Virus record (IMG/VR): IMGVR_UViG_3300011113_000640
Location: 248,001-312,000 of that record
Strand: one strand, 5' to 3'
DNA: 64,000 nucleotides
In this document: positions 1-64,000 of the stretch, piece by piece
Layout: each line of letters starts with the position of its first letter
How positions within the stretch are numbered: position 1 is the stretch's first letter
The notes under the pieces: model-generated
Told to the model about the DNA's origin: nothing
Databases searched by the model: none
The model's input: the letters and a program-made list of their open reading frames with translations, nothing else
Position numbers and translations under genes: made by a program

Positions 1-1
1 C

Positions 2-799
2 GAAGAGTTACAATGGCTCAAACGCGGTGAAGACAAAAAACAAAGCCATCACTATCAAATGTTGCGACAAGGTGCTTGGCCCAGAGAAAATCAGCAGTTT
101 TGGTCAGAGATAGATCAGATAGTGAATCAAATACGATACATAGAATTCACTGGTGGCGAACCTTTCATGATACAAGAACACTTTGACATGTTGCAAGGGT
201 TGATAGATCGTGGCATAGCCCATCAGGTAGAAATACACTACAACACCAATGGAACCCAATGGCCAGAACAAGCCGAAGCGATATGGCGTCATTTCAAAAC
301 TGTTGAGATTGCGTTCAGCATTGATGATGTGGGTGCTAGATTTGAATATCAACGGACCAATGCAGTTTGGGATGAAGTAGTGGCCAACATTGAAAAATTT
401 AAACAGTTGCGTCAACGTCACAGCAACATAAAACTACAAGCGTGCATCACAGTCAATGTTTTCAATGTATATTATTTGGAATCAGTGGCCTTATGGGTTG
501 CACAGCAAGGTTTTAATTTCGTTTATTGGAACATGTTGCATGATGCATATTATTTTAGCATAGCCACACTGCCAGAATCAGCCAAGATTGGAATAGCCAA
601 AAAATTACAACAGGCACAGGTACCAGAATCAATCCGACGAGAGTTTGAAAAAATAATTGAATTTATGAACAACGGTGCTGGTCTTGATGGCAAGTTATTG
701 AAAATTAGAACCACAGATTTTGACTACAAACGCGGTCAAAACTTGGCCGTGGTTGCACCTGAATATGCTGCCCTGATAGATTATGCCGGCCCCAATTAA
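2..799 (+). CDS. Radical SAM protein, C-terminal part (5'-truncated by window edge)
   Basis: Frame is open from base 2; EFTGGEP, YNTNGT and FSIDD motifs; paralogue of 783-2090 and 4662-5912. Confidence 0.85.
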   Translation, partial: EELQWLKRGEDKKQSHHYQMLRQGAWPRENQQFWSEIDQIVNQIRYIEFTGGEPFMIQEHFDMLQGLIDRGIAHQVEIHYNTNGTQWPEQAEAIWRHFKTVEIAFSIDDVGARFEYQRTNAVWDEVVANIEKFKQLRQRHSNIKLQACITVNVFNVYYLESVALWVAQQGFNFVYWNMLHDAYYFSIATLPESAKIGIAKKLQQAQVPESIRREFEKIIEFMNNGAGLDGKLLKIRTTDFDYKRGQNLAVVAPEYAALIDYAGPN

Positions 800-2090
800 T
801 CGTCCTGAAACCCTGTGCATGGCCCCATGGACACACACATATCTCAGTCCACAAACCGAAAGACGCATGTGCTGTGCCAGCCGAGAACCCGCACAAAACT
901 TCGAACAGTATATAGACACAGCTGCAGGTTCTGGAAAATATACACCTGTGAGCCTGGATGAGCACTGGAACAATCCTCACATACGAAGTGTGCGACTGAG
1001 GATGATGCAGGGAGAAATTTTGCCCGAGTGTGAAGTATGTAACAATAAGTTATTGAACACTGACGTATACAGAGACTACTTCAATCGATTATTTGGTCAC
1101 AAATATGAAGAGTGCATGCGTGCCACCGATCGCTATGGGTTCACCAAAGTAAGACCAGTCAGTTGGGATTATAGGTTCAGTAATCTATGTAACTTCAAAT
1201 GTCGCATGTGTGGAGACATGCTGAGCAGTGCCTGGGAAAGTGAACAACGACAGCACAATATGATTGACTGGTCAAATCCAAAAAATACATGGATGCGACC
1301 CGAGGTACGAGAAAAGATTTCAGCTTATCAAGATTCGCAGATTGAGGCCGAATTCGCTTTGGCGGTAGAGCAACATCGTGTGGAAGAAGTATACTGGGTG
1401 GGTGGTGAACCACTCATGTACGAACAACACTGGCGTTATATGCAACGTATTATTGAACTTGGAGATGGACCACGTGTGTATGCCAGATACAACACCAATC
1501 TCAGTAGGGTAGATTATCGCGGAACAAATCTTTATCGTGATATTCTGGCACACATACGTGATTGGCAAATCTGTGCAAGCCTGGATGGCACTGGTGCTAC
1601 GGGCGAATATATAAGGACAGGGTTGGATTATGTTGCATGGTTAGAGAATTTCAAACAAGGGCTAGAAATTACACATCATCGCAGACAGATGCGCATTGAT
1701 TTCACGTTGACATTGCCTGGCCTGTTTGAAGTTGTAAATATCCAGAGACTGGCCGATGAGTTAAATGTAGACATACTGGCCAAAGTAATATTTAGTTTTA
1801 CTCCAGACATTGTAATGAGTCCCTTGGCATTGCCCAGACCTGTTTTAGAGAGAGTGGTTGATGAACTTGCTGACCAAATACCCAACGGAGCACTCCGAGA
1901 TGTGCTAAATCAACTCAAACAACGACCGACCTTTGCCGAACAATGGCCAGATTCTTATCAGGCAGGACTTGCAAAAGGCAAGGCTCGTGTGCTAAAATTA
2001 GAACAGATCCGTGGAGACAGTTACACCATGGCCGACATTTTACAATCTAACAAAGACATATATGACTGGTACCAAGCGATTGCTACTTGA
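783..2090 (+). CDS. Radical SAM protein with N-terminal Cys-rich (twitch/SPASM-like) segment
   Basis: CNFKCRMC (CxxxCxxC), GGEP, YNTN; N-terminal CMAPW...MCC...CEVC. Confidence 0.9.
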   Translation: MPAPINRPETLCMAPWTHTYLSPQTERRMCCASREPAQNFEQYIDTAAGSGKYTPVSLDEHWNNPHIRSVRLRMMQGEILPECEVCNNKLLNTDVYRDYFNRLFGHKYEECMRATDRYGFTKVRPVSWDYRFSNLCNFKCRMCGDMLSSAWESEQRQHNMIDWSNPKNTWMRPEVREKISAYQDSQIEAEFALAVEQHRVEEVYWVGGEPLMYEQHWRYMQRIIELGDGPRVYARYNTNLSRVDYRGTNLYRDILAHIRDWQICASLDGTGATGEYIRTGLDYVAWLENFKQGLEITHHRRQMRIDFTLTLPGLFEVVNIQRLADELNVDILAKVIFSFTPDIVMSPLALPRPVLERVVDELADQIPNGALRDVLNQLKQRPTFAEQWPDSYQAGLAKGKARVLKLEQIRGDSYTMADILQSNKDIYDWYQAIAT

Positions 2091-3117
2091 TGTTGTTGAG
2101 CTAGACCTAGGCACGCCCGAAGATCTGTTGCGTGTGTATGTCAACATCTACGACAATAGTCTCAGCCGCAAATGGCTGATTGCCTTGAACAATTTGCTCG
2201 AGAACAATTATCATCTGGAAAAAAATTACTGTTTTTTTGGATTTGCAGACGGTCCTAGGAATGGGTCATATATCCTGGATCAAATAAATCGTAGTATACA
2301 GTCCATCAATGATAGCGATCTAGGATACCGTATCAATGATCATTTTGACATGAATAACAGTGTTGATGATCGAGGTGCAGTTGCCCGTGAACATTTCAAT
2401 CAGCTGCACAGATACTTTGAAGACCTACAAGGTGGCAGCGGCCACATCAGTGATTACTACTGGCGGGCAGATAATGCCACACGGTGGCATATCAGACAAT
2501 TGAATCTTTTGTGTCACGAATTTGAATCATGGCAACTGAGTTGGCGGAAGAAACACACAGCACCCGAATGGCAACGCCCGAGCCAACTCATGTGTTGGCT
2601 ATCAGCCCCAAGATTTGTATTGGACGAGGAAGACTATGAACTGTTTGGAATTGATACTATCAATCGCAGTCTGGGCGGAGTATATGTAGGAGTTAATAAA
2701 GCAGTTGGCAAACACCATTGGGAAGTATTCCAAGACGAAGGCCGCGACAGCCGGCTAAATGAACTCACAACCACTAGCCTCAAGGCACAGACCGAAGCCG
2801 CTGGCGACTTTGACATAGAGTGGGCCAACAATCCCGGCACATTTCCTTGGCAGATCAAACAGCTAAAGGAGTTTCGTGAATGGTTAACAGTCAACGGAAT
2901 TGATCCCGAAGATAAAAGTCTGACCATTGGTCATCCACAAGTAGGTCAGGTGGATCTGGTCCGCAGTTTTGATTCAGAAGATTACAAGCATATATGGAAC
3001 CAATTAAATACACACCTTAATGTTCATGCCATACGCACCAGCACGGTCAGTGCTGTGTACGAATATTGCTGGAGTGACCCTGATTACATGGAGAAACAAA
3101 TCAAATGTCTTGGATAA
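2080..3117 (+). CDS. Hypothetical protein
   Basis: Long ORF in operon; TTG at 2080 chosen to minimise overlap (track start 2011). Confidence 0.75.
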   Translation: MLLDVVELDLGTPEDLLRVYVNIYDNSLSRKWLIALNNLLENNYHLEKNYCFFGFADGPRNGSYILDQINRSIQSINDSDLGYRINDHFDMNNSVDDRGAVAREHFNQLHRYFEDLQGGSGHISDYYWRADNATRWHIRQLNLLCHEFESWQLSWRKKHTAPEWQRPSQLMCWLSAPRFVLDEEDYELFGIDTINRSLGGVYVGVNKAVGKHHWEVFQDEGRDSRLNELTTTSLKAQTEAAGDFDIEWANNPGTFPWQIKQLKEFREWLTVNGIDPEDKSLTIGHPQVGQVDLVRSFDSEDYKHIWNQLNTHLNVHAIRTSTVSAVYEYCWSDPDYMEKQIKCLG

Positions 3118-3206
3118 AAAACTTAATCAATCGCGTCAAATTAGAAATAAGATACAGAAAAAAGTTAAAAGAACTTCGCAAAAGAGATCCTTTTATCTAT
3201 AAATGA
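3105..3206 (+). CDS. 33-aa basic peptide MSWIKNLINRVKLEIRYRKKLKELRKRDPFIYK (not in ORF track)
   Basis: Hand-translated; GGAG about 12 nt upstream; ATGA overlap with carbamoyltransferase start. Confidence 0.75.
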   Translation: MSWIKNLINRVKLEIRYRKKLKELRKRDPFIYK

Positions 3207-4669
3207 AACATCAGTATATACTGGGACTCAGTGCCGGATTCCATGATGCGGCCGCCGCCGTGATCCGCAACGACGGTGAGATCGTTTTTGCTGGACACAG
3301 CGAACGCTATTCAAAAAAGAAAAATGATGCAGATACCTGTCCAGGTCTGCTGGAAGAATTTTGTAACTATCCTATAGACACCATTGCTTATTATGAACGC
3401 CCTTGGCTTAAACAGTTACGTAATCTTGTGAGTGGGCAAGGCATAGATTGGTCAAACATCACAGTACAACAAGTTCTTAAAAATCAACTGGGTTCATGGT
3501 TGCAACACCCACCCAGGCAAACTAAAACTTACAGTCATCACCTGTGCCATGCGGCTGCAGGTTTCCAAACAAGTCCATATGATCGCGCCACCTGTGTGGT
3601 CATAGATGCCATCGGCGAGTTTGACACCATTAGTATCTGGGGAGCAGAATATGACAAGCAAGATCGTGCGCAGTATAAAAAGTTATGGAGCCAAACTTAT
3701 CCTAGGAGCATCGGGCTCTTTTATAGTGCAATTACTCAGCGCATTGGCCTACACCCGTTAGACGAAGAATACATAACCATGGGCATGGCCGCATATGGCC
3801 AACCTCTGTATGTGGAAGAATGCAGAGCCTTGTTGGAAGACAATCTACACATAGGCATAGATCCTGCCTGGCTGTGGCTGGCCAGCAATGAAGATATTGC
3901 GGCCAGTGCCCAGGTGCTAACAGAAGAATTGATATATAGTATTATGCGCCGTGCCCAAGAATTTGGATGGAGTTCTAATCTAGTCTACCAGGGCGGCGTG
4001 GCTTTGAACTGTCTTGCTAATAGAAAACTCGGTGAATATTTTGAAAACATTTGGATTATGCCTTGTCCTGGTGACGCTGGCAATAGCCTTGGTGCTGCCG
4101 CATTGGCCCATGGAAGACGTTTACGCTGGACAGATGCGTACCTTGGCCACGAGATCCCAGGAGAATATCCTGTTCGCGCCCTCGTTGATCATTTACAAAG
4201 TGATAGAATCGTCGGTGTCGCTAGTGGTCGAGCAGAATTTGGGCCCCGAGCCTTGGGAAACAGAAGTTTGCTCGCAGACCCAAGAGGATCAGATATAAAG
4301 GATCAAGTCAATGAAATCAAACGCCGCCAAAAGTTTAGACCGTTTGCGCCGGTTATCCTGGCAGAGCAAGCTCATGAATTTTTTGATATGCCCCGGGGTT
4401 GGGATCACAGTCCTTATATGCAGTCAATCGCAACTTGCCGCAGTCCTGACTTATACCCTGCTATCTGTCATGTGGATAACACTAGCCGAGTACAGACTGT
4501 GTCAGCTGATGGTTCAGGCATTAGAGCACTGTTAGAAGCCTGGTATGAGCTCACAGGTTGTCCCATGTTGCTGAACACCAGTCTTAACATACGTGGTGAA
4601 CCCATGGTCAATGATCGTGCGGATGCCGACAGATTTGAACAGAAGTATAATGTAAAAGTGTTTAGTTAA
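3203..4669 (+). CDS. O-carbamoyltransferase (NodU/CmcH/TobZ family)
   Basis: GFHDAAAA, ERYS, HHLCHAA, GGVALNC, EFGPRALGNRS, FRPFAP, LLNTSLN motifs. Confidence 0.95.
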   Translation: MKHQYILGLSAGFHDAAAAVIRNDGEIVFAGHSERYSKKKNDADTCPGLLEEFCNYPIDTIAYYERPWLKQLRNLVSGQGIDWSNITVQQVLKNQLGSWLQHPPRQTKTYSHHLCHAAAGFQTSPYDRATCVVIDAIGEFDTISIWGAEYDKQDRAQYKKLWSQTYPRSIGLFYSAITQRIGLHPLDEEYITMGMAAYGQPLYVEECRALLEDNLHIGIDPAWLWLASNEDIAASAQVLTEELIYSIMRRAQEFGWSSNLVYQGGVALNCLANRKLGEYFENIWIMPCPGDAGNSLGAAALAHGRRLRWTDAYLGHEIPGEYPVRALVDHLQSDRIVGVASGRAEFGPRALGNRSLLADPRGSDIKDQVNEIKRRQKFRPFAPVILAEQAHEFFDMPRGWDHSPYMQSIATCRSPDLYPAICHVDNTSRVQTVSADGSGIRALLEAWYELTGCPMLLNTSLNIRGEPMVNDRADADRFEQKYNVKVFS

Positions 4670-5912
4670 CGAACCATGGAGCCCAGTCTGGAACCACTTC
4701 TCGAAGTGGTTTTTTACTGACTGTGTCTTCGAGTTTGATGTGTTGTACGAATTGATCCAATGCTCGAGGATTGAATTCAACATTTTCCACTGTGCTGATC
4801 AAACGATCTATGGTTTGAACGTAGCCGTATTCATAATTAATGTATTCTGGATTTAGGTAGTGTTCGTAGCGTTTTCTACCAGCTCGTAATCGCTCCAAGG
4901 CCAATGACTTTAATTCAGGAGGCAAAGCAGCCATTCCTAAGTGCTCTTGAAACACATGACTTACACTGACAAATTTTAAATCATTGCTGTGACACCAATC
5001 TACAAAATCCATGGCACCCAGTATGTTGACACCTGTTACCACATGATTTATAATTTCATGCACTGGACTTTGATGTATCTTGGCAACATTCTCTTGTATG
5101 TTTGCCCAACGTGCCCCACGGCGTTGATATTCAATCACATCGCCTACGCCGTCGATGCTAACAGTGTACAATACTTTTTTAAACTGTTTGAATTTTTCAA
5201 CTAGGTCATCTGGAAAGTCACTGGCATTGGTCAATACAGTAATAATCATGTTTGATGCCAAGCCTTGAGCTATCACATGATCAATTAATTTGATCACTTC
5301 AGGTTGTAGAATTGTTTCCCCGCCGGTGAATCCTAAAATTTTCACATCTCGGATCACATCAAAAAAATCCACATCCACAGCATTGATTTGATATTTGGAT
5401 TTTGCACCTTGTTTGATATCAAACACATGGCGTTGGCTGCTGGCACCAGCATAGCACATCACGCAGGCATAATTGCAGTAGTTACTGGGCATGTAGTCCA
5501 GGGCATACACGCTGTCAGCCACAAGACCTGTCTCTACAATTCGTTGGACCTCGGCCATGATATCTATGTCAAGATGTTCAAAAAGATATTCGTTGTTGAG
5601 TTGTCGTGGACTGCTGGCACCAACTCTCTCTGCATTTATACAAGTGCCGCACAAATCAGGCATGACACCATCTAAAAAACTTTGACGCATGTTTTTCCAG
5701 ATGTCACTGTTTCTGGTGTCTGTGATATTGTTGTTTTGTATGTTCCAGCGCTCGCCGGCTTGGATGATGCTACACGGTCTTACAAAATTATCAACTGTTT
5801 GATCAAGACCAACCACACCGCAGGTAGAATAAAAACTGTTGACAAAAGGAGCCAAACACATCTTTTCTCCATATTTGTGGTAAAGTTTCTTTACATCTTC
5901 TTTGCAATTCAT
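4662..5912 (-). CDS. Radical SAM protein with N-terminal Cys-rich segment
   Basis: CNYACVMC, FTGGE, SIDG; start at ATGA overlap 5909-5912. Confidence 0.9.
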   Translation of the reverse strand: MNCKEDVKKLYHKYGEKMCLAPFVNSFYSTCGVVGLDQTVDNFVRPCSIIQAGERWNIQNNNITDTRNSDIWKNMRQSFLDGVMPDLCGTCINAERVGASSPRQLNNEYLFEHLDIDIMAEVQRIVETGLVADSVYALDYMPSNYCNYACVMCYAGASSQRHVFDIKQGAKSKYQINAVDVDFFDVIRDVKILGFTGGETILQPEVIKLIDHVIAQGLASNMIITVLTNASDFPDDLVEKFKQFKKVLYTVSIDGVGDVIEYQRRGARWANIQENVAKIHQSPVHEIINHVVTGVNILGAMDFVDWCHSNDLKFVSVSHVFQEHLGMAALPPELKSLALERLRAGRKRYEHYLNPEYINYEYGYVQTIDRLISTVENVEFNPRALDQFVQHIKLEDTVSKKPLREVVPDWAPWFVN

Positions 5913-6928
5913 AGATAAGTTTCTAATCCGCCACGTCGACGTAGATCTTGAGTACAACAACTGATACCGCCGTCCCAAAAATAACTATGCCGTAGTTCCG
6001 AGATGATAGGATTGATTCTGTGCTTCTTACAAAAATTAAATACATCTTTGTTGTAAGCACTGAATATCACATTTTCTTCATCTAACACAAGACAGTTGAC
6101 ATCAAACACTGTTTCGGCCACAAAGCCAGTCCATTTTTTCAGATACGCATCTACAAATTCTGTGAATTCTGGAGTAGGAGTTTGTCCTTGTACATACCAT
6201 GCGCCTGGATTGGCTTCCCATTTGAACTTGCCAACTTCCATGGCAGCCCAGATGCTACTATCCCAGATCTTTAACACTTCCCATCCAGGAAAATCTTTAG
6301 CCAGGTGCAAGTGCATGTCGTGTTTGCTTGACAATATTACACCGGGTTTAAGAATGGCAAACACAGCATCTCCATGACCGTCTGTGACTGCCTCGTGAAT
6401 TCGGTATTCGGATCCCAGCACATTGTCAACAATCCATCGGGTTTGTTCTGGTTTGAGATAATCGCTGTTGTCAAAAAATACATCGCGTCCCACACGAACT
6501 ATACAACTGGCACTGGCTCCGTTTAATATGCAATCAGAATCAAATTCGCCCTGGTGAGGATTTACAATTTGATCTGTAAATTGAGAACAAATATCATCCA
6601 ACTCTTTCATGGGTAACACACGCAGTAATTTTTGACCTAAACTTATTTGCCAATCTCTCGGAGTCAATGGTGGCAAAGGCGCACCATAGCTGTTGATTTG
6701 TGCGTTATAAAAGCTATCTCGATTCATCAAGGTTGGTCGGTGCACTTTCGCACCATATTGCTCTATGGTTTGTTGGAGATTGTTTAAGTCTTCTTCAGTT
6801 TCGGCCAGTATGTGTTGCAATTGATTACGAACCTGTGCATTGTCAATGAAGTCAAAATAGTCAGGTGAGTAAGCTCGACCAACTATGACTTCTTCAAGGG
6901 GTTGCCAACTGGTATAGGAATTGATCAT
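5909..6928 (-). CDS. Amidinotransferase (glycine/inosamine-phosphate amidinotransferase family)
   Basis: WQPLEEVIVG, PRD, GHGD and C-terminal DGGISCCTQDLRR of the pentein fold. Confidence 0.9.
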   Translation of the reverse strand: MINSYTSWQPLEEVIVGRAYSPDYFDFIDNAQVRNQLQHILAETEEDLNNLQQTIEQYGAKVHRPTLMNRDSFYNAQINSYGAPLPPLTPRDWQISLGQKLLRVLPMKELDDICSQFTDQIVNPHQGEFDSDCILNGASASCIVRVGRDVFFDNSDYLKPEQTRWIVDNVLGSEYRIHEAVTDGHGDAVFAILKPGVILSSKHDMHLHLAKDFPGWEVLKIWDSSIWAAMEVGKFKWEANPGAWYVQGQTPTPEFTEFVDAYLKKWTGFVAETVFDVNCLVLDEENVIFSAYNKDVFNFCKKHRINPIISELRHSYFWDGGISCCTQDLRRRGGLETYL

Positions 6929-8037
6929 GATAATTGTTTGTGTAGGTTATTTAACATGTGCGTGAGCTCCTGCCACAAAATGTCAGCAAACCCGCCGCGG
7001 TAAAAATGATTGTAGTTGTGTTCAACCATTGGCAAACAGGCTCGATGTATCTCAGCACGTTCTTGAACACTGAGATTATCTAGATCTTTTAATAATTTTG
7101 TAACTTTTTCCAATCTCAAGATGTCATCGGTTTCGCAGTCATAGCTTTCGTCCAGTATACCGCTGAATGTTTTGAATCCATAACTTCTAAGGTACTCTAG
7201 GCTACCAGCAGGAGCTACCAAAACAAAAGGCATTTCCAAGACAATGGCTTTAAAAGTTTTTTCTGTGAGGTGTGTTCTACGTCCGAAATAAACAGTTTCA
7301 GTTGGTACATATACTAAGCTGTCGGCCGCTTCATTGAAATTGGTCAACCAACAGCTGGTCATGTTTTGTGTTGTTTCACCAGAAAAAAATCTGGGCAAAT
7401 CGGCCTGTTCAAACACTTGGATGATGTCCCGGTATACATTGGTATATTTTTGTGCTATACTAGTGATATCTATATTTTCAATCGGACATATCCTAGGTGC
7501 TGATATATGATTATTTTGCAGTTCTTGCTTGAACACATGATAAAGAAACAACACACGATGATCTCTTCTCCCGCCAACAATGCGGTTTGGACTCATGAAA
7601 GTTCGTGTGGGCTTTCTATCACGTGCCCGATCAATCAAGAAAGTTCGATCATATCCGCGAAACCAGTCAAGACAGGCCCAGCCGTGGAAAAAATAATAGT
7701 GACTGGTCCATTCATAGGTTTGGCACAGTTGTTCGACCTTTTCTCCAAGTTCACTTACTACAACATGTCCAAATGGGTGTGGTTTGTTGGGCCACCATAC
7801 ATCGGTATTTCTACGCAATACGTCTTGAAAAAGTGGATCAAACAATTCAATATCAACGGGTTCTTGATCGTGCATGAAAACATAATTGGTTTCTTTGATG
7901 TCATCTCTGCCAAGATTAAATAAGTGCTCAGGATCTGTGTGTCCAAACGGATCACAAAAAAACAATCTTGTTCCTGGACAGTTTTTATCTAGCCAAGGCC
8001 AAAATGTATTGTTGTAAATCTCATCTATTCTAATCAT
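6925..8037 (-). CDS. Putative glycosyltransferase-like protein of the phage 'ET..TEKT.K' family
   Basis: PTETVY...LTEKTFK...LRSYGFKTF...DESYD; paralogues at 12588 and 25870. Confidence 0.6.
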   Translation of the reverse strand: MIRIDEIYNNTFWPWLDKNCPGTRLFFCDPFGHTDPEHLFNLGRDDIKETNYVFMHDQEPVDIELFDPLFQDVLRRNTDVWWPNKPHPFGHVVVSELGEKVEQLCQTYEWTSHYYFFHGWACLDWFRGYDRTFLIDRARDRKPTRTFMSPNRIVGGRRDHRVLFLYHVFKQELQNNHISAPRICPIENIDITSIAQKYTNVYRDIIQVFEQADLPRFFSGETTQNMTSCWLTNFNEAADSLVYVPTETVYFGRRTHLTEKTFKAIVLEMPFVLVAPAGSLEYLRSYGFKTFSGILDESYDCETDDILRLEKVTKLLKDLDNLSVQERAEIHRACLPMVEHNYNHFYRGGFADILWQELTHMLNNLHKQLS

Positions 8038-9832
8038 GTTTGATATTTTTTATACAGGAACCAAACCAAATTTATTTCCTCATGAACAAGAGGCCGATAG
8101 TATCGAACATGCACAACAGTTGTCAAGGACTAGATATTTTTGGTGGACGAACTATTTAACTGACTACTCAGGTTGGGACTTTCTTTGGGAACCAGTGCCT
8201 TGGCAAAGCCATCAACGACACGCCTGGCCCAGCCAATGGCAAAAAGATTCGGGAACCTATTTGGTTCCCAAATCGGGCTACACAGAAACCCACTATAGAA
8301 CTGAAAAACAATTAACTCGCTATTACGATTTACCCAGCTGGACTATACCCGCAGGATTTGACGTAGAAAGTTTTGATTGGTCATGGCATCCTGATCCCAC
8401 CGATCCACCTTTTATATATCAGTTTGGCACACAACACCAACGCACAGGTGGACCACAGTATCAAGTACCGGGAGCTACTGATTTGAAATTTGTGGATCAA
8501 ATCCGTGGCAGTGTCAAAATAGGTACAACACCAATCATAGAAATTGATCACATGGATGGCAATGCTGGCCAAGCGCCAGGTACGATCAAAACTGTGAGAT
8601 ATTTTGACAATTATCGAGATGTGTTGACTAGGATCGCCAACACAGTAGAACATGAATATGTGTGGATCATCAGCAGTGTGTGTGATTACACCAGATTTGA
8701 TTTTTCGTGGCATCCAGAGTTTTGGCAAAGCACCATGCTCCATGTATTTGCCAGCGATGGTGAAAAGTTCGGCGACACGTTCTACATGCATGTGCCCAGC
8801 TTCCGTCAACGCATAGGTCAATTTGAACTGTTGGATTGGTATGACCTAAATTTTGTTGGCACATCAGTTCCACGCCGGCCTCTGCCAGTGATCGAACATG
8901 ATCATGATACGCATGTTGAAGCTGTCAAAACTATTTCTTGGACTGGTCCGCTAGCGGTGTTTGCCAAAGAACCAGTCTCACAGGTTCCTCCAGTGCCTCT
9001 GTGGCGAGAAAAAACCAAGACTGTTGTGCCACTCAGTACCGGAGCCAGTCAAGTCATTGTTCCCAAGACAGCAGTGCCGTATATCAAAACACAGCTCTAT
9101 GATTATTCCTATATAGATCGAACACAACGACATCTGCACAACGAACAACCTCTAGACATAGTGTTTATAGAAAATGGCGAACCCAATGCCCTAGATAACT
9201 TGCGTGTATTGTCTTTGGCAACAGCCGGCCTAGACAATCGCGTGGTTCGTAGTTCGGGCGTGAATGGACGTGTGGCAGCTTATCATGCCGCGGCAGAACT
9301 TAGCACCACTCCTTGGTTCTTTGCGGTGTTTGCCAAGTTGCGAGTCAATGACGACTTTGATTGGACCTGGCAACCAGATCGCATGCAGGAACCCAAGCAC
9401 TACATCTTTCACGCAAGGAATCCTGTGAATGGTTTGGAGTATGGACATCAGGCCATGATTGCCTATAACAAAAAACTGGTGTTGAACAATCCAGGCCAAG
9501 GATTGGACTTTACCTTGGATTCAGCACACGAAGTAGTGCCCATACTTTCAGGCACAGCAGAATATGCCTACACCCCATGGATGGCTTGGCGCACAGCATT
9601 TCGCGAGTGTGTAAAATTGTGTGACCAAACTGATGTGGAAAGCAAACACAGACTTGACAAATGGCTGAACCGCGGCGCATTGGAACATGGTGAGTGGAGT
9701 ATCCATGGTGCCGAAGATGCTGTGGAATACTACCGTGCAGTCAACGGAGACACGGCAGAACTGCGCAAGAGCTACGACTGGGCCTGGTTGGCCTCGTATG
9801 CTTTGTTGAAAAGAAATCTTGTGGCAGATTAG
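8036..9832 (+). CDS. Multi-repeat protein with C-terminal GT-A-like domain
   Basis: Repeats WDFLWEP / FDWSWHPD / FDFSWHPE / FDWTWQPD; C-terminal DIVFI..GEPNA..GVNGR..AWRTAFRE. Confidence 0.6.
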   Translation: MFDIFYTGTKPNLFPHEQEADSIEHAQQLSRTRYFWWTNYLTDYSGWDFLWEPVPWQSHQRHAWPSQWQKDSGTYLVPKSGYTETHYRTEKQLTRYYDLPSWTIPAGFDVESFDWSWHPDPTDPPFIYQFGTQHQRTGGPQYQVPGATDLKFVDQIRGSVKIGTTPIIEIDHMDGNAGQAPGTIKTVRYFDNYRDVLTRIANTVEHEYVWIISSVCDYTRFDFSWHPEFWQSTMLHVFASDGEKFGDTFYMHVPSFRQRIGQFELLDWYDLNFVGTSVPRRPLPVIEHDHDTHVEAVKTISWTGPLAVFAKEPVSQVPPVPLWREKTKTVVPLSTGASQVIVPKTAVPYIKTQLYDYSYIDRTQRHLHNEQPLDIVFIENGEPNALDNLRVLSLATAGLDNRVVRSSGVNGRVAAYHAAAELSTTPWFFAVFAKLRVNDDFDWTWQPDRMQEPKHYIFHARNPVNGLEYGHQAMIAYNKKLVLNNPGQGLDFTLDSAHEVVPILSGTAEYAYTPWMAWRTAFRECVKLCDQTDVESKHRLDKWLNRGALEHGEWSIHGAEDAVEYYRAVNGDTAELRKSYDWAWLASYALLKRNLVAD

Positions 9833-10908
9833 ATGTTATCCAACACTTGATCCACAATATATTCAACTTCTAAATCAGTTAGTTCGGGATACAAGGGCAA
9901 GGTCAACACTCTACGGGCCATGGCCGATGCCGCACTCAGCACGTCAGGTCCTGCCAAGTGCTGATAGGCCGGTAACTCGTGCAAGGGTTCTCGGTAGTGT
10001 ATCTTTGTTTCTATGCCGTGCAGGGCCAAATTACGTTGCAAGATATCGCGATTTGACACTTCAATCACAAACTTGTGATAGGCATGATGCTTGTGATTGC
10101 TTTCGTCGATAAGACTACGAGCCGCAGTGCCTTTGAGACGTTGCATCCAATAGCCACTGATCTTGGCTCTGCGCTCTTGCCAGGCATCAATATGTTGAGT
10201 TTTAACCAACATCTGAGCACAATCTGTTTCGCTCATACGACTGTTTGATCCGGTGTCCATGTGTGTGGGCTTGCCGTTGTTGCGAGAGCTACGGGCATAC
10301 TCCAAAAGATTAACATCGTCTGTGACAATGGCACCACCGTTGCCATAGTTGTTCAAGTTCTTCATAGGATCGAAGCTGATAGCGGCACTGTTGGCCACAC
10401 GCCTGCATCCATAACCCAACCAGTGCTGTGCAGCATCTTCTATGACCACTGCGGCATTGTTGTTGAGCCACTCATGTTTGTTGAGTGCATGTCCATACAA
10501 GCCCACGGCCACTAAGGCCTGTACACTCATGTTACGATCAATCTTGCGCAGATCCATGATGCCGTAGTAGTCGGTATCAACTATGACCACGTCCCAGCCC
10601 ACACGCATGAAAGCATTGATAGTGGCCGGATAGGTCATGGCCGGGACCAACACTCGGGGAGGATTGGGCCAGAACTTCTGCGACGCATAGTATTCGGCAA
10701 TGATCTCTAAAGCGTGGGTGCCCGAGTGACATGTGGCCGCATACTTGACACCATTTTTCTTGGCCAACCAGGATTCGAACTCAGCGGTGTAGTTTCCATC
10801 CATGAGATGACCAGACCTTAGGACCACATCAGTGACGTCTAAGATTTCATTGCGGAGATTATTATACTGTTTTTTTAGACCAGTAAACGGAATTGTCAAG
10901 CCATTCAT
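9829..10908 (-). CDS. DegT/DnrJ/EryC1/StrS PLP-dependent sugar aminotransferase
   Basis: SGTHAL, EDAAQ, SFDPMKNL (PLP Lys), GNGGA, LTLPLYP. Confidence 0.93.
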   Translation of the reverse strand: MNGLTIPFTGLKKQYNNLRNEILDVTDVVLRSGHLMDGNYTAEFESWLAKKNGVKYAATCHSGTHALEIIAEYYASQKFWPNPPRVLVPAMTYPATINAFMRVGWDVVIVDTDYYGIMDLRKIDRNMSVQALVAVGLYGHALNKHEWLNNNAAVVIEDAAQHWLGYGCRRVANSAAISFDPMKNLNNYGNGGAIVTDDVNLLEYARSSRNNGKPTHMDTGSNSRMSETDCAQMLVKTQHIDAWQERRAKISGYWMQRLKGTAARSLIDESNHKHHAYHKFVIEVSNRDILQRNLALHGIETKIHYREPLHELPAYQHLAGPDVLSAASAMARRVLTLPLYPELTDLEVEYIVDQVLDNI

Positions 10909-11842
10909 AGTATCGTTGGAAGCCTTCTTCAATGTCTACTTTGGGATCATAGCCAAAATCTCTACGAGCCGCATCTATATTTAATGCTCCGCGGCTGGGA
11001 AAATCTGCATCTTTGTCGCGCACTTCAACTGTGCCTTTTCCTACTATCTGCACAGCCAAGTTGGCAGCATCCAGCAGGCTCCATGAATGGCTCTTGGTTA
11101 TGTTATAGATGTTGTTGCCAGAGCAGTCGCTTAATGTCGCTGCAACAATACCAGTGGCAGCATCGTCAACATAGGTAAAATCCAAGGTTTCGCTGGCACC
11201 ATTTACTTTCAGCACACCACCGCGCATGGCTGTGAGCAAGAACTTGCTGATAACTCGATCTTCCACATCCAGTTCACCATACACAGCACTGGGACGTATG
11301 ATCACATGATCAAAGAATCCTCGTCGGCTGTAATCTTGCACCAGCCATTCACCGGCCAGCTTCATGATGCCATACTGTCCTTGCGGCCGGCATTCTGCGT
11401 CTTCACGCACATCGTCGGTAAAATCTCCGTAGACCATGCTTGAACTGATATAAACAAATCTCTTTACGTCATAATTTTTTGAAGCTTCTAACAAGTTGAG
11501 TAGACCCTGACTCATGGTCTGGCTGCCTAGTTGTGGATTTACATTCACAACCTTTTGTCTAGGAAAACTAGCCAGGTGGATGACTGCGTCGGGTTGATGA
11601 GTGCGCATGATCCAATCTATGCCATCTTGATCGGTGATGTCCATGCTGTAGATTCTGTCAGTAGAGATCTTGCGTCTGCGCTCAACCATCAAATAATCTA
11701 ATTCTTCTTGAGGTATTAGCCCATAGGTAGTCTTGGTGTCAACGATGATCACACGGTGACCCTGTTGTTCTAGTCTAGCTGCCACATTGTGCCCAATAAG
11801 TCCTAGGCCACCTGTTACCAGGATTGTTCTTGTTGATTCCAT
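10862..11842 (-). CDS. NAD-dependent nucleotide-sugar epimerase/dehydratase
   Basis: TGGLGLIG, SSSMVYG, YGIMK (YxxxK). Confidence 0.93.
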   Translation of the reverse strand: MESTRTILVTGGLGLIGHNVAARLEQQGHRVIIVDTKTTYGLIPQEELDYLMVERRRKISTDRIYSMDITDQDGIDWIMRTHQPDAVIHLASFPRQKVVNVNPQLGSQTMSQGLLNLLEASKNYDVKRFVYISSSMVYGDFTDDVREDAECRPQGQYGIMKLAGEWLVQDYSRRGFFDHVIIRPSAVYGELDVEDRVISKFLLTAMRGGVLKVNGASETLDFTYVDDAATGIVAATLSDCSGNNIYNITKSHSWSLLDAANLAVQIVGKGTVEVRDKDADFPSRGALNIDAARRDFGYDPKVDIEEGFQRYYEWLDNSVYWSKKTV

Positions 11843-12069
11843 TTTAAGTAATACTCCGTTGCTAATTTGTCCTCTACTTCACCATACACAATAACTCGTG
11901 TTCCAAATGTGTGTGGGTCAGGACGGATAATGTATTGTGGATCTGTACAGTTCGCTCTGATCCATTGTCCTTTTTCAGTCTCCATGAATTCGCCCAAGGG
12001 CAAGGCTGCATATATTTCAGGATCATCAACATCGCCCATGCCAAAACTGTGGAAGGTTATCTTAGGCAA
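11815..12069 (-). CDS. Small hypothetical protein, distant member of the 'F/Y.L.W' C-terminal family
   Basis: Ends DKLATEYYLKW; TTG start abuts upstream stop. Confidence 0.7.
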   Translation of the reverse strand: MPKITFHSFGMGDVDDPEIYAALPLGEFMETEKGQWIRANCTDPQYIIRPDPHTFGTRVIVYGEVEDKLATEYYLKWNQQEQSW

Positions 12070-12543
12070 TTATTGTTTCAATGCCTTGATGGTTTCTGCT
12101 TCTACCACACGTCGACGTAAACTACTACTGGAGAATGAATGATCTCTACCGTTGAATACAATTTCAATGCCACGCTGATAGCATTCTTGTCGCCCACTGT
12201 AGTCCTTGTCCTCATACTCTACACCCAAGATTCGCACGTCCACGGGTAGAATCAACAACAAGTCTACCAGATCCTGTTCAGTCTGATATACCACTACTTC
12301 ATCCACATAACGACATGCGGCCAACTGTATCTGTCGTTCCACAATGCTTTGCACGGGTTTGTTTTTAGTGTCTGGGCGATCTATAGTGGGGTCAGTTTGC
12401 AAGCCACAGATAAGATAATCGCAGTGATTTTTGGCTTCTGATAGCATGGCGATATGCCCGGCGTGTAGCATGTCAAATGTGCTGAATGTGATACCGATCT
12501 TTTTGCCTTCGGCATGCAGTTGTTTGATGTGATTGAATATCAT
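12070..12543 (-). CDS. Cytidylyltransferase (TagD/RfaE-like HxGH family)
   Basis: TFDMLHAGH, ER, R..SFSSSSLR. Confidence 0.9.
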   Translation of the reverse strand: MIFNHIKQLHAEGKKIGITFSTFDMLHAGHIAMLSEAKNHCDYLICGLQTDPTIDRPDTKNKPVQSIVERQIQLAACRYVDEVVVYQTEQDLVDLLLILPVDVRILGVEYEDKDYSGRQECYQRGIEIVFNGRDHSFSSSSLRRRVVEAETIKALKQ

Positions 12544-12587
12544 AGTTGTATAATAACATGTTTAAGTAATAAACACAACCGTTTTGA

Positions 12588-13631
12588 CTAGACCAAATGC
12601 TGATAATTGTTGCACTGGCTAGTCAAATAATTTTCTAACTCCTTGCTGCGAAATCTATCTATATTGGCTAGTCGACGAGGCAAAGTCTCTTTCCAAATTC
12701 GCTCAACGTCCATGGTCATCACTTTATCGATCAAAGAATGAATCATGTCTATCCGGTAATTCAAATTGGTTTCTAGATCGTAACTGTGACCATCAAAAAT
12801 ATCATCAAACAAATCAAACCCACATGATCTAAGATGATCTACCGTTCCAGGATTGCCTAACCAAAGGCCAAACTGACCACTCATAAAAGGTTTCCAGGTC
12901 TTTTCGCTGATAAAAATAGTATCATTGAAGATAGAAGTTTCTGTAACTAAATTTATATAACTATCATTGAACGCAGGCAAATTTATCGAGTGAGGATCAT
13001 CATTCATTGAATCAACGGTTTCTGGTAGCATTGACTCAAATTCTTCAATTATATCTTTGTTGTAAAACGGTCTAGGACATTGATGTTTGACTGTTTTTTT
13101 GTCATACCAGTACCACATATGAAACAACAACTCTGCAAAGTAAGGTTTTTGTCGCAATTTAATAAAATTTTCAATACGATGATATCTTGCTATGTTATTC
13201 ATGCAAGAAATTTTATACTGTCGTGGCCGATCAGAAATTTCTCCAAGGTCATATGTGTACTTTTGCCATAAAAACAAATATGGTAAAAAACACACGTGTT
13301 TTTTTGGCTGTTGCAAATAGTTTATACCACCAGAGAGCACTATGAAATTATCGGTGTGTTGACTCAGTTGTTCAACGATACGATCTTCCCACGTTCTAAA
13401 CGGATCGCACGACATGTTGACAATTATAAAATCATCAACCATGTGCTGTTTTAGTTTTTCTGGGACTATGTTCCAACTGCGTCCTAGATCCACTAGCAAA
13501 TTAATATGCGTGGAATTTCTTAGCAATTTGCTCCAGGAACGATCAAGGTCAACACGGTTACAAATTCTTGCGGTATGGACTCCTAACCAAGGATCGTGTT
13601 TTACTGAGATGTTGTGATTAAAGGTTTCCAA
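12588..13631 (-). CDS. Putative glycosyltransferase-like 'ET..SEKT.KP' family protein
   Basis: LVTETS..FISEKTWKP..GFDLFDD..SYD; start uncertain. Confidence 0.6.
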   Translation of the reverse strand: METFNHNISVKHDPWLGVHTARICNRVDLDRSWSKLLRNSTHINLLVDLGRSWNIVPEKLKQHMVDDFIIVNMSCDPFRTWEDRIVEQLSQHTDNFIVLSGGINYLQQPKKHVCFLPYLFLWQKYTYDLGEISDRPRQYKISCMNNIARYHRIENFIKLRQKPYFAELLFHMWYWYDKKTVKHQCPRPFYNKDIIEEFESMLPETVDSMNDDPHSINLPAFNDSYINLVTETSIFNDTIFISEKTWKPFMSGQFGLWLGNPGTVDHLRSCGFDLFDDIFDGHSYDLETNLNYRIDMIHSLIDKVMTMDVERIWKETLPRRLANIDRFRSKELENYLTSQCNNYQHLV

Positions 13632-13920
13632 GCAGTTTATCTGTTTCGGGTTGGACCAGATTGGCCACAGCAGTGACATCTACCACAAAGTCTACGTCAC
13701 GAATCTGCTCGTTGTTTTCGTTGAAAAAACGGGTAAGCATGCTTTCAACTTCTTCCAATTCAAGACCTTGTTTTAATAAAGTATGAACATTTATGGTCTT
13801 TTGACGGCCACCACTCAGTTTAACAACAACTTTTTTTATGCACTCCAAGGGAACGTCAGTTTTGTTTACTTCGTTGACTATGCGTTCCCAGTGGTCTAAA
13901 AAGTCTTCATTGTGCAGCAT
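13618..13920 (-). CDS. Hypothetical protein
   Basis: 100-aa ORF overlapping both neighbours in operon. Confidence 0.75.
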   Translation of the reverse strand: MLHNEDFLDHWERIVNEVNKTDVPLECIKKVVVKLSGGRQKTINVHTLLKQGLELEEVESMLTRFFNENNEQIRDVDFVVDVTAVANLVQPETDKLLGNL

Positions 13921-14644
13921 CGGCCATCACTGACTTGGGTTTACGACCGCGTGCTTTGGGGGCAGGTGCGGCTTCAGTGACTGGAACTGCGGCCTTGGCA
14001 GAAACTGTGGGATCTAATTTCTCAGCTTCCTTCTTCATACGACCAGCTTCGGCGATCATGGAACGGGCGTTCTGTTCCATGGACTTGGCCTGTGACAGCA
14101 TGTTGGCAGCAATGTCTCTGTCAGATAGTGCACCATCCTGTCCAGCACGCAAGGGAGGAACCATACTGGCCACTGCTTCGCCCTTGGCAACCTGTGAGGC
14201 TTTGAATTCAGCTTCGGCTTTGCGCTTAACTTCGGGAGCAACCAGGCCACGGCTGGCATCATTCTCAGCCATTTTCTTGATAGCAGCTTCGCCGGTTTTC
14301 ATTTCGTTCAACATTTTGTTGAGTTCATCAAGACGAATGGTGGCTGTGGGTGTAGGTGTTACGATCACATCAGCTGTGCGTAGTTTTTTGATCATGCGCT
14401 CTTGATGCAAGGTGGCCAAGACAGCGCGACCATCGGGCAAGAAACTGCGATGCAAGGCATCAGCCAACTCTTCGCTTTGTTGAGCCACTTCGCTTTCCAA
14501 GGCTTTTTGTATAGAATCTTGCCAGTGTGCTGGCATGACTTCGGGATAGATCACCAAACACATGTGGTCTTCGCCAGGAACCTGACGGAACAGGATGCAG
14601 ACCTTGCGGTCTCCGTGTTTGCCTACGTGTTTCATAAATGCCAT
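13907..14644 (-). CDS. Hypothetical protein with Ala/Lys-rich helical C-terminus
   Basis: GGAG SD upstream; 245 aa. Confidence 0.85.
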   Translation of the reverse strand: MAFMKHVGKHGDRKVCILFRQVPGEDHMCLVIYPEVMPAHWQDSIQKALESEVAQQSEELADALHRSFLPDGRAVLATLHQERMIKKLRTADVIVTPTPTATIRLDELNKMLNEMKTGEAAIKKMAENDASRGLVAPEVKRKAEAEFKASQVAKGEAVASMVPPLRAGQDGALSDRDIAANMLSQAKSMEQNARSMIAEAGRMKKEAEKLDPTVSAKAAVPVTEAAPAPKARGRKPKSVMADAAQ

Positions 14645-14645
14645 G

Positions 14646-14849
14646 TTATTCTCCTTGGGATTGGTCTGCTTGAGCCTCTTGTTGCTCTTTGGCCTGTGCT
14701 ATGACCGCTTGTAAAAATGCTGACAGCTTGTCGTAGACCGCGCCTACCTGACTGACTTCTGCGCCGCGGAATGCACCACGTGTGCAGGCCAGGTCAATGA
14801 TGTTCTTGATGGTATCAAGATCTGCTATTGTAATTTGTTTGTCGTCCAT
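14646..14849 (-). CDS. Small hypothetical protein (MDDKQITIADL...)
   Basis: Start 5 nt after TAAATA late-type element at 14855-14860. Confidence 0.75.
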   Translation of the reverse strand: MDDKQITIADLDTIKNIIDLACTRGAFRGAEVSQVGAVYDKLSAFLQAVIAQAKEQQEAQADQSQGE

Positions 14850-14893
14850 GCAGATATTTACGATTGAGAACACACACGACTTTATTTTTGCCG

Positions 14894-14922
14894 CAAAAAA
14901 ACACCCCAAACTGGGGTGTTTT
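14894..14922 (-). terminator. Intrinsic terminator
   Basis: AAAACACCCCA-GTT-TGGGGTGTTTTTT hairpin plus U-tract on minus strand. Confidence 0.85.
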
Positions 14923-14938
14923 GGCTAAACTGACGGAG

Positions 14939-15109
14939 TTATTTGTTACGAAACCAGTAGTTGGCCCCAGCTACAAACCAGCAAAGCACAGCATTTACGT
15001 ACTGCTCCTGACCAAAGTAGATCAAGCCACTCATGATCATGGCACCAATGATGAACCAGGTTATTTCTACTGCGTTGGCCAAATACCAATGTCTAAAACG
15101 TTCAAGCAT
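14939..15109 (-). CDS. Small two-TM membrane protein
   Basis: Two hydrophobic stretches; lies between VWA gene and terminator. Confidence 0.7.
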   Translation of the reverse strand: MLERFRHWYLANAVEITWFIIGAMIMSGLIYFGQEQYVNAVLCWFVAGANYWFRNK

Positions 15110-16394
15110 GTGCTGTTTCCTTTTCATAGTAAGCATACTGACCCCAGGGAGGAACTACCGTCGTGTTACCATGAATAATCCATACCGTGTCGGCATAGTT
15201 TTCATCACCCCAGGATCCAAATGGGTAACCGTCTGTGAACACGACCAGGCGCTTGGGCTCGATCTGTTCTTCTTTCAAGTAGTTGTAGATAGCGTCAAAG
15301 TCTGTGCCACCACCACCCTTGACTTCATAATCGCAGATGCTGTCCAGGTTGTCACTGTTATATTGTGCTGGATTATACACTCCAGTATCAAAGGTAAAGA
15401 TATGGATCTTGTAGCTCTGGAACTGGTCCATGATACCCTGGGTTTCTGCCAAGAAGTCTCGCAACATGCGTTCATCAATCGACCCCGATGCATCAATGCC
15501 TATGGCAATATCGATCAGCTCGTCATTCTTCATACCGGGCATGACAGCGTCCATGTGCCAGCCACGTCGGCTGGCCCGCATCCAGGTAAAGTCACTCTTG
15601 ATGGTACTTTCCAACTGCATACGCAACAACTCACGCCAATTCATCTTGGGTGCAGTCATGTCTTGGATAAGACGTCGGACACCTGCTGGCAAGTTGCCAG
15701 CACCATCACTCGCCGCGGCTGCGGCTAGCACTGCTTCTTTGATTTCATCGCGGATCTTTTGACGCTCTTCGGCGCTCAGCTTGGGCTTCTTGCCTTTGCC
15801 ATCTTTTTCGTCACCGTCATCGTCCGTATCACTGTCACCTTCGCCATCCAGATGATCATCTAGGAGCTTGTCTATGAGATCACTCATGTTAATCTTTTCT
15901 GCATTTTCATACAGATCATCGTAAATCTCTTCACTACTCTTGCCTTCATATTTTGAATCATACAGGCAAGGAACTGATGTGATAAACTCGCCCACACGGT
16001 GTTTTTTCAAGTCGCCGTTGACAGCATAATCATTGGCCACATTGAACAGCATGGGATCACGATCACCTCTACGACCAAAATGATCATACACACAATGCAA
16101 GACCTCGTGACCAAACAAGAATTCGATCTCTTTGGGCTTGAGCATGTCAATGAATCTGCTATTGTAATAGAAATGACGACCATCTGTGGCCGCGGTGCCA
16201 CACCATTCGTCGGCATTGACTAGTTTGAGTCGAGTAGCCAAGTTACCAAAAAAACTGGCACGGAGCAATAATCCCACACGAGCTGTGATCAGTTTTTCAC
16301 GCACTTCACGGTCCAGTTTAGGATCCATGGGTCCAATCAAGTCTTTGAACTTGTCGGCTTCTTTCTTGTTCTGACTTGTAGCGGCTGTGCTCAT
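15102..16394 (-). CDS. DUF2201-type metallopeptidase-VWA protein
   Basis: TAATDG, HEVLH (HExxH), acidic linker, MIDAS DASGS, GGGGTDF, VFTDG. Confidence 0.92.
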   Translation of the reverse strand: MSTAATSQNKKEADKFKDLIGPMDPKLDREVREKLITARVGLLLRASFFGNLATRLKLVNADEWCGTAATDGRHFYYNSRFIDMLKPKEIEFLFGHEVLHCVYDHFGRRGDRDPMLFNVANDYAVNGDLKKHRVGEFITSVPCLYDSKYEGKSSEEIYDDLYENAEKINMSDLIDKLLDDHLDGEGDSDTDDDGDEKDGKGKKPKLSAEERQKIRDEIKEAVLAAAAASDGAGNLPAGVRRLIQDMTAPKMNWRELLRMQLESTIKSDFTWMRASRRGWHMDAVMPGMKNDELIDIAIGIDASGSIDERMLRDFLAETQGIMDQFQSYKIHIFTFDTGVYNPAQYNSDNLDSICDYEVKGGGGTDFDAIYNYLKEEQIEPKRLVVFTDGYPFGSWGDENYADTVWIIHGNTTVVPPWGQYAYYEKETAHA

Positions 16395-16423
16395 ACTGCT
16401 CCTATTATCTGACTGTATATAAT

Positions 16424-16452
16424 ATTATAGCAAAAACGGATTTATTGGTCAA
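16424..16452 (-). promoter_or_regulatory. Sigma70-type early promoter
   Basis: TTGACC-N17-TATAAT with TG extension. Confidence 0.85.
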
Positions 16453-16774
16453 CCGTGCAGTTATTTAGATATTTTAGCACAAACCAAGTTTGTTGGGCTT
16501 GATCATAGAAATCCAGGTGTATTTCCATCTGATGGGTATAACGACCAGACAAATCCCGACCAATGCTGAAAAGAAACTCATTTTCGTCATCGCTGTATTT
16601 TTCACTACAGGGCACCCAGGCCTTGTGTCTGCGCACAGTGAATCCCAACTCTCGCTTGCAAACATAACTGATCAACACACGGGTTCCGTGGTCAATTCCA
16701 AGTCGGTATTGTATGGGTTCCCAATCCTTGGGATCATGGAATATAATAAGGCCAGGTTTGATAGTTACTTTCAT
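16442..16774 (-). CDS. Small paralogue-array protein
   Basis: C-terminal LDFYDQAQQTWFVLKYL. Confidence 0.8.
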   Translation of the reverse strand: MKVTIKPGLIIFHDPKDWEPIQYRLGIDHGTRVLISYVCKRELGFTVRRHKAWVPCSEKYSDDENEFLFSIGRDLSGRYTHQMEIHLDFYDQAQQTWFVLKYLNNCTVDQ

Positions 16775-16980
16775 GGCAATCCTCGCACGGTGTCTATGGC
16801 CCTGCGAGCATACTGTTTAATCCGAGGTTCTTGACTCATGCGTTCTATGTCTTCTAATGCTGTCATCATGATTTCGGCTTCCTCGGCCATCTTGAAGCAA
16901 CGGTTTCGCAAGTTGCTGGCTTCGATCCATGATCCAATAGCACCAACCAATCTAGCGACAATGTAGGCCCAGTTGATCAT
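16771..16980 (-). CDS. Small hypothetical protein
   Basis: ATGA overlaps on both sides. Confidence 0.75.
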   Translation of the reverse strand: MINWAYIVARLVGAIGSWIEASNLRNRCFKMAEEAEIMMTALEDIERMSQEPRIKQYARRAIDTVRGLP

Positions 16981-17300
16981 GTGCCAAACTTCAACAAGAA
17001 CAAGGTATGCCTCTGTTCATCCAATATTTTATAGCGTAAATCCACACCTTCGGGCTGTATGGTCATTTCTATGCCATAAACTTCACGCAGGTATCCCGGA
17101 AAACTCATGTCATGAACACCAGACTTCCAACGCTGATCCCATTCCTGTTTGACTTTCATTAGACGTCGGTAGATATCTTGATTTTCACCCAATATGGTAT
17201 CAATCCTGGCTTCGGGTGTGGCATAGTATTCATCCTTGGCCTTGTCCACCAAGCGTTGGCCAAATTCATACACACGAGTTCGAATATCGTCTTTACTCAT
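16977..17300 (-). CDS. Small paralogue-array protein
   Basis: C-terminal YKILDEQRHTLFLLKF. Confidence 0.8.
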   Translation of the reverse strand: MSKDDIRTRVYEFGQRLVDKAKDEYYATPEARIDTILGENQDIYRRLMKVKQEWDQRWKSGVHDMSFPGYLREVYGIEMTIQPEGVDLRYKILDEQRHTLFLLKFGT

Positions 17301-17574
17301 CTTCCCACCACTTTATGGTCCGGGCACGCAGTTTGATCATGGTAAACTCACGATCATCCACACGACCTCTGTATATACCCCAGTGCGGTTTGACCAGGTA
17401 AACACCATTGGCATTCTCCAACCAAACTCTACGGCTATTGGACATGAAGTCGTCGTGCGTCTTGAAACACATGCGGCCGCCTTCGGCCGGAGAACAGTTG
17501 GGCATGCACCAAAGATGCCACTGTTCCAGGTTGGCTTTTTGAGTGCGTTCATCAAGTTCGTAGTAGTAGTTCAT
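17293..17574 (-). CDS. Small paralogue-array protein (divergent)
   Basis: C-terminal VDDREFTMIKLRA. Confidence 0.75.
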   Translation of the reverse strand: MNYYYELDERTQKANLEQWHLWCMPNCSPAEGGRMCFKTHDDFMSNSRRVWLENANGVYLVKPHWGIYRGRVDDREFTMIKLRARTIKWWEDE

Positions 17575-17801
17575 CGATCCCAGACCAATTTAAATGTAGT
17601 AGCGTCTCGGGCATCCTCAAATCTAAAAGCAAATCCTTCAGTTTTCTTCCAACCATGCAAGTGCCAACGACCATATCCTGGATGATGATCGCACCACTTG
17701 GTTATGGCATTAGGGCTACGGTCAGCGTTGTTTAACATGGTATCCCAGGAAATCACAACTTCAGTCCAGTCAGGTGGCGGCCATGTTTCTAACTGTGTCA
17801 T
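17571..17801 (-). CDS. Small paralogue-array protein
   Basis: KWC..H..GRW; C-terminal FRFEDARDATTFKLVW. Confidence 0.82.
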   Translation of the reverse strand: MTQLETWPPPDWTEVVISWDTMLNNADRSPNAITKWCDHHPGYGRWHLHGWKKTEGFAFRFEDARDATTFKLVWDR

Positions 17802-18010
17802 TCGAACCGCATCCTAAAAAACGTTTCCTGAGCAGGATCACGAAATATGAATCTGACCTCAGGATGTGCATGTGATGAGTCATCATAGCCGTCATAGGGA
17901 TCTGGTCTGTATTCCCAGGTAAAATCTTGATTGATTACCAAGCCAGCGATCAAGACCTGTTCCTTGAGATCCAGGGCCTGTTGTGCGTTTTGAACAAGAA
18001 TTCGTATCAT
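17798..18010 (-). CDS. Small paralogue-array protein
   Basis: C-terminal FIFRDPAQETFFRMRF; start at ATGA overlap. Confidence 0.8.
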   Translation of the reverse strand: MIRILVQNAQQALDLKEQVLIAGLVINQDFTWEYRPDPYDGYDDSSHAHPEVRFIFRDPAQETFFRMRFE

Positions 18011-18177
18011 GCCCACCTTAACATAAAAATCATATAGTCCGAATCCAAATCAAATTCAAATACACCTTCGCTAATGAACCGCCAGGTGCCTTCACAGTGA
18101 TCTCTACACCACTTGATACAAGGTGTCCAACCCACATACTTGGGACTATCAGGAGGCAATATGCTAGCCACTTTCAT
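18007..18177 (-). CDS. 56-aa paralogue-array protein missing from ORF track (MKVASILPPDSPKYVGWTPCIKWCRDHCEGTWRFISEGVFEFDLDSDYMIFMLRWA)
   Basis: Hand-translated; ATGA overlaps at both ends; family C-terminal motif. Confidence 0.85.
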   Translation of the reverse strand: MKVASILPPDSPKYVGWTPCIKWCRDHCEGTWRFISEGVFEFDLDSDYMIFMLRWA

Positions 18178-18392
18178 TCCCACCTCAATTTAAACAACAC
18201 AGCATGTCGCTCATCTCGGAACATGTAGGTGCTCTTGTAGTCTGTATATATGCTTTGAGCTGCTATGTCTTCGCCCAGCTTGTACCACTCCTGATCAAAC
18301 TCACCAATGTTTGCCCGGCACCAGTCGCACACTTCTGGCCAAGGGTGGCTGGTATAGCAGATGTATGGCCATTCAGGATCAGGCAGGCGCAT
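18174..18392 (-). CDS. Small paralogue-array protein
   Basis: DWCRANIG..W; C-terminal YMFRDERHAVLFKLRW. Confidence 0.82.
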   Translation of the reverse strand: MRLPDPEWPYICYTSHPWPEVCDWCRANIGEFDQEWYKLGEDIAAQSIYTDYKSTYMFRDERHAVLFKLRWE

Positions 18393-18723
18393 GCTGTCTC
18401 CACCGGAGTTCAAACATGGTCAGGGCTGGATCGCTGACGTAGATCCTGTATTCTTGATATCTACAACTCCAGGCCCAGTCGGTGTTGAGGTAGCTGAAAT
18501 CGTGGATGTCTATGTTCATACGCACCTTGCTGGCAACCATTTCTCTGCGGGTGTCTACTTCCTGGCTCCACCCGTAGGTTTCGTTGAACCATTTTCTAGC
18601 ACGGTCAAAGTCTAACACTCCTGTGCCCATGCCCCAGTCACGATTTTTATGGAATTCAATCATGTAGTTGAATTCTTCCCAGTAAGCGTATCTACGATCC
18701 AGTCGGGTAACGGTATAGTTCAT
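18379..18723 (-). CDS. Small paralogue-array protein
   Basis: C-terminal YRIYVSDPALTMFELRW. Confidence 0.8.
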   Translation of the reverse strand: MNYTVTRLDRRYAYWEEFNYMIEFHKNRDWGMGTGVLDFDRARKWFNETYGWSQEVDTRREMVASKVRMNIDIHDFSYLNTDWAWSCRYQEYRIYVSDPALTMFELRWRQHAPA

Positions 18724-18792
18724 ATGCAGTTAATCAAAGGCGGAAGGCTGTGAGACACAGCCTTGTTGAACCACAGCCTTCCGGGCCTATTC

Positions 18793-19878
18793 CTAGGCCG
18801 AAGCTTGCAAAATATACTTGCCGAAGCGGTTGTGGAACTCATCAAAGTTCTTGAGCTTGGTAGGCTGGAACGGAAGATTGTAGGTGGTAAGTGCAATACG
18901 GGCACCCATGACCACAAGCTCAGTCTCAAAGTTTTGCATCATGTACTTGAAGAAATGGTCGGCCATTTCATGGAACTGTTTGTCTGGCACTTTCTTCTCG
19001 ATAGCACCTTTGAGCTCGTAGCACATGCTGATAACCAGAGAGTACATGGCACTGACTTCTTTGACATTGAGATCTTTCTCTTTGCCGCTCAGGATGTCTT
19101 CGGGCTTGGGCATGCGTCCAGCAACCTTGCGGTGTGCCATGAATTTCACAGCCAGACCTTCGCCTACTGTACCTGCAATCAAGTTCATGATGGTGTCATC
19201 ATCGCCGTCTTCATCTTCAAGAATCTGGCTTACGAATGTCCATGACCTTGGTGTAGCAAAGGCACGGCTGGCTGATTTGGGATCAAAGTCATACAGGTCC
19301 TGCTTGGCAAAACTCAAATAACCAACCACGTCTTTGTGGATGTTGTTGTTGACTGCCCACTCTTGATATGACGCAAAGTCCACACGCATTTCTTGGTGTA
19401 TGAAACGATTTGCCAAGGGCGTGGGCATGCGATAGGTCACACCCTTGTCGCTTTCGCGATTACCGGCAGCAACCAAGACCACGTTTTCAGGCAAGAAGTA
19501 TTTGCCCACACGACGATTCAGGATCAACTGATAGGCCGCGGCTTGCACCGAAGGAGCGGCACTATTCATCTCATCCAAGAATAGCACCACGATGGGATAC
19601 TGGCTGGCAAATTCCGCAGTTGGCAAATCCACTGGCTCGGCCCAGTCCATTTTGCCCGACTCTTTGTTGTAAAACGGAATACCACGGATATCCGTAGGCT
19701 CCATCTGACCAAGTCGGAGATCGATCATGTAACCACCAAGTTCGGCAGCAATATCGGCCACCAGTTCACTTTTACCGATACCAGGAGGACCCCAGAGGAA
19801 TAAGGGGCGTTTTTTGCTGAATGCTTTGAGCAAGCTCTTACGGGCCTGCACCGATGTTACGGTTCTTGTTTCTGACAT
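18793..19878 (-). CDS. MoxR/dynein-related AAA+ ATPase
   Basis: Walker A GPPGIGKS, Walker B LFLDE, AAGN, LANRF, TPRSW. Confidence 0.95.
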   Translation of the reverse strand: MSETRTVTSVQARKSLLKAFSKKRPLFLWGPPGIGKSELVADIAAELGGYMIDLRLGQMEPTDIRGIPFYNKESGKMDWAEPVDLPTAEFASQYPIVVLFLDEMNSAAPSVQAAAYQLILNRRVGKYFLPENVVLVAAGNRESDKGVTYRMPTPLANRFIHQEMRVDFASYQEWAVNNNIHKDVVGYLSFAKQDLYDFDPKSASRAFATPRSWTFVSQILEDEDGDDDTIMNLIAGTVGEGLAVKFMAHRKVAGRMPKPEDILSGKEKDLNVKEVSAMYSLVISMCYELKGAIEKKVPDKQFHEMADHFFKYMMQNFETELVVMGARIALTTYNLPFQPTKLKNFDEFHNRFGKYILQASA

Positions 19879-19924
19879 GGCTGTGTCCTATAAAAAGTTG
19901 AAGAAATTTTACTACTATAGAACT

Positions 19925-19953
19925 ATTATACAACAAACGGAATTATTGGTCAA
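19925..19953 (-). promoter_or_regulatory. Sigma70-type early promoter
   Basis: TTGACC-N17-TATAAT; near copy of 16424-16452. Confidence 0.85.
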
Positions 19954-21091
19954 CCTGTGTGTAAGTGCCAATTTTATACAAGTGACTTAGATGCCCACGT
20001 AACCCTTCATACACGGTTCCGCTGTTGAACCATTGTTTGCCACAGATTCTTTCTAGTTCGTGTAAACTATTTACCCATTTGGTTTTGGCTTCAAATTCGC
20101 CTTCGATGAACCAGCGGCTTAACTCGTTCCATACAGCTCGCGTGGGCTTTTTGATTTGCCAGGTATCATGTTTCCAGTCTGGATAAATGCTGAAATTCAC
20201 TTCGCGATAATAGTCTTCGTCGTGAAAATTGGCAATGTTGTTGGTGTGCTTGATAAGATGTATCCGATTGGTTGACTTCAGCCAGTTTACCACCACGTGA
20301 CTTTGTTTGACCGCCAACTCGGGCAGATTTGGCGACCAATAAAAGTATTCATCGTTTTCCCAATACTCGCCAAGAATATCATTGGTAGGCAAGGTTCCGG
20401 TGGTCATGATCACATCTAAAAAAGCAAAATAAATGTTTGTATCATCTCTCAACAGTCGGGGTTTGTCTACCCCATAAACAAACCCAACCTTTTTGCCCCG
20501 GTGTAATAATTCATTGTGCTCGCGAAATATCTTGTGAAATCGCGATCGTACCATACAGGTAGGATCAAATCTAACTCCAGCGGTCCAGAACCAATCAGGA
20601 TTGTTGGCTGCTTCTAGTATGTTCTTGGTCCAGTCATATACATTGACCTTGATGTTGTGATCGGCCACCAACCTGCGAAGTTGCGGCAAGGCCTGCTGGA
20701 TTTCTCGGGTGTAGTAGCCTGGTGTAGTATCAGATCCCAAACGTGCATATTCTTGTTCTTCAGCTTCGAATGCTCCAAACATATAAACTTCGTCCAGCTT
20801 GATGTTGTTTTTGATAAAAGTTCGAAGGATATACCAGGAATCAACTCCTCCGGAATAAAACAGCACCAAATGATCATAGGCTTCTCGCAGTTGCAAGGCA
20901 CGTTGACGATACAGCTCTTCCAGAGCTACCGGAGGATCTAGGTCCCAGCGGGCAGTACCAAAGATACTGTCATGATAATCCCATTCTATATGTTGCCCAG
21001 AAGAGTTGGCTTCCAGTATGGCTTCTAGTTTGTTGAAAAAGGGCCGACCATTGCAGGTATAAACCCCTTTGTTGTGATACAAATATGTCAT
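19943..21091 (-). CDS. PP-loop (N-type ATP pyrophosphatase superfamily) protein of unknown function
   Basis: LFYSGGVDS PP-loop; YGVDKP. Confidence 0.7.
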   Translation of the reverse strand: MTYLYHNKGVYTCNGRPFFNKLEAILEANSSGQHIEWDYHDSIFGTARWDLDPPVALEELYRQRALQLREAYDHLVLFYSGGVDSWYILRTFIKNNIKLDEVYMFGAFEAEEQEYARLGSDTTPGYYTREIQQALPQLRRLVADHNIKVNVYDWTKNILEAANNPDWFWTAGVRFDPTCMVRSRFHKIFREHNELLHRGKKVGFVYGVDKPRLLRDDTNIYFAFLDVIMTTGTLPTNDILGEYWENDEYFYWSPNLPELAVKQSHVVVNWLKSTNRIHLIKHTNNIANFHDEDYYREVNFSIYPDWKHDTWQIKKPTRAVWNELSRWFIEGEFEAKTKWVNSLHELERICGKQWFNSGTVYEGLRGHLSHLYKIGTYTQVDQ

Positions 21092-22002
21092 TGGGCGATG
21101 TTGTTTCTATGTCTGTAAAGTAATTGTTCTAACAATCTCACATGTTTGTTATAATACATGGTCACAGGAACATTGTCAAATTGACTGGGTCGCATGTCAC
21201 TGAGACTTTGTATGGTAGCAAGGCCAATTTGACTGGTGGCCTGTGTCAGGATTCGTGCAATCTCATCCTGACGCTGAGATCGCATGGTACGATTGGCAAT
21301 CACAATATTGAACACTGTGGGTGCAGTTATGCCTTGTTCCGCCAGAGTTTTCACTGCCGGCAAGTCTGGATGACGCTTGGGGCAACTCATGGCCAACATT
21401 TGTAGCCGTGGATTTCTGGCTTTCATTTGTTGATAGTTGGCCACTCGTTCCAATACCATGTTCACAGAACCATCACCGGTCATCAGCAACAAGGCATCCA
21501 TGTTGCTTTTGAAAGGCACATACCGCACTGTGAAACCATAGCGTGATGCTAATTGTAAAGCGGTCAAGTGTGCGGCATTGCCTATGCCCACACCGCCCAC
21601 GACCAATTCACGCCGACCTTGTAGGCTGGCCACACCCTGACGTTCATCGCCGACATTGGTTATAACCCCCCAGCAGGCATCGCCCATGCTCCATACAGGA
21701 TCATAGTCCGTGAGATTCAAGCGTCCGGCCACGGTTTGTTCTACAAATTTGGGTGCCACGATGGCTACACGGTTCTGTGGTTGTTCGTCCATGTACCGCA
21801 CGGCCAAGATTTGTTCGCCGCCGGGCCGGAATTCCAATATAAAATTGTATTGTGATTGGTTGCGATTGGCCTGTTCTATAATTCGAAACATAGCCGGCGA
21901 TCCTGAGTGGCTGGCACTGTAAGGACTTACTATGGTTATAGTTTCTGCACTCAATACAAAATTTGACCAAAAGGTCAACATTATTAATGCTAATTTTATC
22001 AT
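21088..22002 (-). CDS. Bug/TctC-family periplasmic substrate-binding protein
   Basis: Signal peptide; ITIVSPY, RPGG, GVGIGNAAHL, YVPFK, RHPDLPAVKTLAEQG. Confidence 0.85.
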   Translation of the reverse strand: MIKLALIMLTFWSNFVLSAETITIVSPYSASHSGSPAMFRIIEQANRNQSQYNFILEFRPGGEQILAVRYMDEQPQNRVAIVAPKFVEQTVAGRLNLTDYDPVWSMGDACWGVITNVGDERQGVASLQGRRELVVGGVGIGNAAHLTALQLASRYGFTVRYVPFKSNMDALLLMTGDGSVNMVLERVANYQQMKARNPRLQMLAMSCPKRHPDLPAVKTLAEQGITAPTVFNIVIANRTMRSQRQDEIARILTQATSQIGLATIQSLSDMRPSQFDNVPVTMYYNKHVRLLEQLLYRHRNNIAQ

Positions 22003-22029
22003 TGTTTCTCCTAAATTTTTAATTTTTAA

Positions 22030-22155
22030 GAGCTTGCAGAAGAACTCTGCTACGGCTCGGCGTTATGTATTATGATACAATAAAGACATCACTATGTCAA
22101 GCGTCGATTTGAATGCCGACGTCGGAGTGATCCGGCGTTGCAGGATTTATTTATA
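22030..22155 (-). promoter_or_regulatory. Palindrome-rich regulatory region with TATAAATA late element (22148-22155) and TTGACA-N17-TATCAT (22072-22100)
   Basis: Motifs and five short inverted repeats read directly. Confidence 0.6.
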
Positions 22156-22158
22156 TGT

Positions 22159-22323
22159 TCAACGGCCTCGGCCGGCACTTCTTGTTGGAGGTTTTTTGCC
22201 TATCACAGGTGCCCGTTGTTTGACGGTTTTCCTTTCCACCTGTGGAGCATCATCATTTTCAGGATGATGGATTCCTTTTTTCTTGTCTGCGGCCTTCTTT
22301 AAGAAATCGCTCATTTTGCTCAT
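22159..22323 (-). CDS. Small basic protein (MSKMSDFLKKAADKKKG...)
   Basis: AAGGA SD; track's longer start lies within a tRNA. Confidence 0.7.
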   Translation of the reverse strand: MSKMSDFLKKAADKKKGIHHPENDDAPQVERKTVKQRAPVIGKKPPTRSAGRGR

Positions 22324-22340
22324 AGTTGTTTCCTTGTTAA

Positions 22341-22424
22341 TGGTGCCCCCGGGGTGAATCGAACACCCTTTGAGTTTCCTCGACGGATTACAAATCCGTT
22401 GCAATCCCACTATGCGACAGGGGC
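22341..22424 (-). tRNA. tRNA-Thr(UGU) with long class II-type variable arm
   Basis: Acceptor GCCCCTG/CGGGGGC-ACCA; anticodon arm ACGGA-TTTGTAA-TCCGT; variable region CGAGGAAACTCAAA; T arm GGGTG-TTCGATT-CACCC. Confidence 0.88.
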
Positions 22425-22437
22425 TTGGTTGTGATCA

Positions 22438-22908
22438 TTAAATGATTTTTCCTGTCGCAGCATCAACTGTCACAGGTGTGTGTTGCGCAAATGTAAATGT
22501 GTATGCAGGATTTTTCTGACTGGCCGTCTGTTTCAATGTGCAGTCAGACCAAACTTCTGTTATGCCGCTTTTGGTCAAAATCTCCACGGCCTGACTGCAA
22601 TTTATCGCAGGCGGATAAGTCCAGGGCTGACAATCCTTTACACGACTGTCATCTGGAAAGGGACCTGTGGCATGACCCGTGTTGCTGATCACAATGGCTG
22701 TAGGCCGATTGTCACGGGCACCCAGCCAGCAAGTGTAACAGTCACCACCATTGACACTGTTGGCCAACAGGAATTTACTTCCGTGTTGTACCAAATCAAT
22801 AACACTTTTGGCGCCCCAGACCTGCTGATCAAAACTCAACGTCGACATCAGTCCAACTTGTCTGACATAACTCAAAATGCGATTCAGTATGTTGTTAAAG
22901 ATTTTCAT
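22438..22908 (-). CDS. Hypothetical protein with PepSY-like C-terminus
   Basis: Ends VTVDAATGKII; start may be 22848. Confidence 0.6.
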   Translation of the reverse strand: MKIFNNILNRILSYVRQVGLMSTLSFDQQVWGAKSVIDLVQHGSKFLLANSVNGGDCYTCWLGARDNRPTAIVISNTGHATGPFPDDSRVKDCQPWTYPPAINCSQAVEILTKSGITEVWSDCTLKQTASQKNPAYTFTFAQHTPVTVDAATGKII

Positions 22909-23126
22909 GATTGCTCCGGGGATATTTGATCAGCCATGTCAATTGCAGGCTCTTTGTAGCCAGCTCTGCGTTTCAACAAGTCGATCCTGCGTTGAATTTT
23001 GGCCTGTTTCTTATTGGCCTGTGTTTTTTCTTTTAATTCGGTGAGTTGCTTTACACTGAGACTGACGATCCGGACCTCACCGTTTTTGGTGTAGCCAGGT
23101 TTTTTGCGATTGAGAGTTTTTGCCAT
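22905..23126 (-). CDS. Small basic hypothetical protein
   Basis: AGGA SD; ATGA overlap downstream. Confidence 0.75.
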   Translation of the reverse strand: MAKTLNRKKPGYTKNGEVRIVSLSVKQLTELKEKTQANKKQAKIQRRIDLLKRRAGYKEPAIDMADQISPEQS

Positions 23127-23181
23127 GATTGTGATCCTGTTTGATAATTTTACTTAGTGTTATCACGGCAAGTTTTTAAAA

Positions 23182-24033
23182 TTATTGACATTCCTGCCAG
23201 GTCCAAAATCCGTTGTAAAATTCCGGCAAACGCCGGGCTGTTGGATCCCACGAAAACAGGAATTTTTTTCCAGCCCGAGGAACTAGTAATTTTTGTGGCG
23301 GAGGCCAATCGGTGGTATAGCTTATGCCTAGACATGGCAATCCTTGATAACTGGTATGATCTTTGACAACCACCGTGGCAGATTTGTATTCTGTGAGATC
23401 CAAAACGAACTCAATTTTTTGATCACAGGTGCCGGGTCCAATCTTGACTATGCCGTCAAATGTTTGACTGGGTTTTATCAAGTTTGTGTTGTTCACAGCA
23501 TCGTAAAAACCTCGGGGCAAGGAATCATAGTTCAGCATGACTCTTGGTTGGCAGTCTGATAAATTGTTATCGAGCTGACCTTCGTAGACCGCAACATCTA
23601 TGGCCCAGACATCAGGCACACTGACGTAAGGTGTTTTGAATATCTGGTTGGCATGACTCCAGATTTTTTTCATGGTTGAGTTGGTTATAAACTGACATCC
23701 TAAGGGTTCGCACAGAAAAATGTCAATATTTTGGGGAACATCGTCGGGAGTCAGTGAGAGAAAATCAGCAGTGCTCACTGAGTGCCTGCCATGGTATCCT
23801 GCGTGATCCAGGATGTCACGGGTCAACGCAGTTCTGGCCGATCTAACGTCAACTCCGTAGTAGTGGCTGGCACCAAATTCAAGACAGTATGCACCCAGCA
23901 AACCAACGCCGGTGCCTACTTCGAATACAGTTCGATCTTTGACAAGATTTTTAAGGATTTCTCGATACCAATTAGATCTAGGTGTATCATTGATGTAGGT
24001 CAAGGCCACATTTACTTCAGGATGTCTTATCAT
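23182..24033 (-). CDS. Class I SAM methyltransferase, PRMT-like
   Basis: INDTPRSNWY, VFEVGTGVGLL, DIFLCEPLG resemble PRMT motifs. Confidence 0.75.
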   Translation of the reverse strand: MIRHPEVNVALTYINDTPRSNWYREILKNLVKDRTVFEVGTGVGLLGAYCLEFGASHYYGVDVRSARTALTRDILDHAGYHGRHSVSTADFLSLTPDDVPQNIDIFLCEPLGCQFITNSTMKKIWSHANQIFKTPYVSVPDVWAIDVAVYEGQLDNNLSDCQPRVMLNYDSLPRGFYDAVNNTNLIKPSQTFDGIVKIGPGTCDQKIEFVLDLTEYKSATVVVKDHTSYQGLPCLGISYTTDWPPPQKLLVPRAGKKFLFSWDPTARRLPEFYNGFWTWQECQ

Positions 24034-24619
24034 GATCTAGGTTGACCCATGTGGTTATTTCTCCTATGCAAGTATTGGATTTAGAATTTATACAAAGTTC
24101 TAGCTGGCTGATAATATCTTGGACATTGACGCCATGGCCAGTCCAAGTAGGTCTGGAACGACCTATGGGAGTATCCAGTCTATCTACTGTTATCAAACTG
24201 GTACGAAAATTTACCTGGCCAATTCGAAAGGCCTGAGTCCATTGTAGACTTGCATGTTTGAGAGCCGCCTTGTTGGAATTGTAGCTTTCCCAACCCGGAA
24301 AAGGTGCAGATGTATCTTCACTGCCCACCCCACCTATGTTTATGATATGTCCACCCTTGCCACGTTCTTGCCACAGCATAGCCACTTCGGTCAGCAGCTG
24401 AGTTTGACCATATAGTGTTTGGCTTTGACCAAACACTCCATCATAGGCGTTGTTGACGAATACATCATAATTCAAACTGAGTTCGGCTATCTTAGCACGC
24501 TGGGTCAAAATATCATGACCGGTTGATCTACTGACACTGGTGGCATCAAACTTTTTAACCAATTCTAAACCCAGACCTTGGTTGCCACCTGTGACTAGAA
24601 AAGTTTTGAGATTGGCCAT
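24017..24619 (-). CDS. Short-chain dehydrogenase/reductase
   Basis: TGGNQGLG, VNNA, YNSNK. Confidence 0.85.
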   Translation of the reverse strand: MANLKTFLVTGGNQGLGLELVKKFDATSVSRSTGHDILTQRAKIAELSLNYDVFVNNAYDGVFGQSQTLYGQTQLLTEVAMLWQERGKGGHIINIGGVGSEDTSAPFPGWESYNSNKAALKHASLQWTQAFRIGQVNFRTSLITVDRLDTPIGRSRPTWTGHGVNVQDIISQLELCINSKSNTCIGEITTWVNLDHDKTS

Positions 24620-24625
24620 TTAATT

Positions 24626-24701
24626 TGGTACACCCAAGGGGATTCGAACCCCTGTTGCAGCCGTGAAAGGGCCGAGTCCTGGGCCTCTAGACGATGGGTG
24701 C
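24626..24701 (-). tRNA. tRNA-Glu(UUC)
   Basis: GCACCCA/TGGGTGT-ACCA; loop CTTTCAC; GTTCGAATC. Confidence 0.95.
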
Positions 24702-24704
24702 ATG

Positions 24705-24863
24705 TTACTTCATTCTCAACTGCTGAGCAAATTTTTTGACAATCAGATTTGCCTTCTTGTTGGATTCTGTGATGCTTCTGCTGGCAGCCGATCGTTTTTC
24801 GGTCTTGGTCCACTGTCCAGCGATAGTTCTGCTTAGTTCACCTGCACTTTGACGCTTTGCCAT
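24705..24863 (-). CDS. 52-aa basic protein (MAKRQSAGELSRTIAGQW...), not in ORF track
   Basis: Hand-translated; fills gap between rpoZ-like gene and tRNA-Glu. Confidence 0.6.
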   Translation of the reverse strand: MAKRQSAGELSRTIAGQWTKTEKRSAASRSITESNKKANLIVKKFAQQLRMK

Positions 24864-24865
24864 GT

Positions 24866-25087
24866 TTATTTTACCTTTATCAAATAATCAGTCATATTAA
24901 AAGTGCCACTCTGTACTTCTTTGAGTGCATCAATGGGCGTGACCCAAGAGTTGGTTTCTCGAGCCCGGCGCTTCATTTCTCTCAGTCGTTGCGCAGCAGC
25001 GATCACAAGATCATATCGGCCGCCGGCATAGGCCACACAGCGTTCGGTATCAATTTCACTGCTACGACTTTCGATTCTGGTGCTCAT
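24866..25087 (-). CDS. rpoZ: RNA polymerase omega subunit-like protein
   Basis: RYDLVIAAAQRLRE and PIDALKEV match omega conserved regions; AAGGAG SD. Confidence 0.8.
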   Translation of the reverse strand: MSTRIESRSSEIDTERCVAYAGGRYDLVIAAAQRLREMKRRARETNSWVTPIDALKEVQSGTFNMTDYLIKVK

Positions 25088-25109
25088 GACTTCTCCTTGT
25101 AAAAAGTTA

Positions 25110-25152
25110 ATTATACACTAAAATATGGCGCTGGTCAAACACTTTATAAATA
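25110..25152. promoter_or_regulatory. Divergent promoters: minus TTGACC-N17-TATAAT (25110-25138) and plus TATAAATA (25145-25152)
   Basis: Consensus matches. Confidence 0.8.
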
Positions 25153-25156
25153 TCCA

Positions 25157-25873
25157 ATGTGCCCGCAACACCTTAGTTCACATTTTGCCAATCAAGAACT
25201 TAATTGGATTCAGACTGACTCATATGAACAATATCAAAAAAATCTCATTGAAAAACAAGATGAACTAGAACAGTTTGGTTGGATCGATCAAACTTTTACC
25301 TATCGATATAACAGTCAAGGATTCAGAAGTGCCGAGTTTGAAGAATCTGTTCCCAGTGCGATGTTTCTTGGATGTAGCCACACGCTGGGAGTAGGATTAC
25401 CTATGGAAGCTACCTTTTCGCACATAGTCAGCACCAGTTTAAATCTTAAAAATTTCAATCTGGGTGTTCCGGGTAGTAGCAATGATACTGCATTCCGTTT
25501 GGCGCATTATTACATTCCTCGATTGAAACCAACCATTGTGGTTTTTCTATCAACTGAACGAACCAGATTTGAATTGTTTACAGAAAACAACGAAAACGAT
25601 ATTTTATCCTATAACAACATGACCAATTCTCTTCAATTTGTCAGAGAAGAGTTGAAGCTATTTTATCGTCATTGGATAATGAATAACAACAACGTTGATA
25701 TGCATTATGCAAAAAATGTTGGAGCCATTCAACAGCTATGTTCTGCAAACAATATCAAATTTTATCACAGAGAATTTTTAAAGTTTCCGTTGATAGACAA
25801 AGCAAGAGATCTAGCGCACTATGGAATTAAATCTAACAATATTGTCGCCAAGAAAATTCTAGCAGATCTTTAA
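25157..25873 (+). CDS. SGNH hydrolase-like protein
   Basis: NSQGFRS, FLGCSHT, NLGVPGSS, DLAHYG. Confidence 0.75.
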   Translation: MCPQHLSSHFANQELNWIQTDSYEQYQKNLIEKQDELEQFGWIDQTFTYRYNSQGFRSAEFEESVPSAMFLGCSHTLGVGLPMEATFSHIVSTSLNLKNFNLGVPGSSNDTAFRLAHYYIPRLKPTIVVFLSTERTRFELFTENNENDILSYNNMTNSLQFVREELKLFYRHWIMNNNNVDMHYAKNVGAIQQLCSANNIKFYHREFLKFPLIDKARDLAHYGIKSNNIVAKKILADL

Positions 25874-26808
25874 CCTATTAGCTTGGCCAGGTGTGATCTA
25901 TTGTAGCGAGCAATAGTTTGTAAATTGTCAATGATGTCAATGGTAGACATTGTTTCTTTCATGGCTTGCCATCTAGCCGGCCCTTCGAGTCGATCGTAGC
26001 TTTCATCCCAACAACTACTATAAGTTTGGAATCCAATATCTTGTAACCTTTTTAAATAATTTCGCGGACCATAAACCAACACAGGCTTGCCAGCCATGAT
26101 AGGCCTTACAGTTTTTTCAGTGGGAAAGAATGTATCACCCAGTGTATATGTTTCGGCAACAATTTCAATTTGGAATTGATTGTAGTAACCTAGTATGCCG
26201 CTGTTGGTCTTTGGCTCTCTGACAAATTGATCTCTAACCCTGTGTCCGTCAATGCTGGTAACTGGACAACAAGTAAGCCACCCAATAATGTCGGTGTTGA
26301 GCCAATCATCGGGTTTTTCTAAATTAATTGGAGCAGTTTCTTTGATCCAAGGCGGCGCCTCGTCTGTGTTCATAACACTTAACAATGTGTTTCCTTGTTG
26401 CCAAAGATCATAGAGTATTCTTGCTCGAGCAAAAGTTCTGCGACCCATAAAGTAGCCAAACAAGCAAGCACCATCGGCAACAGGTGCAACATCGGTCCAG
26501 TACTTGCGGCTCATTTCAAAAAAATGACTAAGGGAGACTTTACCTATGTTTAAATTTGCGTACGGTGTTTGCTCGTGCATGTTAGGATTTCTAGCAATAC
26601 TGATTGTTTTGGGGTCTCTGCCGGTGGCAACACAGTGTTGATTTAACATGTCCACAATGCCCAGTGCTTGCATGCTAGGACCTTCATAACGGAAATCTAT
26701 TTCGACATGGGCAGAAGGATCAATATTGCTGAGACAATTTTTAACCTCCGCTGGGTTGCTCCAAGAATCTCCACACACTCTTAAAGGAATAACAATCGGT
26801 TTATTCAA
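25870..26808 (-). CDS. Putative glycosyltransferase-like 'ET..TEKT.RP' family protein
   Basis: VAETY..FFPTEKTVRP..GFQTY..WDESYD. Confidence 0.6.
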   Translation of the reverse strand: MNKPIVIPLRVCGDSWSNPAEVKNCLSNIDPSAHVEIDFRYEGPSMQALGIVDMLNQHCVATGRDPKTISIARNPNMHEQTPYANLNIGKVSLSHFFEMSRKYWTDVAPVADGACLFGYFMGRRTFARARILYDLWQQGNTLLSVMNTDEAPPWIKETAPINLEKPDDWLNTDIIGWLTCCPVTSIDGHRVRDQFVREPKTNSGILGYYNQFQIEIVAETYTLGDTFFPTEKTVRPIMAGKPVLVYGPRNYLKRLQDIGFQTYSSCWDESYDRLEGPARWQAMKETMSTIDIIDNLQTIARYNRSHLAKLIG

Positions 26809-26855
26809 ACTACTCTTTGCTTTCTTTTTTCAATATTTAATAATTATAGTTAATC

Positions 26856-26932
26856 TGGTGCCCCGGGAAGGATTCGAACCTTCAACAGCTCCCTTCTGAG
26901 GAGAGTGCGTCTACCTGTTGCGCCACCGGGGT
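26856..26932 (-). tRNA. tRNA-Leu(CAG) with short variable loop and A1:C72 mismatch
   Basis: ACCCCGG/CCGGGGC-ACCA; CTCTC-CTCAGAA-GGGAG; variable loop CTGTT. Confidence 0.88.
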
Positions 26933-26938
26933 TGACCT

Positions 26939-27529
26939 TTACGTTACTTGCGTGGTACCGTTGCCGTTTTTAAAACCAATCTCGCCACCTTCTGCTTCAA
27001 TCCTTTTGATCACATCTTCAAACAGGATAGGAGCAAAGTCGGTTTGTTCCACGCACACGCAATGATAACGAACATCAACTATGTCGGTGATCTTGCCATT
27101 GAATCCTGGCAACATCACCCGGTTGGCATGCAAGTGCCCGTGGATGTTGACACCAAAGCGACCAAGGCTTTCTGAGTGAATAGGAATATGGCTGAGTATC
27201 ATGCCATTCATCACATGGTATCCACGCAGGCTACGGAAGTAAGGAGTGTAATCCTCATCCTTAAAGATATCGTGATTACCACGGATAAGAATCTTGTCAC
27301 CATTGAGTCTATTCATAATAGGTAAACTCTTGCGGTTGATCACTACATCACCCAAGTGATATACTTTATCGTTTGGACGCACACGCTCGTTCCAGGCCCG
27401 GACCATGAACTCGTCCATTTCGTTGGGATCTGTCCAAGGGCGAAGTTTTGTAACTCCATCGTTACGTGTGAAGCGACATACACCTGCGTGACCAAAGTGC
27501 GTATCGCTGACTAAAAATACTGCTGGCAT
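26939..27529 (-). CDS. Calcineurin-like metallophosphoesterase
   Basis: SDTHFGH, HLGD, GNHD, HGHLH. Confidence 0.92.
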   Translation of the reverse strand: MPAVFLVSDTHFGHAGVCRFTRNDGVTKLRPWTDPNEMDEFMVRAWNERVRPNDKVYHLGDVVINRKSLPIMNRLNGDKILIRGNHDIFKDEDYTPYFRSLRGYHVMNGMILSHIPIHSESLGRFGVNIHGHLHANRVMLPGFNGKITDIVDVRYHCVCVEQTDFAPILFEDVIKRIEAEGGEIGFKNGNGTTQVT

Positions 27530-27554
27530 AAGTGCCTCCTTTCTTTGTAAAACA

Positions 27555-27628
27555 TGGCGCCGGTCTAAGGAATCGAACCTCAATTAACGGTTTTGGAGAC
27601 CGCTGTAATGCCATTATACCAGACCGAC
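27555..27628 (-). tRNA. tRNA-Trp(CCA)
   Basis: GTCGGTC/GACCGGC-GCCA; GCGGT-CTCCAAA-ACCGT. Confidence 0.93.
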
Positions 27629-27634
27629 CAAACT

Positions 27635-27712
27635 TGGAAGTGAGGGTGAGATTCGAACTCACGGCTTTAGGGATTTGCAGTCCCTTGCATTGGGCCACTC
27701 TGCCACCTCACT
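27635..27712 (-). tRNA. tRNA-Cys(GCA)
   Basis: AGTGAGG/CCTCACT-TCCA (U73); AGGGA-CTGCAAA-TCCCT. Confidence 0.95.
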
Positions 27713-27795
27713 GTAATAAGCTCATAACAAAAATGTATTGGATCCCTGGCAAAATCGCATATCGAATGCGATATATATTACTAGGAGTTATACAC

Positions 27796-27957
27796 ATGGA
27801 ATACATTTTAACCTTATTTGTTTACTTCAACGGAGATCTCATCCGTAAACTGGAACAACCAGTGGCCACTGCGGCCGTATGTCAACAACTCAGTGCAGGT
27901 CTCAACTTCCGTGATCCTGCTGTGACAGCCTTTGCCACTTGTCGTCCCAGATCATAA
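27796..27957 (+). CDS. 53-aa protein antisense within tRNA cluster
   Basis: AGGAG SD before ATG 27796; fills the gap between tRNA-Cys and tRNA-Met. Confidence 0.6.
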   Translation: MEYILTLFVYFNGDLIRKLEQPVATAAVCQQLSAGLNFRDPAVTAFATCRPRS

Positions 27958-27958
27958 T

Positions 27959-28032
27959 TGGTTGCGGGTGACGGAGTTGAACCGCCAACTGGAGCTTATG
28001 AGACTCCCGAGATACCATTTCTCTAACCCGCG
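27959..28032 (-). tRNA. tRNA-Met(CAU), initiator-like
   Basis: CGCGGGT/ACCCGCA-ACCA with C1:A72 mismatch; loop CTCATAA. Confidence 0.9.
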
Positions 28033-28038
28033 TCTGTT

Positions 28039-28212
28039 TCACTGTTCCTGTTCCATTCTACGGAACTGTTCCTGCGCCCGAATCATAGCAGACGCACGAT
28101 CGATCTTGTTCTGAAACAGTTGTTGCTTTTGTGCTTCGGTCAAGAATGCCGAACTCACATCATAAGCCTGTTTCACAATAGCGTCGTTGAGTTTTTTGTA
28201 ATCAATTGACAT
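28039..28212 (-). CDS. 57-aa hypothetical protein (MSIDYKKLNDAIVKQ...)
   Basis: AAGGA SD; start downstream of terminator. Confidence 0.65.
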   Translation of the reverse strand: MSIDYKKLNDAIVKQAYDVSSAFLTEAQKQQLFQNKIDRASAMIRAQEQFRRMEQEQ

Positions 28213-28234
28213 CTTTTTCCTTTCCTCTATAAAA

Positions 28235-28269
28235 TAAAAAACCCCGGAGTGTTTAGTTCCAGGGCTTTT
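28235..28269 (-). terminator. Intrinsic terminator of putative attenuator
   Basis: AAAAGCCCTGGA-ACTAAACAC-TCCGGGGTTTTTT. Confidence 0.85.
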
Positions 28270-28291
28270 GAATATCGTATGATGTTTCGTA

Positions 28292-28393
28292 CTATTCCGT
28301 GCCCTGAATCTCATCCTCGCAAATCTGCCATAGACCAACCACCTCATTGAAGTTGGGTTGTGGTACAAGATAGGTCACTTTGCGATTCAACAT
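28292..28393 (-). CDS. Putative 33-aa leader peptide MLNRKVTYLVPQPNFNEVVGLWQICEDEIQGTE
   Basis: ATG 6 nt after -10 box; carries TTCAGGGC complementary to the terminator 5' arm. Confidence 0.65.
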   Translation of the reverse strand: MLNRKVTYLVPQPNFNEVVGLWQICEDEIQGTE

Positions 28394-28399
28394 AGTAGT

Positions 28400-28428
28400 A
28401 TTATATAGAGTTATTTATATCTTGTCAA
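28400..28428 (-). promoter_or_regulatory. Composite promoter: TTGACA-N17-TATAAT with nested TATAAATA (28412-28419)
   Basis: Exact consensus matches. Confidence 0.9.
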
Positions 28429-28443
28429 CCGGGTTTGGTCAAC

Positions 28444-28474
28444 AAAAAAGCCCCCGGGGGAGCTTTTTTTTTTT
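28444..28474. terminator. Probable bidirectional terminator after porin gene
   Basis: AAAAAAGCCCCCGGGGGAGCTTTTTTTTTT. Confidence 0.6.
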
Positions 28475-28490
28475 GGATCACTTTTAAAAA

Positions 28491-29231
28491 TTAATTAAAA
28501 GTTTTTGTCAAGCCAACTACCACGGCATTCTTGTAGAGCTTTTGACCGCTCACAGTGTTTGCAGTTTCAAAAGTTCTTGTTGTGCCAGAGTTGGTGAAAT
28601 ACTTTACACTGACGTCAAAGTCTTTGGGTAGACTGTAAACAAAACCAGCATTGATGTCATTGTAATCGTAGGCTGTGCTGTTGGCCACATTGGTACGACC
28701 ATAGTGTGCTACAACAGCCAGATTCTTGATCACAGGAACTGGTAACTTGCCATCTGCTTGCACGTAGGTTGTGCCTTGAGCATTGGCTGTACCGAAATAG
28801 CCATCTCCCAAGGTTCTGCTATACTTGGCAGAAATGATGTCTTTGTAACCTAGGCCGACATAGCCTTCATAGGTGTCAAAGTTTGAACCAGTTTTTGCTG
28901 AAGTGGTGGCACGTGGATAGAAATAGTTGTAGCTACCGATGTCGATCGAGATGCCCTTGAAGATTTCTTTCTTGTAACCAGCGTAGAGATCACTCTCTAC
29001 ACCTGCACCATTGGTGTAGACTTGGCTAGAAACACTGCTGTTCCAGTTACCAATGTACAAGCCACTCTTGTGTGCATAGTCGATGCCGCCCTGAACTGCA
29101 GGAGCATTTTGGGTTTGGCTAACACCGCGGAAACGGTAGTCGCTGGTCAAACCTAAATTGCCGGTGAGTTGAGCTTGAGCCGAGGCAACAAAGCCAGCGG
29201 ACAAGGCCAATGCTAATAATAATTTTTTCAT
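28491..29231 (-). CDS. TorF-family putative porin (TIGR02001-like)
   Basis: Signal peptide; SDYRFRGVSQT, PAVQGGIDY, GNWNSSV, DLYAGY; ends KTFN. Confidence 0.9.
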   Translation of the reverse strand: MKKLLLALALSAGFVASAQAQLTGNLGLTSDYRFRGVSQTQNAPAVQGGIDYAHKSGLYIGNWNSSVSSQVYTNGAGVESDLYAGYKKEIFKGISIDIGSYNYFYPRATTSAKTGSNFDTYEGYVGLGYKDIISAKYSRTLGDGYFGTANAQGTTYVQADGKLPVPVIKNLAVVAHYGRTNVANSTAYDYNDINAGFVYSLPKDFDVSVKYFTNSGTTRTFETANTVSGQKLYKNAVVVGLTKTFN

Positions 29232-29307
29232 GCTTGAAGTTTCCTTTTAAAAGAATGCTGGGTGATCACCCAACTCTTTATTTAGTGGTTTTTACTTAGT
29301 GACCAAC

Positions 29308-29335
29308 AAAAAAGCCTGATTTCTCAGGCTTTTTA
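29308..29335. terminator. Bidirectional intrinsic terminator
   Basis: AAAAAAGCCTGA-TTTC-TCAGGCTTTTT. Confidence 0.85.
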
Positions 29336-29355
29336 TTTTGAAACAACAAAAACTA

Positions 29356-29910
29356 TTAGAAATTCCGAGTATAATTAAAATTTATAATTTTTTGATCTAC
29401 ATCACCTTGCACACGATCATATCTTACACCAATTGTATCTTTTTTGGTAACAGCATAACCTACTCCGGCTCTCCAGGTGCGAGTAGTATCGTTCATGGCA
29501 GTGTTAAATGGAGTGCGAAAACGCCAGCCAGCACGAACAGTAAAGCCTGATGAGCCAAATGGAGCGGTAACCCCGGGTTCTACGCTATAGTATCCATAAC
29601 TGCCAGTGCTGATATATCGTTCGCCAACACCTGTGCGAGTGTACAAGGTCGCAAACTTTGTCGGCAACAATCCAGTTACTCCGGCTTCAAGGCGAGTGCT
29701 GGCCAATGCATTGCTACCATTTTGGTTGATTTGTAAAACTCCTACATCACCAAGAAAGTTTTTGTTGATGTTTTCTCTGACTGCCAAGCTCCAACTGTTT
29801 TGATCTGCTGATTTGACATTGTCGACATTGCCATATTCGACCGTGGCGGATCCTGCGTGGACCAAACCTGCGGCAAACACCAAACTTAGAATAGTTAATA
29901 GTTTTTTCAT
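29356..29910 (-). CDS. Small outer-membrane beta-barrel protein
   Basis: Signal peptide; alternating beta pattern; C-terminal FNYTRNF beta-signal. Confidence 0.8.
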   Translation of the reverse strand: MKKLLTILSLVFAAGLVHAGSATVEYGNVDNVKSADQNSWSLAVRENINKNFLGDVGVLQINQNGSNALASTRLEAGVTGLLPTKFATLYTRTGVGERYISTGSYGYYSVEPGVTAPFGSSGFTVRAGWRFRTPFNTAMNDTTRTWRAGVGYAVTKKDTIGVRYDRVQGDVDQKIINFNYTRNF

Positions 29911-29977
29911 AATTGTCCTTAAAGGTAATTTAATGATATCGTATCTAGATTTAGTTATGACTCAAGATTAACGGATC

Positions 29978-30003
29978 AAAAAAAACCCGCCGAAGCGGGT
30001 TTT
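29978..30003 (-). terminator. Intrinsic terminator after tmRNA
   Basis: AAAACCCGC-TTCG-GCGGGTTTTTTTT. Confidence 0.92.
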
Positions 30004-30009
30004 GACATT

Positions 30010-30280
30010 TTTGGTAACAAGGCATGTCTGCCCCGGAGATCATGCCGCTAAGGCAAAGACCTCGTCGTTAGCTGCGTTTGCAGTTATCATTTTGCTTCTA
30101 CGACCAGGCTTTCCCAGTCCTAACGGGTTTCGCATTCCCGTGTTGCCGTCCGCATTGGCTCACCATGTCGATCCTGATTCATCCCCACCCAAGCATACTG
30201 GACAATACACTTGGGTGGAGATGCTGGGATTTGCACCCAGGTCCATAGTGCCTTCACTTGGAAGGGATTACAACAATTCG
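30010..30280 (-). ncRNA. ssrA: Circularly permuted two-piece tmRNA; tag ANAANDEVFALAA* at 30040-30081
   Basis: T arm and 3' acceptor CATCTCCACC precede 5' acceptor GGGGATG (G3:U70); intervening hairpin 30187-30216; ATAACT-GCA resume context; outer ends approximate. Confidence 0.92.
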
Positions 30281-30287
30281 AAAAACG

Positions 30288-30545
30288 TTAACTCAACTTA
30301 CGTGCCATTTGAGGCGCTGGCGTAAACGAATTCACTATAGCCAAATAACCGTCGGCTGACGCTTCAGTGCTGAATAATCTTATAAAATTGTCTGAGTAAG
30401 TGATTCCGTCTGAATTTGTAGTCGTCTGAGTATTAACTGACATGGTAACCGCTGCCACGGCTGGATCAGTGAGATATGCACTTAATTGATTCGTTTCTGC
30501 TTCAGTGCGAGCACGTCCGTAAATAACTTCTGTAAAATATAGCAT
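30288..30545 (-). CDS. Hypothetical protein
   Basis: AAGGA SD; TATAAATA at 30570-30577. Confidence 0.7.
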   Translation of the reverse strand: MLYFTEVIYGRARTEAETNQLSAYLTDPAVAAVTMSVNTQTTTNSDGITYSDNFIRLFSTEASADGYLAIVNSFTPAPQMARKLS

Positions 30546-30573
30546 GGCAATTCCTTATATTAATGTTGTTATT

Positions 30574-30603
30574 TATACGAACTCAAGATATACGAACTCA
30601 AGA
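30574..30603. repeat. Perfect 2 x 15-bp tandem repeat TATACGAACTCAAGA
   Basis: Read directly. Confidence 0.95.
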
Positions 30604-30629
30604 CTTATGTTTGGATTAACAATCAAATC

Positions 30630-30722
30630 CTACTTGCCAAACAAATGAGCCACAATGCCCATGCCCACAAATACTGTCATGGCCGCAACGGCCGCCCAGG
30701 GGATGTTTTTTAATATGTTCAT
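30630..30722 (-). CDS. 30-aa hydrophobic peptide MNILKNIPWAAVAAMTVFVGMGIVAHLFGK
   Basis: Hand-translated; ATGA overlap with upstream peptide. Confidence 0.55.
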   Translation of the reverse strand: MNILKNIPWAAVAAMTVFVGMGIVAHLFGK

Positions 30723-30802
30723 TGCTCGTCCTGATGTTCGTTGATCCACATGATACCATAACAAACTACCACAGCCAACAAGGCAAAAAATATCAACCAC
30801 AT
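30719..30802 (-). CDS. 27-aa hydrophobic peptide MWLIFFALLAVVVCYGIMWINEHQDEQ
   Basis: Hand-translated; 2 nt after previous stop. Confidence 0.55.
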   Translation of the reverse strand: MWLIFFALLAVVVCYGIMWINEHQDEQ

Positions 30803-30804
30803 GA

Positions 30805-30996
30805 TTAATTATAGCCTTTTATGTGATTGTTGTCAATCGGGGGATTTCCTCGGGCCATGACATTTTCTAACTGCCGGGCACGATCACGTTCGGGCGGCAA
30901 CGGACCACAACCCAGTCTTGCCCACTCGTCTTCGGAGTAGTAATAGCGTTCCACGGGCGGTTTCTTTTGCTGTTCCACGGTCATCGTATTTACCAT
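30805..30996 (-). CDS. Small hypothetical protein
   Basis: Follows tRNA-Ile2. Confidence 0.65.
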   Translation of the reverse strand: MVNTMTVEQQKKPPVERYYYSEDEWARLGCGPLPPERDRARQLENVMARGNPPIDNNHIKGYN

Positions 30997-31000
30997 GTTT

Positions 31001-31075
31001 TGGTAGGCCTTGAAAGAATTGAACTTTCACTCCATCGATTATGAGTCGATTGCTTTACCATTAAGCTAAAGGCCC
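31001..31075 (-). tRNA. tRNA with CAU anticodon, Ile2 (lysidine)-type body
   Basis: GGGCCTT/AAGGCCT-ACCA; ATCGA-CTCATAA-TCGAT resembles bacterial tRNA-Ile2. Confidence 0.85.
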
Positions 31076-31084
31076 AATAATTGT

Positions 31085-31113
31085 ATTGTAGCATCATGGC
31101 CCATAGTTGTCAA
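31085..31113 (-). promoter_or_regulatory. Sigma70-type promoter for tRNA-Ile2 unit
   Basis: TTGACA-N17-TACAAT with TG extension. Confidence 0.8.
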
Positions 31114-32050
31114 GCCTGTCACGCAAACCAAGGTAATTTTTGAAATAAAGAAGATCCTTTTGTTGAGCGGTAATGGGCAAAGATTCTACTGTGTTTACAT
31201 CATGCAAGCTGTTGGCACCGCCCATGTCTCGGTCATGTGGCCAGTCTGTGGCAAACAACATGCGATTCCATCCCAATAGTTCGGCATTTTCAATAAAACC
31301 CGGCATTTCTGGTTCGGTGGTAAACCAAAAATTTCTGCGGAGATATAGCATGGGATCTGCAAATCCCAACTCCAGCATGCGGTCCTGCAGTTCATAGATC
31401 CAGTTGGTATCACGTTCGGCAATTACAATTTTGAGATCGGGGTAGCGATCCAGGGTTCCACCAATGATAAGGCTGGCTATGGTTCTTTTCCAAAAATGAT
31501 GTGCTGGCCAGATTTCTTTAAGTAGTTGTAGTTCTTTGGCCCAGATGCTGGTGTCAGATTCAATAACGTCATTGATTTCGGTATGGTGCAGATACACCGG
31601 CATTTTTGTCTTGGCTATTTTCGCAAACAACACATCGTATTCTGGCATGAATCCCCAGGCTGGTGTTTCGCTCAAAAACACAGCCAAAAAATTCTGTTCA
31701 GCACGCAGTTCTAATTCTGCCAGGCTAGCCGTTAGATCCTGCAGGGCCAACCAAATAGTGGCACTGAAACCAGAGTTGTGGCTGACAATTTGATGCAGGT
31801 GTTCATTGTAGATCTGCATGACTTTGCGACCCACGTGTTTGGGTAATCTATAGTTGATGTTCAAACTGATGCCCATGAAGTTCAGCAACTGGTGATCAAT
31901 TTTGAGTGCAGAGAATTCTTTCAGGCGATCATCGATATTGGTATAGCTGTGTCGTTTTTTTTCACAATACTGCTGATACCATTCCTGTATGTCAGGATGA
32001 TCAAACACCGCAGGTGGAGGAGTATAGTGTGCATCAGCGTCAATGATCAT
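31094..32050 (-). CDS. Amidohydrolase_2 family (ACMSD/LigW-like) metal-dependent enzyme
   Basis: IIDADAH, PVYLH, LDRYPDLKIVIAE, LFATDWPH. Confidence 0.88.
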   Translation of the reverse strand: MIIDADAHYTPPPAVFDHPDIQEWYQQYCEKKRHSYTNIDDRLKEFSALKIDHQLLNFMGISLNINYRLPKHVGRKVMQIYNEHLHQIVSHNSGFSATIWLALQDLTASLAELELRAEQNFLAVFLSETPAWGFMPEYDVLFAKIAKTKMPVYLHHTEINDVIESDTSIWAKELQLLKEIWPAHHFWKRTIASLIIGGTLDRYPDLKIVIAERDTNWIYELQDRMLELGFADPMLYLRRNFWFTTEPEMPGFIENAELLGWNRMLFATDWPHDRDMGGANSLHDVNTVESLPITAQQKDLLYFKNYLGLRDRLDNYGP

Positions 32051-32067
32051 ATGATATTTATTGTTGT

Positions 32068-32439
32068 TCAAGGCCCGTAGTTGTCAAGAAATTGTTCCAA
32101 ATTACCGTAGAGATTGACCATGACCGCTTCTCGGCTTCCAAAAAACACTATCTTTTTGGGTATGCCTTTGGTTGCCGAAATATAGTAAGGCATCTGCATT
32201 TTTCTATCCAATTTGAGCATGAGACGCTTGTTGAACGTCAAGGGATCTGTGATGGCATACTCGTAGTGCTCAAGATCCAACCGCCGAGACAATACATCAT
32301 ATCCAATGCCGGTCAAGCGCATGCCACCGGTACGTCTGATGTTGAACCACCAACTTGGCAAAGCTGTGTCCACAGGCACACGATCACTTTCGGGCAAGAG
32401 CTCGATGAGTTGTTGAGTCAGTAGATGTTTGTCACGCAC
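32068..32439 (-). CDS. Hypothetical protein
   Basis: GTG start just after upstream stop; WWFN.R..GGMRLT. Confidence 0.7.
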   Translation of the reverse strand: MRDKHLLTQQLIELLPESDRVPVDTALPSWWFNIRRTGGMRLTGIGYDVLSRRLDLEHYEYAITDPLTFNKRLMLKLDRKMQMPYYISATKGIPKKIVFFGSREAVMVNLYGNLEQFLDNYGP

Positions 32440-32440
32440 A

Positions 32441-32728
32441 TCAAGGATATACCTGATCACCGGCTCGTAGCAACACCACGGTGAATCGGTCGGTCTTGAA
32501 CTGTGTGTTGAGTTTCTTGGCCAAGTTGCGGGCATGTCCAGGATTGCTGAAACTAACCTTTTTGTATTTGGGCCCAGGATACTGCACCAGGAGATTTGAT
32601 GTTTTGAGATTGATGGGTTGATTGTCAAAGAACACAGCCCAGATACCTTCACTGGCCAGGACCTGTTCGGTCTTGTAAGTGGTCTTGTTGGTGTGTTCGA
32701 TCAACACCGTGGGTTTTGGGCGACTCAT
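32441..32728 (-). CDS. Hypothetical protein (MSRPKPTVLIE...)
   Basis: AGGA SD; TAAATA upstream. Confidence 0.8.
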   Translation of the reverse strand: MSRPKPTVLIEHTNKTTYKTEQVLASEGIWAVFFDNQPINLKTSNLLVQYPGPKYKKVSFSNPGHARNLAKKLNTQFKTDRFTVVLLRAGDQVYP

Positions 32729-32773
32729 GTCATTATATTCCTATATTTTATTTATCTAAAAATATGGGTATAT

Positions 32774-32980
32774 TTAGAATGTGCCGCCTCCTATTTTGAC
32801 CTCTACAACAGGCTCTTGACCAATTTTGTTAATTCGATCATGTAAAACATGTAGCTCAGCCAACAGTCTGGTGATATCTGCATGCAGGGCACGGGCATCC
32901 GTCATGCTCATCACAAAGTCTCGATTGCCACGAGCATCATGCCCTTCTACTCGGTCAATGAACTTATTGAGATGAAGCAT
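32774..32980 (-). CDS. Small hypothetical protein
   Basis: Operon position. Confidence 0.7.
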   Translation of the reverse strand: MLHLNKFIDRVEGHDARGNRDFVMSMTDARALHADITRLLAELHVLHDRINKIGQEPVVEVKIGGGTF

Positions 32981-33422
32981 CGCCGGCTTGTTGTTCGGTG
33001 TAGAATGGCCCTTGATAGGGATATCGTTGTAGCACTATGAGTTTGGGAGCCAACACAGTGCGCCAATGACGTCCGCGGCGCACATTGTACCAACCTGCGG
33101 CAAACCACGATTTGCTCTTGGTTGTTTTGGTGTACACCGGCAACTGTTGCGGAACGTCCCACATGGGATTATGCACACGGCCTGCCACGGGATAACCATG
33201 CACATGGTCTAGCACTGCCCGAGGTCGAGTTTTTTTGATTGCAGGTTCAAACTGTATGTTCACCCGCTGTGCTGCCAGGCGTATGGTCTTGAACTGTGCT
33301 ATCTGATTGTTGATCTTGACCTGATAACCGCCGGCACAGGCTTCCACATTGCCAACCTTTTGATCTCCGTCTTGCAAGATCCAAAACTTTTTGTCTATCA
33401 CGGGTTTAGCTATTAGTTTCAT
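32964..33422 (-). CDS. Hypothetical protein
   Basis: AGGAG SD before ATG 33422. Confidence 0.8.
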   Translation of the reverse strand: MKLIAKPVIDKKFWILQDGDQKVGNVEACAGGYQVKINNQIAQFKTIRLAAQRVNIQFEPAIKKTRPRAVLDHVHGYPVAGRVHNPMWDVPQQLPVYTKTTKSKSWFAAGWYNVRRGRHWRTVLAPKLIVLQRYPYQGPFYTEQQAGDASSQ

Positions 33423-34416
33423 TGAGCACTCCTTTGTATGTTTCATTCATCCAACGCCCAAAGCTGTCGGCGCTTTCACTGCATTTGTTTAATTCGTATT
33501 TGCCACAGAACTGCATGAATCTCACGCCCACTTGCCCCACATCCTTGTGACTGACCTGTTCACGTATGGCTGCATCCACTGTGGCCTTGACGTCTGCAGG
33601 TTGTGCTGTCAAATCAATCAAGGTCCTGTTGCGTTCATAGTCATCCAACACACGATGTTCTACACCGTCGGGATCTGACCAGCGTTGCAACATCATGTTG
33701 TTCCAGTTGTAGCCTTTTTTGTCTTTGTCCGCAAACGCTTCCTGGAGTCCAACCTTGTTCTTAGTGCCCTTAGTTCTGACACCGGGATACGCTGAGAAGA
33801 CGTTATCCGAACTATCTCCTCGCATACACTTTTCAAAGAGTAGCCATTCTGGGTTCGGCGTTGACTTAGGTTCTTTAGTTTTCTTATCGATAACCGCTTT
33901 GCCTTTGGCATCAAAGATTCCTTCCGTGGTGATTAGTTCGTCGGTGATTCCATTGTATTGTTTGACGTTGGCGGCTACCAGTTGGACAAAGTCAGTGTCA
34001 CTGCTGATAACAACATGCTCATCTTGGGGATGTAGTGCGATCCAGCGAGCTATGACGTCGTCGCCTTCGGCTGTAGCACAACGAATCACGCTACAGTTGG
34101 TTTTCTCACTCAAGTATTTAGTCAGATTATCATAGGTTTCCCAGAACATCTTGTCTTCTTCGACTTCCGCTTCTGTGAGTGCGGCACGGGCCACAGCACG
34201 GTTGTTTTTGTAGGGTTTGTACATGTCCTTGCGCCAGCTACGGCCCTCCAGGGCAAACACCATATGATCGGCTTCAAAACGCCGGGCCATTTTGTTGGCG
34301 GCCATTAGGGTAACATGCAGGGCGAAACCTACTTTTTCCCAGGTATCGCTGGCACGGAAAGCACCGTGTCGGGCACGGAAGAAAAGATTGGCAGTATCTA
34401 CGAGAACATATTTCAT
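33406..34416 (-). CDS. rnh: T4-like RNase H / 5'-3' flap exonuclease
   Basis: LVDTAN, SWRKD..YK.NR, EGDD, SSDTDF.QL, GDSSDNV. Confidence 0.92.
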   Translation of the reverse strand: MKYVLVDTANLFFRARHGAFRASDTWEKVGFALHVTLMAANKMARRFEADHMVFALEGRSWRKDMYKPYKNNRAVARAALTEAEVEEDKMFWETYDNLTKYLSEKTNCSVIRCATAEGDDVIARWIALHPQDEHVVISSDTDFVQLVAANVKQYNGITDELITTEGIFDAKGKAVIDKKTKEPKSTPNPEWLLFEKCMRGDSSDNVFSAYPGVRTKGTKNKVGLQEAFADKDKKGYNWNNMMLQRWSDPDGVEHRVLDDYERNRTLIDLTAQPADVKATVDAAIREQVSHKDVGQVGVRFMQFCGKYELNKCSESADSFGRWMNETYKGVLNETNS

Positions 34417-34422
34417 GTTAAT

Positions 34423-34452
34423 ATTATAACATGGATCTGGTCAAAAAGTCAA
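34423..34452 (-). promoter_or_regulatory. Sigma70-type promoter giving a leaderless rnh transcript
   Basis: TTGACT-N18-TATAAT with TG; ATG 6 nt downstream. Confidence 0.7.
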
Positions 34453-35153
34453 ACGAATTTTTGTTTGATGATGTAATCTATTATAAATCGGTGGAATGCC
34501 GAATGCCCATCTCGTCCAAAATGCCAACTATTGGGCATGACTGTTTCTATGCCTTGAGACCGTATGATAGCATCGTAGGTCTTTGTGGGATCATAAGGTG
34601 CGATATAATTTTTGCCCCAATTGTAGTGGGTTTTAATTGAAGAAAAATCATTGTTGCCATTGAAAAATATATGACGGATTTTTTGGCGTTCGAGCTCCTG
34701 ATGGAATTGCCAGATTTCTTCATGCGCTTGTTGCACTTTCTGTCGCCAGTCTACATTTACAACAAACTCCTTGTATCTGGATTCCAGACCAGGCGGCACC
34801 CAATCCATGCCACTGGCTCCAATTTGATAGTATTTTCCATCATACAACCACTCTTCGCGTTCCCAGGTGCTCCACTGTATGACAACCAGTTGATCGGGAA
34901 AATCTGCACCTGCTCCAGCCAGCCATTCCAGGGTGGTACGCATGATGCGGCTGTTTGCGCTGGCACTTTCTGCGTCACAGCGAAATGCGGATTTAAGGGT
35001 AGTGGCCAGCAATCGACCCCAGCTGACTGCCAGGTTGTCTGGATGCGGTGCACGGCCTAAGTAAAATAGGGATGAATCATCTTCGGCGAAGGCATGTGGA
35101 TTTACAGCTTCAGCTGCCGCGGTGTGACTGTCACCGTTGACATACAACATCAT
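34449..35153 (-). CDS. SGNH hydrolase-like protein
   Basis: NGDSH, IQWSTWEREEW, WHFG.DGH. Confidence 0.75.
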   Translation of the reverse strand: MMLYVNGDSHTAAAEAVNPHAFAEDDSSLFYLGRAPHPDNLAVSWGRLLATTLKSAFRCDAESASANSRIMRTTLEWLAGAGADFPDQLVVIQWSTWEREEWLYDGKYYQIGASGMDWVPPGLESRYKEFVVNVDWRQKVQQAHEEIWQFHQELERQKIRHIFFNGNNDFSSIKTHYNWGKNYIAPYDPTKTYDAIIRSQGIETVMPNSWHFGRDGHSAFHRFIIDYIIKQKFV

Positions 35154-35800
35154 AACAAGTTTGTCTTGACATAGTTGGCCAGTTCAGTGCCCCAGGCCTG
35201 GTGACCAGCCACACCATAATGGAAAGGATCTCCGGCTATGGCTTGAACATTGTTGGCTTCAAACCACTTGCTCATACACCCATGGGAATCATAAGGTCGA
35301 TAAAATGCACCATGCCAATCTTTGTGATCTGATAAATCTTTGAAATTGTCATAAGTGGTCCAGAACAAATGCGGAACGCCACGTTCATTCAGTTGTTCAT
35401 GCACCTGATAAATTCTTTCATGCCATATCTCTAAACAGGCCTGCATGTAGTCTCTAGTCAAGGTGGTTTTCCATTGCTCGTATCGGGCTTTCATTGCTGC
35501 CGGGACACCAAAATCTGGGCCACCACACACTGAAATATTGTTGTACAACCAGGGCCATTCCTCGCGCTCCCAACTGGTCCAACCGATTAGCAGAAAGGTA
35601 TCTGGACTCCAGGTTTCGTCAGATAGAAAATACTCTACATGAGTTTGTATCCAGTAATTGCTGGCACCATTTTTGCCCCAACAACGAAAAGGTTGGTTCA
35701 ATGAGTCTGCAAACACAGGAACCGTGTTGGTAGAATCTATGGGTTGATCGGATTCAGTGCAGGCAGGATATACGTTGCTGTCACCAATGGCCAGGATCAT
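35150..35800 (-). CDS. SGNH hydrolase-like protein (tandem paralogue)
   Basis: IGDSN, GASN, WTSWEREEW, FHYG..GH. Confidence 0.75.
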   Translation of the reverse strand: MILAIGDSNVYPACTESDQPIDSTNTVPVFADSLNQPFRCWGKNGASNYWIQTHVEYFLSDETWSPDTFLLIGWTSWEREEWPWLYNNISVCGGPDFGVPAAMKARYEQWKTTLTRDYMQACLEIWHERIYQVHEQLNERGVPHLFWTTYDNFKDLSDHKDWHGAFYRPYDSHGCMSKWFEANNVQAIAGDPFHYGVAGHQAWGTELANYVKTNLL

Positions 35801-36186
35801 GATACTTCGCTCCTGCCGTCGCCGATGTTGCGAGTCTTGACCACTCGATCGCGTTCGGGATTCATTGCTTCATACTGCTCAAATGTTTCCAAAACCACGT
35901 TACGGCACACTGCCGTAAACCAACGATCCACGATGTCTGAATCGGTATCCTTGGCATCCATCTGATAACCAGCACGTATGAGATTGGCCACAAATTTGTC
36001 ATTCCAGTCAAGTTCAAATGCACCAGCTTGCATGTTTTCAGGGTCGACTTCCATACTGAGTATGGTCACATAAGGCTCGCCCTTTTCTGTGGCCAATTCT
36101 TTTTCGCTTTTTTCTACTTTCTTGGGTCGTGGTTCTGCTTTGGGTTCGGGTTTTTTCTTTTTAAAGAAACGATCTAGTAGTCCCAT
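35797..36186 (-). CDS. Hypothetical protein
   Basis: AAGGA SD; GAFELDWNDKF. Confidence 0.8.
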   Translation of the reverse strand: MGLLDRFFKKKKPEPKAEPRPKKVEKSEKELATEKGEPYVTILSMEVDPENMQAGAFELDWNDKFVANLIRAGYQMDAKDTDSDIVDRWFTAVCRNVVLETFEQYEAMNPERDRVVKTRNIGDGRSEVS

Positions 36187-36193
36187 GGAATCC

Positions 36194-37429
36194 TTATAGT
36201 CTGGTATTACCGTAATGTACTACAGTTATTCCCGGTGCGTCAACCATTTTGCGCCATGGATCGACCACAACTGATCCTGGCAAAATTGGGCAGTATGGTA
36301 GTGTGTCTGGAGTATTGCCAGTGTATTCGTATGTGATCTTGCGATTGTGTGCCCATAAGAACACCGCAGGATAATCCAAAGCGTCTACCACTTCGTCTCG
36401 GTTGTCTGCAAGCGGATCGACATAGACCACAGGCAAGCCTGCTTCCTTGATATAAAATCCAACCAGGGTTGAGTATGAGCCAATGCAATATTCTACATCT
36501 GGCTTGTAGGCTTTACCGTGTATCACAACAGGCAAATTGTATTTCTTGGCTTGTTCGACCAAAAATAATGCCAAGTTTTTTGCTTGAACTTCTCTGGCAT
36601 GCATCACAGTATCAAACAGGTCGTATCCAATGTTGTATTCTTCGGCCAACCAACGCAGAGCAATGTTGTCGCGGGGATGGCATGCACCTGCATCGCCCAT
36701 GCCGGCGGTCATGTACTTGGGTCCCATGATACGCATGGTGCTACGGGCCAAGGCATTGGTCACAACATCCACATTGATATTGCCAATCTTCAAGGCAAAG
36801 TCCTGGATCATGTTTACCAAGCCAACCTTGGCACTAATAAATGTGTTGTAGAAAATCTTGATAGCTTCGCATTCGTCCCATGTGCCAATTTCATAGCGTG
36901 GATTGTTCTGCATGATGGTTTCATACAAGTCGTGAAGTTCACCGGCAACACCGGTCAAACTACCATCTTCGGTGCCCAACATGATCATTTCTGGGTTGAC
37001 CATGTCCCACTTTACACTGCCCATGGCAATCAAGTAAGGGTTATAAACAAACTCGTGTCGGGCATCTAATAAAGGAACAAACTTCTTGCGAGTAGTTCCT
37101 GGCAATACTGTGCTAATTAGCACCACTTTCTTGGGCGTGGTAGCGTACTGATTTACATTTTTAATAGCATCAACAACAGCATCGTGACCAAAGTCTCGAG
37201 GAGTCATATGGCTTGACGGAACACTGCCATCGTAGCCTTCGGCATGTGGAGTGGGCACTGCAATAAAGATCCACTCGCTTTTGTCGACTAATTCTTCAAT
37301 GCTACATACTTTTACACTATCGCTGGTGCGTGGGTAAATGTCGTAACCGCGTACTTCATGCTTTTCAGCAAATACTTCGGCACAGTCTAGCCCAAGTTTA
37401 CCTATACCAATAAATCCTATTTTAGCCAT
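36194..37429 (-). CDS. ugd: UDP-glucose/GDP-mannose 6-dehydrogenase
   Basis: GIGKLG, IAVPTP, STVLPGTT, EAIKIFYNTF, GACHPRD, KAYKP. Confidence 0.9.
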   Translation of the reverse strand: MAKIGFIGIGKLGLDCAEVFAEKHEVRGYDIYPRTSDSVKVCSIEELVDKSEWIFIAVPTPHAEGYDGSVPSSHMTPRDFGHDAVVDAIKNVNQYATTPKKVVLISTVLPGTTRKKFVPLLDARHEFVYNPYLIAMGSVKWDMVNPEMIMLGTEDGSLTGVAGELHDLYETIMQNNPRYEIGTWDECEAIKIFYNTFISAKVGLVNMIQDFALKIGNINVDVVTNALARSTMRIMGPKYMTAGMGDAGACHPRDNIALRWLAEEYNIGYDLFDTVMHAREVQAKNLALFLVEQAKKYNLPVVIHGKAYKPDVEYCIGSYSTLVGFYIKEAGLPVVYVDPLADNRDEVVDALDYPAVFLWAHNRKITYEYTGNTPDTLPYCPILPGSVVVDPWRKMVDAPGITVVHYGNTRL

Positions 37430-37486
37430 GCGAGTCCTTTATTCTTAGAGTGCTACAGACTAATTTATCTGGTATCTGTGTGGCCT

Positions 37487-38242
37487 TTAGGATTTTTTAA
37501 ACACAGGTATGGGCAACATCTTGTGCAGGCTACGGGCCCGGATCCTGCGATACTGTAACAACAGGTTGCGATCTGCGTCATACGCAGGGTCAACGCCCTG
37601 TTCATCCCAGGACATGGCACGCTCTAACTGTGCATAAGTGAGTCCGCCCAGCTGATCTTGATCAGTGCGACCGTCGGACCAAAGTCCATCTGTGGGTGCT
37701 GCATCAATGATATCTTGTATGATACCCAGTTCTCGTCCTAGATCCCACACTTCGGTTTTCATTAGGTCACCAATGGGACTGATGTCCACGCCACCATCGC
37801 CGTATTTGGTATAAAAGCCCACACCAAAGTCTTCGACACGATTGCCGGTGCCCACCACGATGCCGTGATTGTGCTGTGCTATCTGATACAGTGTGGTCAT
37901 TCTCAATCTGGCTCGACTGTTGGCCATGCCCAACAAGTTGTCGTACGGTCCTAGTGTGGTTTCAAACTGATCAAACACTGGCGTGAGATCCACTGTTTCG
38001 TGTTTGACATTGCTGAAGTTTTCGGTGAGCCAAGCACCGTGTCTCAGGCTGAGATCATGCAGTTCGGGCCGTTGTCGTATGGGCATGGTCACTGCCGTGA
38101 CTGGCATGCCAGTTTTAGCACACAGGGTACTAACCACACTAGAATCTATGCCCCCACTGATACCCACTACCAACCACTCGATGTTGTTGTCGGCAGCGTA
38201 GTCTCGTATCCATGTCGATATGTCGTTTGCAAGTTGTTTCAT
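37487..38242 (-). CDS. nadE: NH3-dependent NAD+ synthetase
   Basis: GISGGIDS, NSRARLRM, GFYTKYGDG, PTDGLW. Confidence 0.93.
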   Translation of the reverse strand: MKQLANDISTWIRDYAADNNIEWLVVGISGGIDSSVVSTLCAKTGMPVTAVTMPIRQRPELHDLSLRHGAWLTENFSNVKHETVDLTPVFDQFETTLGPYDNLLGMANSRARLRMTTLYQIAQHNHGIVVGTGNRVEDFGVGFYTKYGDGGVDISPIGDLMKTEVWDLGRELGIIQDIIDAAPTDGLWSDGRTDQDQLGGLTYAQLERAMSWDEQGVDPAYDADRNLLLQYRRIRARSLHKMLPIPVFKKS

Positions 38243-38246
38243 AATT

Positions 38247-38480
38247 TTATTCCTTTAGTTGCCACATTAAATGCTCCTGACGAGCATGCCATTTGTATTC
38301 AATCACAGGTGTTCCTGGACCGGTCCAGGTAGCAATTCCACGATAGGCCAAGGTTCCGGGCCATAGTCTACGTCCTGTGATCTCGCAGGTTTTGGGCCAT
38401 ACCACCCTGCACAGTTTCCACTCGGCCCGAATATAAAAACTGCCATTGGGGCGATTGATACGTTCTGGTATTGGACTCAT
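38247..38480 (-). CDS. Small hypothetical protein
   Basis: ATGA overlap with queE stop. Confidence 0.7.
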   Translation of the reverse strand: MSPIPERINRPNGSFYIRAEWKLCRVVWPKTCEITGRRLWPGTLAYRGIATWTGPGTPVIEYKWHARQEHLMWQLKE

Positions 38481-39352
38481 TTGCCCCAGCCGTTGCCCCA
38501 CAGGTCCACATGCAATCTAGGACTGTAGTTCCAGCCCTGCGCACAACAGATGTCTGCTATGCGTAGTTTATTTTTATCGTAGGGTTCAACCACGCCACCC
38601 TGTGGCATCAAATAAATTGTGCCCTTAAATCCTGCACGGCGATACGCATCCGTGGCACGTATGGCCTCCGCAATGTGCTCATCGGTTTCAACCACAAACT
38701 TCAAATAAGTGTGTCCGATGTCGGCATAGCTCATCACAACTTCGGGACGTATGGCTTCATCCCAAGACTCGCCAGAAGCCGACAACTTGGCACTGACACT
38801 AAATGTCAACGCTGACGGACCTTTCTTGCCCAATTTAGGATTCAGGGTCCAGTCCAACAAAAAGTGTCGGAAGTCTTTGTGCAACTCTTGAGTACCATTG
38901 GTTTCAAAGGTGATGTTCTTCAAGTCCAACATTCTTGGATGGCTCAACAGTTCGCTGTAGGCACGTTGCCAGCCCAGCAAAGGCTCGCCGCCGGTAATTA
39001 CCAAATGCACATCGTTGCCATTGTTCTGCATCCATGCATTGTTGGGTGTCAGTGCCAACATCTTATCCACAAGTTCTTCTGTGGTGTAGTTAGGACTGAG
39101 ATGTTTGAATGCTGGATGCCACGATGCATAACTGTCACAACCTGTTTCTACCAAGGGCAGATCATTGAATGTGGGATACATGTGAACAACTTCGGCCACA
39201 TCGTCGGCACCTGTTGACTTTTCGCCTGGCTTGCATCCAAAACCTGCACAGGTAAAGTTGCAACCATAGGTTCTCAAGAACACACTGGGCACCCCTACAA
39301 AACGACCTTCGCCTTGTAAGCTATAAAATACTTCAGATACTTTTATTTTCAT
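38477..39352 (-). CDS. queE: 7-carboxy-7-deazaguanine synthase (radical SAM)
   Basis: EVFYSLQGEG..G.PSVFLR..GCNFTC...CDS, TGGEP, ETNGT, SPRLH. Confidence 0.93.
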   Translation of the reverse strand: MKIKVSEVFYSLQGEGRFVGVPSVFLRTYGCNFTCAGFGCKPGEKSTGADDVAEVVHMYPTFNDLPLVETGCDSYASWHPAFKHLSPNYTTEELVDKMLALTPNNAWMQNNGNDVHLVITGGEPLLGWQRAYSELLSHPRMLDLKNITFETNGTQELHKDFRHFLLDWTLNPKLGKKGPSALTFSVSAKLSASGESWDEAIRPEVVMSYADIGHTYLKFVVETDEHIAEAIRATDAYRRAGFKGTIYLMPQGGVVEPYDKNKLRIADICCAQGWNYSPRLHVDLWGNGWGK

Positions 39353-39945
39353 TCACATCCTCTTGTGGCGTAATCTCTGGGGGCATGTTCATGCTTGCTG
39401 TGCATTTTAAATCCATTTTCTAACAACAAAGGAATGGCTGTGGCACACTTGCCACTCAATTGATTAGTGTCATAATTATAATAGGTATCATCCATAATTA
39501 CAACCGATTGTTCATCTAAATAAGGCAAACAATATTCTAATTGCAATCGATGTTCTTCTTGACAATTGGCATTGTTCATTGTTATTCCTCTTAGGGAATA
39601 TTCTCTAATCTGTCGTCGAACCCAGGCAGGAATATCTACTGTATTATAAATCCAATCAAAGTTGTCCAAATATAAAACTTTGATTTTTTTATTTAGACCT
39701 GGCAAAGTGTTCTTGCACCAATCACTGCCGGAACTTGCCACTACCCAATTGATTTCTGGATAATCCTGTTCTCTCTTACCGTGCTCAACATCAACAGAAT
39801 AAAATTCTATATTGCGTTTTTTTGCCCACTCATACAACCATACAGAACTACCGTCACCATTCTCACTGCCAATTTCCAACACAATGTTGTTTTGATCAAC
39901 AGTAAGAGTAGTGTTTTCTAATTTAGTATAAGGTTTGGTGCCCAC
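39349..39945 (-). CDS. Class I SAM methyltransferase (paralogue of 45337 and 45961)
   Basis: LEIGS, LYLDNFDW, IMDDT, GKC. Confidence 0.75.
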   Translation of the reverse strand: MGTKPYTKLENTTLTVDQNNIVLEIGSENGDGSSVWLYEWAKKRNIEFYSVDVEHGKREQDYPEINWVVASSGSDWCKNTLPGLNKKIKVLYLDNFDWIYNTVDIPAWVRRQIREYSLRGITMNNANCQEEHRLQLEYCLPYLDEQSVVIMDDTYYNYDTNQLSGKCATAIPLLLENGFKMHSKHEHAPRDYATRGCE

Positions 39946-40010
39946 TTATTTCCACCTCTCTCGCATTTTCATTTAATGGTTGTTACAACCAGATGCCAAT
40001 AGTCTACCTG

Positions 40011-40559
40011 TTATCTTTGCCACCATGACTCCCAAGGAAATACAATCCAAACGTCTTCTTCGGCTTTGTTTATTGTGATAGCCGAATATGCGACATCTAG
40101 TTTACTTTTACTGCTTTCATTGTCATACAAGCAGGCCACACGCACATTGTTGCCCCAGACTCCAGACCAGCGTTCGTGTTCAGGAAGACACCCACTGATC
40201 CAATCTTGTTGTATCCAGTTGAGTGTGGCACCGGTGTCGTTGATATCATCTACTATCAAGATATTTTTGGCATGCAAGGCAAAATCAAACTCGGCTAATA
40301 AACGTTCTTCTTTGGGCATATAACCAAAAGCATCTTCGGCCATCCACAAGTTGCTTTCTTGTTCGGCACCATCACGTAGACTTACTTTCAGTGTTTCCAT
40401 TCTGCACTCTAGATACTGGCTGATTAAATTTGCTGGAACCAGGCCGCCGCGGGTGAGACCAACCACATAGTCAGGCCTCCATCTGTCCAAGTTAATTTGA
40501 CGCAGGATTTCCTGTGTTTGACGCTCAACGTCCTGCCAAGTATGATAGATTTTTTTCAT
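40011..40559 (-). CDS. Type I purine phosphoribosyltransferase (Gpt-like)
   Basis: RGGLVPA, LIVDDINDTGAT, WIVFPWE. Confidence 0.9.
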   Translation of the reverse strand: MKKIYHTWQDVERQTQEILRQINLDRWRPDYVVGLTRGGLVPANLISQYLECRMETLKVSLRDGAEQESNLWMAEDAFGYMPKEERLLAEFDFALHAKNILIVDDINDTGATLNWIQQDWISGCLPEHERWSGVWGNNVRVACLYDNESSKSKLDVAYSAITINKAEEDVWIVFPWESWWQR

Positions 40560-40564
40560 ACTTT

Positions 40565-40594
40565 ATTATACAATAATCCAAGGTGAGTTGTCAA
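40565..40594 (-). promoter_or_regulatory. Sigma70-type promoter giving a leaderless PRTase transcript
   Basis: TTGACA-N18-TATAAT; ATG 5 nt downstream. Confidence 0.75.
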
Positions 40595-41533
40595 TTAACG
40601 TGTGAGCCATTTGGGATTGTCTTGATACCATTCAACTGTTTCGGTCAGACGTTGTTCAAATGATCTGGGTGCTTGCCATCCTAAACTGTACAATTTTTCC
40701 GGATTCACACTGAAACACAAGTCGTGTCCAGGACGATCAACTGGAACTAAACGATAAGATAATTCGCAACCCATTATCTGGGCAATGTGTTGGGCAAACT
40801 CAAGATTGTTGATAAACTTGTTGCCGGCACTGTTCCATTTTTCACAACGAGCGGACTGTGTTTCTAATATAAATCTAGTATGGCTGGCCACATCGCCGGC
40901 ATAGAACCAACGACGTCCGCCAATCAATTCACTAGGCCCTACGTGTATGTCCAAGGTTTCATTGTTGAGTACTTTGCGTATGATAATCACCGGCAAGCGA
41001 TTGCTTTGACAACGTGGACCAAAGGTATTGTTGATGTGTATGATGCTGGCAGGAACAGCAAACGAGTTGGCATAGGCCAGACACAATTCTTCACCAGCGG
41101 CTTTGCCGGCCGCATAAGGGCTATTGCTGTTGTAGGCATCTGTGAGTTGGCTGTCTTGACCAATGGTCACGGGTCCGTAAACTTCGCCCGAACTGTAATA
41201 CATGAATCGTTGCGTGCCAGTGTGTCGGGCATGTTCCAGCAGATTCAGTGTGCCCAACACATTGTCCATGATGGATGCGGTCGGGTTACTAAGACTGTCA
41301 GCAGCACTGGGATTGGCACCAGCATGCAGTATGATATCAGCGGCCGGCAGACCCGTACAAGGGTTTTTGATATCGTGTTCGATGATTTCGACGCTGTCAA
41401 TCAAGTGTTGTAGCCGATCCATGTTGGTGGTTCCTGGACGCACCACGCATATCACACGATGATCTCTGACAAATTCTTCCGCCAGGTAATGACCGATGAA
41501 TCCATTGGCCCCGGTGATCAATACTGTTTTCAT
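40595..41533 (-). CDS. NAD-dependent epimerase/dehydratase (RmlB-like)
   Basis: TGANGFIG, SSGEVYG, YAAGK, DRPGHD. Confidence 0.9.
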   Translation of the reverse strand: MKTVLITGANGFIGHYLAEEFVRDHRVICVVRPGTTNMDRLQHLIDSVEIIEHDIKNPCTGLPAADIILHAGANPSAADSLSNPTASIMDNVLGTLNLLEHARHTGTQRFMYYSSGEVYGPVTIGQDSQLTDAYNSNSPYAAGKAAGEELCLAYANSFAVPASIIHINNTFGPRCQSNRLPVIIIRKVLNNETLDIHVGPSELIGGRRWFYAGDVASHTRFILETQSARCEKWNSAGNKFINNLEFAQHIAQIMGCELSYRLVPVDRPGHDLCFSVNPEKLYSLGWQAPRSFEQRLTETVEWYQDNPKWLTR

Positions 41534-42213
41534 TGTGTCCACTTGTATATGATATCGGTGTCTTTGACTAGCACTTTTTCGTATTCCAACTCTGCGAAAA
41601 AGACATCCATCATGTCTTGGCTTATGCCATATCTTTTGGCCCAGGGTTCGCACCATTCAATCATGACGACGGGATGGAACTTTTCAATGGTGTTTTTGGC
41701 TCCCATCAAGGCAAAATATTCATAGCCTTCAATATCCAATTGTATAAGATCACAGGCCGGCAAGTTTATTTCATCAATGATCACAGTGGGCACATTGCCG
41801 GCCTGTGTGCCCACATGGATGGCACCTGCATCTTGACCGCGATTTATTTCAACAAACTTGTGTTCGTTGCCCACGCAGGCCTGTGTTTTTATCACATTGG
41901 AGTCGCAATTCAAGGTCAGGCACATGAAATTCATTGGATCCGGTTCAAAAGTGTACACCGTACCAAATCTTTTGCTGAACTGGCGCACAAGTTGGCCACA
42001 GTTACCACCGGCCTGCACCATCACACCAGGAGAATCCACATGGGTCATCAGCAGGTCAAGAAATTCTGGTTCTATGCGGTACTGGTGCATGTAATTCCAA
42101 CAGGCCCGGTCGTAACGAGGCCACCACAGATCTTTTAGTTCGACATGCGGCGAATCGTGTCTGAGCTCGATTAATTCACCCAGATTACCAGGAATGGTTT
42201 TATAATCGTCCAT
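41530..42213 (-). CDS. FkbM-family methyltransferase
   Basis: QAGGNCG, FEP, LDIEGYE. Confidence 0.88.
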   Translation of the reverse strand: MDDYKTIPGNLGELIELRHDSPHVELKDLWWPRYDRACWNYMHQYRIEPEFLDLLMTHVDSPGVMVQAGGNCGQLVRQFSKRFGTVYTFEPDPMNFMCLTLNCDSNVIKTQACVGNEHKFVEINRGQDAGAIHVGTQAGNVPTVIIDEINLPACDLIQLDIEGYEYFALMGAKNTIEKFHPVVMIEWCEPWAKRYGISQDMMDVFFAELEYEKVLVKDTDIIYKWTQ

Positions 42214-42692
42214 CAGGTCCTTCGCACATTCAAATAAGCTGGTTGATTGCTGTACAAAAATTCACTCCAAACAGATTCTAATTCTTCAACAGTGTTAGGC
42301 TGATAAATTTTGATGTTAGGGAACACTTCAACAGCACGAACAGCATCTTCGGCCCAGTGACTGAAACCCAAATGACCATAGTCCTGATCACGGCCGACTC
42401 CTACCAGTTTGACCGGTGCAAGTTCATGATCAAGATAGTTGCGTAGCCACTCATAAGGGCGGAAGATCACAAACGGAGTAATGCTGTAACACACAGGTAT
42501 CTTGCCGCAATGAGTAAGTCCTACAGCAGTTCCCAGCATGAGTTGTTCTGCAGCACCTACATTAAGAGCACGGTCTGGTGCTACTTCTCTTGATCGATTA
42601 AGCACACCAAACCCAAGATCACCTGATAACAACCATACATCGGGATCTTTGGCCAATGAGTCAGCCATGAGTTCACCAAATCTATTTCTCAT
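42213..42692 (-). CDS. Split transketolase, pyrimidine-binding subunit
   Basis: GDLG, NVGAAEQ, RPYE, G.SH; start at ATGA overlap. Confidence 0.9.
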   Translation of the reverse strand: MRNRFGELMADSLAKDPDVWLLSGDLGFGVLNRSREVAPDRALNVGAAEQLMLGTAVGLTHCGKIPVCYSITPFVIFRPYEWLRNYLDHELAPVKLVGVGRDQDYGHLGFSHWAEDAVRAVEVFPNIKIYQPNTVEELESVWSEFLYSNQPAYLNVRRT

Positions 42693-43297
42693 AGTTGCTC
42701 TAGATCCTCGGGTTTGAGCACATAGTAGTGCGTGAGTATGCCCTTGGCAAACGACCAATCCGGTGGCGCAGTTTCACGTATGTTGATTCTTGGCAAAAAT
42801 GCCCGCAACCTACGGATGATATATTCTTTGTCGATAAAGTCATAGGCAATCATGCCATTGACATTGACGTATACTTCTAAATTGTCTAACTTGGCTTCGT
42901 AGATAAAACGTAATGCTTCCCATATACTTCCTTCACCACACTCACCGTCACTGATCAAACAATGCACTCGACGAGTACGATCAGCCAGAGCATATCCACA
43001 AGCCACAGTAAGGCCCATGCCTAAACTACCAGAGCTACAAGGCAGTCCGTCTTCGATGTTTCTGTGTGGATGGACTCCGTGTTTGTGAAATAAGTGTTCA
43101 GCATCTTTGCCAAGATATTTTTCTAAAATCACGTACCAAGCCAGGGCCGCGTGACCAGAACTTAAGATAAACGGTTCGTTGGGTTGTCGATTTTTGTAAA
43201 TTTCTTCAATGATATTGACAGCATTAAGATTGGAACTTAGATGTCCAATCTTTTCTCGATAGCTGATATCAATGATTCTTTGTTCAACGTCGTTCAT
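42689..43297 (-). CDS. Split transketolase, ThDP-binding subunit
   Basis: GH, SSGH, GSLGMGL, SDGECGEGSIWEA. Confidence 0.92.
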   Translation of the reverse strand: MNDVEQRIIDISYREKIGHLSSNLNAVNIIEEIYKNRQPNEPFILSSGHAALAWYVILEKYLGKDAEHLFHKHGVHPHRNIEDGLPCSSGSLGMGLTVACGYALADRTRRVHCLISDGECGEGSIWEALRFIYEAKLDNLEVYVNVNGMIAYDFIDKEYIIRRLRAFLPRINIRETAPPDWSFAKGILTHYYVLKPEDLEQL

Positions 43298-44613
43298 AGA
43301 TATAAACTCATAAATCCATCAACCTTTTCTCCAATGTACTCAATCTGTTCAGGAGTAATAACTGGACTGCATCCATGGAAGTAGGTATTCTTCATTGTGA
43401 ATGTGGCCACAGGATAATTGTCACGTGCTGCCACAGGATCCATCAAATGACTATACGCAGGTTGCAACATGATGTTGCCAGCAAAGTATGGGCGTGTCTG
43501 TATCAAGTTTTCTTCAAGATAATCAACAATGTCCATGCGTGAGAACGGAGCATCCGCACGTATGGTCAATGGGAAAGCAAACCAACTGACATCGGCTTTG
43601 TCTCTGGCACGTGGCAAGTGGAAAAACTGTTCATACTTTTCATAGATGGCAAACAATAGATTGTAGTTGCGTTGACGTAAAGCATGTATCTCTGGCAATT
43701 TTTTAAGTTGCTCAAGTCCCATGGCTGCTTGTAGTTCAATGGGTTTTAAGTTATAACCAATTTCATCATACACATACTTGTGATCAAAAATCTGATCTGG
43801 CATTTCTGGTATCCACTCATTGAATCGCTTGCCACAGGTGCCACATTTTAATTTGTTGGCCTCGGGTCCTACGCAATAGCAACCGCGTCCCCACTCACGC
43901 AGGCTACGCACAATGATTTCTTGTTGTGGATCATTCATGGCCACAAAGCCACCTTCGCCCATGGTCATGTGATGTGCCGGATAAAAACTGCATGACGCCA
44001 TTTCACCAAAGCTACCTAACGGCTTGCCGTCATAGGTTGTGCCTAGTCCATCACAGCAGTCTTCAAGCAGAACAAGATTGTACTTGTTAACTAGTTCCAT
44101 AACCCGGTCCATATTAGGTGGATTGCCTAAAACATGAGCAAAGGTAATAATCTTAATATCTGTATCTGCCGCAAGCAAACGCTCTGCATGGTCCAAATCA
44201 ATGTTTAGTGTATCAATTTCAATATCACAGAACACTGGCGTAAATCCATTTTGCAAGGTTGGATTCAGTGTGGTTGGAAATCCTGCGATTGGCATCAGTA
44301 CTTTGGTGCCGGGTGGAAAATTATGTCCACGCTTGCTTTTCATGGCGGTCATCATCAAGAGATTTGCGCTACTACCACTGTTGGTAAGCACGCCGCGTGT
44401 CTTGCCAAACTCCCTAGGAAATTTTTGTTCAAAGCGCAGGCTTTTGTTGCCCATGACCAGCCACCCATTAAGCAAGGCTTCTGCGGCCGCCACATACTCG
44501 TCGGATGAAAAATGCGGGCCAGCATAATTAACAAAGTCTTTGCCGGCCACCCAGGTTTTGTCTGCCTGTTTGGCGTCAATGTACTGTTTAATCAAGTTTA
44601 AAATTTCATTCAT
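43294..44613 (-). CDS. rfbH: NDP-4-keto-6-deoxyglucose 3-dehydratase (RfbH/DdhC, E1)
   Basis: SGSSAN, EDCCD, SFYPAHHMTMGEGG (His in place of Lys), WGRGCYC..CG.RF, DHKY. Confidence 0.93.
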   Translation of the reverse strand: MNEILNLIKQYIDAKQADKTWVAGKDFVNYAGPHFSSDEYVAAAEALLNGWLVMGNKSLRFEQKFPREFGKTRGVLTNSGSSANLLMMTAMKSKRGHNFPPGTKVLMPIAGFPTTLNPTLQNGFTPVFCDIEIDTLNIDLDHAERLLAADTDIKIITFAHVLGNPPNMDRVMELVNKYNLVLLEDCCDGLGTTYDGKPLGSFGEMASCSFYPAHHMTMGEGGFVAMNDPQQEIIVRSLREWGRGCYCVGPEANKLKCGTCGKRFNEWIPEMPDQIFDHKYVYDEIGYNLKPIELQAAMGLEQLKKLPEIHALRQRNYNLLFAIYEKYEQFFHLPRARDKADVSWFAFPLTIRADAPFSRMDIVDYLEENLIQTRPYFAGNIMLQPAYSHLMDPVAARDNYPVATFTMKNTYFHGCSPVITPEQIEYIGEKVDGFMSLYL

Positions 44614-45340
44614 AGTCGACTCCGAGTTCTTGGCAAAGCACTTTCATGATTTCAATGACTTTCAAGCTACCTCGACTGGCAGCAAAATGCAAAATGTTTG
44701 CATCGGCAATCGGCACTCCGGAATTCCAGAGTCTGGTAGCTTCTAGTTCAGCAGGATGGTCGCTTCTTAAGTTATGACACATGTAATTCATTTCTGGGTG
44801 TAGTCGATCTGTTTCTGGAATATCTTGTGCCCAAAACATTGCGTTGTGTCTTAGTTGGTCAAATCCCCAGTGCCGATCCGGATGTGTTTCCCTTGCTTGA
44901 AAATACTTTTCACCCAGGTCCCAAATTTCTTTTGACATGGTATGCGGATAATATTGCACGTCATCATTGAAATGATGTCGAAATTCTCTATGATTCCGCG
45001 GTTCTGTGTAGTTGAACAATCTGTATTCTTTGTAGCGGTCTCCAAACAAACTGGTGGGTCGTATCATAAAAGTATCAGCACCGGACCAAAAAACGTTGCA
45101 GGGTTCGCTGTCCCATAATGCTTTGATCTCGTTCCAGTTGGCCTCAGTACAGGTGTCGCTGTCGTCGGCAGGATCGGTCCATAACACAGCTTCGAAAGGC
45201 TCCAGACAAAATTTGCGAAATGAAGACAGCCTTATCTTGTACATTTCACCATAGGCCTTGTACAGGTCTTGATTCTTTTCTATGTGCCAGCCATTACGGA
45301 TAGGCCTTACTGAAGAAACCAAATAATTTTTAACTGTCAT
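44606..45340 (-). CDS. Hypothetical protein, possible glycosyltransferase
   Basis: GADT, GFDQ and ILHF..SRG resemble GT8/GT34-like motifs; sugar-cluster context. Confidence 0.5.
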   Translation of the reverse strand: MTVKNYLVSSVRPIRNGWHIEKNQDLYKAYGEMYKIRLSSFRKFCLEPFEAVLWTDPADDSDTCTEANWNEIKALWDSEPCNVFWSGADTFMIRPTSLFGDRYKEYRLFNYTEPRNHREFRHHFNDDVQYYPHTMSKEIWDLGEKYFQARETHPDRHWGFDQLRHNAMFWAQDIPETDRLHPEMNYMCHNLRSDHPAELEATRLWNSGVPIADANILHFAASRGSLKVIEIMKVLCQELGVDYE

Positions 45341-45960
45341 TTCGATCTGCCTAATATAGCACCGCTGTTGTGACGATGCCCTTCACTGTGTAATAGCCGA
45401 TAACCTTCGGATAACAAATAAGGAATAGCCGCTGAACACTTGCCAATAAACACACCTTCATCTGGCTCGTACCAGGTGTCGTCGCATACAATAATACTAT
45501 TATCGCACATCAATGGCATTAACCGAATAGCTTGTTTTAAGTGGGCTTGTTGACTATTTAGATTGGTCATTTCGATTCCCATTTTTTGTAAATAACGTTC
45601 TTTTTGTGCCGGCACAAAAGGTTTGGCTTTTCTATTGACCCAATAGTCCCAATCAAAATTATCTAAGTAAACTAAACTTACTCGAGACTCGGGTTCTAGA
45701 TTTCTAAAATTGTCCAGAAAGTCTTCACCTTTGGCCTGTATGACTCGAACATGATTGGGCATGTTCACAAATCTTTCTTTGAGGCCGTCGATTTGATCTT
45801 GGTCATAGTCTACAGCATAAAATCTTGTGGCACGGTCTTTGGCCAGGTCTGCAAAAAACTTGGTGCTGCCTTCGCCACGATCAACACCAATCTCAATCCA
45901 AACACCTGGATCAATTTGATGTATAAAATTTTCTACATTTCGATAGTATGTGCCCATCAA
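45337..45960 (-). CDS. Class I SAM methyltransferase
   Basis: EIGVDRGEGST, YLDNFDW, CDDTW. Confidence 0.78.
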   Translation of the reverse strand: MMGTYYRNVENFIHQIDPGVWIEIGVDRGEGSTKFFADLAKDRATRFYAVDYDQDQIDGLKERFVNMPNHVRVIQAKGEDFLDNFRNLEPESRVSLVYLDNFDWDYWVNRKAKPFVPAQKERYLQKMGIEMTNLNSQQAHLKQAIRLMPLMCDNSIIVCDDTWYEPDEGVFIGKCSAAIPYLLSEGYRLLHSEGHRHNSGAILGRSK

Positions 45961-46647
45961 TTAACTCGCTTTAGTAAATCTGCCTAATATAGCACCACTG
46001 TTTTGTCTATAGCCTTGATTGTTCAACACTTCATAACCGTGCAACAATAGGTAAGGTATCACAGCCGAACACTTGCCAACGAATACTCCTTCATTGGGAT
46101 GGTACCAGGTATCGTCACACACTATGATACTTTTTTCAGTCATCAACGGCATCAGTCTCATGGCCTGAAGCAAGTGGGCTTTTTGGCTGTTGATATTGGT
46201 CATCTCAGTGCCCATGTAGTCTCTATAGTGTTGCTTTTGTGCAGGTACAAAAGATTCTTCTTGACCGCCAACCCAATAGTCCCAGTCAAAGTTGTCAAGA
46301 TACACCAACGAAAATTTCTCGCCAGGATTGTTGCGTGCGAATTGTTCCAGAAAGTTTTCACCAAAAGCATGTACTAGTTCTACGTGATCTGGCAAAGGCC
46401 CTTCGGCTAATCGAAATTGTCCGTCGGCACCTAATACCGCTTGTCCTTGCGATGACAACACCGCACGAGCCCTTGCGATTTGATTTTCATCTGCGTCAAC
46501 ACCGTAAAACTTAACGCCTTTTGTTTTTGCTATGTCAGCAAAGAATTTAGTACTACCTTCTCCGCGGTCAACGCCAATCTCAACCCACGCACCAGAGGGA
46601 TCGACTGCATCCATAAATCGTTCTACTTCTTTGTAATATGTTCCCAT
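45961..46647 (-). CDS. Class I SAM methyltransferase (tandem duplicate)
   Basis: Same motifs as 45337-45960. Confidence 0.78.
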   Translation of the reverse strand: MGTYYKEVERFMDAVDPSGAWVEIGVDRGEGSTKFFADIAKTKGVKFYGVDADENQIARARAVLSSQGQAVLGADGQFRLAEGPLPDHVELVHAFGENFLEQFARNNPGEKFSLVYLDNFDWDYWVGGQEESFVPAQKQHYRDYMGTEMTNINSQKAHLLQAMRLMPLMTEKSIIVCDDTWYHPNEGVFVGKCSAVIPYLLLHGYEVLNNQGYRQNSGAILGRFTKAS

Positions 46648-46650
46648 AGA

Positions 46651-47601
46651 TCACCAAATAAAATTTAACATGTAATACTCTATAACTCTTTGTAATTCTT
46701 GATCAAAGTTGGCCAGGGGTTGCCACCCCAAGGCCTTGAGTTTAGAGTCATTGATTGCATAACGCACATCTTGGCCTTGTCGGTGGCTGCCAGTGATGTA
46801 ATCTTCCCAACGATCTTCAGCTCCACCACCGGGATAGTAATGCAACAGCTTTTTGATAACTTCCTTGTTGGGCATTTCTGCATTGCCTGAAATGTTATAA
46901 ATTTCGTTGATGCTACCGTGATCGATCACAGTCATTACTGCACGAGCAGTGTCTTCGACATGCAACCAAGTCCTCTGCGGCTCACCACGATCATGCAGGT
47001 CAATTTTCCTGCCTATTTTGAGATACTTGATTGACTTGGGGATTAATTTTTCAACATATTGACCAATACCATAGTTGTTGGTAGGACGCACAATTACATA
47101 TCGGATGCCATAGGTTCTTGCCCAGGCCAGGATCAACATGTCGGCCGCTGCCTTTGAAGCTGAATAAGGATTGCTGGGTTTCAGCAGATCAGTTTCGGCG
47201 TGGGCACCCGAATCGATATCACCATACACTTCGTCGGTTGAAAAATGCAACAATGTTGGTTGCTTTTGAACAGGCTGTTGTCGGATCAGTTCCAACAGAC
47301 GGTGTACTCCGTTGATGTTACTGTGCAGGAATACCTCAGAACTCATGATCGAATTGTCCACATGAGTTTCAGCTGCTGTGTTTATGATATAATCGCAGTC
47401 ATACAGTCGGTCAAGATCATTGATGTCTTTGTGTATGAACTTAAATGTATCGTATTTTTGAAACTCACTTAGAAAATCAAAATTGCTGGCATAGGTACCT
47501 TTGTCCACACCAATCACATGCCATCCACGTGCCAGACATTGTCGTGTGACATGTACTCCTATGAATCCCAAACAACCTGTGACATATACAATTTTTTTCA
47601 T
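46651..47601 (-). CDS. rmlB: dTDP/NDP-glucose 4,6-dehydratase
   Basis: TGCLGFIG, AAETHVDNSI, STDEVYG, PYSASKA, NNYG..Q..EKLIP. Confidence 0.93.
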   Translation of the reverse strand: MKKIVYVTGCLGFIGVHVTRQCLARGWHVIGVDKGTYASNFDFLSEFQKYDTFKFIHKDINDLDRLYDCDYIINTAAETHVDNSIMSSEVFLHSNINGVHRLLELIRQQPVQKQPTLLHFSTDEVYGDIDSGAHAETDLLKPSNPYSASKAAADMLILAWARTYGIRYVIVRPTNNYGIGQYVEKLIPKSIKYLKIGRKIDLHDRGEPQRTWLHVEDTARAVMTVIDHGSINEIYNISGNAEMPNKEVIKKLLHYYPGGGAEDRWEDYITGSHRQGQDVRYAINDSKLKALGWQPLANFDQELQRVIEYYMLNFIW

Positions 47602-48419
47602 TTCATCTTTATTTGGAATTGTCGCATCTGATTGTTTATATCATTTTCTCTGAGTCGTTGCCAGGGATCTTGTTGTTGAGCTTTGACGGCATCCCAGAAA
47701 GTGGGATTCAGCCCCTGAGATTTAAGATAATCGTTGAGCTTGTCGCATTCTTTAAAGCGTTTGGTTGAGGTAGGAGGATAATGGAAGTCTTTGGGATTGC
47801 TGGGATTACCCTCTAATAGTTCTCGCTGTTTGTAGGTGGCATCAAGATTATTGCCGGTAAGATCGGCTCGGTCATGCGTGACATGCACATCGATCCTTTG
47901 GTATATGTCCACACAATAAGCATTTTGACTCAACCAAGCATCATTCATGCTATGCAGGCTGAGATGTCCTATAACATCCAGCCAGGCTCGAGGAACTATG
48001 GGAAATATGCTGTAGGGGTGATCATTGTGGGTATGCACCGCCAACAGTTTGAATTGTCCAGTGTACCGGCAAATTTCCGTATCCCAGGCTTCGCTGTCCA
48101 TTACAGCATCGTCATTCCAGAAAAACACCCAATCTGCCGAACTGGCCCGGGCCAAGGTGTTTACATAATCATGCAGTTGGCTGTAGCCCATGGGCTCAAA
48201 TGTCATGGCAGTATAGTTCACTCCCATGTCATCCAGTCTGGGTTGCAACACAGTTTGGAAATGTTCAATGCCCACAGTGTCATCTGTGTCCAGGCCCAAT
48301 AACACTTGTATGCTATCAAGATCCGCGGCCTTTTCTAACAGGCCAATTAGACTGCGTGTCAAGGCATTGGTGCGGCCTCGTGTGGGAAGTAATATTGCTA
48401 TTTTATAGTCGTTTGCCAT
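47598..48419 (-). CDS. GT2-like glycosyltransferase
   Basis: LLPTRGR, DTDD, FWNDD. Confidence 0.8.
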   Translation of the reverse strand: MANDYKIAILLPTRGRTNALTRSLIGLLEKAADLDSIQVLLGLDTDDTVGIEHFQTVLQPRLDDMGVNYTAMTFEPMGYSQLHDYVNTLARASSADWVFFWNDDAVMDSEAWDTEICRYTGQFKLLAVHTHNDHPYSIFPIVPRAWLDVIGHLSLHSMNDAWLSQNAYCVDIYQRIDVHVTHDRADLTGNNLDATYKQRELLEGNPSNPKDFHYPPTSTKRFKECDKLNDYLKSQGLNPTFWDAVKAQQQDPWQRLRENDINNQMRQFQIKMK

Positions 48420-48461
48420 AGTGCGAATATTTATATACGCCGTTTACGGTGCAAACAAATA

Positions 48462-48911
48462 CTAACCTTCGTAGATGGCACTGTTGGCACCGTGTTCGGC
48501 ACATTCTACACGCACACAGTAACAACGGTCATTGGTCTTTTTGCGGATTAGTTGATCAGCAAAGTTAAAAGCATGTTCGGCAAACTTCTCTGCACCCACT
48601 CCATTGAATATTCTAATCTCTACTAGGTCCAATGCTTGTAATTCTTCAAACTTAGCCAAGTGTGGATCTCGTTTATCCAGGGCCAACTTGTGATCAAAAT
48701 GATCTTCCAACCAGGCTTTTAGTTCTTTGAGTCCGCCAAAGTCCACTGCCCAGTTTTTATCGTCCAGACTGTCACAACCAAAAGTGAATGTGAACGCCAG
48801 ACTGTAACCATGTAGCAAGTGACAGTGACTGTGATCAGCATTGGGCTGTCTAAATACAGCACTCAAGCCAATGTTGTGCCCGTAGTGTTTTGTTGAATAA
48901 TACTTTGCCAT
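48462..48911 (-). CDS. queD: 6-carboxy-5,6,7,8-tetrahydropterin synthase
   Basis: CHLLHGY (CxxxHG), VDFG, FDH, GAE. Confidence 0.9.
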   Translation of the reverse strand: MAKYYSTKHYGHNIGLSAVFRQPNADHSHCHLLHGYSLAFTFTFGCDSLDDKNWAVDFGGLKELKAWLEDHFDHKLALDKRDPHLAKFEELQALDLVEIRIFNGVGAEKFAEHAFNFADQLIRKKTNDRCYCVRVECAEHGANSAIYEG

Positions 48912-48920
48912 TATAATTCT

Positions 48921-48981
48921 CCTATGTTAATTATAGCATAGGCGGCAGAGTTTGTAAAGCGGGAGTGACGCCAAGACCGCT
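48921..48981 (-). promoter_or_regulatory. queD control region: TTTACA-N17-TATAAT promoter inside an SD-sequestering hairpin, plus upstream stem-loop
   Basis: -35 at 48953-48958, -10 at 48930-48935; CCTATG/CATAGG stem covers the AGG of AGGAG. Confidence 0.75.
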
Positions 48982-48986
48982 GGATA

Positions 48987-49211
48987 TTATTTTTTGTTTT
49001 TGGGTGCTACAGATTTTTCCGGTGCTGTTTTTCTTGCAGATTTGGTCTGGGTGGTATCTGTCATGTCAATGAGTTGTTGCACCGTATCAAGAGCTTGTGT
49101 AGTAGCAAACATCTGCCAAAGTTGATTGTTGGCTACCTCAATGCTGGTGAATTCTAGTTCAATGATCTGATCATTTTTTAACTGGAGTTGGAATTTTCTT
49201 TGTTGGCTCAT
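48987..49211 (-). CDS. Small hypothetical protein
   Basis: AAGGA SD. Confidence 0.7.
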   Translation of the reverse strand: MSQQRKFQLQLKNDQIIELEFTSIEVANNQLWQMFATTQALDTVQQLIDMTDTTQTKSARKTAPEKSVAPKNKK

Positions 49212-49219
49212 GTGTGTCC

Positions 49220-49399
49220 TTAATCGTAGTAAACGTATCCTGATTGTTTATTAGTTATGTTTGCACCAGGTCGATCTATTTCTTTTGAGGGCTTGTCCCA
49301 AAGTCTAGCGCGACCTTCTCTCTGCTGTTGTTCGGTGTCGGGGTGCTGTTGTTTATACCGTGTTAACCATTGATCAAATTCGCTGATGTATTTTACCAT
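49220..49399 (-). CDS. 59-aa DUF3460-like protein (MVKYISEFDQWLTRYKQQHPDTEQQQREGRARLWDK...GYVYYD), not in ORF track
   Basis: Hand-translated; Y.S.F..L...K..P..E..Q..GRA.LWDK pattern recalled for the betaproteobacterial DUF3460 family. Confidence 0.75.
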   Translation of the reverse strand: MVKYISEFDQWLTRYKQQHPDTEQQQREGRARLWDKPSKEIDRPGANITNKQSGYVYYD

Positions 49400-49764
49400 T
49401 TTTTGTAATTGCCTTTGCCGGGTATTGTATTACGGACACCGCCCACTGGATCTTCTACATCGCCCTTTTGACGTGGAATAAGATGTATGTGTGGATACAT
49501 CACAGTTTGACCCGCTGCTTCTCCTGAATTATAACCAATGTTGAATGCATCGCATTCTCCTTCTGCAACCATGTGGATGCCGTCGGCTAGGGCATCTTCA
49601 AAGGCCCTGACTATCCAATTAGGATTGTCGTTGTCTTTGGGCACATACAATCTATGACCGGGTGTGCATGGATAGCGATCAAGATACACCATGGTCGTGG
49701 TTTTTTCATCTACCTGTTGGTCCCAGGGTGCTATGCCTGCCTTTTGTGCTTCGATCAATTTCAT
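49393..49764 (-). CDS. HIT-family nucleotide hydrolase
   Basis: DRYP.TPGH.L.VPK, AGQTVMYPHIHLIPR. Confidence 0.9.
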   Translation of the reverse strand: MKLIEAQKAGIAPWDQQVDEKTTTMVYLDRYPCTPGHRLYVPKDNDNPNWIVRAFEDALADGIHMVAEGECDAFNIGYNSGEAAGQTVMYPHIHLIPRQKGDVEDPVGGVRNTIPGKGNYKKW

Positions 49765-49765
49765 T

Positions 49766-52252
49766 TTAGTCAAACCAGTATCTAATTTCGTGCATGACAC
49801 GATAATGATTCAGCCCACTGGTAGCAGTGGTCATCGCGCTGAATCGATATTGTGTGTTTTTGTTTATCATGCTTGTGTATAAACCTCTGACATAAGGTGT
49901 GACCTGATTCTGTACCGACATCTTTTTATGAGTATACTGTATGTTACCTTGATTGTCAATACTGGTCGGCAGTTTTGCTTCTACTGAACCACTTAACACT
50001 ACAGGTTTGACACCACCATACAACCCAAAATGTCCTCCTCTCTTGACATCACCAAATCTATAACCAGTTTCTGCCCAGGCACCGGTCATGTTATTTACAC
50101 GGGTGATCAATCCTGGATTGATGTTGGTAGACACGTGCATCAAGCTGGCCTGCGCACTAAATCCTCTGTGTCGGAAAGTTACCACATTATCCAAGATGCC
50201 AGAACTGTTTATGCTTCCCCAACTGCCACCAAACGCTATCCAAGGGTTGGCGTTGAGATTGGTGTACTGCACCCCATAGGTAAATTTGCCTTTGCTGTAG
50301 ACCTTGGGCAGGCCCACGGTGTATTGCGTGGGTCGGTTCAATCCCATCCCTGTGTTGTCTCTGCCGGCAAAATCGGTGCCAACTCGCATGCCGTTGACCG
50401 TGGTCAAAGCACCGTTGACAAGATATTCTGCATGGCTGGTCAGTTCATATTGATCATTGTGTTCGGTATTGAAACCAAATGCATTCATGCGGTTGACATT
50501 CATTACCGAAATGTTGCTGTTGTAGCCTCGGCCCAGTTGATCCATGACCACAACTGATCCATCACCAAGATTGACTCCTGTCAAATATCCTGTTATGGGC
50601 TTGAGGCCGCTGAGGGTGGCCAAACTCAGTTGCCCTACTGGTTTGAATATGTCTTCTTCGCTGATCACAGCCACACCGTTGAAATAGGTTGCCGCGGTTC
50701 TGGCCAAAACTTCATTGGCCTGAGGCAAGGTCATGTATGGCCATTTTTGCAAAATAAGATTTACTGCACTCTGGGCAGTGGTCACTGTGGATGCGCCAAG
50801 TTCACTCATATACACAGCCAACTGGCGATCAGATCCATTCATAAAGCTCACAGCTGTCAACAAATAAAGTTTGCCGCCTGGACCACGCATCACGTTGACA
50901 GTATTGCCCATGTTGTCGCCGTTTTGCATTTCTGCGGCCTGTTTGACAAAATCAGTCAATAATTTTTGGTGTGCTGCCACGTACTTGCCGTCGGAGCTCT
51001 TTAACAAAAATTGATGGCTGGTGTTATTGCCACTGAAATCGGCTCCGCTGACCAAGATATCTTCTTTGCCGTCGCCGTTGATATCAACAAATTTGGGCTT
51101 GTATGTTGAGTAGGTGTTGGTGTTATAGCCAACTAGCACGTCGTCAGTGACATCAGTGAAATTGCCGCTGCCGTTGTTTTTCAAAAACTGTATTTCACTG
51201 AATTTCGATGCACTGTGATTGGGTCTACTGAAAATCAACACGTCGAGTTTGCTGTCGTCGTTGAAATCATAACTGACAGCTCGCACATTATGACTGCCAC
51301 CAAAATTATTACTGGCCCATTTGGGCAGCTCAAACCTGGGTGTAGGCAAGGTGTGTAATACAGTGAACACCGCTTCGTTGGAAGCATTCAAAGACCAGGA
51401 GAACAGTTTGGTAGCGGCACTGCCCGCGGTCCACTGGTCAGTGGCTATGATTTGTCCTTGTCCATTGCCCAGAAAATCACCAATGGCCACAGCACTGGCT
51501 CCGCGTATAACAGGATTGGTCTGACTTTGAGTATGCACCGAGAAACTGCTGATGCGGTTGTTCAAGGCTATGGTTGTGTTGGTTCCATAGTCAGCAATAA
51601 CAATGTCCTTGTAACCGTCGCCGTTGAGGTCTCCAACCGCACTATCATGGCTCCAGATAGGAACAGTGGTCAGCGTCTGTCGTTCAAAACTTGTACCGTT
51701 ATTACGGAAGAAGTATGCAGGACCATAGTGTTGCATGTCAGTACCAGGAGACACAAACAGATCATGGCGTCCAGTTTTAAAGAAGTCGTCGAGTTTGATG
51801 CTGGGTTCTGTGCCCAGGATCACATTGGTGTCATTGGGGAACCATTGTGCGGTTTTGTCTACCAGTTGACCGTTGTTCCAACTAAACATGCTGAGCCTAA
51901 AACTGCCCCACTCTGGCACTGTGGCCGGCTGTGTCATTCTACCTGCGATGAGCACATCATCTTTACCGGTACCGGTAAGATCTGCTGTAAATGTGTCAGC
52001 CACAGCCCAGGCATGTCCATTGTTGACTCCGGGTGCATTGATCAAGGGATCAATTGTGGCTACCTTGACAGGTGTGGCATAGGGCACTTCAGTTCTGAGA
52101 TAAGGATTTGATGATACCGGAGGAACCATAACTGGCGGAGCCATGTATGCAGTTCCTGGATTGCCAGCGCCTCCACCACCACCACCACCACCGCAACCGG
52201 TAATGACGATAACTGTGCCAAAAAGACAAGTCCAAAGCAGTTTGCGCCGCAT
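49766..52252 (-). CDS. Lipoprotein with FG-GAP/VCBS repeats and C-terminal beta-barrel-like region
   Basis: Lipobox ITGC followed by poly-Gly; DLNGDGYKD, DFNDDSKLD, DINGDGKED; beta-rich C-terminus ending IRYWFD. Confidence 0.8.
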   Translation of the reverse strand: MRRKLLWTCLFGTVIVITGCGGGGGGGGAGNPGTAYMAPPVMVPPVSSNPYLRTEVPYATPVKVATIDPLINAPGVNNGHAWAVADTFTADLTGTGKDDVLIAGRMTQPATVPEWGSFRLSMFSWNNGQLVDKTAQWFPNDTNVILGTEPSIKLDDFFKTGRHDLFVSPGTDMQHYGPAYFFRNNGTSFERQTLTTVPIWSHDSAVGDLNGDGYKDIVIADYGTNTTIALNNRISSFSVHTQSQTNPVIRGASAVAIGDFLGNGQGQIIATDQWTAGSAATKLFSWSLNASNEAVFTVLHTLPTPRFELPKWASNNFGGSHNVRAVSYDFNDDSKLDVLIFSRPNHSASKFSEIQFLKNNGSGNFTDVTDDVLVGYNTNTYSTYKPKFVDINGDGKEDILVSGADFSGNNTSHQFLLKSSDGKYVAAHQKLLTDFVKQAAEMQNGDNMGNTVNVMRGPGGKLYLLTAVSFMNGSDRQLAVYMSELGASTVTTAQSAVNLILQKWPYMTLPQANEVLARTAATYFNGVAVISEEDIFKPVGQLSLATLSGLKPITGYLTGVNLGDGSVVVMDQLGRGYNSNISVMNVNRMNAFGFNTEHNDQYELTSHAEYLVNGALTTVNGMRVGTDFAGRDNTGMGLNRPTQYTVGLPKVYSKGKFTYGVQYTNLNANPWIAFGGSWGSINSSGILDNVVTFRHRGFSAQASLMHVSTNINPGLITRVNNMTGAWAETGYRFGDVKRGGHFGLYGGVKPVVLSGSVEAKLPTSIDNQGNIQYTHKKMSVQNQVTPYVRGLYTSMINKNTQYRFSAMTTATSGLNHYRVMHEIRYWFD

Positions 52253-52283
52253 GCTAACACCTACAAGAGTTTACAATAAAACT

Positions 52284-52312
52284 ATTATAGCACCACGGGT
52301 ATTTTGTGTCAA
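52284..52312 (-). promoter_or_regulatory. Consensus sigma70 promoter
   Basis: TTGACA-N17-TATAAT with TG extension. Confidence 0.9.
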
Positions 52313-52318
52313 ACTAGG

Positions 52319-52747
52319 TTAGTACACGCTAACTTCTTGTTCTAAATAGCGAATCAGCTCTTTGTCTGTGGGTTCTACGGTGTAGTTCTGCTTGAAAAAG
52401 ATTTCGTAGCTGTCCGAACCGTATTTGCCTATGCCGTAGAGCTTGGTGGCATCCACACCATCCCAAGTGGCAAAGTCCAAGGTCATTCGTCGGAGACGTT
52501 CGTAACGCACATTGACCATGCCCAGACTCCAGATCACGTCTTTGACTTCCCGTTCAGTGGCGCCATAAAAAGCTCGGGGCCCGCGCCATTTCGACCAGAA
52601 CACAGGCGCCACGTGTTTAACTGGTTTACGACCAGTTTGGTTCAGCATGATCACGGCCACCATGTGTTGCCAGGCACCATGGGTATACTGAAAACCATCT
52701 GGCAACTGTTGTTGCACCATGAGGTCATCACGGAGAGGCTGGATCAT
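52319..52747 (-). CDS. MBD4-like HhH-GPD DNA glycosylase
   Basis: VQ..L..W..MVAVIMLNQT, LGM...R, LYGIGKYGSDSY.IF, P.D..L..Y match the MBD4 catalytic domain pattern. Confidence 0.85.
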   Translation of the reverse strand: MIQPLRDDLMVQQQLPDGFQYTHGAWQHMVAVIMLNQTGRKPVKHVAPVFWSKWRGPRAFYGATEREVKDVIWSLGMVNVRYERLRRMTLDFATWDGVDATKLYGIGKYGSDSYEIFFKQNYTVEPTDKELIRYLEQEVSVY

Positions 52748-52950
52748 TTGGCTTCGGGTTTAGTTTGCGACTGGATAGGTGTGCATCGCATCTCAGGTGG
52801 CTCGCACAATTCCCATCGGCCATTCCTGGTATCCATCCTGTACATTTGGCCGTTGAGCACTATGGGAGTAAAGGCACCATTGTCCACGCTGGGGTGGACG
52901 AATGTGTATCCTGTGAGAACTACTAGCACGCTTGTGAGTATGATTTCCAT
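52744..52950 (-). CDS. Small protein with N-terminal TM
   Basis: Overlaps both neighbours. Confidence 0.7.
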   Translation of the reverse strand: MEIILTSVLVVLTGYTFVHPSVDNGAFTPIVLNGQMYRMDTRNGRWELCEPPEMRCTPIQSQTKPEAK

Positions 52951-53789
52951 TATCTAGGTGCGAACTCTTGTTGCAGTTTGATATTGTCCATGAACTCTTT
53001 CTTGGTGCCAGGATCAGTCTTAAACGCACCTCGGAGCACCGTGGTCTGTGTCAGGCTCGAATGTGCCATGATGCCGCGATTTTCACAGCAACCATGAGTG
53101 GCTTGGATATAAACACCAATATGTTCAGAATCTGTAGCACGAGCAATCTCTCGGGCAATGTCGTTGGCTAGTTCCTCTTGAAGAGTACCCCGGCGAGCAC
53201 ACCATTGAGCAATCCTAGTATACTTACTAAGACCAATGAGCTTGTTAGCCGCAATGATTCCGATGTAAGCAACTCCAGACACAGGCTGATGATGATGACT
53301 ACACATACTGCGCAATTCACTGCGTACAACCAACATACCTTCATATCTATCCTCACTATCGTTAGGGAAAGCAGTGGCATCAGGGCGGGGTTCATACCTA
53401 CCTGCCATGATTTCGTTGAAATACATCTTGGCCAATCTACGTGCTGTGCCAGCACTGTTGGGATCTGTTTCTCTATCAATCAACAAGGTATCCAGCACTC
53501 GTTCAAATGCTTCTGTGGCTTCATCAATCAACTGTTTGCGTTCTTGCTCTGATTCGATAAACTCACTGACGTTGTCTCCGGCCCAGAATCGTTTACCGCT
53601 GGCCCGCATGCTGTCTCGGATAACCTGGCTCAGTGGGCGACCTTCGTCGGGATCTACTACAGCATCCTCATAACCAGGATGATATGGCGCCTCTGCCACA
53701 ATACGGCTTTGTTGTAAGGCATCGAATGTTTTTTGGCTGGCATTATTTTTCACTGCGTTCTCTCTATCTTCACTGGTAAATGTTGTCAT
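52950..53789 (-). CDS. folE: GTP cyclohydrolase I
   Basis: SMCSHHH.P, GLSK..R, LQE, H.C...RG. Confidence 0.95.
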   Translation of the reverse strand: MTTFTSEDRENAVKNNASQKTFDALQQSRIVAEAPYHPGYEDAVVDPDEGRPLSQVIRDSMRASGKRFWAGDNVSEFIESEQERKQLIDEATEAFERVLDTLLIDRETDPNSAGTARRLAKMYFNEIMAGRYEPRPDATAFPNDSEDRYEGMLVVRSELRSMCSHHHQPVSGVAYIGIIAANKLIGLSKYTRIAQWCARRGTLQEELANDIAREIARATDSEHIGVYIQATHGCCENRGIMAHSSLTQTTVLRGAFKTDPGTKKEFMDNIKLQQEFAPR

Positions 53790-53800
53790 AGTTTTCTTTC

Positions 53801-53828
53801 ATTATACAGGTTATTTAGATTTTTGCAA
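53801..53828 (-). promoter_or_regulatory. Promoter TTGCAA-N16-TATAAT with nested TCTAAATA
   Basis: Near copy of 61768-61796. Confidence 0.65.
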
Positions 53829-54402
53829 GATCAAATGGAATTTTTCTCAAGTCTGGATAAATTCCTGGTTGCGATTTGGGGTCAATAGTTGGTAATAGTT
53901 CCAAGCCCTTGGCACACAATTCCAAAGTAGGGCAATAATGCCACCCTAAAATTAATTCTGTTTCTTCTTGCCAAGGTATGTGTAAGTCTCGCCCATCTGC
54001 TCTTTGTCGACTAAACACTTTGTATGCTTCTGCATCGTCCAGCAATATTGCTCCCGCCTTGCCCAACTGCAAAGGTTTGGTCCAACCAAAGCTCAAACAT
54101 TGAAATTGACCTGCACGATACATGTTGCGTTCCAAGCGTCTGGCACTGTCCCATATACGAGAATTGGCAAATTGATATTCGCCTCGCCAGGTTTGATCAG
54201 TAAGTTTGTAATCAACACCCAGATGAGTCAGCATCATAGGAACACTGAGATAAGTGTATGCTGTAAAACTGGTTTGTTTTACCCGATCATATCTGAAACA
54301 TAGTTCAAGAGCATGTGTACAACCATCTGTGAGTACCACATAAGGTGCGCCAGTGTACTCGGCCAAGGCTGATTCAAAGTCAAACAAGGCTTGAAAACTC
54401 AT
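53815..54402 (-). CDS. Short DegT-family PLP-dependent enzyme (195 aa)
   Basis: DGCTHAL, WDSAR, SFGWTKPL..GKAGAIL. Confidence 0.8.
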   Translation of the reverse strand: MSFQALFDFESALAEYTGAPYVVLTDGCTHALELCFRYDRVKQTSFTAYTYLSVPMMLTHLGVDYKLTDQTWRGEYQFANSRIWDSARRLERNMYRAGQFQCLSFGWTKPLQLGKAGAILLDDAEAYKVFSRQRADGRDLHIPWQEETELILGWHYCPTLELCAKGLELLPTIDPKSQPGIYPDLRKIPFDLAKI

Positions 54403-54761
54403 TCGCTTAGATGATCCTTTTTGATTTCTCGCACCGAACATCCTAGTTGTTCAGCTATGGAATTTTTTAGCTGTATTCTCTGATTATTTAAATTTCTTAT
54501 CATGATAGCTCTACGGCCTAATTCTTCCAACGACAATTCAGATTCTCTGCCTGATTTTAATTCTGCTTCTAAATTCCAAATTTCACTGTGTATGCCATGC
54601 AGTTGAGCTAATTCTTGTTCGACCATGCCAAGATCGTATCCGCTGTCGTTGAGCTGACGATCATAGAAATCAAATTCTTCCTGATTCGCTCCATTGGTCT
54701 TGGCTAATTTTAACTTGGCAATGGCAAATCTGTCTACCAGTTCGATCACAGGAAATATCAT
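54399..54761 (-). CDS. Helical hypothetical protein
   Basis: ELVDR..I..LK, IW.LE, N..R..LKN.I; ATGA overlaps. Confidence 0.75.
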   Translation of the reverse strand: MIFPVIELVDRFAIAKLKLAKTNGANQEEFDFYDRQLNDSGYDLGMVEQELAQLHGIHSEIWNLEAELKSGRESELSLEELGRRAIMIRNLNNQRIQLKNSIAEQLGCSVREIKKDHLSE

Positions 54762-55786
54762 AGATACATGGTCTCAAGTCGTTTAGGATCATCTAAAATC
54801 TTTTGTATTTCAATATTGTTGACATTGGGCCTGCATGGTCGGCATAGGCCAACATTGGTTCGATTGTAAATCTCTTGGTGTCGTTTGCCCAACCACAGGT
54901 CTCGGAAATCGCCGGAATCCCAAGAACCTAGTTCAAACTGTGGATCACCTTTGCCTTCACAACACACATAAATCTTGCCATTGGCACAAAACACTGGAAA
55001 ATGAAACATTTGGTGGCATTTTTTATAAGTTCTTGGCAGGGTCTTGTTGGTGTTAACCCAATATTTTACATTGTGCTTTTGTCCAAGATGTTCTAACATG
55101 GTCAAGGTAGCATCCGTCAACGTATGTGCCTGATTGTTTACTATCACTGGTCTAAAATACAACATTCTGCCGCCCAGGCGTTTGACCAGGGCAAACAAGT
55201 CATCCATGGCTTGATAATTGTCATTGAGCGGATTGATCAAGCATTTGAAATCTACATTGGCTCCGGCTTCGATCAAGGCCCGGGCATTGTCACACACCTT
55301 GTTGAACAAACTCCTGGCTGTAAGACTGCGTCGGATCTGTTCATACAGATCCTCAGTGCCAGCATCTATATCTATGCCAATCCAGGCTATCTTGCGTAGT
55401 TTTTCCACGGACACACTGCTCAACAATTTGTCTAGATTGCTTCCATTGGTAGTGATACTACAAAAAAATCCCAAGTCAATGGTGTGTTCTATCACATGTT
55501 CATAACCAATCAATACCGTGGGTTCGCCGCCGCCTGGATAGGTAATGGTGTGCGTGGTACCATAACTTCGAGGACTGTGCGCTCGCCACCCGGCCAATTT
55601 ATCCAAGAGGTCAATGTATTCAGTGTATTTTTTTTGCACCGGTTCTTGAGCTCTAAATTCTGCCGAGTTGCAATAGTAACAATCTTGATTGCACACATTG
55701 GTCAGATCGATGTCTACCTGCGCAGGCAAGATACCCATGCTGTCTTGATTTTTCATCCAGTGGACGAGTTCGGCAAATTGATACAT
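54758..55786 (-). CDS. Radical SAM/SPASM protein
   Basis: CNQDCYYC, GGGEP, C-terminal C..YVCC..C..CRP. Confidence 0.9.
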   Translation of the reverse strand: MYQFAELVHWMKNQDSMGILPAQVDIDLTNVCNQDCYYCNSAEFRAQEPVQKKYTEYIDLLDKLAGWRAHSPRSYGTTHTITYPGGGEPTVLIGYEHVIEHTIDLGFFCSITTNGSNLDKLLSSVSVEKLRKIAWIGIDIDAGTEDLYEQIRRSLTARSLFNKVCDNARALIEAGANVDFKCLINPLNDNYQAMDDLFALVKRLGGRMLYFRPVIVNNQAHTLTDATLTMLEHLGQKHNVKYWVNTNKTLPRTYKKCHQMFHFPVFCANGKIYVCCEGKGDPQFELGSWDSGDFRDLWLGKRHQEIYNRTNVGLCRPCRPNVNNIEIQKILDDPKRLETMYL

Positions 55787-55789
55787 GTT

Positions 55790-56740
55790 TTACTTAGTGC
55801 TATACCAAGCCCAGGCATGACGAACCATGTCCTCAAGCCCATATTGTGGTTGCCAAGAACTGACCTTTGCAAATTTGGTACTGTCGGCTGTAAGTATGGC
55901 CGGATCTCCTGGCCTTAAAGGTCCTACTCCTAAGTTTACACGTTGACCCGTGATCTGTTCGGCCATGTTGATGATCTCTCGATTGCTGTGGCCGGTGTTG
56001 GTACCAAGATTGTATAGGCCAGTGGGTATTTTCGTGTCGCAGACCAGGATATGTGCATCGGCCAAGTCTTCCACGTGTATGTAATCTCTGATACAGGTAC
56101 CATCCACAGTAGGGTAGTCCGTGCCATTGAGGGTAAAGTGTGTGTTGTCTCTAATGCTTTCTAAGACTCTAGCGACGATGTGTGTGGCTCCAGGTCTTTG
56201 TCCATGTCGTGCCTGGCTGTCTGCTCCGCAGGCGTTGAAATAACGAAAGCTCACATAGTCCAAGTCATAGGCACGATGATAACTCTGCAACATCCAATCC
56301 ACCATGAGCTTGCTTTGACCATAGGGGCTAATGGGCTCTGCAGGATCTATTTCCTGGCAGGGTGTTATTACAGGATTACCATATGTGGCCGCACTTGAAC
56401 TAAAGATCAATCTGGTTTTAATTTGTTTTTGTACCAACCAATCGCAAAGTATCTTGGTCCGAACAAAGTTGTTCTCGTAGTATTCCTCAGGATCCAACAT
56501 GCTAGGACCCACAAGACTGGTGCCGGCACAGTGTATGATGGCATCGGGCTGGAATGTTTCTATGGCACGCAGAGACACTTCACCGGCAAAATCTGCCACC
56601 AGCCACTTGGCACCGCAGTCGATCAAGGGATTGGGATCAAGACTACGATCAATAGCAAACACACTGTGCCCACGATCCAATAAACCAAGAACTGTTTGGC
56701 CACCTATGTAGCCAGCACCACCGGTGACTACTACTCTCAT
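55790..56740 (-). CDS. galE: UDP-glucose 4-epimerase
   Basis: TGGAGYIG, SSSAATYG, YGQSK, RYFN, DGTCIRDYIHV.DLA. Confidence 0.93.
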   Translation of the reverse strand: MRVVVTGGAGYIGGQTVLGLLDRGHSVFAIDRSLDPNPLIDCGAKWLVADFAGEVSLRAIETFQPDAIIHCAGTSLVGPSMLDPEEYYENNFVRTKILCDWLVQKQIKTRLIFSSSAATYGNPVITPCQEIDPAEPISPYGQSKLMVDWMLQSYHRAYDLDYVSFRYFNACGADSQARHGQRPGATHIVARVLESIRDNTHFTLNGTDYPTVDGTCIRDYIHVEDLADAHILVCDTKIPTGLYNLGTNTGHSNREIINMAEQITGQRVNLGVGPLRPGDPAILTADSTKFAKVSSWQPQYGLEDMVRHAWAWYSTK

Positions 56741-57936
56741 ACTTTTCTCACGTGATATTTGGCCTGGCTCACATGGTCTCTGTAGCGATTGCCTGCACGG
56801 TTCCAAGACTCACCCTTGCCCTCCAGGATATCTACGATACGATCCACAGTACCGTCGGTCCAGTCTGAGATAAGACCCTGGTTGTGATGCGGTGCTCCCA
56901 GCAAGTTTTCTAACTTGTGGAAGGCATCATCAATGCTCCAAGGCACATACAGGCGATTAGGATCGTCAGCAAAGGTTTCAGGGAAACTGCGATAAGCAGG
57001 ATACAGCACGTTGCAACCAAGAGTATCGGCTTCTGATACTGTGTTAGATACCCAGTCTTGTAAAGCACAATTAAACAACACACGAGTATCGTTGAGAAGA
57101 TTGTAATAATCATTTTTCTTCAAGTCCTCATAGATTTTGAGTCGGCCTTGTGATTCTAACTCTCTGGCCCGCAGGATATAACGCACATTGTTGCTTCGTA
57201 GTGGTCCGCCTTGAAACACAGCGAACTCGATATCCTTGTGTCGTCCTTGAGCCAGATACATTTCAATCAAGTCCATGTAAAAGTCTGGTTGTTTCTCTTG
57301 ATCAAATCTCGCGGCAAAGCCCACACGCATTTTTCTTTGGTCAAATGGTTTCATATTTTCTGCGCCACCAATGCGTTCCAGCACTTCTTGTTTGCCAAAT
57401 GCTAATCCACTGATGTTGTAGATTGGAGCAGTCCATCCTGCAATACGCATGTGGGCAACCATTTCTTCGTTGGTGGCCAATACCCCTGTCACGAATTGGT
57501 TAACCATCTTTTCATACGTCGACATCCACTCCGCCATGCCCCATACATGAACAAAGTCATCCGGATCAATGGCTTGAGCAAGACAACGTACATAAATGCG
57601 AGGACGCTGAGACTCAGGCACTTGATCCAGAATATAAGGTAAGCTCTCGATACCGGGCTGAAACATGTCTTCAAAGTAGATAATATCTTCACGGGTGACT
57701 TCTCCATTCCTCATCATTTGCACCAGATTCATCATCTGGCTCATGCTAAAGTAACTGCGGCCATGTGCATCCAATACCTGGCCCACGCTGATGCTTTGCG
57801 TGTTGTCAATGGTGGATCCCGGAACATACACAACATCTAGACCGCGGCGTTCAAATACCCTGCGATTCCATTCTGTGAGTTGTAGGGTGTAACGAGCTTC
57901 GTAGCTCTCTAGACCCATGTAGAACAATTTTCTCAT
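56737..57936 (-). CDS. GT-B (GT4-like) glycosyltransferase
   Basis: FAARFDQEKQP, LQDWVSNTVSEA..G, YP..RSFPE. Confidence 0.8.
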   Translation of the reverse strand: MRKLFYMGLESYEARYTLQLTEWNRRVFERRGLDVVYVPGSTIDNTQSISVGQVLDAHGRSYFSMSQMMNLVQMMRNGEVTREDIIYFEDMFQPGIESLPYILDQVPESQRPRIYVRCLAQAIDPDDFVHVWGMAEWMSTYEKMVNQFVTGVLATNEEMVAHMRIAGWTAPIYNISGLAFGKQEVLERIGGAENMKPFDQRKMRVGFAARFDQEKQPDFYMDLIEMYLAQGRHKDIEFAVFQGGPLRSNNVRYILRARELESQGRLKIYEDLKKNDYYNLLNDTRVLFNCALQDWVSNTVSEADTLGCNVLYPAYRSFPETFADDPNRLYVPWSIDDAFHKLENLLGAPHHNQGLISDWTDGTVDRIVDILEGKGESWNRAGNRYRDHVSQAKYHVRKV

Positions 57937-58154
57937 ATGTTGCGACCCAGCCTGCGAGCATCTTCCACCCACATGTTCTTGGCATTTTTGCCCTGGCTGA
58001 ACTTGTTGTACTGTTGCCAGGCATAGGCCTTGAAGTTGTAGAGATCTTCCTCGCGGAATCTGTAGCCATAGTCGCGACAGAACTCCAGGAAGTTGCTCAA
58101 CTCTTCTAGTGTTTGTAATGCACGTGGATTGGGACGGTATTCACGCTTGCCCAT
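57933..58154 (-). CDS. Small hypothetical protein
   Basis: AAGGA SD; ATGA overlap with GT gene. Confidence 0.8.
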   Translation of the reverse strand: MGKREYRPNPRALQTLEELSNFLEFCRDYGYRFREEDLYNFKAYAWQQYNKFSQGKNAKNMWVEDARRLGRNI

Positions 58155-58165
58155 GATGTTTCCTT

Positions 58166-58615
58166 TTAAATTTTGATTGATTGATAAGGGCGAGAAGTTT
58201 CATACTTGATAAGGCAACCGTTCTCGCCATCTTCGGCCACCTCAATCCATACAGCACGCTCGGGATAACGTGCAGCTATCTGTGTATATAGGTCATCTGC
58301 GATCATCTCGCAACTTTTCCAGTCTAGAGCTAGAACGGTATTTTGACCATGATACAACGACTCGAGCCATCGTTTGAACTGGATAAACTCGATGTCCCGG
58401 TCATTGTGCCACACATCGATCCACACCCGGAAATGAAAAATGTGCCTATGAGGACTAGCAAGAAACGATACATCATACTCTCCTGCTGTATTTAACTTGG
58501 GATCAGTGGCAGCTGCCGGATAACAATGGATTCCTTCTCGACGGAACGTGACCCAGATCTTACGCTCTGCATGTTCCTTGATGCGTTCTATATTTTCTCT
58601 TTCGCTTTGAATCAT
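58166..58615 (-). CDS. QueD-paralogue T-fold protein (DpdL-like candidate CDG decarboxylase)
   Basis: EGIHCYP..LASPHRHIF (LxxxHRHxF), RDIEFI, SCEMIA, EDGENG. Confidence 0.7.
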   Translation of the reverse strand: MIQSERENIERIKEHAERKIWVTFRREGIHCYPAAATDPKLNTAGEYDVSFLASPHRHIFHFRVWIDVWHNDRDIEFIQFKRWLESLYHGQNTVLALDWKSCEMIADDLYTQIAARYPERAVWIEVAEDGENGCLIKYETSRPYQSIKI

Positions 58616-58839
58616 AGTGCGTTCCTCATTTCAGTGATCCACTCATCCACACGTGCCTCGGCTTCCTTCTGCGTCATGGCCGGCACAGTAATACGGTATG
58701 GTGTGCCTGGTCTATGACTGATATCATAGCGTATGGTTCCATTGAGTATCATATCGTTTTCATCACGCAACACTGTAAACTCTTGCAAGTTCATAGCACG
58801 ATAAATCAGTTCTTCTGCTTGCTGTTTTACATCATTCAT
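58612..58839 (-). CDS. Small hypothetical protein
   Basis: ATGA overlaps on both sides. Confidence 0.7.
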   Translation of the reverse strand: MNDVKQQAEELIYRAMNLQEFTVLRDENDMILNGTIRYDISHRPGTPYRITVPAMTQKEAEARVDEWITEMRNAL

Positions 58840-59354
58840 TTAAGCACCTCATCTTGGGTATATTTAGACCAGTCAGTGAATACTGACCTCCGTTGTAACG
58901 CATGTAGACTGTGGCACCATACTCCAGGATTGGTTGCCGCAAAATCTCGATCATCCAGTTTGAGTGTGGCATTGTAGCCAAACTGACGTATGTAAGGTAG
59001 TTTGACCGAAATCATGGGAATAAAGTTATGGAACTCTACCAAACTGCTTTCCAGTAAGCCTTCGGCCTGTGCTACATCCAGGTCCAAGGTACAATAGTTG
59101 GGAATCTGTTCTAGACAAACACGGATCATCCATTCCCAATCACGCCAACCATCGCCGTCGTTTTTATCTAACGCTGGAAAACTTTGATTGGCACCAAAGT
59201 AAATGTGTTCACAATCATTGTTGTTGAATTGTTGTAGAACAATCTGTGGATCTTGTATGCCCACCACAAACAAGGTCTTGAGACCATATGCTGGCGAGTG
59301 TTCTACTTCGGTTCCAATAAAGAAACTTACCGCTTCATGTCCTTGTCGGTTCAT
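58836..59354 (-). CDS. Hypothetical protein in deazaguanine operon
   Basis: FFIGTEVEHSPAYGLKTLFV, HIYFGAN, NPGVWCH; ATGA-coupled to the TGT-like gene. Confidence 0.75.
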   Translation of the reverse strand: MNRQGHEAVSFFIGTEVEHSPAYGLKTLFVVGIQDPQIVLQQFNNNDCEHIYFGANQSFPALDKNDGDGWRDWEWMIRVCLEQIPNYCTLDLDVAQAEGLLESSLVEFHNFIPMISVKLPYIRQFGYNATLKLDDRDFAATNPGVWCHSLHALQRRSVFTDWSKYTQDEVLK

Positions 59355-60922
59355 CGTATCTGATCATGTTCGAGTTGATCTAATCGGGCCTGTTGGTCCG
59401 GGCTAAATTGTTCTTCTAATTGTACACTGTCTGACTCGTTGTCGTCAACTGTTTCGAACAGTTGGTTGAACATGGGTCTGCCGCTCTTGGCTTTTTTGCC
59501 TTTGAATCCACGTGTGCCAATAATTTCCATCCAATAGCGATCATACTTTTCAATGATCTTTTCGGCTTCTGCACGATCTGGTGTGGCAAATATCGCATCT
59601 ACAATATCTCGGAAATATTCATGATCACCATCTTCTTTACGCATCATGTAGGGATACCGGCCAGAATCGTATTCTCTATTGGCACGCTGTACCGCTTCGA
59701 TGTGCATCCAAACATTGTGACCCATCAACAATGCGTAACTAAAGCTATCCCACGATGTCTTGCCTTCTTTGCCAATCTTGTTTAAGTCTCCTGGCTTGTA
59801 GATACAGATGTCTTTCATCTGTAGTTGTTTGCTGATAGGACTTTCGTCAAAGTGATCAATGAGTCCATCGGCCAACACAGCCGGTCCAAACTGGCGTGTG
59901 TCTGTGGCATACTTCTTGTCGTCCACAATGGGACTCATTCTGTAACACCATTTGCCTTCGTGTGGAAGATCAATGTGATGATACACTTGACCGTTGGCAG
60001 TTGCCAAGAATGGACTGGCACAATCAAATGATATAGTAAATGCTGGATTAACATATCGGCGAACCGCACGTTGGATGTCGGTAAGCAACACTGCCCATTC
60101 AAGTTTACTTGTGCCCAAGAAGTGCATCCAATCATGTACGCCTTCTTGCAATAGGCCATCATGCCGCAAGGCCACAAGTCTACGCAAAATCAGGTGTACG
60201 TCACACATGTTCTGACCGCCCATGGCCCAGCCATCAAAGTGTGTGTCTGGATACTTTGCAGGATCACAATACTCTTTCATGATTTCATACCAGTCGTCGG
60301 CATTCTTGTGATTGTCGCCTTGTAATACGTTCAGGATCTTGGTACCGCCATTGGCTTTGCCTTTGCGATTGGCCATGAAGTATTCGTTGTTGTACTTGGT
60401 GGCATCAATTGCCTGCTGCAGAGTTTTAATCTGGCAGGCATCGCTTGCCTTTTGATCATGGATTACCCAGGTTGGAATATCCAATGTCATACAATAGTCA
60501 CTGACACTGTCCAACCAAGTTAGCACTGCCTTGCGTTTGGTTTCAGCTTTTTTACAGCCCGAATTGGCCTTCCAGTCACCTTCCCACAGGCCCTTGGCAA
60601 TCTGGAATCCACCTGAATCGCCCAGCATCAAGGTATTAGGATCACGGTTACGCACCATGTCTTCTGACCAGTCCTGTTTGTTCAAATCAAGATTGGCATG
60701 GCCACCCGAATATAGAGACCACCGGTAAGGAAACAGACCTTTTTGGCTGTTGAGCCAGTTCATCTGCTCCATGTCCTGGATACCAGCGGGCATCCTTGCT
60801 GGATCCACATAAGGTCCAGCAGGATCACGTTGCTTGCCTACGAATGTAGCATAGAAACCACTGATAGCCGGCAAGAACACAGCATAATCATTTTGCTTGG
60901 CGGTAAGGTTATCTTGACTCAT
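59351..60922 (-). CDS. TGT-fold guanine transglycosylase (DpdA-like)
   Basis: DSGGFQ, LDIP, NVLQG, GWAMGG, HFLG, SFDCASP, HN; start MSQDN. Confidence 0.85.
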   Translation of the reverse strand: MSQDNLTAKQNDYAVFLPAISGFYATFVGKQRDPAGPYVDPARMPAGIQDMEQMNWLNSQKGLFPYRWSLYSGGHANLDLNKQDWSEDMVRNRDPNTLMLGDSGGFQIAKGLWEGDWKANSGCKKAETKRKAVLTWLDSVSDYCMTLDIPTWVIHDQKASDACQIKTLQQAIDATKYNNEYFMANRKGKANGGTKILNVLQGDNHKNADDWYEIMKEYCDPAKYPDTHFDGWAMGGQNMCDVHLILRRLVALRHDGLLQEGVHDWMHFLGTSKLEWAVLLTDIQRAVRRYVNPAFTISFDCASPFLATANGQVYHHIDLPHEGKWCYRMSPIVDDKKYATDTRQFGPAVLADGLIDHFDESPISKQLQMKDICIYKPGDLNKIGKEGKTSWDSFSYALLMGHNVWMHIEAVQRANREYDSGRYPYMMRKEDGDHEYFRDIVDAIFATPDRAEAEKIIEKYDRYWMEIIGTRGFKGKKAKSGRPMFNQLFETVDDNESDSVQLEEQFSPDQQARLDQLEHDQIR

Positions 60923-61025
60923 TGCGTCCTGAAAGCCATCCAGCAAGTTTTCCAATACCCACGCTTAAAAAAATAAGACCGAATATCAACACTACACTGA
61001 GTCCTAAACCAATCAACAGGTCCAT
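60909..61025 (-). CDS. 38-aa single-TM peptide MDLLIGLGLSVVLIFGLIFLSVGIGKLAGWLSGRNESR
   Basis: Hand-translated; TAATG overlap with clamp gene. Confidence 0.6.
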   Translation of the reverse strand: MDLLIGLGLSVVLIFGLIFLSVGIGKLAGWLSGRNESR

Positions 61026-61747
61026 TATTTGCTCTGTGCTGGCAGGATATAGTTGTAAACAGCAAGACCTGAATCCACAGTGATCATGGCCGCACCATCA
61101 TCACTGATTTTAAATGTCTTGTCGCCGGTCAAATCAAGTATGCTGATTACCAGGCCAATGGGCCATGACCAAGAACGCTTGAGTGTGCCCGTTACACCAG
61201 GATGGAACACAAAGTTACCCGAATGAGTTGAGTGATCGCCAAAGCTAAACTTTAGGTCACCGTTTTCGGTTTTGGCCTGGAAGTTTACTTCTTCAGCATT
61301 GGCTTGTGCCTGCATTTTCAGTCGCTGGATAGCGGCCACAGTCGGAACAAACTCAATGTGCCAATTTACACCTTTAAATTTCACAGTCTTGAGTTTTTCG
61401 TTGATGATTTCACTTGCCATGAATCTGTAGTTGTTTTTGAAGTCGCCAGTGGCGTTTTCAAAGTTGATGCCGTCGGGTGCTCCGGTATCTTTTCTCGTGA
61501 TTGACAGTCTGGCGTTGTCTTTATATTCCGACAGGCCCAGTAAGATGCGCAGTTTGCTCAAGTTGGGCATGCCAAAGTTGCCAATGAATTCGGCCACGGG
61601 TGCGGCAAATGCGCCTTCTACTACCACGCTACGATCCTCGGCTACTGCGCCAATCACTGTGGATTTGTCATCACCGGTGATCTTGATTAGGTCAATGCAA
61701 CCTAATTTCTGTGTGTGTTCTACTAAATCTAATAAATGATCTTTCAT
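61025..61747 (-). CDS. DNA polymerase sliding clamp (gp45/PCNA-like)
   Basis: 240 aa, FGMPNLSKL, C-terminal YNYILPA; close to PolB. Confidence 0.7.
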   Translation of the reverse strand: MKDHLLDLVEHTQKLGCIDLIKITGDDKSTVIGAVAEDRSVVVEGAFAAPVAEFIGNFGMPNLSKLRILLGLSEYKDNARLSITRKDTGAPDGINFENATGDFKNNYRFMASEIINEKLKTVKFKGVNWHIEFVPTVAAIQRLKMQAQANAEEVNFQAKTENGDLKFSFGDHSTHSGNFVFHPGVTGTLKRSWSWPIGLVISILDLTGDKTFKISDDGAAMITVDSGLAVYNYILPAQSK

Positions 61748-61767
61748 GTGTTATTCTCCTTGTGTTG

Positions 61768-61796
61768 ATTATACAGTGTTTATTTAGATTTTGCAA
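61768..61796 (-). promoter_or_regulatory. Promoter TTGCAA-N17-TATAAT with nested TCTAAATA
   Basis: Read directly. Confidence 0.75.
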
Positions 61797-62757
61797 CAGG
61801 TTTGGGTAGGATTTTTGCCAAGGTCTGGCCTCCTTTGAGAGATTTTAATTTTCCTGGTTTTTTTAGCTCCAACCAAACTGATGGGCCCTCGTCTTGGTGT
61901 CTGAATACTTCTTCAAAGCCCAGATAGTCAATCCAACCCATGACCAAACTGGCAGGGGTATAACAGGTTATTTCTTGTTCTACCATTTGAATTGCCTGGT
62001 ATCTATCACAATCGTTGTAGGTTATTATGGCCACACCACCTGGTGTGAGTTTTTCATAAATCTCTGTCAGATATTTTTGTATCATTTCGAAAGGTTTATA
62101 ATTCAAATAATTGTAAACCAAACAGAAAGCTAGTTGGTTGTCTGGCACCGCAGAAAACAGAGACTCGTCAAAACTTTCCTCAATGATGCTGACTCGCAAT
62201 CTGCTCCGGTAGGTTGGATTAAATTTTTCTAAAACTGGATCCAGCAAATACATGTTTTCATCCAGCACATAAAGTATGTCGCTGCCACTCATGTGATCAA
62301 TGAACCCTTCCTGAGTAGGGTGTACGATCATGGCATTGTAGTGCCAATCACAATAGGCAGCCACACGACGGTGTAGCACAGTGCGGCTGTCGTTGTCTAA
62401 AATTAATAACTTGTTTTTGTGTAGGTCAACCGATTCAGGTTGTTGAAACAATTTTGTTTCTAGTTGCTTTTCGTAGTTGCTCAAACTTTTCTGTAGCCAG
62501 AATTTTCCTTCCTGTTCGACTTTTATTTTTACTTCATTTTTAAATTCATTTATGGCTTTTTCAAAGTCTTGGAAGGCATGCTGTAAGGTTTTATTCTTGT
62601 CTGCTAGATTTAGATGACAATTTTTTTCTATTCCAGAGTCACCCAAGTTGGTTTGATGTATGATGTGCTGAAATCTTTGCTGGCTAAGTTCACTGATATC
62701 CTGCATAGACAAAATATCTAGTTGATTTTTAAGACGGACAAGTTCTACGAAATTCAT
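61780..62757 (-). CDS. Protein with coiled N-terminus and class I methyltransferase-like C-terminus
   Basis: VPDNQ..F..YNY..YL..I..KL.PGG. Confidence 0.6.
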   Translation of the reverse strand: MNFVELVRLKNQLDILSMQDISELSQQRFQHIIHQTNLGDSGIEKNCHLNLADKNKTLQHAFQDFEKAINEFKNEVKIKVEQEGKFWLQKSLSNYEKQLETKLFQQPESVDLHKNKLLILDNDSRTVLHRRVAAYCDWHYNAMIVHPTQEGFIDHMSGSDILYVLDENMYLLDPVLEKFNPTYRSRLRVSIIEESFDESLFSAVPDNQLAFCLVYNYLNYKPFEMIQKYLTEIYEKLTPGGVAIITYNDCDRYQAIQMVEQEITCYTPASLVMGWIDYLGFEEVFRHQDEGPSVWLELKKPGKLKSLKGGQTLAKILPKPVAKSK

Positions 62758-62758
62758 G

Positions 62759-64000
62759 TTACCACTCAAATAAAGTTTGGAACGTGTTTTCTGTGTTGGT
62801 GGCACTGGCTAAATCCCATCCCAACACACCCAGCAAGTTGTCAATCTTTTGATCCACCACGGTGGCTTCCATTTCTGTGTCATCAAAGGGAAGTTCCTTG
62901 AACCATGCAGGCAAATGTATTTCGTCTGTGGGATAGCCTATGCTGGTCCAACCCAGGGGATTTGACTTGAGTTTGCACACGATGGTCTTCATGCCATCAA
63001 CAATCTGCATGCTGTACTTGTCTGAGTTCATCCTGCGTAAGTTGTTCCAGTTGATGGCCGCACGCACATGGCCGGGCATGTTAGCCTTGCCCAAGCGTTC
63101 TTCTTCCTTGGCATACTTGGTTAGATTGTTCACACGCTTGGGACTTCCTTTCTCCCAACCTGGACGCTCTTTGAACGCATACTTGAACTCACGTATCTTT
63201 TCAATAATCTCGTCGCGTGTCCGGCCTGTGAGCACATCGTTGAGAATCTCACTGAGGAAGTCCTGGATGACCTTGGGCGTATCTGATCTCTTGAGATCCA
63301 AGCCCATGGCCTTGACTCGACCTGGTTCGCCATGCGTGTCCACACGCTTGTTCTCTTTGTCATAGTACATGACAGCATAACGTTTCTTGGTAATGAACAA
63401 GCCCTTGCTAGCCACAATCTCACGACCGCCACGTATGACTTCGCCCATGGCTCTGGGCACATGAAATGCCTGTTCCATGAATCCAGGAAAACTTTCATTG
63501 ACCTGATCTGCGATTGAATTGTATAGTTGTACCGCAATCTCACGCGACCAGGTCATATTGCCGGCTTCGATCTCAGGTTTTAACACAGGATATGCCGAAA
63601 AGTAGCAGGAGTCTGTGTCACCATAGATGATGGCTTCGCCTACATGGTCGTACACACCTGTGATACACTCGTTGACATAAGCATCCATGTGTCGAGCAAT
63701 GGCACGACCTGTGAGTGTAGTTGATTGACCGATGCGTTTATCAAAGAATCTACAACCAGGATTGAGAATAGCACCATACAATGAATTCAAGTTAATCTTT
63801 TTGACCAACTGACGCTTGTCCCAGTATTCTTCATCCTCGGGATTCTTGCACTCCTTGAGCCGGGCCTGCATTTCTTTGCGTTCAGCATACCAGCGTTTGA
63901 GCAGGCCAGGGATCACTGCCTCTCGCTCATAGGTAAAGATAGTGCCATTGGCTGTGATCATCCAGGGCTGGTTGCTGTCAAAGATCATGCGCCAGACTTC
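62759..64000 (-). CDS. polB: Family B DNA polymerase (T4 gp43-like), C-terminal part; continues beyond window
   Basis: KKINLNSLYG, YGDTDS, KKRYA, MGLD.KRSDTP. Confidence 0.96.
   Translation of the reverse strand, partial: EVWRMIFDSNQPWMITANGTIFTYEREAVIPGLLKRWYAERKEMQARLKECKNPEDEEYWDKRQLVKKINLNSLYGAILNPGCRFFDKRIGQSTTLTGRAIARHMDAYVNECITGVYDHVGEAIIYGDTDSCYFSAYPVLKPEIEAGNMTWSREIAVQLYNSIADQVNESFPGFMEQAFHVPRAMGEVIRGGREIVASKGLFITKKRYAVMYYDKENKRVDTHGEPGRVKAMGLDLKRSDTPKVIQDFLSEILNDVLTGRTRDEIIEKIREFKYAFKERPGWEKGSPKRVNNLTKYAKEEERLGKANMPGHVRAAINWNNLRRMNSDKYSMQIVDGMKTIVCKLKSNPLGWTSIGYPTDEIHLPAWFKELPFDDTEMEATVVDQKIDNLLGVLGWDLASATNTENTFQTLFEW

What the first reader, a model, noticed from the sequence alone, without database searches (positions are those of the whole stretch)
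19943..22155. Palindrome-rich leader controlling a Bug/TctC binding protein and a PP-loop enzyme
Seen on the minus strand after TATAAATA: hairpins CGGA-TCAC-TCCG, GTCGG-CATTCAAA-TCGAC, GACAT-AGTG-ATGTC, TGTAT-CATA-ATACA and GCAGA-GTTCT-TCTGC, with four RACGY repeats, then an SD and a coupled two-gene unit. Two palindromes overlap the -35 and -10 of an embedded TTGACA-N17-TATCAT. Inference: an unclassified cis-regulatory RNA (riboswitch-like, given the transporter downstream) or an operator array. An orphan Bug protein without TctA/B in a phage is itself unusual.
Basis: partly seen in the sequence, partly recalled or inferred. Interest (0 to 1): 0.6.

Follow-up and report, generated by a model that had tools for sequence, protein, structure and literature searches.

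The report
New structured leader RNA in jumbo phages
The "palindrome-rich leader" is a real, previously unclassified folded RNA of about 110 bases that a lineage of freshwater jumbo phages keeps almost unchanged in front of the nutrient-uptake genes and a PP-loop enzyme they carry, which makes it a strong candidate for a phage-only riboswitch-like control element.

Summary
Comparison shows what they are. The same about 110-nt element (window 22141-22032, minus strand) occurs in 166 distinct versions in viral and metagenome contigs. It was never found in true bacterial genomes, and there is one copy per near-complete 320-354 kb phage genome. The fifth hairpin is replaced by a long-range helix that closes a three-way junction. 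The four RACGY repeats are the strands of two look-alike invariant helices, each with a C·A mismatch. A T4-type late-promoter box sits 6-7 nt before the first conserved base in 85 of 86 leaders. The sigma-70 promoter inside helices P3 and P4 is near-consensus in 36 of 86 and absent in the rest. Downstream genes are non-homologous uptake parts (TctC, TRAP DctP, ABC binding proteins, TctA, porins) and usually a virus-specific PP-loop enzyme. No Rfam family matches. I read it as a cis-acting leader RNA, most likely a ligand sensor. A protein-binding operator is the main rival. The ligand, the expression platform and the transcript ends are not shown.

The parts
22148..22155 (-). TATAAATA box, read as a T4-type late promoter
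   Evidence: TAA(A/G)TA lies 6-7 nt before GCAACGCC in 85 of 86 distinct leaders. TAAATA occurs 81 times within 120 nt upstream of 366 ORFs of this genome, against 10.4 expected. The genome has a T4 Gp23-type capsid gene. Promoter activity itself is inferred.
22032..22141 (-). Conserved structured RNA core, from GCAACGCC to AGC (about 110 nt). The predicted late transcript starts at or next to G 22141.
   Evidence: The covariance model hit is 116.7-120.1 bits over 22024-22157. There are 166 distinct homologues. Invariant blocks were mapped.
22119..22138 (-). P1 hairpin ACGCCGGA-TCAC-TCCGACGT.
   Evidence: Pair types in the upper stem are GC 62, AU 18, GU 5 for one pair and GU 29, CG 23, AU 11 for another. 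The end pair is A-U 84, G-C 2, with none broken.
22116..22118 (-). P2, 5' strand (CGG)
   Evidence: It pairs with CCG at 22053-22055 and is 100% paired. The middle pair is GC 81 / AU 5 in A7 and GC 76 / AU 4 in A8, with no one-sided change.
22053..22055 (-). P2, 3' strand (CCG)
   Evidence: Same evidence as the 5' strand. An alignment-independent regex parse gave 40 of 40 paired.
22101..22106 (-). P2a, 5' strand (C-GACGC), tentative
   Evidence: It can pair with ACGCC-G at 22058-22062 around an invariant A·C mismatch. Only the outer pair varies: 82% paired in A7 and 70% in A8, with five pair types.
22058..22062 (-). P2a, 3' strand (CGCCG of AACGCCG), tentative
22085..22098 (-). P3 hairpin GACAT-AGTG-ATGTC. 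In this phage its 5' strand doubles as the -35 hexamer.
   Evidence: All 5 pairs change on both sides and 97-98% of cells are paired. For example, one pair is CG 38, GC 35, AU 13.
22066..22079 (-). P4 hairpin TGTAT-CATA-ATACA. In this phage it holds the -10 hexamer.
   Evidence: All 4 counted pairs change on both sides and 88% of cells are paired.
22072..22100 (-). Embedded sigma-70-type promoter TTGACA-N17-TATCAT
   Evidence: It scores 11 of 12. Across the family the score is bimodal: 36 of 86 leaders have TTGACA, 35 of these score at least 9 of 12 (most 10-12), and the other 50 score 8 or less. Activity is inferred.
22080..22084 (-). Junction strand UUUAU (family consensus UUUAC)
   Evidence: TTTA is at least 97% invariant.
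22036..22050 (-). P5 hairpin GCAGA-GTTCT-TCTGC, followed by the invariant AGC (22032-22034)
   Evidence: All 5 pairs change on both sides and 95% of cells are paired. For example, one pair is CG 42, UA 41.
22008..22012 (-). Shine-Dalgarno AGGAG, 5 nt before the ATG at 22002
   Evidence: Read from the sequence. The median distance from the end of P5 to the start codon is 33 nt across the family.
21088..22002 (-). Bug/TctC-family periplasmic solute-binding protein, 304 aa, with an N-terminal signal-like segment
   Evidence: Pfam TctC, E 8.6e-10. Orthologues in related phages are only 43-69% identical.
19943..21091 (-). PP-loop ATP pyrophosphatase-like enzyme, 382 aa. Its start overlaps the Bug stop codon (ATGA).
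   Evidence: SGGxDS is invariant in 13 homologues. The AF2 model has pLDDT 82. The nearest folds are carbapenam and beta-lactam synthetase, AsnB, LarE and NAD synthetase. ESM Atlas clusters are 100% viral and unnamed.

Best explanation
The leader is a conserved, folded RNA that forms the 5' untranslated region of a phage operon and acts in cis on it.

The phage is a 320-kb freshwater phage with a T4-type capsid. It transcribes the operon late in infection from a TAAATA-type promoter, so the mRNA starts at or next to the G of GCAACGCC (window 22141).

The first 110 nt fold as follows. Hairpin P1 is stacked on a long-range helix, P2. P2 (with the tentative P2a) closes a three-way junction carrying hairpins P3 and P4. 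A further hairpin, P5, follows, and the ribosome-binding site lies about 33 nt after that.

I think the fold most likely binds a small molecule, riboswitch-fashion. It would thereby set translation or stability of the downstream genes. Those genes encode a periplasmic solute-binding protein and a PP-loop enzyme of the kind that adenylates carboxylates. In relatives they encode other uptake parts.

In this phage and about 40% of relatives, a sigma-70-type promoter is built into P3 and P4. Host-polymerase transcripts would start inside the element and escape its control.

What is shown: the element exists, its structure covaries, it is restricted to this phage lineage as far as searched, and the gene context is as described.

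What is inferred: both transcription starts, cis-regulation, and ligand binding.

My odds:
- real structured RNA, about 0.95
- cis-regulatory, about 0.8
- small-molecule sensor, about 0.35-0.4
For: Homologues:
- 42, then 86, then 166 distinct leaders were found by motif scans plus covariance models.

Structure:
- 21 pairs in 5 helices are 95.1% paired against 74.7% in shuffles (0 of 500 shuffles reach it).
- 19 pairs change on both sides, and slid controls give 35-48%.
- An independent set of 80 metagenome leaders gave 95.6% against 75.1%.
- An unbiased MI/APC scan puts the proposed pairs in the top 11 ranks for A7 and the top 9 for A8.
- G·U outnumbers A·C by 63 to 16.

Conservation:
- The leader is 69-87% identical in nucleotides where the Bug gene is 56-68%.
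- It persists where PP proteins have fallen to 25-30% identity.

Position:
- The TAAATA box is at a fixed 6-7 nt distance, and TAAATA is enriched eightfold upstream of ORFs.
- The RBS follows at a median 33 nt.

Gene context:
- The first gene is TctC in 31+34 leaders, DctP in 19+12, the PP gene in 7+14, and an ABC binding protein in 4+1. TctA and porins also occur.
- Of 46 leaders with at least 3 complete ORFs behind them, 40 have a transport part, 31 have the PP gene and 29 have both.
- Upstream neighbours vary.
- Contigs with two copies have each copy before a binding-protein gene.

Not a known family: Rfam gives nothing.
Against: - No expression platform was found. There is no terminator, and SD-to-leader pairing is no better than for shuffled SD stretches (-6.35 against -6.03 kcal/mol).
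- There is one copy per near-complete genome. The variety of downstream genes is therefore variety at one kind of locus, which is weaker evidence than many independent loci would be.
- Two other TctC genes of this genome lack the leader.
- The binding proteins belong to families with different ligands. The nearest solved relatives bind glutamate, polyamines or GABA, and assorted carboxylates. A single transported ligand is therefore not obvious.
- Two look-alike, sequence-invariant helices with C·A mismatches would also suit a dimeric RNA-binding protein.
- No RNA data exist for this phage, so transcript ends are unproven.
- gp55- and gp33-like late factors were not looked for.
Confidence: 0.4

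Rival explanations
1. The same structured leader is an operator for a protein. A phage (or host) RNA-binding protein, perhaps a dimer, recognises the two look-alike invariant helices (ACGCC/GACGU and GACGC/ACGCC, each with a C·A mismatch). It would repress or activate translation of the late mRNA, as T4 RegA, gp32 and gp43 do on their targets (established T4 knowledge).
For: - The helices P1-base, P2 and P2a are invariant in sequence, not only in pairing.
- The element has pseudo-twofold repetition.
- There is one copy per genome.
- No SD-sequestering alternative fold was found.
- The element is exclusive to the phage lineage as far as searched.
Against: - No candidate protein was identified.
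- The neighbours on both sides vary, so no linked regulator gene is evident.
- The size and the junction-rich architecture exceed known T4 translational operators.
Confidence: 0.27
2. The RNA has another cis role that needs no effector. It could be a 5' stabiliser or processing element (a self-cleaving ribozyme or an RNase target), or a ribosome stand-by or translation enhancer for late transcripts. Alternatively it is a small RNA in its own right that happens to be read through into the operon.
For: - The element sits at the very 5' end of the predicted late transcript.
- Several relatives have a sigma-70-like promoter between P5 and the start codon (L060, L172, L137, L064), and 36 of 86 have one inside the element. 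The genes can therefore be expressed without it.
- No platform was found.
Against: - A simple stabiliser would not need about 28 invariant positions outside the covarying helices (columns left unpaired in the five-helix model; many lie in the invariant P1 extension, P2a and P0) together with a three-way junction kept over protein divergence to 25% identity.
- No terminator follows the element, and the RBS is only about 33 nt away.
- It matches none of the ribozyme families in Rfam.
Confidence: 0.18
3. It is a mobile promoter/terminator cassette of the PeSL type. PeSLs are repeated regulatory DNA whose conservation serves recombination that swaps cargo genes in hyperplastic regions of T4-like genomes (PMC2839356, PMC4122927).
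For: - The cargo behind the leader is highly variable.
- The Bug gene is far more diverged than its flanks.
- An early-type promoter and hairpins are present.
- A partial second copy exists in L003-L005.
Against: - There is one copy per genome rather than many.
- The element is about twice as long, with a long-range helix.
- Compensatory changes and G·U asymmetry show selection on RNA pairing.
- The -35 hexamer is lost in 50 of 86 leaders while the hairpin stays.
- This rival can coexist with an RNA function, because the conserved leader may also serve as a recombination anchor.
Confidence: 0.07
4. It is a DNA operator array. The palindromes would be binding sites for a transcription factor that controls the embedded sigma-70 promoter.
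For: - The palindromes overlap the -35 and -10 hexamers in the window.
- CCGACGTCGG is a perfect 10-bp palindrome that is unique in the genome.
Against: - The stems change sequence freely while keeping pairing, which a sequence-specific DNA binder would not tolerate.
- G·U pairs are tolerated on one strand only.
- The promoter is absent in 50 of 86 leaders.
- The palindrome CCGACGTCGG is the junction of the P1 3' strand and the P2 5' strand.
Confidence: 0.03

Closest known systems
manA and wcaG RNA motifs (Rfam RF01745, RF01761), riboswitch candidates carried by T4-like cyanophages (PMC2864571)
   Same: They are structured RNAs with covariation in the 5' UTRs of host-derived metabolic genes carried by T4-type phages. 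They are known mainly from metagenomes, their ligand is unknown, and they are proposed to let the phage tune host metabolism.
   Different: - There is no sequence or structure match (Rfam scans).
- This element is from freshwater phages with a likely betaproteobacterial host (the tmRNA type in a relative), not marine cyanophages.
- The genes controlled are uptake parts plus a PP-loop enzyme.
- It was found in no true bacterial genome, whereas manA also occurs in gamma-proteobacteria.
Classical riboswitches in front of transporters and cognate enzymes
   Same: One conserved aptamer-like fold lies upstream of non-homologous transport proteins and an enzyme. It has highly conserved junction nucleotides and sits close to the RBS.
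   Different: No expression platform was detected. There is one copy per genome and it occurs only in phages. The promoter is a late phage promoter, and in many members a second promoter lies inside the fold. Ligand binding is untested.
PeSL promoter/stem-loop cassettes of T4-like phages (PMC2839356, PMC4122927)
   Same: It is regulatory DNA with an early promoter and hairpins, it borders variable cargo genes, and it is a possible anchor for recombination.
   Different: PeSLs are short, occur in many copies per genome, and are terminator-plus-promoter units. This element is single-copy, about 110 nt, has five to six helices including a long-range one, and is under selection for RNA pairing.
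T4 promoter-dependent mRNA structures (genes e, soc, I-TevI; established T4 knowledge, recalled from memory and not tested here)
   Same: The transcript made from one promoter carries a structure near the RBS that the transcript from the other promoter lacks, so timing and translation are coupled.
   Different: In T4 a single hairpin hides the RBS on the longer early transcript. Here the longer transcript is the late one, and the structure is a complex conserved domain that does not visibly pair with the RBS.
Cyanophage pstS (a phage-borne periplasmic phosphate-binding protein; established knowledge, recalled from memory)
   Same: The phage carries only the binding protein of a host uptake system, presumably to boost uptake during infection.
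   Different: pstS is controlled by the host Pho regulon at the DNA level. Here the binding proteins belong to the TTT, TRAP or ABC families and sit behind a phage-specific RNA leader.

Membership tests
Any Rfam 15 family | Covariance-model match at or near the gathering score | tested here: not met
   No hit with E up to 10 in window 19500-23000 apart from the tRNA and one chance match outside the leader (eiav_FSE, E 1.1, inside the PP gene at 20458-20485). No hit on the leader in 8 diverse loci at E up to 1.
Riboswitch (as a functional class) | Conserved aptamer-like structure supported by covariation | tested here: met
   and the MI scan.
Riboswitch (as a functional class) | Lies in the 5' UTR of the regulated genes | tested here: inconclusive
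   The position fits: the late-promoter box is 6-7 nt upstream and the RBS is a median 33 nt downstream. No transcript data are available.
Riboswitch (as a functional class) | Association with functionally related but non-homologous genes | tested here: met
   Downstream genes include TctC, DctP, SBP_bac_8 plus permease, TctA, porins, and PP-loop and AMP-binding enzymes. The caveat is one locus per genome.
Riboswitch (as a functional class) | Expression platform (terminator or RBS-sequestering alternative fold) | tested here: not met
   No terminator was seen. The SD-to-leader duplex energy equals the shuffled control.
Riboswitch (as a functional class) | Direct, selective binding of a small molecule | not testable with these tools
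   This needs in-line probing, ITC or SHAPE.
T4-type late promoter | TATAAATA-like box about 6 nt upstream of the start, found before many genes of the phage | tested here: met
   The box is at 22148-22155. 85 of 86 leaders have TAA(A/G)TA at a fixed distance. TAAATA is enriched 81 against 10.4 expected upstream of ORFs. The genome has a Gp23-type capsid gene.
T4-type late promoter | Phage encodes the gp55 late sigma factor and the gp33 co-activator | not tested
   The Sigma70_r2 Pfam model found nothing in the genome, but that model is not designed for gp55. No gp55 model was at hand.
Sigma-70 promoter | TTGACA and TATAAT hexamers 16-18 nt apart | tested here: met
   The window scores 11 of 12. 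The promoter is near-consensus in 36 of 86 relatives and absent in 50. Activity was not tested.
PeSL cassette | Many dispersed copies per genome in hyperplastic regions | tested here: not met
   There is one copy in this genome and one in each of five other large genomes.
Bug/TctC solute-binding proteins (PF03401) | Match to the family profile above the gathering score | tested here: met
   39 bits against a cut-off of 27, E 8.6e-10, covering profile positions 107-226 of 274. The genome search gave E 1.6e-10.
Tripartite tricarboxylate transporter (complete system) | TctA and TctB membrane parts encoded alongside | tested here: not met
   There is no TctA in this genome. Some relatives do carry TctA behind the leader. 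TctB was not searched.
PP-loop ATP pyrophosphatase superfamily | SGGxDS pyrophosphate-binding loop | tested here: met
   SGGVDS is present in the window protein. S79, G81, D83 and S84 are invariant and G80 is at least 90% conserved in 13 homologues down to 22% identity.
PP-loop ATP pyrophosphatase superfamily | Alpha/beta fold like the AsnB, NadE or LarE synthetase domains | tested here: met
   The top Foldseek hits are carbapenam and beta-lactam synthetase, LarE, AsnB, NAD synthetase and TilS (E 5e-4 to 5e-3, probability 0.94-1.0). TM-scores are low, 0.25-0.37.
A named PP-loop family (QueC, Asn_synthase, NAD_synthase and others) | Profile match | tested here: not met
   There is no Pfam hit at E up to 5, no NCBIfam hit, no PHROG hit and no PDB profile hit. 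The ESM Atlas gives only viral unnamed clusters, with weak QueC or Asn_synthase marks in distant clusters.

The most novel reading that the evidence does not exclude
This is a riboswitch class that exists only in phages. A lineage of freshwater jumbo phages would use its own metabolite-sensing RNA, made from a late promoter, to decide when to produce phage-encoded porins, binding proteins and a carboxylate-adenylating PP-loop enzyme. The virus would then sense the infected cell's chemistry directly and re-plumb nutrient uptake accordingly. The two look-alike helices with C·A mismatches would be a new ligand-binding architecture.
Probability: 0.35. Interest if true: 0.9.

Novelty: new variant of a known kind. 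Interest (0 to 1): 0.78.

Why it matters
Structured regulatory RNAs that belong to phages rather than to their hosts are rare. The few known ones (manA, wcaG) are still unexplained after fifteen years.

This element has far more comparative support than most orphan motifs:
- 166 distinct sequences
- five helices with compensatory changes, replicated on an independent set
- a defined predicted 5' end
- a coherent gene neighbourhood (outer-membrane porin, periplasmic binding proteins of three unrelated families, a membrane carrier, and a virus-specific PP-loop enzyme)

That makes three open questions directly testable:
- What do phage-borne solute-binding proteins import?
- What does this unnamed viral PP-loop family make from it?
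- Do phages carry their own metabolite sensors?

The arrangement of a host-type promoter built into the helices of an RNA that is made from a late promoter is also a neat, testable case of promoter choice deciding whether an mRNA carries its control domain.

The 110-nt RNA is small enough for in-line probing and structure determination.

Tried and rejected
- **Rfam** found no family for the leader. The scan used permissive E-values on the window and on 8 diverse relatives.
- **GenBank phages** gave nothing. There was no DNA match to the 2.8-kb region and no tblastn match to the PP protein. Only the capsid gene finds cultured relatives: Phosso, Vibrio 2.275.O and PA5oct, at 68-71% identity.
- **The first motif pattern was too loose.** It was replaced by a stricter one.
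They compete with P2 and P2a, which do covary. Both were rejected.
- **SD sequestration** by any part of the leader is no better than shuffled controls.
- **A leader peptide** is not supported. The 8-codon ORF starting in the P3 3' strand exists only where P3 reads ATGTC, and it is not conserved (read from the alignment).
- **A closing 2-bp helix** between the 5' GC and the 3' AGC is invariant, so there is no evidence either way.
- **Bacterial origin** was not found. The scan of 185,579 species genomes gave two true hits, both on contigs of one MAG that look like mis-binned phage DNA. None was found in 151 sampled genomes of the order of a Rhodoferax MAG. The exact pattern is strict, so diverged bacterial versions could be missed.
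- **RNA-seq runs:** none hold this DNA.
- **Ligand guess from the binding proteins:** the nearest solved relatives bind different things, so there is no consensus.
- **The large protein searches** (search for homologous proteins, the search of protein representatives) and complex prediction were not used. The claim does not rest on them.
Full report
**What the window is**

The window is bases 248001-312000 of a 320,541-bp IMG/VR virus record estimated 93% complete. The genome has a T4 Gp23-type major capsid gene (Pfam PF07068, E 4.6e-98). Its closest cultured capsid relatives are the jumbo phages Sinorhizobium Phosso, Vibrio 2.275.O and Pseudomonas PA5oct, at 68-71% identity.

The window holds seven tRNA genes and a tmRNA gene. 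In a relative, the tmRNA is of the betaproteobacterial type. Runs that hold this DNA are lake and other freshwater metagenomes, and none is RNA.

**The observation**

On the minus strand a 54-aa ORF ends at 22159. A 156-nt spacer follows (22158-22003). Next comes a 304-aa ORF (22002-21088), whose stop overlaps by ATGA the start of a 382-aa ORF (21091-19943). A MoxR-like AAA ATPase gene follows.

The first ORF is a Bug/TctC-type binding protein.

The second ORF has no family in Pfam, PHROGs or NCBIfam. It does carry an invariant SGGxDS loop. It folds (pLDDT 82) most like carbapenam and beta-lactam synthetase, AsnB, LarE and NAD synthetase, although TM-scores are low. Its relatives in the ESM Atlas are unnamed and 100% viral.

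On the single sequence the predicted fold is only marginally unusual (z = -1.99).

**Homologues**

The PP-loop protein found ten related viral loci. In these loci the spacer is as conserved as the conserved genes, while the Bug gene is much more diverged. Leader identity is 69-87% and Bug gene identity is 56-68%.

A profile of the spacer also found it before other genes. Motif scans plus covariance models then gave:
- 86 distinct leaders in viral contigs

All conserved words of the leader are unique in the window's genome. The model finds exactly one copy in this genome and one in each of five other genomes of 262-354 kb. A few contigs carry two copies (L052, L161, L180).

In 185,579 species genomes only two true hits appeared. 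Both lie on contigs of one MAG that carry this lineage's phage genes. None was found in 151 sampled genomes of the order of a Rhodoferax MAG. No Rfam family matches, and literature searches found nothing on it.

**Structure**

A 3-bp long-range helix, P2, joins CGG after P1 to CCG before P5. Together these give 21 pairs.

| Measure | Viral set A7 | Metagenome set A8 |
|---|---|---|
| Cells paired | 95.1% | 95.6% |
| Cells paired in shuffles | 74.7% (0 of 500 reach the observed value) | 75.1% |
| Slid controls | 35-48% | 36-47% |
| Pairs changed on both sides | 19 | 17 |

The metagenome set was not used to build the model.

P2 is 100% paired in A7 and 99.6% in A8. Its middle pair is G-C in 81 and A-U in 5 sequences (76 and 4 in the second set), with no one-sided change. 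A parse that does not depend on the model alignment agrees.

A mutual-information scan with no structure given ranks the proposed pairs first.

P1 extends by three pairs across an invariant C·A mismatch. Its end pair is A-U in 84 sequences and G-C in 2.

The same scan pointed to a further helix, P2a. It pairs GACGC with the second ACGCC around an invariant A·C mismatch. Its one variable pair is 82% paired in A7 and 70% in A8, with five pair types. I treat P2a as tentative.

G·U pairs outnumber A·C by 63 to 16, so the pairing is selected on the sense-strand RNA.

**Promoters**

TAA(A/G)TA lies 6-7 nt before GCAACGCC in 85 of 86 leaders. TAAATA occurs 81 times within 120 nt upstream of 366 ORFs of this genome, against 10.4 expected.

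From what is known of T4 late promoters (TATAAATA centred near -10), the late transcript should start at or next to the G at 22141. That is exactly where conservation begins. This is inference.

The embedded sigma-70-type promoter is bimodal across the family. It is near-consensus in 36 of 86 leaders, where the P3 and P4 hairpins are built from the two hexamers. It is absent in the other 50, where P3 has other sequences that still pair. Some leaders of the second group have such a promoter between P5 and the start codon.

The genes can therefore probably be transcribed with or without the folded domain.

**Gene context**

| First gene behind the leader | Viral set | Metagenome set |
|---|---|---|
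| TctC | 31 | 34 |
| TRAP DctP | 19 | 12 |
| PP-loop gene | 7 | 14 |
| ABC binding protein | 4 | 1 |

TctA, porins and a few enzymes also occur as the first gene. The enzymes are TauD-type and other 2OG oxygenases, a tryptophan-halogenase-like protein, an AMP-binding enzyme, and a ketosynthase with a hexapeptide transferase.

Of 46 leaders with at least three complete ORFs behind them, 40 have a transport part, 31 have the PP gene and 29 have both. Upstream neighbours vary.

The window's genome has two more TctC genes without the leader and no TctA.

**Mechanism**

I commit to a cis-acting leader RNA on the late mRNA, most likely a small-molecule sensor. The supports are the junction-rich invariant core, the position next to the RBS, and the non-homologous uptake genes plus an adenylating enzyme.

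Against this:
- no expression platform was found
- the element sits at one locus per genome
- the binding proteins' nearest solved relatives bind different ligands

The two invariant look-alike helices fit a dimeric RNA-binding protein about as well, so that is the main rival. A stabiliser, ribozyme or stand-alone small RNA, a PeSL-like recombination cassette (PMC2839356, PMC4122927) and a DNA operator rank lower. The reasons are given under the rivals.

**Comparison and novelty**

The nearest known things are the manA and wcaG riboswitch candidates of T4-like cyanophages (PMC2864571). They are the same kind of object, but there is no match in sequence, structure, host or genes.

This is a new RNA family of a known kind, with unusual traits:
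- it was found only in phage DNA, as far as searched
- it is predicted to be driven from a late promoter
- many members have a host-type promoter built into its helices
- it is tied to phage-borne uptake machinery and an unnamed viral PP-loop enzyme

Noticed in passing
window 22341-31075 (minus strand): A cluster of seven tRNA genes (Thr, Glu, Leu, Trp, Cys and two with CAT anticodons) plus a tmRNA gene at 29949-30305 with the tag ANAANDEVFALAA. In relative L129 the tmRNA matches the betaproteobacterial tmRNA family (RF01850), which hints at the host.
   Followed up: partly
window 19925-19953 (minus strand): A near-consensus sigma-70-type promoter (TTGACC-N17-TATAAT, 11 of 12) lies inside the last codons of the PP-loop gene, just before the MoxR-like AAA ATPase gene (18793-19878). 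The ATPase is therefore probably a separate transcription unit.
   Followed up: no
L004:1529-1641 (also in L003 and L005): A second, partial copy of the leader (its 3' two-thirds, nhmmer E 1.9e-08) sits before a 53-aa ORF, about 1.4 kb upstream of the full leader in the same phages.
   Followed up: no
G000:C1:313512-314306 and G000:C1:10878-11561 (both outside the window): The same phage genome carries two more TctC-family binding-protein genes, neither with the leader, and no TctA gene. Phage-borne lone binding proteins are thus common in this lineage.
   Followed up: partly
L228 and L190 (contigs ctg31 and ctg90 of a MAG labelled Haliscomenobacter sp. EUL_031): These are the only two leader hits in the bacterial genome collection. 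They lie on 44-45% GC contigs that carry this phage lineage's PP-loop, TctC, ABC binding-protein and phage-specific genes, so they are probably phage DNA binned by mistake.
   Followed up: partly
L011:3540-3720: One relative (PP protein 69% identical) lacks the leader altogether and has an unrelated spacer and a small membrane-protein gene before the PP gene. It is a natural leader-less comparison.
   Followed up: no
L136:384-2021, L166:3943-5010, L138:1084-1725, L064:8846-10718: Cargo behind the leader in some relatives looks like small-molecule tailoring chemistry: a tryptophan-halogenase-like flavoprotein, a TauD-type dioxygenase, an Asp/Asn beta-hydroxylase-like protein, and a ketosynthase with a hexapeptide acyltransferase. 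Together with a beta-lactam-synthetase-like PP-loop fold, this could mean the operon modifies, not merely imports, a metabolite.
   Followed up: no
window 22341-22424 (minus strand): The tRNA-Thr gene just upstream is called as 84 nt by ARAGORN and as 81 nt (22344-22424) by Rfam. That is longer than a standard class I tRNA, and the reason was not examined.
   Followed up: no

What the first reader, a model, noticed from the sequence alone, without database searches (positions are those of the whole stretch)
22341..22424. tRNA-Thr(UGU) with a class II long variable arm
Seen: UGU anticodon in a 7-nt loop and Thr-like G1-C72/C2-G71, but a 14-nt variable region with a GAG-GAAA-CTC hairpin and a 3-bp D stem. 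Established: bacterial long variable arms are normally restricted to Leu, Ser, Tyr and Sec, and SerRS recognises the arm. Inference: either a Thr tRNA reshaped to evade host tRNA nucleases, or a tRNA charged with another amino acid that mistranslates ACA/ACG.
Basis: partly seen in the sequence, partly recalled or inferred. Interest (0 to 1): 0.62.

Follow-up and report, generated by a model that had tools for sequence, protein, structure and literature searches.

The report
Phage threonine tRNA with extra arm
A giant freshwater phage carries a threonine tRNA with an extra small hairpin arm that threonine tRNAs normally lack; this design recurs in dozens of uncultured phages but was not found in cells, and it most likely still inserts threonine.

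Summary
Window 22341-22424 (minus strand) encodes an 84-nt tRNA. It has anticodon UGU, G1-C72/C2-G71, A73, encoded CCA and a 3-bp D stem. Its 14-nt variable region is C-GAG-GAAA-CUC-AAA.

It is not an error or a one-off. Contigs from three other studies carry it unchanged, and 44 other IMG/VR phage contigs carry relatives (21 distinct sequences). The hairpin is always kept through compensatory changes, has 2-4 bp, and always ends in a GNRA loop. The same pattern gave only a chance match in 185,579 cellular genomes. BLAST found no relative in GenBank phages.

Evidence favours a working Thr tRNA:
- The ThrRS acceptor determinants never vary.
- It is the only Thr tRNA in this 320-kb phage and in several near-complete phage tRNA sets.
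- The phage encodes no class IIa synthetase.
- ACA makes up 31% of Thr codons and swaps with other Thr codons as freely as they swap with each other.
- ACA encodes conserved Thr residues in a sugar dehydratase.

Mistranslation is therefore unlikely. What the arm does is unknown. Host tRNA-Thr(UGU) is a published target of the P2-OLD and PARIS nucleases, so nuclease evasion is plausible but untested. A tolerated structural relic is about as likely. This is a new variant of a known kind.

The parts
22341..22424 (-). Whole tRNA-Thr(UGU) gene, 84 nt, CCA encoded
   Evidence: ARAGORN; Rfam RF00005 at 53 bits; own covariance model R1 at 112.7 bits.
22418..22424 (-). Acceptor stem, 5' strand GCCCCUG (G1, C2 ...)
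   Evidence: G1-C72 and C2-G71 are invariant in 21 of 21 family members, while pairs 4-7 vary with compensation.
22341..22351 (-). Acceptor stem 3' strand CGGGGGC (22345-22351), discriminator A73 (22344) and CCA (22341-22343)
   Evidence: A73 is invariant in the family.
22401..22415 (-). D arm: 3-bp stem GCA/UGC, U13.U22 mismatch, loop AGUGGGA
   Evidence: The three pairs are 100% paired in the family.
22383..22399 (-). Anticodon arm ACGGA-UUUGUAA-UCCGU; anticodon UGU at 22390-22392 (+ strand reads ACA)
   Evidence: All 5 stem pairs show changes on both sides within the family.
22369..22382 (-). Variable arm C-GAG-GAAA-CUC-AAA: 3-bp stem capped by a GNRA tetraloop, with a 3-nt purine tail
   Evidence: The two inner pairs are paired in 21 of 21 members, with 3 and 4 pair types. 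A natural variant in run X3 changes only these bases, to CUCGAAAGAAAA.
22352..22368 (-). T arm GGGUG-UUCGAUU-CACCC
22445..22473 (-). Weak sigma-70-like promoter match (GTGACA, 17-nt spacer, AAAAAT) about 20 nt upstream of the tRNA 5' end
   Evidence: 9 of 12 matches. This is a consensus match only, not evidence of function.

Best explanation
This is a working phage elongator tRNA-Thr(UGU). The host threonyl-tRNA synthetase charges it through G1-C72, C2-G71 and G35-U36, and it decodes ACA (and ACG) as threonine for a phage that uses ACA heavily. It belongs to a virus-specific tRNA family whose variable loop has been replaced by a compact hairpin: 2-4 bp closed by a GNRA tetraloop, followed by an A-R-A tail. 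Selection keeps the hairpin folded, but its sequence and length are free to change.

Inferred and not shown: the arm is kept because it makes the phage's copy structurally unlike the host's tRNA-Thr(UGU). That host tRNA is a recurrent target of defence nucleases such as P2-OLD and PARIS AriB. The arm would let the phage copy escape recognition while its threonine identity stays intact.

The confidence of 0.4 is for the whole statement, including the arm's role. That it is a functional, faithfully decoding Thr tRNA I rate at about 0.8. The first rival shares that part.
For: It is a real, selected tRNA:
- All universal tRNA positions are present.
- 44 further IMG/VR contigs carry relatives, giving 21 distinct sequences.
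- 97.7% of stem cells are paired, 18 of 23 pairs change on both sides, and 0 of 500 shuffles reach this.
- RNAalifold predicts the arm's helix on its own.
- Against L009 the tRNA has 2 differences in 84 nt, while the adjoining 178 nt have about 40.

Threonine identity:
- G1-C72, C2-G71 and A73 are invariant although they were not part of the search pattern. The identity rules are in PMC9976931.
- It is the only Thr tRNA of the 320-kb phage and of arrays with 14-20 tRNAs: L067, L079 and L091.
- The phage has no PF00587 or PF03129 synthetase domain.

Codon evidence:
- ACA is 31% of Thr codons, with Thr at 72.9 per 1000 codons.
- Window ACA codons align to other Thr codons in relatives 33% of the time and to non-Thr codons 30% (n=122). 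ACC gives 32% and 28%, ACG 42% and 27%.
- In the DegT-like dehydratase, ACA encodes T115, T135 and T373. T115 and T135 are Thr in all four PDB homologues aligned, and T373 is Thr in the two closest.

Nuclease link:
- P2-OLD and AriB both target host tRNA-Thr(UGU), and phage Thr(UGU) tRNAs rescue.
- AriB also needs contacts far from the anticodon loop.
- Long-arm versions in the fetched arrays cluster in Thr, Asn, Lys and Ile. Asn+Lys+Ile give 12 of 70 distinct sequences against 3 of 350 for other class I isotypes.
- In L071, L075 and L081 the armed copy sits beside a class I Thr(UGU) that instead has an altered anticodon stem (sequences).
Against: - No aminoacylation, expression or cleavage data exist. 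No RNA run holds the sequence.
- The window tRNA keeps a 5-bp anticodon stem with the paired CGG/CCG (CNG) motif that OLD cuts. By my reading of the sequences, 17 of the 21 family members keep such a motif, and many keep the full AriB site UAAUCA. Any protection would therefore have to come from the arm alone.
- Whether ThrRS tolerates an arm in the variable region of its tRNA could not be examined here.
- The isotype enrichment comes from loci chosen for carrying Thr(UGU), and its sequences are related to each other.
- More distant relatives of this phage (L002, L006) use ordinary class I Thr(UGU) tRNAs, so the arm is not indispensable.
Confidence: 0.4

Rival explanations
1. The tRNA has the same function (Thr, charged by ThrRS), but the arm has no adaptive role. 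It is a tolerated relic of how the gene arose: modular exchange or remoulding among phage tRNA genes, for example from a class II tRNA-Tyr-like scaffold. It persists because the 3-bp D stem and class II-type core need an arm to fold.
For: - A phage tRNA-Tyr(GUA) (L097, L101, L102) shares the D arm, the arm's layout (3 bp, tetraloop, AAA or AGA tail) and the T arm with the armed Thr. By my count, 18 of 20 positions not fixed by the search pattern are identical to the L024 type.
- The Tyr loop CUGUAAA and the Thr loop CUUGUAA differ by a one-base shift.
- The identical GAGGAAACUC hairpin sits in a tRNA-Pro(UGG) of L103, and the same layout occurs in a tRNA-Lys(CUU).
- The phages' own tRNA-Leu arms are also 3 bp plus GAAA.
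- The arm shrinks to 2 bp in many members, and only its pairing is conserved, not its sequence.
- Relatives L002 and L006 manage with class I Thr tRNAs.
Against: - No family member has lost the hairpin, across 21 distinct sequences and many phage types.
- A natural variant swaps the whole arm (4 substitutions and 2 deletions, all pair-preserving) while the rest of the tRNA stays identical. This looks like maintained rather than decaying structure.
- A tree of 59 core columns is unresolved and mixes armed Thr with class I Thr rather than with Tyr.
- The D arm of the window subgroup resembles a class I Thr D arm from L071.
Confidence: 0.33
2. The arm is a handle for a partner other than a nuclease, such as a phage or host tRNA-modifying or processing enzyme or another factor that must tell phage tRNA from host tRNA.
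For: - The GNRA tetraloop is strictly conserved (GAAA or GUAA in 21 of 21; GCAA in L103). GNRA loops are common docking sites (own knowledge).
- A calcineurin-like phosphoesterase is conserved among the tRNA genes in the relatives.
Against: - No tRNA-modifying or repair enzyme was recognised near the tRNAs.
- Tetraloops of the related Tyr and Lys tRNAs are UNCG, not GNRA. This fits simple stabilisation of a very short stem.
- The family occurs in many unrelated gene neighbourhoods.
Confidence: 0.1
3. The tRNA is charged with another amino acid and mistranslates ACA/ACG. Candidates are Tyr, through A73, G1-C72, the Tyr-like arm and G35-U36-A37 read one step out of register as GUA; Leu, through A73; or Ser, through the arm.
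For: - A73 and a class II-like arm are shared with bacterial tRNA-Tyr and tRNA-Leu.
- The scaffold resembles a phage tRNA-Tyr.
- There are precedents. Nematode nev-tRNAs carry Gly or Ile anticodons and are charged with Leu (PMC3333845). HisRS charges tRNAs that have GUG at positions 35-37 (PMC5389517).
Against: - C2-G71 (Thr-type) is invariant, whereas the related Tyr tRNA has G2-C71.
- There is no U35 (Tyr), no G73 (Ser), and neither A15-U48 nor A20a (Leu).
- ACA is common and exchanges with ACC, ACT and ACG like any synonymous Thr codon. Tyr is absent from the eight most frequent residues it aligns with; Leu accounts for 6 and Ser for 5 of 122.
- ACA encodes conserved Thr residues of an enzyme.
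- At roughly 23 ACA codons per 1000, systematic miscoding would be very costly.
- Low-level ambiguity cannot be excluded.
Confidence: 0.06
4. The sequence is not used in translation: a pseudogene, a decoy for nucleases, or another tRNA-like element.
For: No expression data are available. Mukai et al. found irregular tRNAs that are charged but not used.
Against: - It has a complete canonical core, an encoded CCA, and strong purifying and compensatory selection.
- It is the sole Thr tRNA in large phage tRNA sets.
- Its anticodon matches a codon the phage uses heavily.
Confidence: 0.04

Closest known systems
Canonical bacterial and phage tRNA-Thr(UGU), including the phage Thr(UGU) tRNAs (e.g. T5's) that rescue cells from P2-OLD and PARIS
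   Same: Anticodon UGU with U33 and A37; G1-C72 and C2-G71; A73; 7/5 acceptor/T architecture; carried by phages in tRNA clusters. The anticodon arm is close to that of proteobacterial tRNA-Thr(UGU) (own knowledge).
   Different: The variable region is 12-16 nt and forms a hairpin, instead of 4-5 nt. The D stem has 3 bp. The published resistant phage tRNAs escape through an altered CNG motif and a shorter anticodon stem (PMC12445682), or through U39A, A41C and U16C (PMC12409363). This one keeps CGG/CCG and a 5-bp stem; only C41 differs from the AriB site.
Bacterial class II tRNAs, especially tRNA-Tyr(GUA)
   Same: The variable arm is 13-14 nt with a 3-bp stem, a small loop and a 3-nt tail. It also shares the 3-bp D stem, A73 and G1-C72. 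A phage tRNA-Tyr (L097, L101, L102) shares D-arm and T-arm sequence with the family.
   Different: The anticodon is UGU rather than GUA, so U35, the main TyrRS determinant, is absent. Position 2-71 is C-G rather than G-C. The codon evidence says Thr.
Nematode nev-tRNAs (V-arm tRNAs with Gly or Ile anticodons; PMC3333845, PMC4300185)
   Same: A class II-type arm on a tRNA whose anticodon belongs to a class I isotype, conserved within one lineage.
   Different: nev-tRNAs are eukaryotic, derive from tRNA-Leu and are charged with Leu in vitro. Here the acceptor carries Thr determinants and the codon data indicate faithful Thr decoding.
allo-tRNAs and other irregular tRNAs of bacteria and phages (PMC5389517)
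   Same: Non-standard tRNAs found by metagenome mining, some in phage tRNA clusters, with a long V-arm and anticodons of many isotypes.
   Different: allo-tRNAs have 8/4 or 9/3 acceptor/T stems, usually G73 or U73, and Ser identity. This tRNA is 7/5 with A73 and a much shorter arm.

Membership tests
Bacterial-type elongator tRNA (Rfam RF00005) | Cloverleaf with 7-bp acceptor stem, 5-bp T stem, 7-nt anticodon loop, and U8, A14, G18G19, U33, GTTCRA T loop and C61 | tested here: met
   53 bits against a gathering score of 29; cloverleaf; the stems co-vary in 21 relatives.
tRNA-Thr (substrate of bacterial ThrRS) | Acceptor determinants G1-C72 and C2-G71 | tested here: met
   Present in the window tRNA and invariant in 21 of 21 members, although they were outside the search pattern. 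The rule is in PMC9976931.
tRNA-Thr (substrate of bacterial ThrRS) | Anticodon determinants G35 and U36 | tested here: met
   Anticodon UGU at 22390-22392. Across the family this was imposed by the search pattern, so it is not independent. A pattern that left the anticodon free found no other Thr anticodon on this scaffold.
tRNA-Thr (substrate of bacterial ThrRS) | Class I body: 4-5-nt variable loop | tested here: not met
   The variable region is 14 nt with a hairpin, and 12-16 nt across the family.
tRNA-Thr (substrate of bacterial ThrRS) | The codon it reads means Thr in the genome that carries it | tested here: met
   ACA exchanges with other Thr codons like a synonymous codon and encodes conserved Thr residues in a DegT-like enzyme. 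This is indirect, because the host tRNA may also read ACA.
tRNA-Thr (substrate of bacterial ThrRS) | Aminoacylation with threonine | not testable with these tools
   This needs an in vitro charging assay.
Class II tRNAs (Leu, Ser, Tyr, Sec) | Variable region longer than 10 nt that forms a stem-loop, with a 3-bp D stem | tested here: met
Class II tRNAs (Leu, Ser, Tyr, Sec) | Anticodon of Leu, Ser, Tyr or Sec | tested here: not met
   The anticodon is UGU.
tRNA-Ser identity | G73 plus a long arm | tested here: not met
   It has A73 and only a 3-bp arm. The Ser tRNAs of the same phage arrays are 85-97 nt long.
tRNA-Leu identity (E. coli rules) | A73 plus A15-U48, G18G19 and A20a | tested here: not met
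   A73 is present, but position 15 is G (A in one subgroup), position 48 is A, and there is no A20a. The phages' own tRNA-Leu have a different D loop, GAAUUGGUAGA.
tRNA-Tyr identity (bacterial) | A73, U35 (and G34), long arm | tested here: not met
   A73 and the arm are present, but position 35 is G. Tyr is absent from the eight most frequent residues aligned with ACA.
allo-tRNA | 8/4 or 9/3 acceptor/T-stem composition | tested here: not met
   The composition is 7/5. The definition is in PMC5389517.
Nuclease-resistant phage tRNAs (as shown for P2-OLD and PARIS) | Altered CNG motif and a shorter anticodon stem (OLD); U39A, A41C or U16C (AriB) | tested here: inconclusive
   The window tRNA keeps C28-G29-G30 / C40-C41-G42 and 5 bp, so it lacks the OLD escape changes. 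It has C41 where the AriB site has A41, but keeps U39. Whether the arm itself confers resistance cannot be tested here.

The most novel reading that the evidence does not exclude
The extra arm is a general viral way of armouring tRNAs. A minimal, tetraloop-capped hairpin is grafted into the variable region of exactly those tRNAs that bacterial defence nucleases attack: Thr-UGU, Asn-GUU, Lys-UUU and other ANN readers. It blocks nuclease docking on the anticodon stem and core while synthetase identity, EF-Tu binding and decoding stay intact. The mirror-image armless tRNA-Leu in the same phages would belong to the same arms race over tRNA shape.
Probability: 0.22. Interest if true: 0.85.

Novelty: new variant of a known kind. 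Interest (0 to 1): 0.62.

Why it matters
Textbook tRNA biology and current reviews limit the long variable arm in bacteria-type systems to Leu, Ser, Tyr and Sec. Here a whole virus-specific family breaks that rule for threonine while apparently keeping threonine identity. Sister cases exist for Asn, Lys, Ile, Pro, Gly and Cys, and the same phages carry tRNA-Leu genes with no arm.

This gives three things:
- A natural test of how much extra structure ThrRS and other class II synthetases tolerate in the variable region of the tRNA.
- A concrete hypothesis for phage counter-defence that can be tested directly. tRNA-Thr(UGU) is the preferred target of P2-OLD and a prime target of PARIS.
- A compact natural scaffold showing where a hairpin can be inserted into a class I tRNA, which is useful for tRNA engineering.

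If the arm turns out to be neutral, the family is still a clear example of tRNA genes being remoulded and recombined inside phage tRNA arrays.

Tried and rejected
- GenBank phages: megablast of the 3-kb neighbourhood and blastn of the tRNA gave no match. The commonest family member hit only part of a Vibrio phage tRNA-Ser.
- Cellular genomes: the scaffold pattern gave one hit in 185,579 species genomes, and it is not a tRNA. This covers only that pattern. A cellular armed Thr tRNA with a different D loop would have been missed.
- Relatives cannot be drawn for a virus record.
- The MAFFT alignment of the family misplaced the gaps, so a covariance-model alignment replaced it.
- Ranking by whole-sequence identity to find the ancestor is confounded, because the class I Thr loci were selected on the same anticodon arm.
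- An ML tree of 59 core columns is unresolved and does not support, or exclude, a Tyr origin.
- No phage-encoded ThrRS-type synthetase was found.
- PHROG and Pfam scans of 20 neighbouring proteins found no recognisable tRNA repair or modification enzyme, only a calcineurin-like phosphoesterase.
- No RNA run holds the sequence, so expression is untested.
- Structure prediction, complex prediction and the large protein searches were not used, because no protein question arose that would change the verdict. The metagenome-wide pattern scan was not spent, because the viral collection already gave enough relatives.

Full report
THE OBSERVATION

The window is bases 248001-312000 of a 320,541-bp IMG/VR virus record that CheckV rates 93% complete. 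ARAGORN finds a tRNA-Thr(tgt) at 22341-22424 on the minus strand. Rfam's tRNA model scores it at 53 bits against a gathering score of 29, and places an 11-nt insertion exactly at the variable loop. The RNA folds at -35.4 kcal/mol, z = -3.17, and none of 200 shuffles does as well.

The cloverleaf is:
- Acceptor GCCCCUG/CGGGGGC, with G1-C72, C2-G71 and U6.G67.
- U8 and C9.
- D stem G10-C25, C11-G24, A12-U23, followed by a U13.U22 mismatch.
- Anticodon stem ACGGA/UCCGU and loop UUUGUAA.
- Variable region C-GAG-GAAA-CUC-AAA.
- T arm GGGUG-UUCGAUU-CACCC, A73 and an encoded CCA.

Only the strand was left unstated.

NOT AN ARTEFACT

The phage occurs in freshwater, lake and river metagenomes from 13 studies. 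Contigs from three studies other than the likely source carry the tRNA unchanged. X4 covers 22325-22426 and X2 covers 22248-22399. X5 covers 22249-22900 with five differences, none in the tRNA.

A fourth run, X3, holds a variant whose only differences are 22372 G>T, 22373 A>C, 22379 C>G, 22380 T>A and single-base deletions at 22374 and 22381. Read on the tRNA strand, this turns CGAGGAAACUCAAA into CUCGAAAGAAAA. That is a different but still perfectly paired hairpin on an otherwise identical tRNA.

A FAMILY, AND ITS ANATOMY

A pattern built from the anticodon arm and the T loop found 59 IMG/VR loci, 9 of them with the 14-nt variable region. A pattern that leaves the anticodon stem, the arm and the acceptor free found 44 loci. 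Together with the window this gives 45 loci and 21 distinct sequences of 80-86 nt.

I built a covariance model from the five ungapped members and aligned all 21 sequences to it. On that alignment:
- 97.7% of stem cells are paired, against 74% in shuffles.
- 18 of 23 pairs show changes on both sides.
- No shuffle and no slid register comes close.

The two inner pairs of the arm are paired in all 21 sequences. Their pair types are UA, AU and GC for one, and CG, GC, AU and UG for the other. The outer pair is Watson-Crick in 6 sequences, U.U in 8 and absent in 7. RNAalifold predicts the same inner helix independently.

The loop is always GNRA (GAAA or GUAA) and the 3' tail is A-R-A. The conserved object is therefore a minimal hairpin of 2-4 bp held shut by a stable tetraloop. 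Its sequence is free but its fold is not.

A further, more divergent armed Thr(UGU) with a different body sits in L103. Its arm is C-GGA-GCAA-UCC.

WHERE IT OCCURS

The same scaffold pattern gave a single match in one genome for each of 185,579 bacterial and archaeal species, and that match is not a tRNA. BLAST against 50,697 GenBank phage records found no relative. Within the limits of those searches, the family belongs to uncultured viruses. Full-text searches, two reviews of non-canonical tRNAs and the allo-tRNA paper contain no description of it.

RELATIVES OF THIS PHAGE

L009, L087 and L070 share syntenic genes with the window, with the ATPase 95-97% identical in amino acids. They carry the armed tRNA at the same place, between homologues of window ORFs 22938-23156 and 22159-22377. 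L009 has the identical arm, while L087 and L070 have the 12-nt form.

Against L009 the tRNA shows 2 differences in 84 nt, whereas the adjoining 178 nt show about 40. More distant relatives, L002 and L006 (ATPase 88%), carry ordinary class I Thr(UGU) tRNAs in non-equivalent positions. The arm is therefore conserved among close kin but is not universal in the wider clade.

WHICH AMINO ACID

Threonine identity in bacteria rests on acceptor-stem pairs and the anticodon, while position 73 matters little (PMC9976931). The specific determinants, G1-C72, C2-G71, G35 and U36, are from my own knowledge of the E. coli work. G1-C72, C2-G71 and A73 never vary in the family although pairs 4-7 change freely, and the acceptor was not part of the search pattern.

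The rival identities lack their key elements:
- Ser needs G73 and a longer arm.
- Leu (E. coli rules) needs A73 plus A15-U48 and A20a, whereas here positions 15:48 are G:A or A:A and there is no A20a.
- Tyr needs U35.

The phage encodes no class IIa synthetase core or anticodon-binding domain, so a host enzyme must charge the tRNA. It is the only Thr tRNA among the phage's seven tRNAs. It is also the only Thr tRNA in arrays of 14-20 tRNAs in L067, L079 and L091.

Codon evidence points the same way:
- In 237 long ORFs, Thr is used 72.9 times per 1000 codons, and ACA makes up 31% of Thr codons.
- Across 7,873 codon columns aligned between window ORFs and related loci, ACA aligns with a different Thr codon in 33% of cases and with a non-Thr codon in 30% (n = 122). 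The figures are 32% and 28% for ACC, 22% and 38% for ACT, and 42% and 27% for ACG.
- Tyr is absent from the eight most frequent residues aligned with ACA, and Leu and Ser account for 6 and 5 cases.
- In the DegT-like sugar dehydratase (window 43294-44613), ACA encodes T115 and T135, which are Thr in all four PDB homologues aligned. It also encodes T373, which is Thr in the two closest, and T192, which is Ser or Ala in them.

ACA therefore means threonine in this phage. Systematic mistranslation is very unlikely. Low-level ambiguity cannot be excluded.

WHAT THE ARM MIGHT DO

This part is inference. Two recent papers show that host tRNA-Thr(UGU) is the preferred substrate of the P2 OLD nuclease and a prime target of the PARIS effector AriB. 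They also show that phage Thr(UGU) tRNAs rescue cells (PMC12445682 and PMC12409363).

OLD cuts after the C of a paired CNG motif at positions 28-30 and 40-42. The resistant phage tRNAs have altered motifs and shorter stems. AriB cuts UAAUC|A41 and also needs contacts distant from the anticodon loop.

The window tRNA keeps CGG/CCG and a 5-bp stem. It differs from the AriB site only at C41. Most family members keep CUG/CAG and the full UAAUCA sequence (my reading). If this family resists such enzymes, the difference must lie elsewhere, and the arm, which emerges at the top of the anticodon stem, is the obvious candidate.

Three further observations are suggestive but weak:
- Three contigs carry an armed Thr(UGU) with a host-like anticodon arm next to a class I Thr(UGU) whose stem is CUC/GAG with UAAUGA.
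- Among the 816 tRNAs in the fetched loci, arm-sized variable regions on class I isotypes concentrate in Asn(GUU), Lys(UUU/CUU) and Ile(UAU). They account for 12 of 70 distinct sequences, against 3 of 350 for all other class I isotypes (Fisher 6e-8). Together with Thr, these are the ANN readers that known anticodon nucleases favour.
- Between the window and L063/L087, the acceptor, D arm and T arm are identical, and all differences lie in the anticodon stem and the arm.

The sample was selected for carrying Thr(UGU) and its sequences are related, so the statistic is only a lead.

THE NEUTRAL ALTERNATIVE AND THE ORIGIN

A pattern with a free anticodon found the same scaffold with GUA (tRNA-Tyr in L097, L098, L101, L102), CUU (Lys in L099, L100) and UGG (Pro in L103, with the identical GAGGAAACUC hairpin), but with no other Thr anticodon. 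The Tyr tRNA shares with the L024-type Thr tRNA the D arm (CGCCGARUGGGAUGGCA), the arm's layout and tail, and the T arm. By my count, 18 of 20 positions not fixed by the pattern are identical. The Tyr loop CUGUAAA and the Thr loop CUUGUAA differ by a one-base shift.

That suggests remoulding of a class II scaffold. However, the D arm of the window subgroup also resembles that of a class I Thr from L071. An ML tree on 59 core columns is unresolved and mixes armed Thr with class I Thr. The origin is therefore open. The data fit modular exchange among phage tRNA genes.

A relic that ThrRS tolerates, and that the class II-type core now needs in order to fold, would explain the conserved pairing and free sequence as well as an adaptive role does. 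I rate it almost as likely.

VERDICT

The feature is a real, conserved, virus-specific variant of tRNA-Thr(UGU). I found no description of it in the literature held here. It most likely decodes ACA faithfully as Thr. The purpose of the arm is unknown, and nuclease evasion and structural relic are the two serious candidates.

Noticed in passing
window 26856-26932 (-): The mirror image of the finding: a tRNA-Leu(CAG) of only 77 nt with a short variable loop (class I shape), an A1.C72 mismatch, A73 and a Leu-type D loop. Twelve distinct 75-78-nt tRNA-Leu occur in the fetched phage loci (L002, L005, L006, L009, L012, L016, L020, L046, L054, L058, L087, L099). This fits the published finding that E. 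coli LeuRS does not need the arm.
   Followed up: partly
window 29949-30305 (-): A phage-borne tmRNA: Rfam beta_tmRNA at 129 bits and tmRNA_permuted at 118 bits, with tag peptide ANAANDEVFALAA. Together with TctC/Bug-like and Gcw_chp proteins nearby (21088-22002, 28491-29231), it hints at a betaproteobacterial host.
   Followed up: no
L016, L035, L073, L091, L092 (Asn-GUU); L011, L100 (Lys-UUU); L099, L100 (Lys-CUU); L008, L041, L074, L091 (Ile-UAU, 91-95 nt); L078 (Cys); L103 (Pro-UGG, Gly-UCC): Other normally class I isotypes also carry arm-sized variable regions in these phage tRNA arrays. They concentrate in Asn, Lys and Ile: 12 of 70 distinct sequences against 3 of 350 for other class I isotypes. 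The L103 tRNA-Pro has the very same GAGGAAACUC hairpin as the window tRNA.
   Followed up: partly
L071 1353-1437 and 1443-1517 (also L075, L081): An armed Thr(UGU) and a class I Thr(UGU) sit side by side. The armed copy has a host-like anticodon arm (CUG/CAG, UAAUCA). The class I copy has CUC/GAG and UAAUGA.
   Followed up: partly
L097 5745-5830, L101 1017-1102, L102 130-215: A phage tRNA-Tyr(GUA) shares the D arm, arm layout (GAC-UNCG-GUC-ARA) and T arm with the armed Thr family. It may be the ancestral scaffold or a recombination partner.
   Followed up: partly
L036 1844-1927: An 84-nt tRNA-like gene with an 8-nt anticodon loop (ARAGORN reports 'Thr|Asp', agtc) and a long variable region.
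   Followed up: no
window 27959-28032 (-) and 31001-31075 (-): Two tRNA(CAU) genes. The first has a C1.A72 mismatch, which is typical of an initiator. All seven tRNAs and the tmRNA of the 320-kb genome lie within 9 kb on one strand, interspersed with ORFs.
   Followed up: no
window 22438-22908 (-): A 156-aa ORF with no family match lies directly upstream of the tRNA. It is absent at the same place in L009, L070 and L087, where the homologue of ORF 22938-23156 abuts the tRNA.
   Followed up: partly
window 783-4669, 36194-37429, 43294-44613: A set of sugar-modification genes in a phage: a radical SAM/SPASM protein, a carbamoyltransferase, a UDP-glucose dehydrogenase-like protein, and a DegT-family enzyme closest to CDP-6-deoxy-hexulose 3-dehydrases (PDB 3bcx, E 2e-100).
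   Followed up: no
window 26939-27583 (-): A calcineurin-like phosphoesterase (PHROG 547, Pfam Metallophos) sits between tRNA genes. It is conserved next to the tRNAs in L009, L087, L070, L063 and L078 (76-92% identity).
   Followed up: no

Follow-up and report, generated by a model that had tools for sequence, protein, structure and literature searches.

In the classical amino-acid operon attenuators of Proteobacteria (E. coli trpL, hisL, pheL, thrL, leuL and ilvL), a short translated leader ORF is followed by an intrinsic terminator placed before the structural genes, and an antiterminator competes for the 5' arm of the terminator. The stop codon is placed such that a terminating ribosome covers the antiterminator strand, while a stalled ribosome favours readthrough. 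In leaderless leader ORFs, such as trpL/rnTrpL of Sinorhizobium meliloti (PMC6614838) and the polycysteine sORFs of mycobacteria (bioRxiv 10.1101/834739), the sensory ORF begins at the 5' end of the transcript and ribosome pausing on it sets downstream expression. These elements sense one amino acid through tandem codons and regulate metabolic genes, the mycobacterial ones acting on translation by unmasking a ribosome-binding site. In antibiotic-responsive attenuators (bmrCD, PMC4191407; mef/mel-msrD, PMC4335068), a ribosome stall in a leader ORF without codon runs switches a terminator to an antiterminator. Here the signal is a ribosome-bound drug together with a specific nascent peptide, and the targets are resistance genes. 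T-box riboswitches also read tRNA status through a terminator/antiterminator switch and control genes of the translation apparatus, but they bind uncharged tRNA directly and are not translated.

A locus at the head of the tRNA genes of a large freshwater phage was analysed in a window of 64,000 nucleotides (positions 248,001 to 312,000 of IMG/VR record IMGVR_UViG_3300011113_000640; the window is identical to part of an IMG/VR viral contig of 320 kb). Like the amino-acid operon attenuators, it has a short ORF that appears to be translated, an intrinsic terminator, and a candidate antiterminator overlapping the end of the ORF. In contrast to them, it has no run of regulatory codons and no conserved 1:2 pause or anti-antiterminator hairpin, its mRNA is leaderless or nearly so, it is carried by a phage, and the genes that follow are tRNA genes and not biosynthetic enzymes. 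Leaders of this family contain codons for many amino acids, up to all 20, once each. No T-box features and no match to the T-box or to known leader families of Rfam were found (28232-28430, E <= 1); in 20000-34000 the Rfam search detected only tRNAs and tmRNA.

Organization of the locus

A preliminary description had proposed that this region is a translation-sensing attenuator which switches on the phage tRNA operon. Its description of the sequence was confirmed at every coordinate (Table 1). The promoter is a 12/12 match to the consensus. The full promoter pattern with ATAAATA occurs once in the window and in none of 100 shuffled sequences. The nested TATAAATA, considered as a T4-type late promoter, occurs 5 times in the window against 1.8 expected (4 of 100 shuffles reach 5 or more); it is absent from distant family members and this reading was left open. 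The ATG lies 6 nt after the -10 box, and the 33 sense codons use 17 different amino acids. The single Trp and Cys codons lie 19 and 10 nt before TTCAGGGC, which pairs with GCCCTGGA of the terminator 5' arm over 8 bp, one of them U-G. In the window alone, this octamer is the best partner of the terminator 5' arm anywhere in the leader (z = -2.6; 3 of 200 shuffles as good). The terminator folds as a 12-bp hairpin of about -16 kcal/mol; a consensus scan missed it only because loops of 3-8 nt were allowed.

Table 1. Features of the leader region and the genes that follow it (positions in the window).
Feature	Position	Strand	Remarks
Upstream terminator	28441..28470	-	Hairpin plus T run that ends the Gcw_chp (porin-like) gene; isolates the leader promoter from upstream transcription
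Leader promoter	28400..28428	-	-35 TTGACA 28428-28423; 17-nt spacer with TATAAATA 28419-28412 and conserved ATAAATA 28418-28412; -10 TATAAT 28405-28400
Leader ORF	28292..28393	-	33 codons plus TAG; ATG at 28393; Trp codon 28330-28328; Cys codon 28321-28319; TAG 28294-28292
Region 2, candidate antiterminator 5' strand	28301..28308	-	TTCAGGGC; inside codons 29-31 of the leader ORF
Middle hairpin	28270..28297	-	GAAUA...UAUUC; contains the stop codon; stacks on the 2:3 helix
Intrinsic terminator	28236..28269	-	5' arm (region 3) 28269-28258, with GCCCTGGA at 28265-28258; 9-nt loop ACUAAACAC; 3' arm (region 4) 28248-28237; T run 28241-28236
57-aa ORF	28039..28212	-	Strong Shine-Dalgarno sequence directly after the T run; function unknown
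tRNA-Met (CAU)	27959..28032	-	First tRNA of the proposed controlled unit
tRNA-Cys (GCA)	27635..27712	-	
tRNA-Trp (CCA)	27555..27628	-	
Metallophosphoesterase gene	26939..27529	-	Embedded in the tRNA array; anchor used to find relatives
tRNA-Leu (CAG)	26856..26932	-	Last tRNA before the first weak (9/12) promoter-like sites, at 26630 and below

A separate promoter for the tRNAs was not found in the window, as no sigma-70-like site of 9/12 or better lies on the minus strand between 28400 and 26630. A plus-strand promoter-like site at 28206-28235 arises from the ATGTCAATTGA start of the 57-aa ORF and is not conserved. The controlled unit probably runs from 28393 towards the next strong promoter at 25138, with only weak (9/12) sites in between. 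It contains tRNA-Met, tRNA-Cys, tRNA-Trp and tRNA-Leu, and the leader holds M, C, W and L. Searches of Pfam and PHROGs with the leader peptide and the 57-aa ORF gave nothing, and the ESM Atlas search with the 57-aa ORF gave only unnamed viral clusters with scores of 0.56 or less.

The contig encodes a DNA polymerase, many auxiliary metabolic genes and a two-piece betaproteobacterial-type tmRNA. The nearest cellular relatives of the Gcw_chp gene are in Burkholderiales, many in Polynucleobacter, at 32-48% identity, and the host is probably a freshwater betaproteobacterium. A blastn search of GenBank phages with 27500-28700 hit only tRNA genes, and no cultured relative is found among them.

Conservation of the leader ORF and the alternative pairing

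To address whether the element is conserved, relatives were collected from IMG/VR phage contigs through neighbouring proteins, through the promoter pattern, and through the terminator alone, using either a covariance model of the 3' part or a terminator pattern scan. Together these anchors gave about 85 distinct leaders sharing a promoter, an ATG 5-10 nt after the -10 box, an ORF of 20-53 codons, a small hairpin, an intrinsic terminator and then tRNA genes, although two sublineages instead have a UTR of about 40-50 nt. In the terminator-anchored set, which is the unbiased one, 59 of 60 contexts have an ORF that starts just after a -10 box and ends 29-38 nt before the terminator pattern. In some phages (L052, L009 and L351) the tRNA array starts 14-48 nt after the T run with no protein gene between; the association is therefore with the tRNAs and not with the 57-aa ORF. 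The expectation of the preliminary description, that related phages carry a short ORF upstream of their tRNA arrays with compensatory changes between its 3' end and the terminator, was fulfilled.

The leader ORF shows a coding signature. The frame is open in all members, while the other two frames are closed by stops in 38-40 of 40, and pN/pS is 0.45 in frame against 0.89 and 0.92 out of frame. Cys is encoded by both TGC and TGT. Among 20 aligned representatives only Met1 and one Trp are invariant and mean column identity is 21%, which is typical of leader peptides and unlike functional small proteins. A second perfect promoter in the window, at 30836, is also followed by an ATG, 5 nt after its -10 box, and leaderless starts therefore seem normal for this phage, although the efficiency of such initiation in the presumed host is not known. 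Enrichment of the codons GGG, AGG and TCC is explained by the G-rich region 2; CTA before Trp is frequent, but the sequences are related.

The terminator is strongly supported by covariation: across 40 relatives 94.9% of cells are paired, 6 pairs show double changes, and 0 of 500 shuffles reach the covariation score. For the antiterminator, an alignment-free search placed the best partner of the terminator 5' arm within the last ~17 nt (up to 29 nt in the two longest leaders) before the stop codon in 36 of 40 members. The sequences change together, for example TTCAGGGC/GCCCTGGA, TTCGAGGT/ACCTCGGA, AGGGGTTCT/AGAACCCT and GAGGGTCC/GGACCCT. In one fixed alignment register 71% of cells are paired, against 25-57% when the register is slid, and one column pair reads CG in 15 members and UA in 13. 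Cognate region 2/region 3 pairs are better than non-cognate pairs in 13 of 13 clades (p = 1.2e-4). Columns 26-30:60-64, corresponding to the middle hairpin, are mostly paired. Transcripts cut before the 3' arm fold region 2, the stop-codon hairpin and region 3 into one long stem-loop in 39 of 40 members. The stop codon lies 1-17 nt after the antiterminator strand and the terminator starts 23-33 nt after the stop, outside the footprint of a terminating ribosome.

At equilibrium, however, the terminator fold is favoured by a median of 5 kcal/mol, even with a modelled ribosome at the Trp codon; the choice must therefore be kinetic, which could not be shown here. Such folding with blocked footprints allows physically implausible pairing across the ribosome and does not inform a kinetic switch. 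RNAalifold on 22 full leaders predicted only the terminator, and the individual 5' hairpins that exist are not conserved. In the absence of a conserved 1:2 hairpin an untranslated leader should read through, which differs from the trp paradigm, and how ribosome and polymerase would be synchronised is unexplained.

Leader peptide content and the tRNA arrays

Every member heads a tRNA array. To address whether the content of the leader follows that of the array, 19 clusters (less than 50% peptide identity) with at least 3 kb of downstream sequence were compared. Only 5 of 232 array amino-acid types are missing from the cognate leader. Random protein segments from the window miss 40.4 +/- 4.9 (minimum 22 in 5000), segments from the same locus miss 44.9 +/- 5.2, and permuted leader/array pairings miss 19.4 +/- 3.5 (p = 5e-5). 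Leaders also use more amino-acid types than random segments (18.0 against 16.3). The result survives leaving out any cluster and reclustering at 30-50% identity (median p = 0.0005, maximum 0.009), although the clusters are not fully independent phylogenetically and the arrays are truncated by locus ends. At the anticodon level the match is only marginal (30 against 38.5 +/- 4.4, p = 0.03).

The pairing-specific signal lies in the part of the ORF upstream of the last nine codons (p = 4e-4) and not in those nine (p = 0.21), that is, where a stall would leave region 2 free. Thirty of the 232 types are nevertheless represented only in the last nine codons, where a stall would cover region 2 and favour termination. 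Many arrays contain further strong promoters, so the attenuator is not the only control. For tRNAs before the first internal strong promoter-like site, 0 of 154 types are missing (permuted 12.6 +/- 3.4), while behind such a site 5 of 88 are missing, no better than permuted pairings. The proximal result holds at thresholds of 10-12 matches out of 12, but the contrast with distal tRNAs depends on the threshold.

The exceptions are telling. A clade of 20-22-aa leaders built of L, N, G, T, A, E and D has neither W nor C, and heads arrays of Gly, Glu, Ala, Leu, Ile, Asp, Asn, Thr, Val and Pro without tRNA-Trp or tRNA-Cys. A clade lacking C and E heads arrays lacking tRNA-Cys and tRNA-Glu, whereas its sister clade has both C in the leader and tRNA-Cys in the array. 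One contig (L162) carries two elements: the first leader contains all seven types of its array (D, E, N, Y, C, H, V), while the second lacks C, E, H and Y, and in relatives it heads arrays without Cys, Asp, Glu and Tyr. Trp and Cys, which the preliminary description had singled out as stall codons, are not the only candidate sensor codons. The distance of Cys to region 2 ranges from 1 to 97 nt, and in some members (1-5 nt) it lies too close to act as a sensor. The distance of Trp to the C-terminus varies from 3 to 24 residues, so a TnaC/SecM-like arrest residue is not supported.

A proposed attenuator of phage tRNA genes

These results, which rest on sequence comparison alone, are best explained by a ribosome-mediated transcription attenuator at the head of the tRNA array, and this reading is held with moderate confidence. 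Transcription would start at or next to the ATG, and region 2, the stop codon and the small hairpin would pair with region 3 as RNAP moves on. A ribosome that translates the leader quickly and reaches the stop codon would melt and cover region 2, leaving region 3 free to pair with region 4, and transcription would end before the tRNA genes. If the ribosome is late, either stalled at a codon whose tRNA is scarce or never initiated, the antiterminator would persist and RNAP would read into the 57-aa ORF, tRNA-Met, tRNA-Cys, tRNA-Trp and beyond. That ribosome position decides the fold, the direction of the switch, and tRNA shortage as the natural signal are inferred. The content match suggests that the relevant cause of delay is shortage of the tRNAs that the array can supply, giving negative feedback on phage tRNA production.

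A translation-dependent but generic attenuator, reporting ribosome or initiation-factor availability, transcription-translation coupling or host shut-off and not the supply of particular tRNAs, appears less likely but remains possible. The lack of codon runs, the leaderless start, which makes initiation itself a likely variable, the weak anticodon-level match, and the expectation that a stall in the last nine codons would not give readthrough are in its favour. In addition, Trp sits at a roughly constant 16-25 residues from the N-terminus in all but one of the 20 representatives, and not at a constant distance from the switch; in this reading the invariant Trp would matter for the nascent chain or for RNA reasons. 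Such a sensor, however, does not predict the pairing-specific match between leader and array, nor the loss of W, C or E from leaders whose arrays lack those tRNAs.

It is improbable that the ORF is an independent small-protein gene whose peptide acts in trans, with downstream genes expressed by leakage or from other promoters. The coding signature, the invariant Trp, the other leaderless micro-ORF unit at 30836 and the precedent of peTrpL (PMC7298713) would be compatible with this. The low residue conservation argues against it, and the covarying complementarity between the last codons and the terminator arm has no role in a plain gene. Moreover, no promoter fits between the T run and the Shine-Dalgarno sequence of the next gene, and the peptide content tracks the array. 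Least likely is a non-coding, ligand-set leader or sRNA (a riboswitch, a protein-binding element or a T-box-like element) in which the ORF is incidental. Its architecture would be similar, the terminator loop ACUAAACAC is oddly conserved, and an invariant UGG could in principle be a T-box specifier for tRNA-Trp. But no Rfam family matches at E <= 1, the 5' two-thirds has no consensus structure, the frame is open in every member with frame-specific purifying selection, the Cys codon varies, and a variant with a 40-nt 5' UTR keeps the ORF.

More tentatively, the leader ORF could be a purpose-built multi-tRNA sampler carrying one codon for each tRNA species that the array can supply, in which severe shortage of any one of them stalls the pioneer ribosome and switches on the whole array. 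Such an OR-gated, self-correcting circuit would be the first attenuator known to control tRNA genes and the first regulatory logic described for phage tRNA arrays. The shortage could arise from host shut-off, tRNA decay or cleavage by host anticodon nucleases, though the anticodon-nuclease trigger suggested in the preliminary description remains speculation.

The mechanism class is known, but the tRNA gene target, the leaderless start and the one-codon-per-tRNA design appear undescribed; no attenuator in front of phage tRNA genes, and no regulatory mechanism for these arrays, was found in full-text literature searches. Such an attenuator would also show that leader peptides without codon runs can be recognised by comparative content analysis, and would offer a compact natural sensor of tRNA availability for synthetic biology and for studying anticodon-nuclease defences. 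Many large phages carry tRNA arrays, and whether these serve codon-usage compensation, replacement of degraded host tRNAs or escape from tRNA-cleaving defences is debated. A conserved attenuator whose leader peptide mirrors the tRNA content of the array would extend leader-peptide attenuation from amino-acid metabolism to the tRNA pool itself, and would mean that the phage measures tRNA supply through translation and answers with its own tRNAs, probably making them only when translation runs short of them.

Conserved elements around the leader

Within the promoter spacer, ATAAATA is conserved across most clades while the flanking spacer bases vary. In the window it reads TATAAATA, the T4 late-promoter consensus. 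The motif is absent from the most distant members of the family, namely the IMG/VR phage contigs L052, L009, L120 and L035. It could be a second phage-specific promoter or a regulator site. The 9-nt terminator loop, ACUAAACAC, is also conserved in sequence across clades whose leaders have diverged almost completely, which is unusual for a terminator loop and unexplained.

In a variant of the element, at L142 and L105, the ATG next to the -10 box opens only a 1-3-codon mini-ORF, and the real leader ORF starts about 40-50 nt further on, after an A-rich stretch. Contig L162, of 12.8 kb, carries two leader/terminator elements with different peptides, each behind an 11/12 promoter and each heading a separate tRNA block.

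Coordinates of features in the window and in related phages. L numbers denote IMG/VR phage contigs.
Sequence	Position	Strand	Feature
Window	24866-25087	-	73-aa ORF
Window	28249-28257	-	Terminator loop
Window	28412-28418	-	ATAAATA in promoter spacer
Window	28491-29231	-	Gcw_chp gene
Window	29980-30305	-	tmRNA
Window	30836-30650	-	Second perfect promoter and micro-ORFs
Window	31113-31001	-	11/12 promoter and separate tRNA-Met (31075-31001)
L162	4438-4269 and about 340-158	-	Two leader/terminator elements
L351	8480-8660	+	Tandem duplication holding a promoter
L142	6022-6300	+	Variant of the element
L105	about 6790-7090	+	Variant of the element

Other promoters and leaderless small ORFs

A second perfect TTGACA-N17-TATAAT promoter in the window is followed by an ATG 5 nt after the -10 box. 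It starts two overlapping hydrophobic micro-ORFs of about 27 and 30 aa, upstream of an 85-aa ORF and the tmRNA. This may be another leaderless regulatory or membrane-peptide unit. The promoter type of the leader, with ATAAATA, is likewise followed by other leaderless small ORFs, which fall into two groups. At L204, L219, L240, L152 and L114, and at L134, L212 and L224, the ORFs begin either with MKLKK or MKVKK (46 aa, lysine-rich) or with MNKVD or MMNKVD (35-36 aa). No downstream terminator of this kind was detectable in either group.

In the window, an 11/12 promoter with an extended TG motif lies directly in front of a separate tRNA-Met, and the tRNA would start about 10 nt after the -10 box. 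Inside the tRNA array of L351, a segment of about 110 nt holding a perfect TTGACA-N17-TATAAT promoter is tandemly duplicated between tRNA-Gly and tRNA-Glu. Thus, arrays can have their own internal promoters. In the window, the 73-aa ORF lies behind the 11/12 promoter at 25138 and is followed by another small ORF and tRNA-Glu. Its match to RNA polymerase omega/Rpb6 is weak (PF01192, 20.1 bits, below the cut-off of 26).

Auxiliary gene, tmRNA and unusual phage tRNAs

The Gcw_chp outer-membrane (porin-like) gene (Pfam E = 7e-47) is an auxiliary gene borne by the phage. Its closest cellular homologues are in Burkholderiales, including Polynucleobacter, at 32-48% identity, which provides a clue to the host. 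The phage also encodes a two-piece (permuted) tmRNA of the betaproteobacterial type (RF01850, 129 bits) with the tag ANAANDEVFALAA. Relatives carry it too, some with unusually long tags of about 29 residues, for example AKASTGEVTVSGKNVKFSARTVKAESFAV.

Notably, several phage tRNAs have A at anticodon position 34, which is rare in bacteria outside tRNA-Arg(ACG). These are tRNA-Leu AAG (L001, L003, L008, L110), tRNA-Ser ACU (L003, L008, L025, L037), tRNA-Phe AAA (L098, L236) and tRNA-Thr AGU (L052). Their presence suggests inosine-type decoding or evasion of anticodon-directed nucleases.
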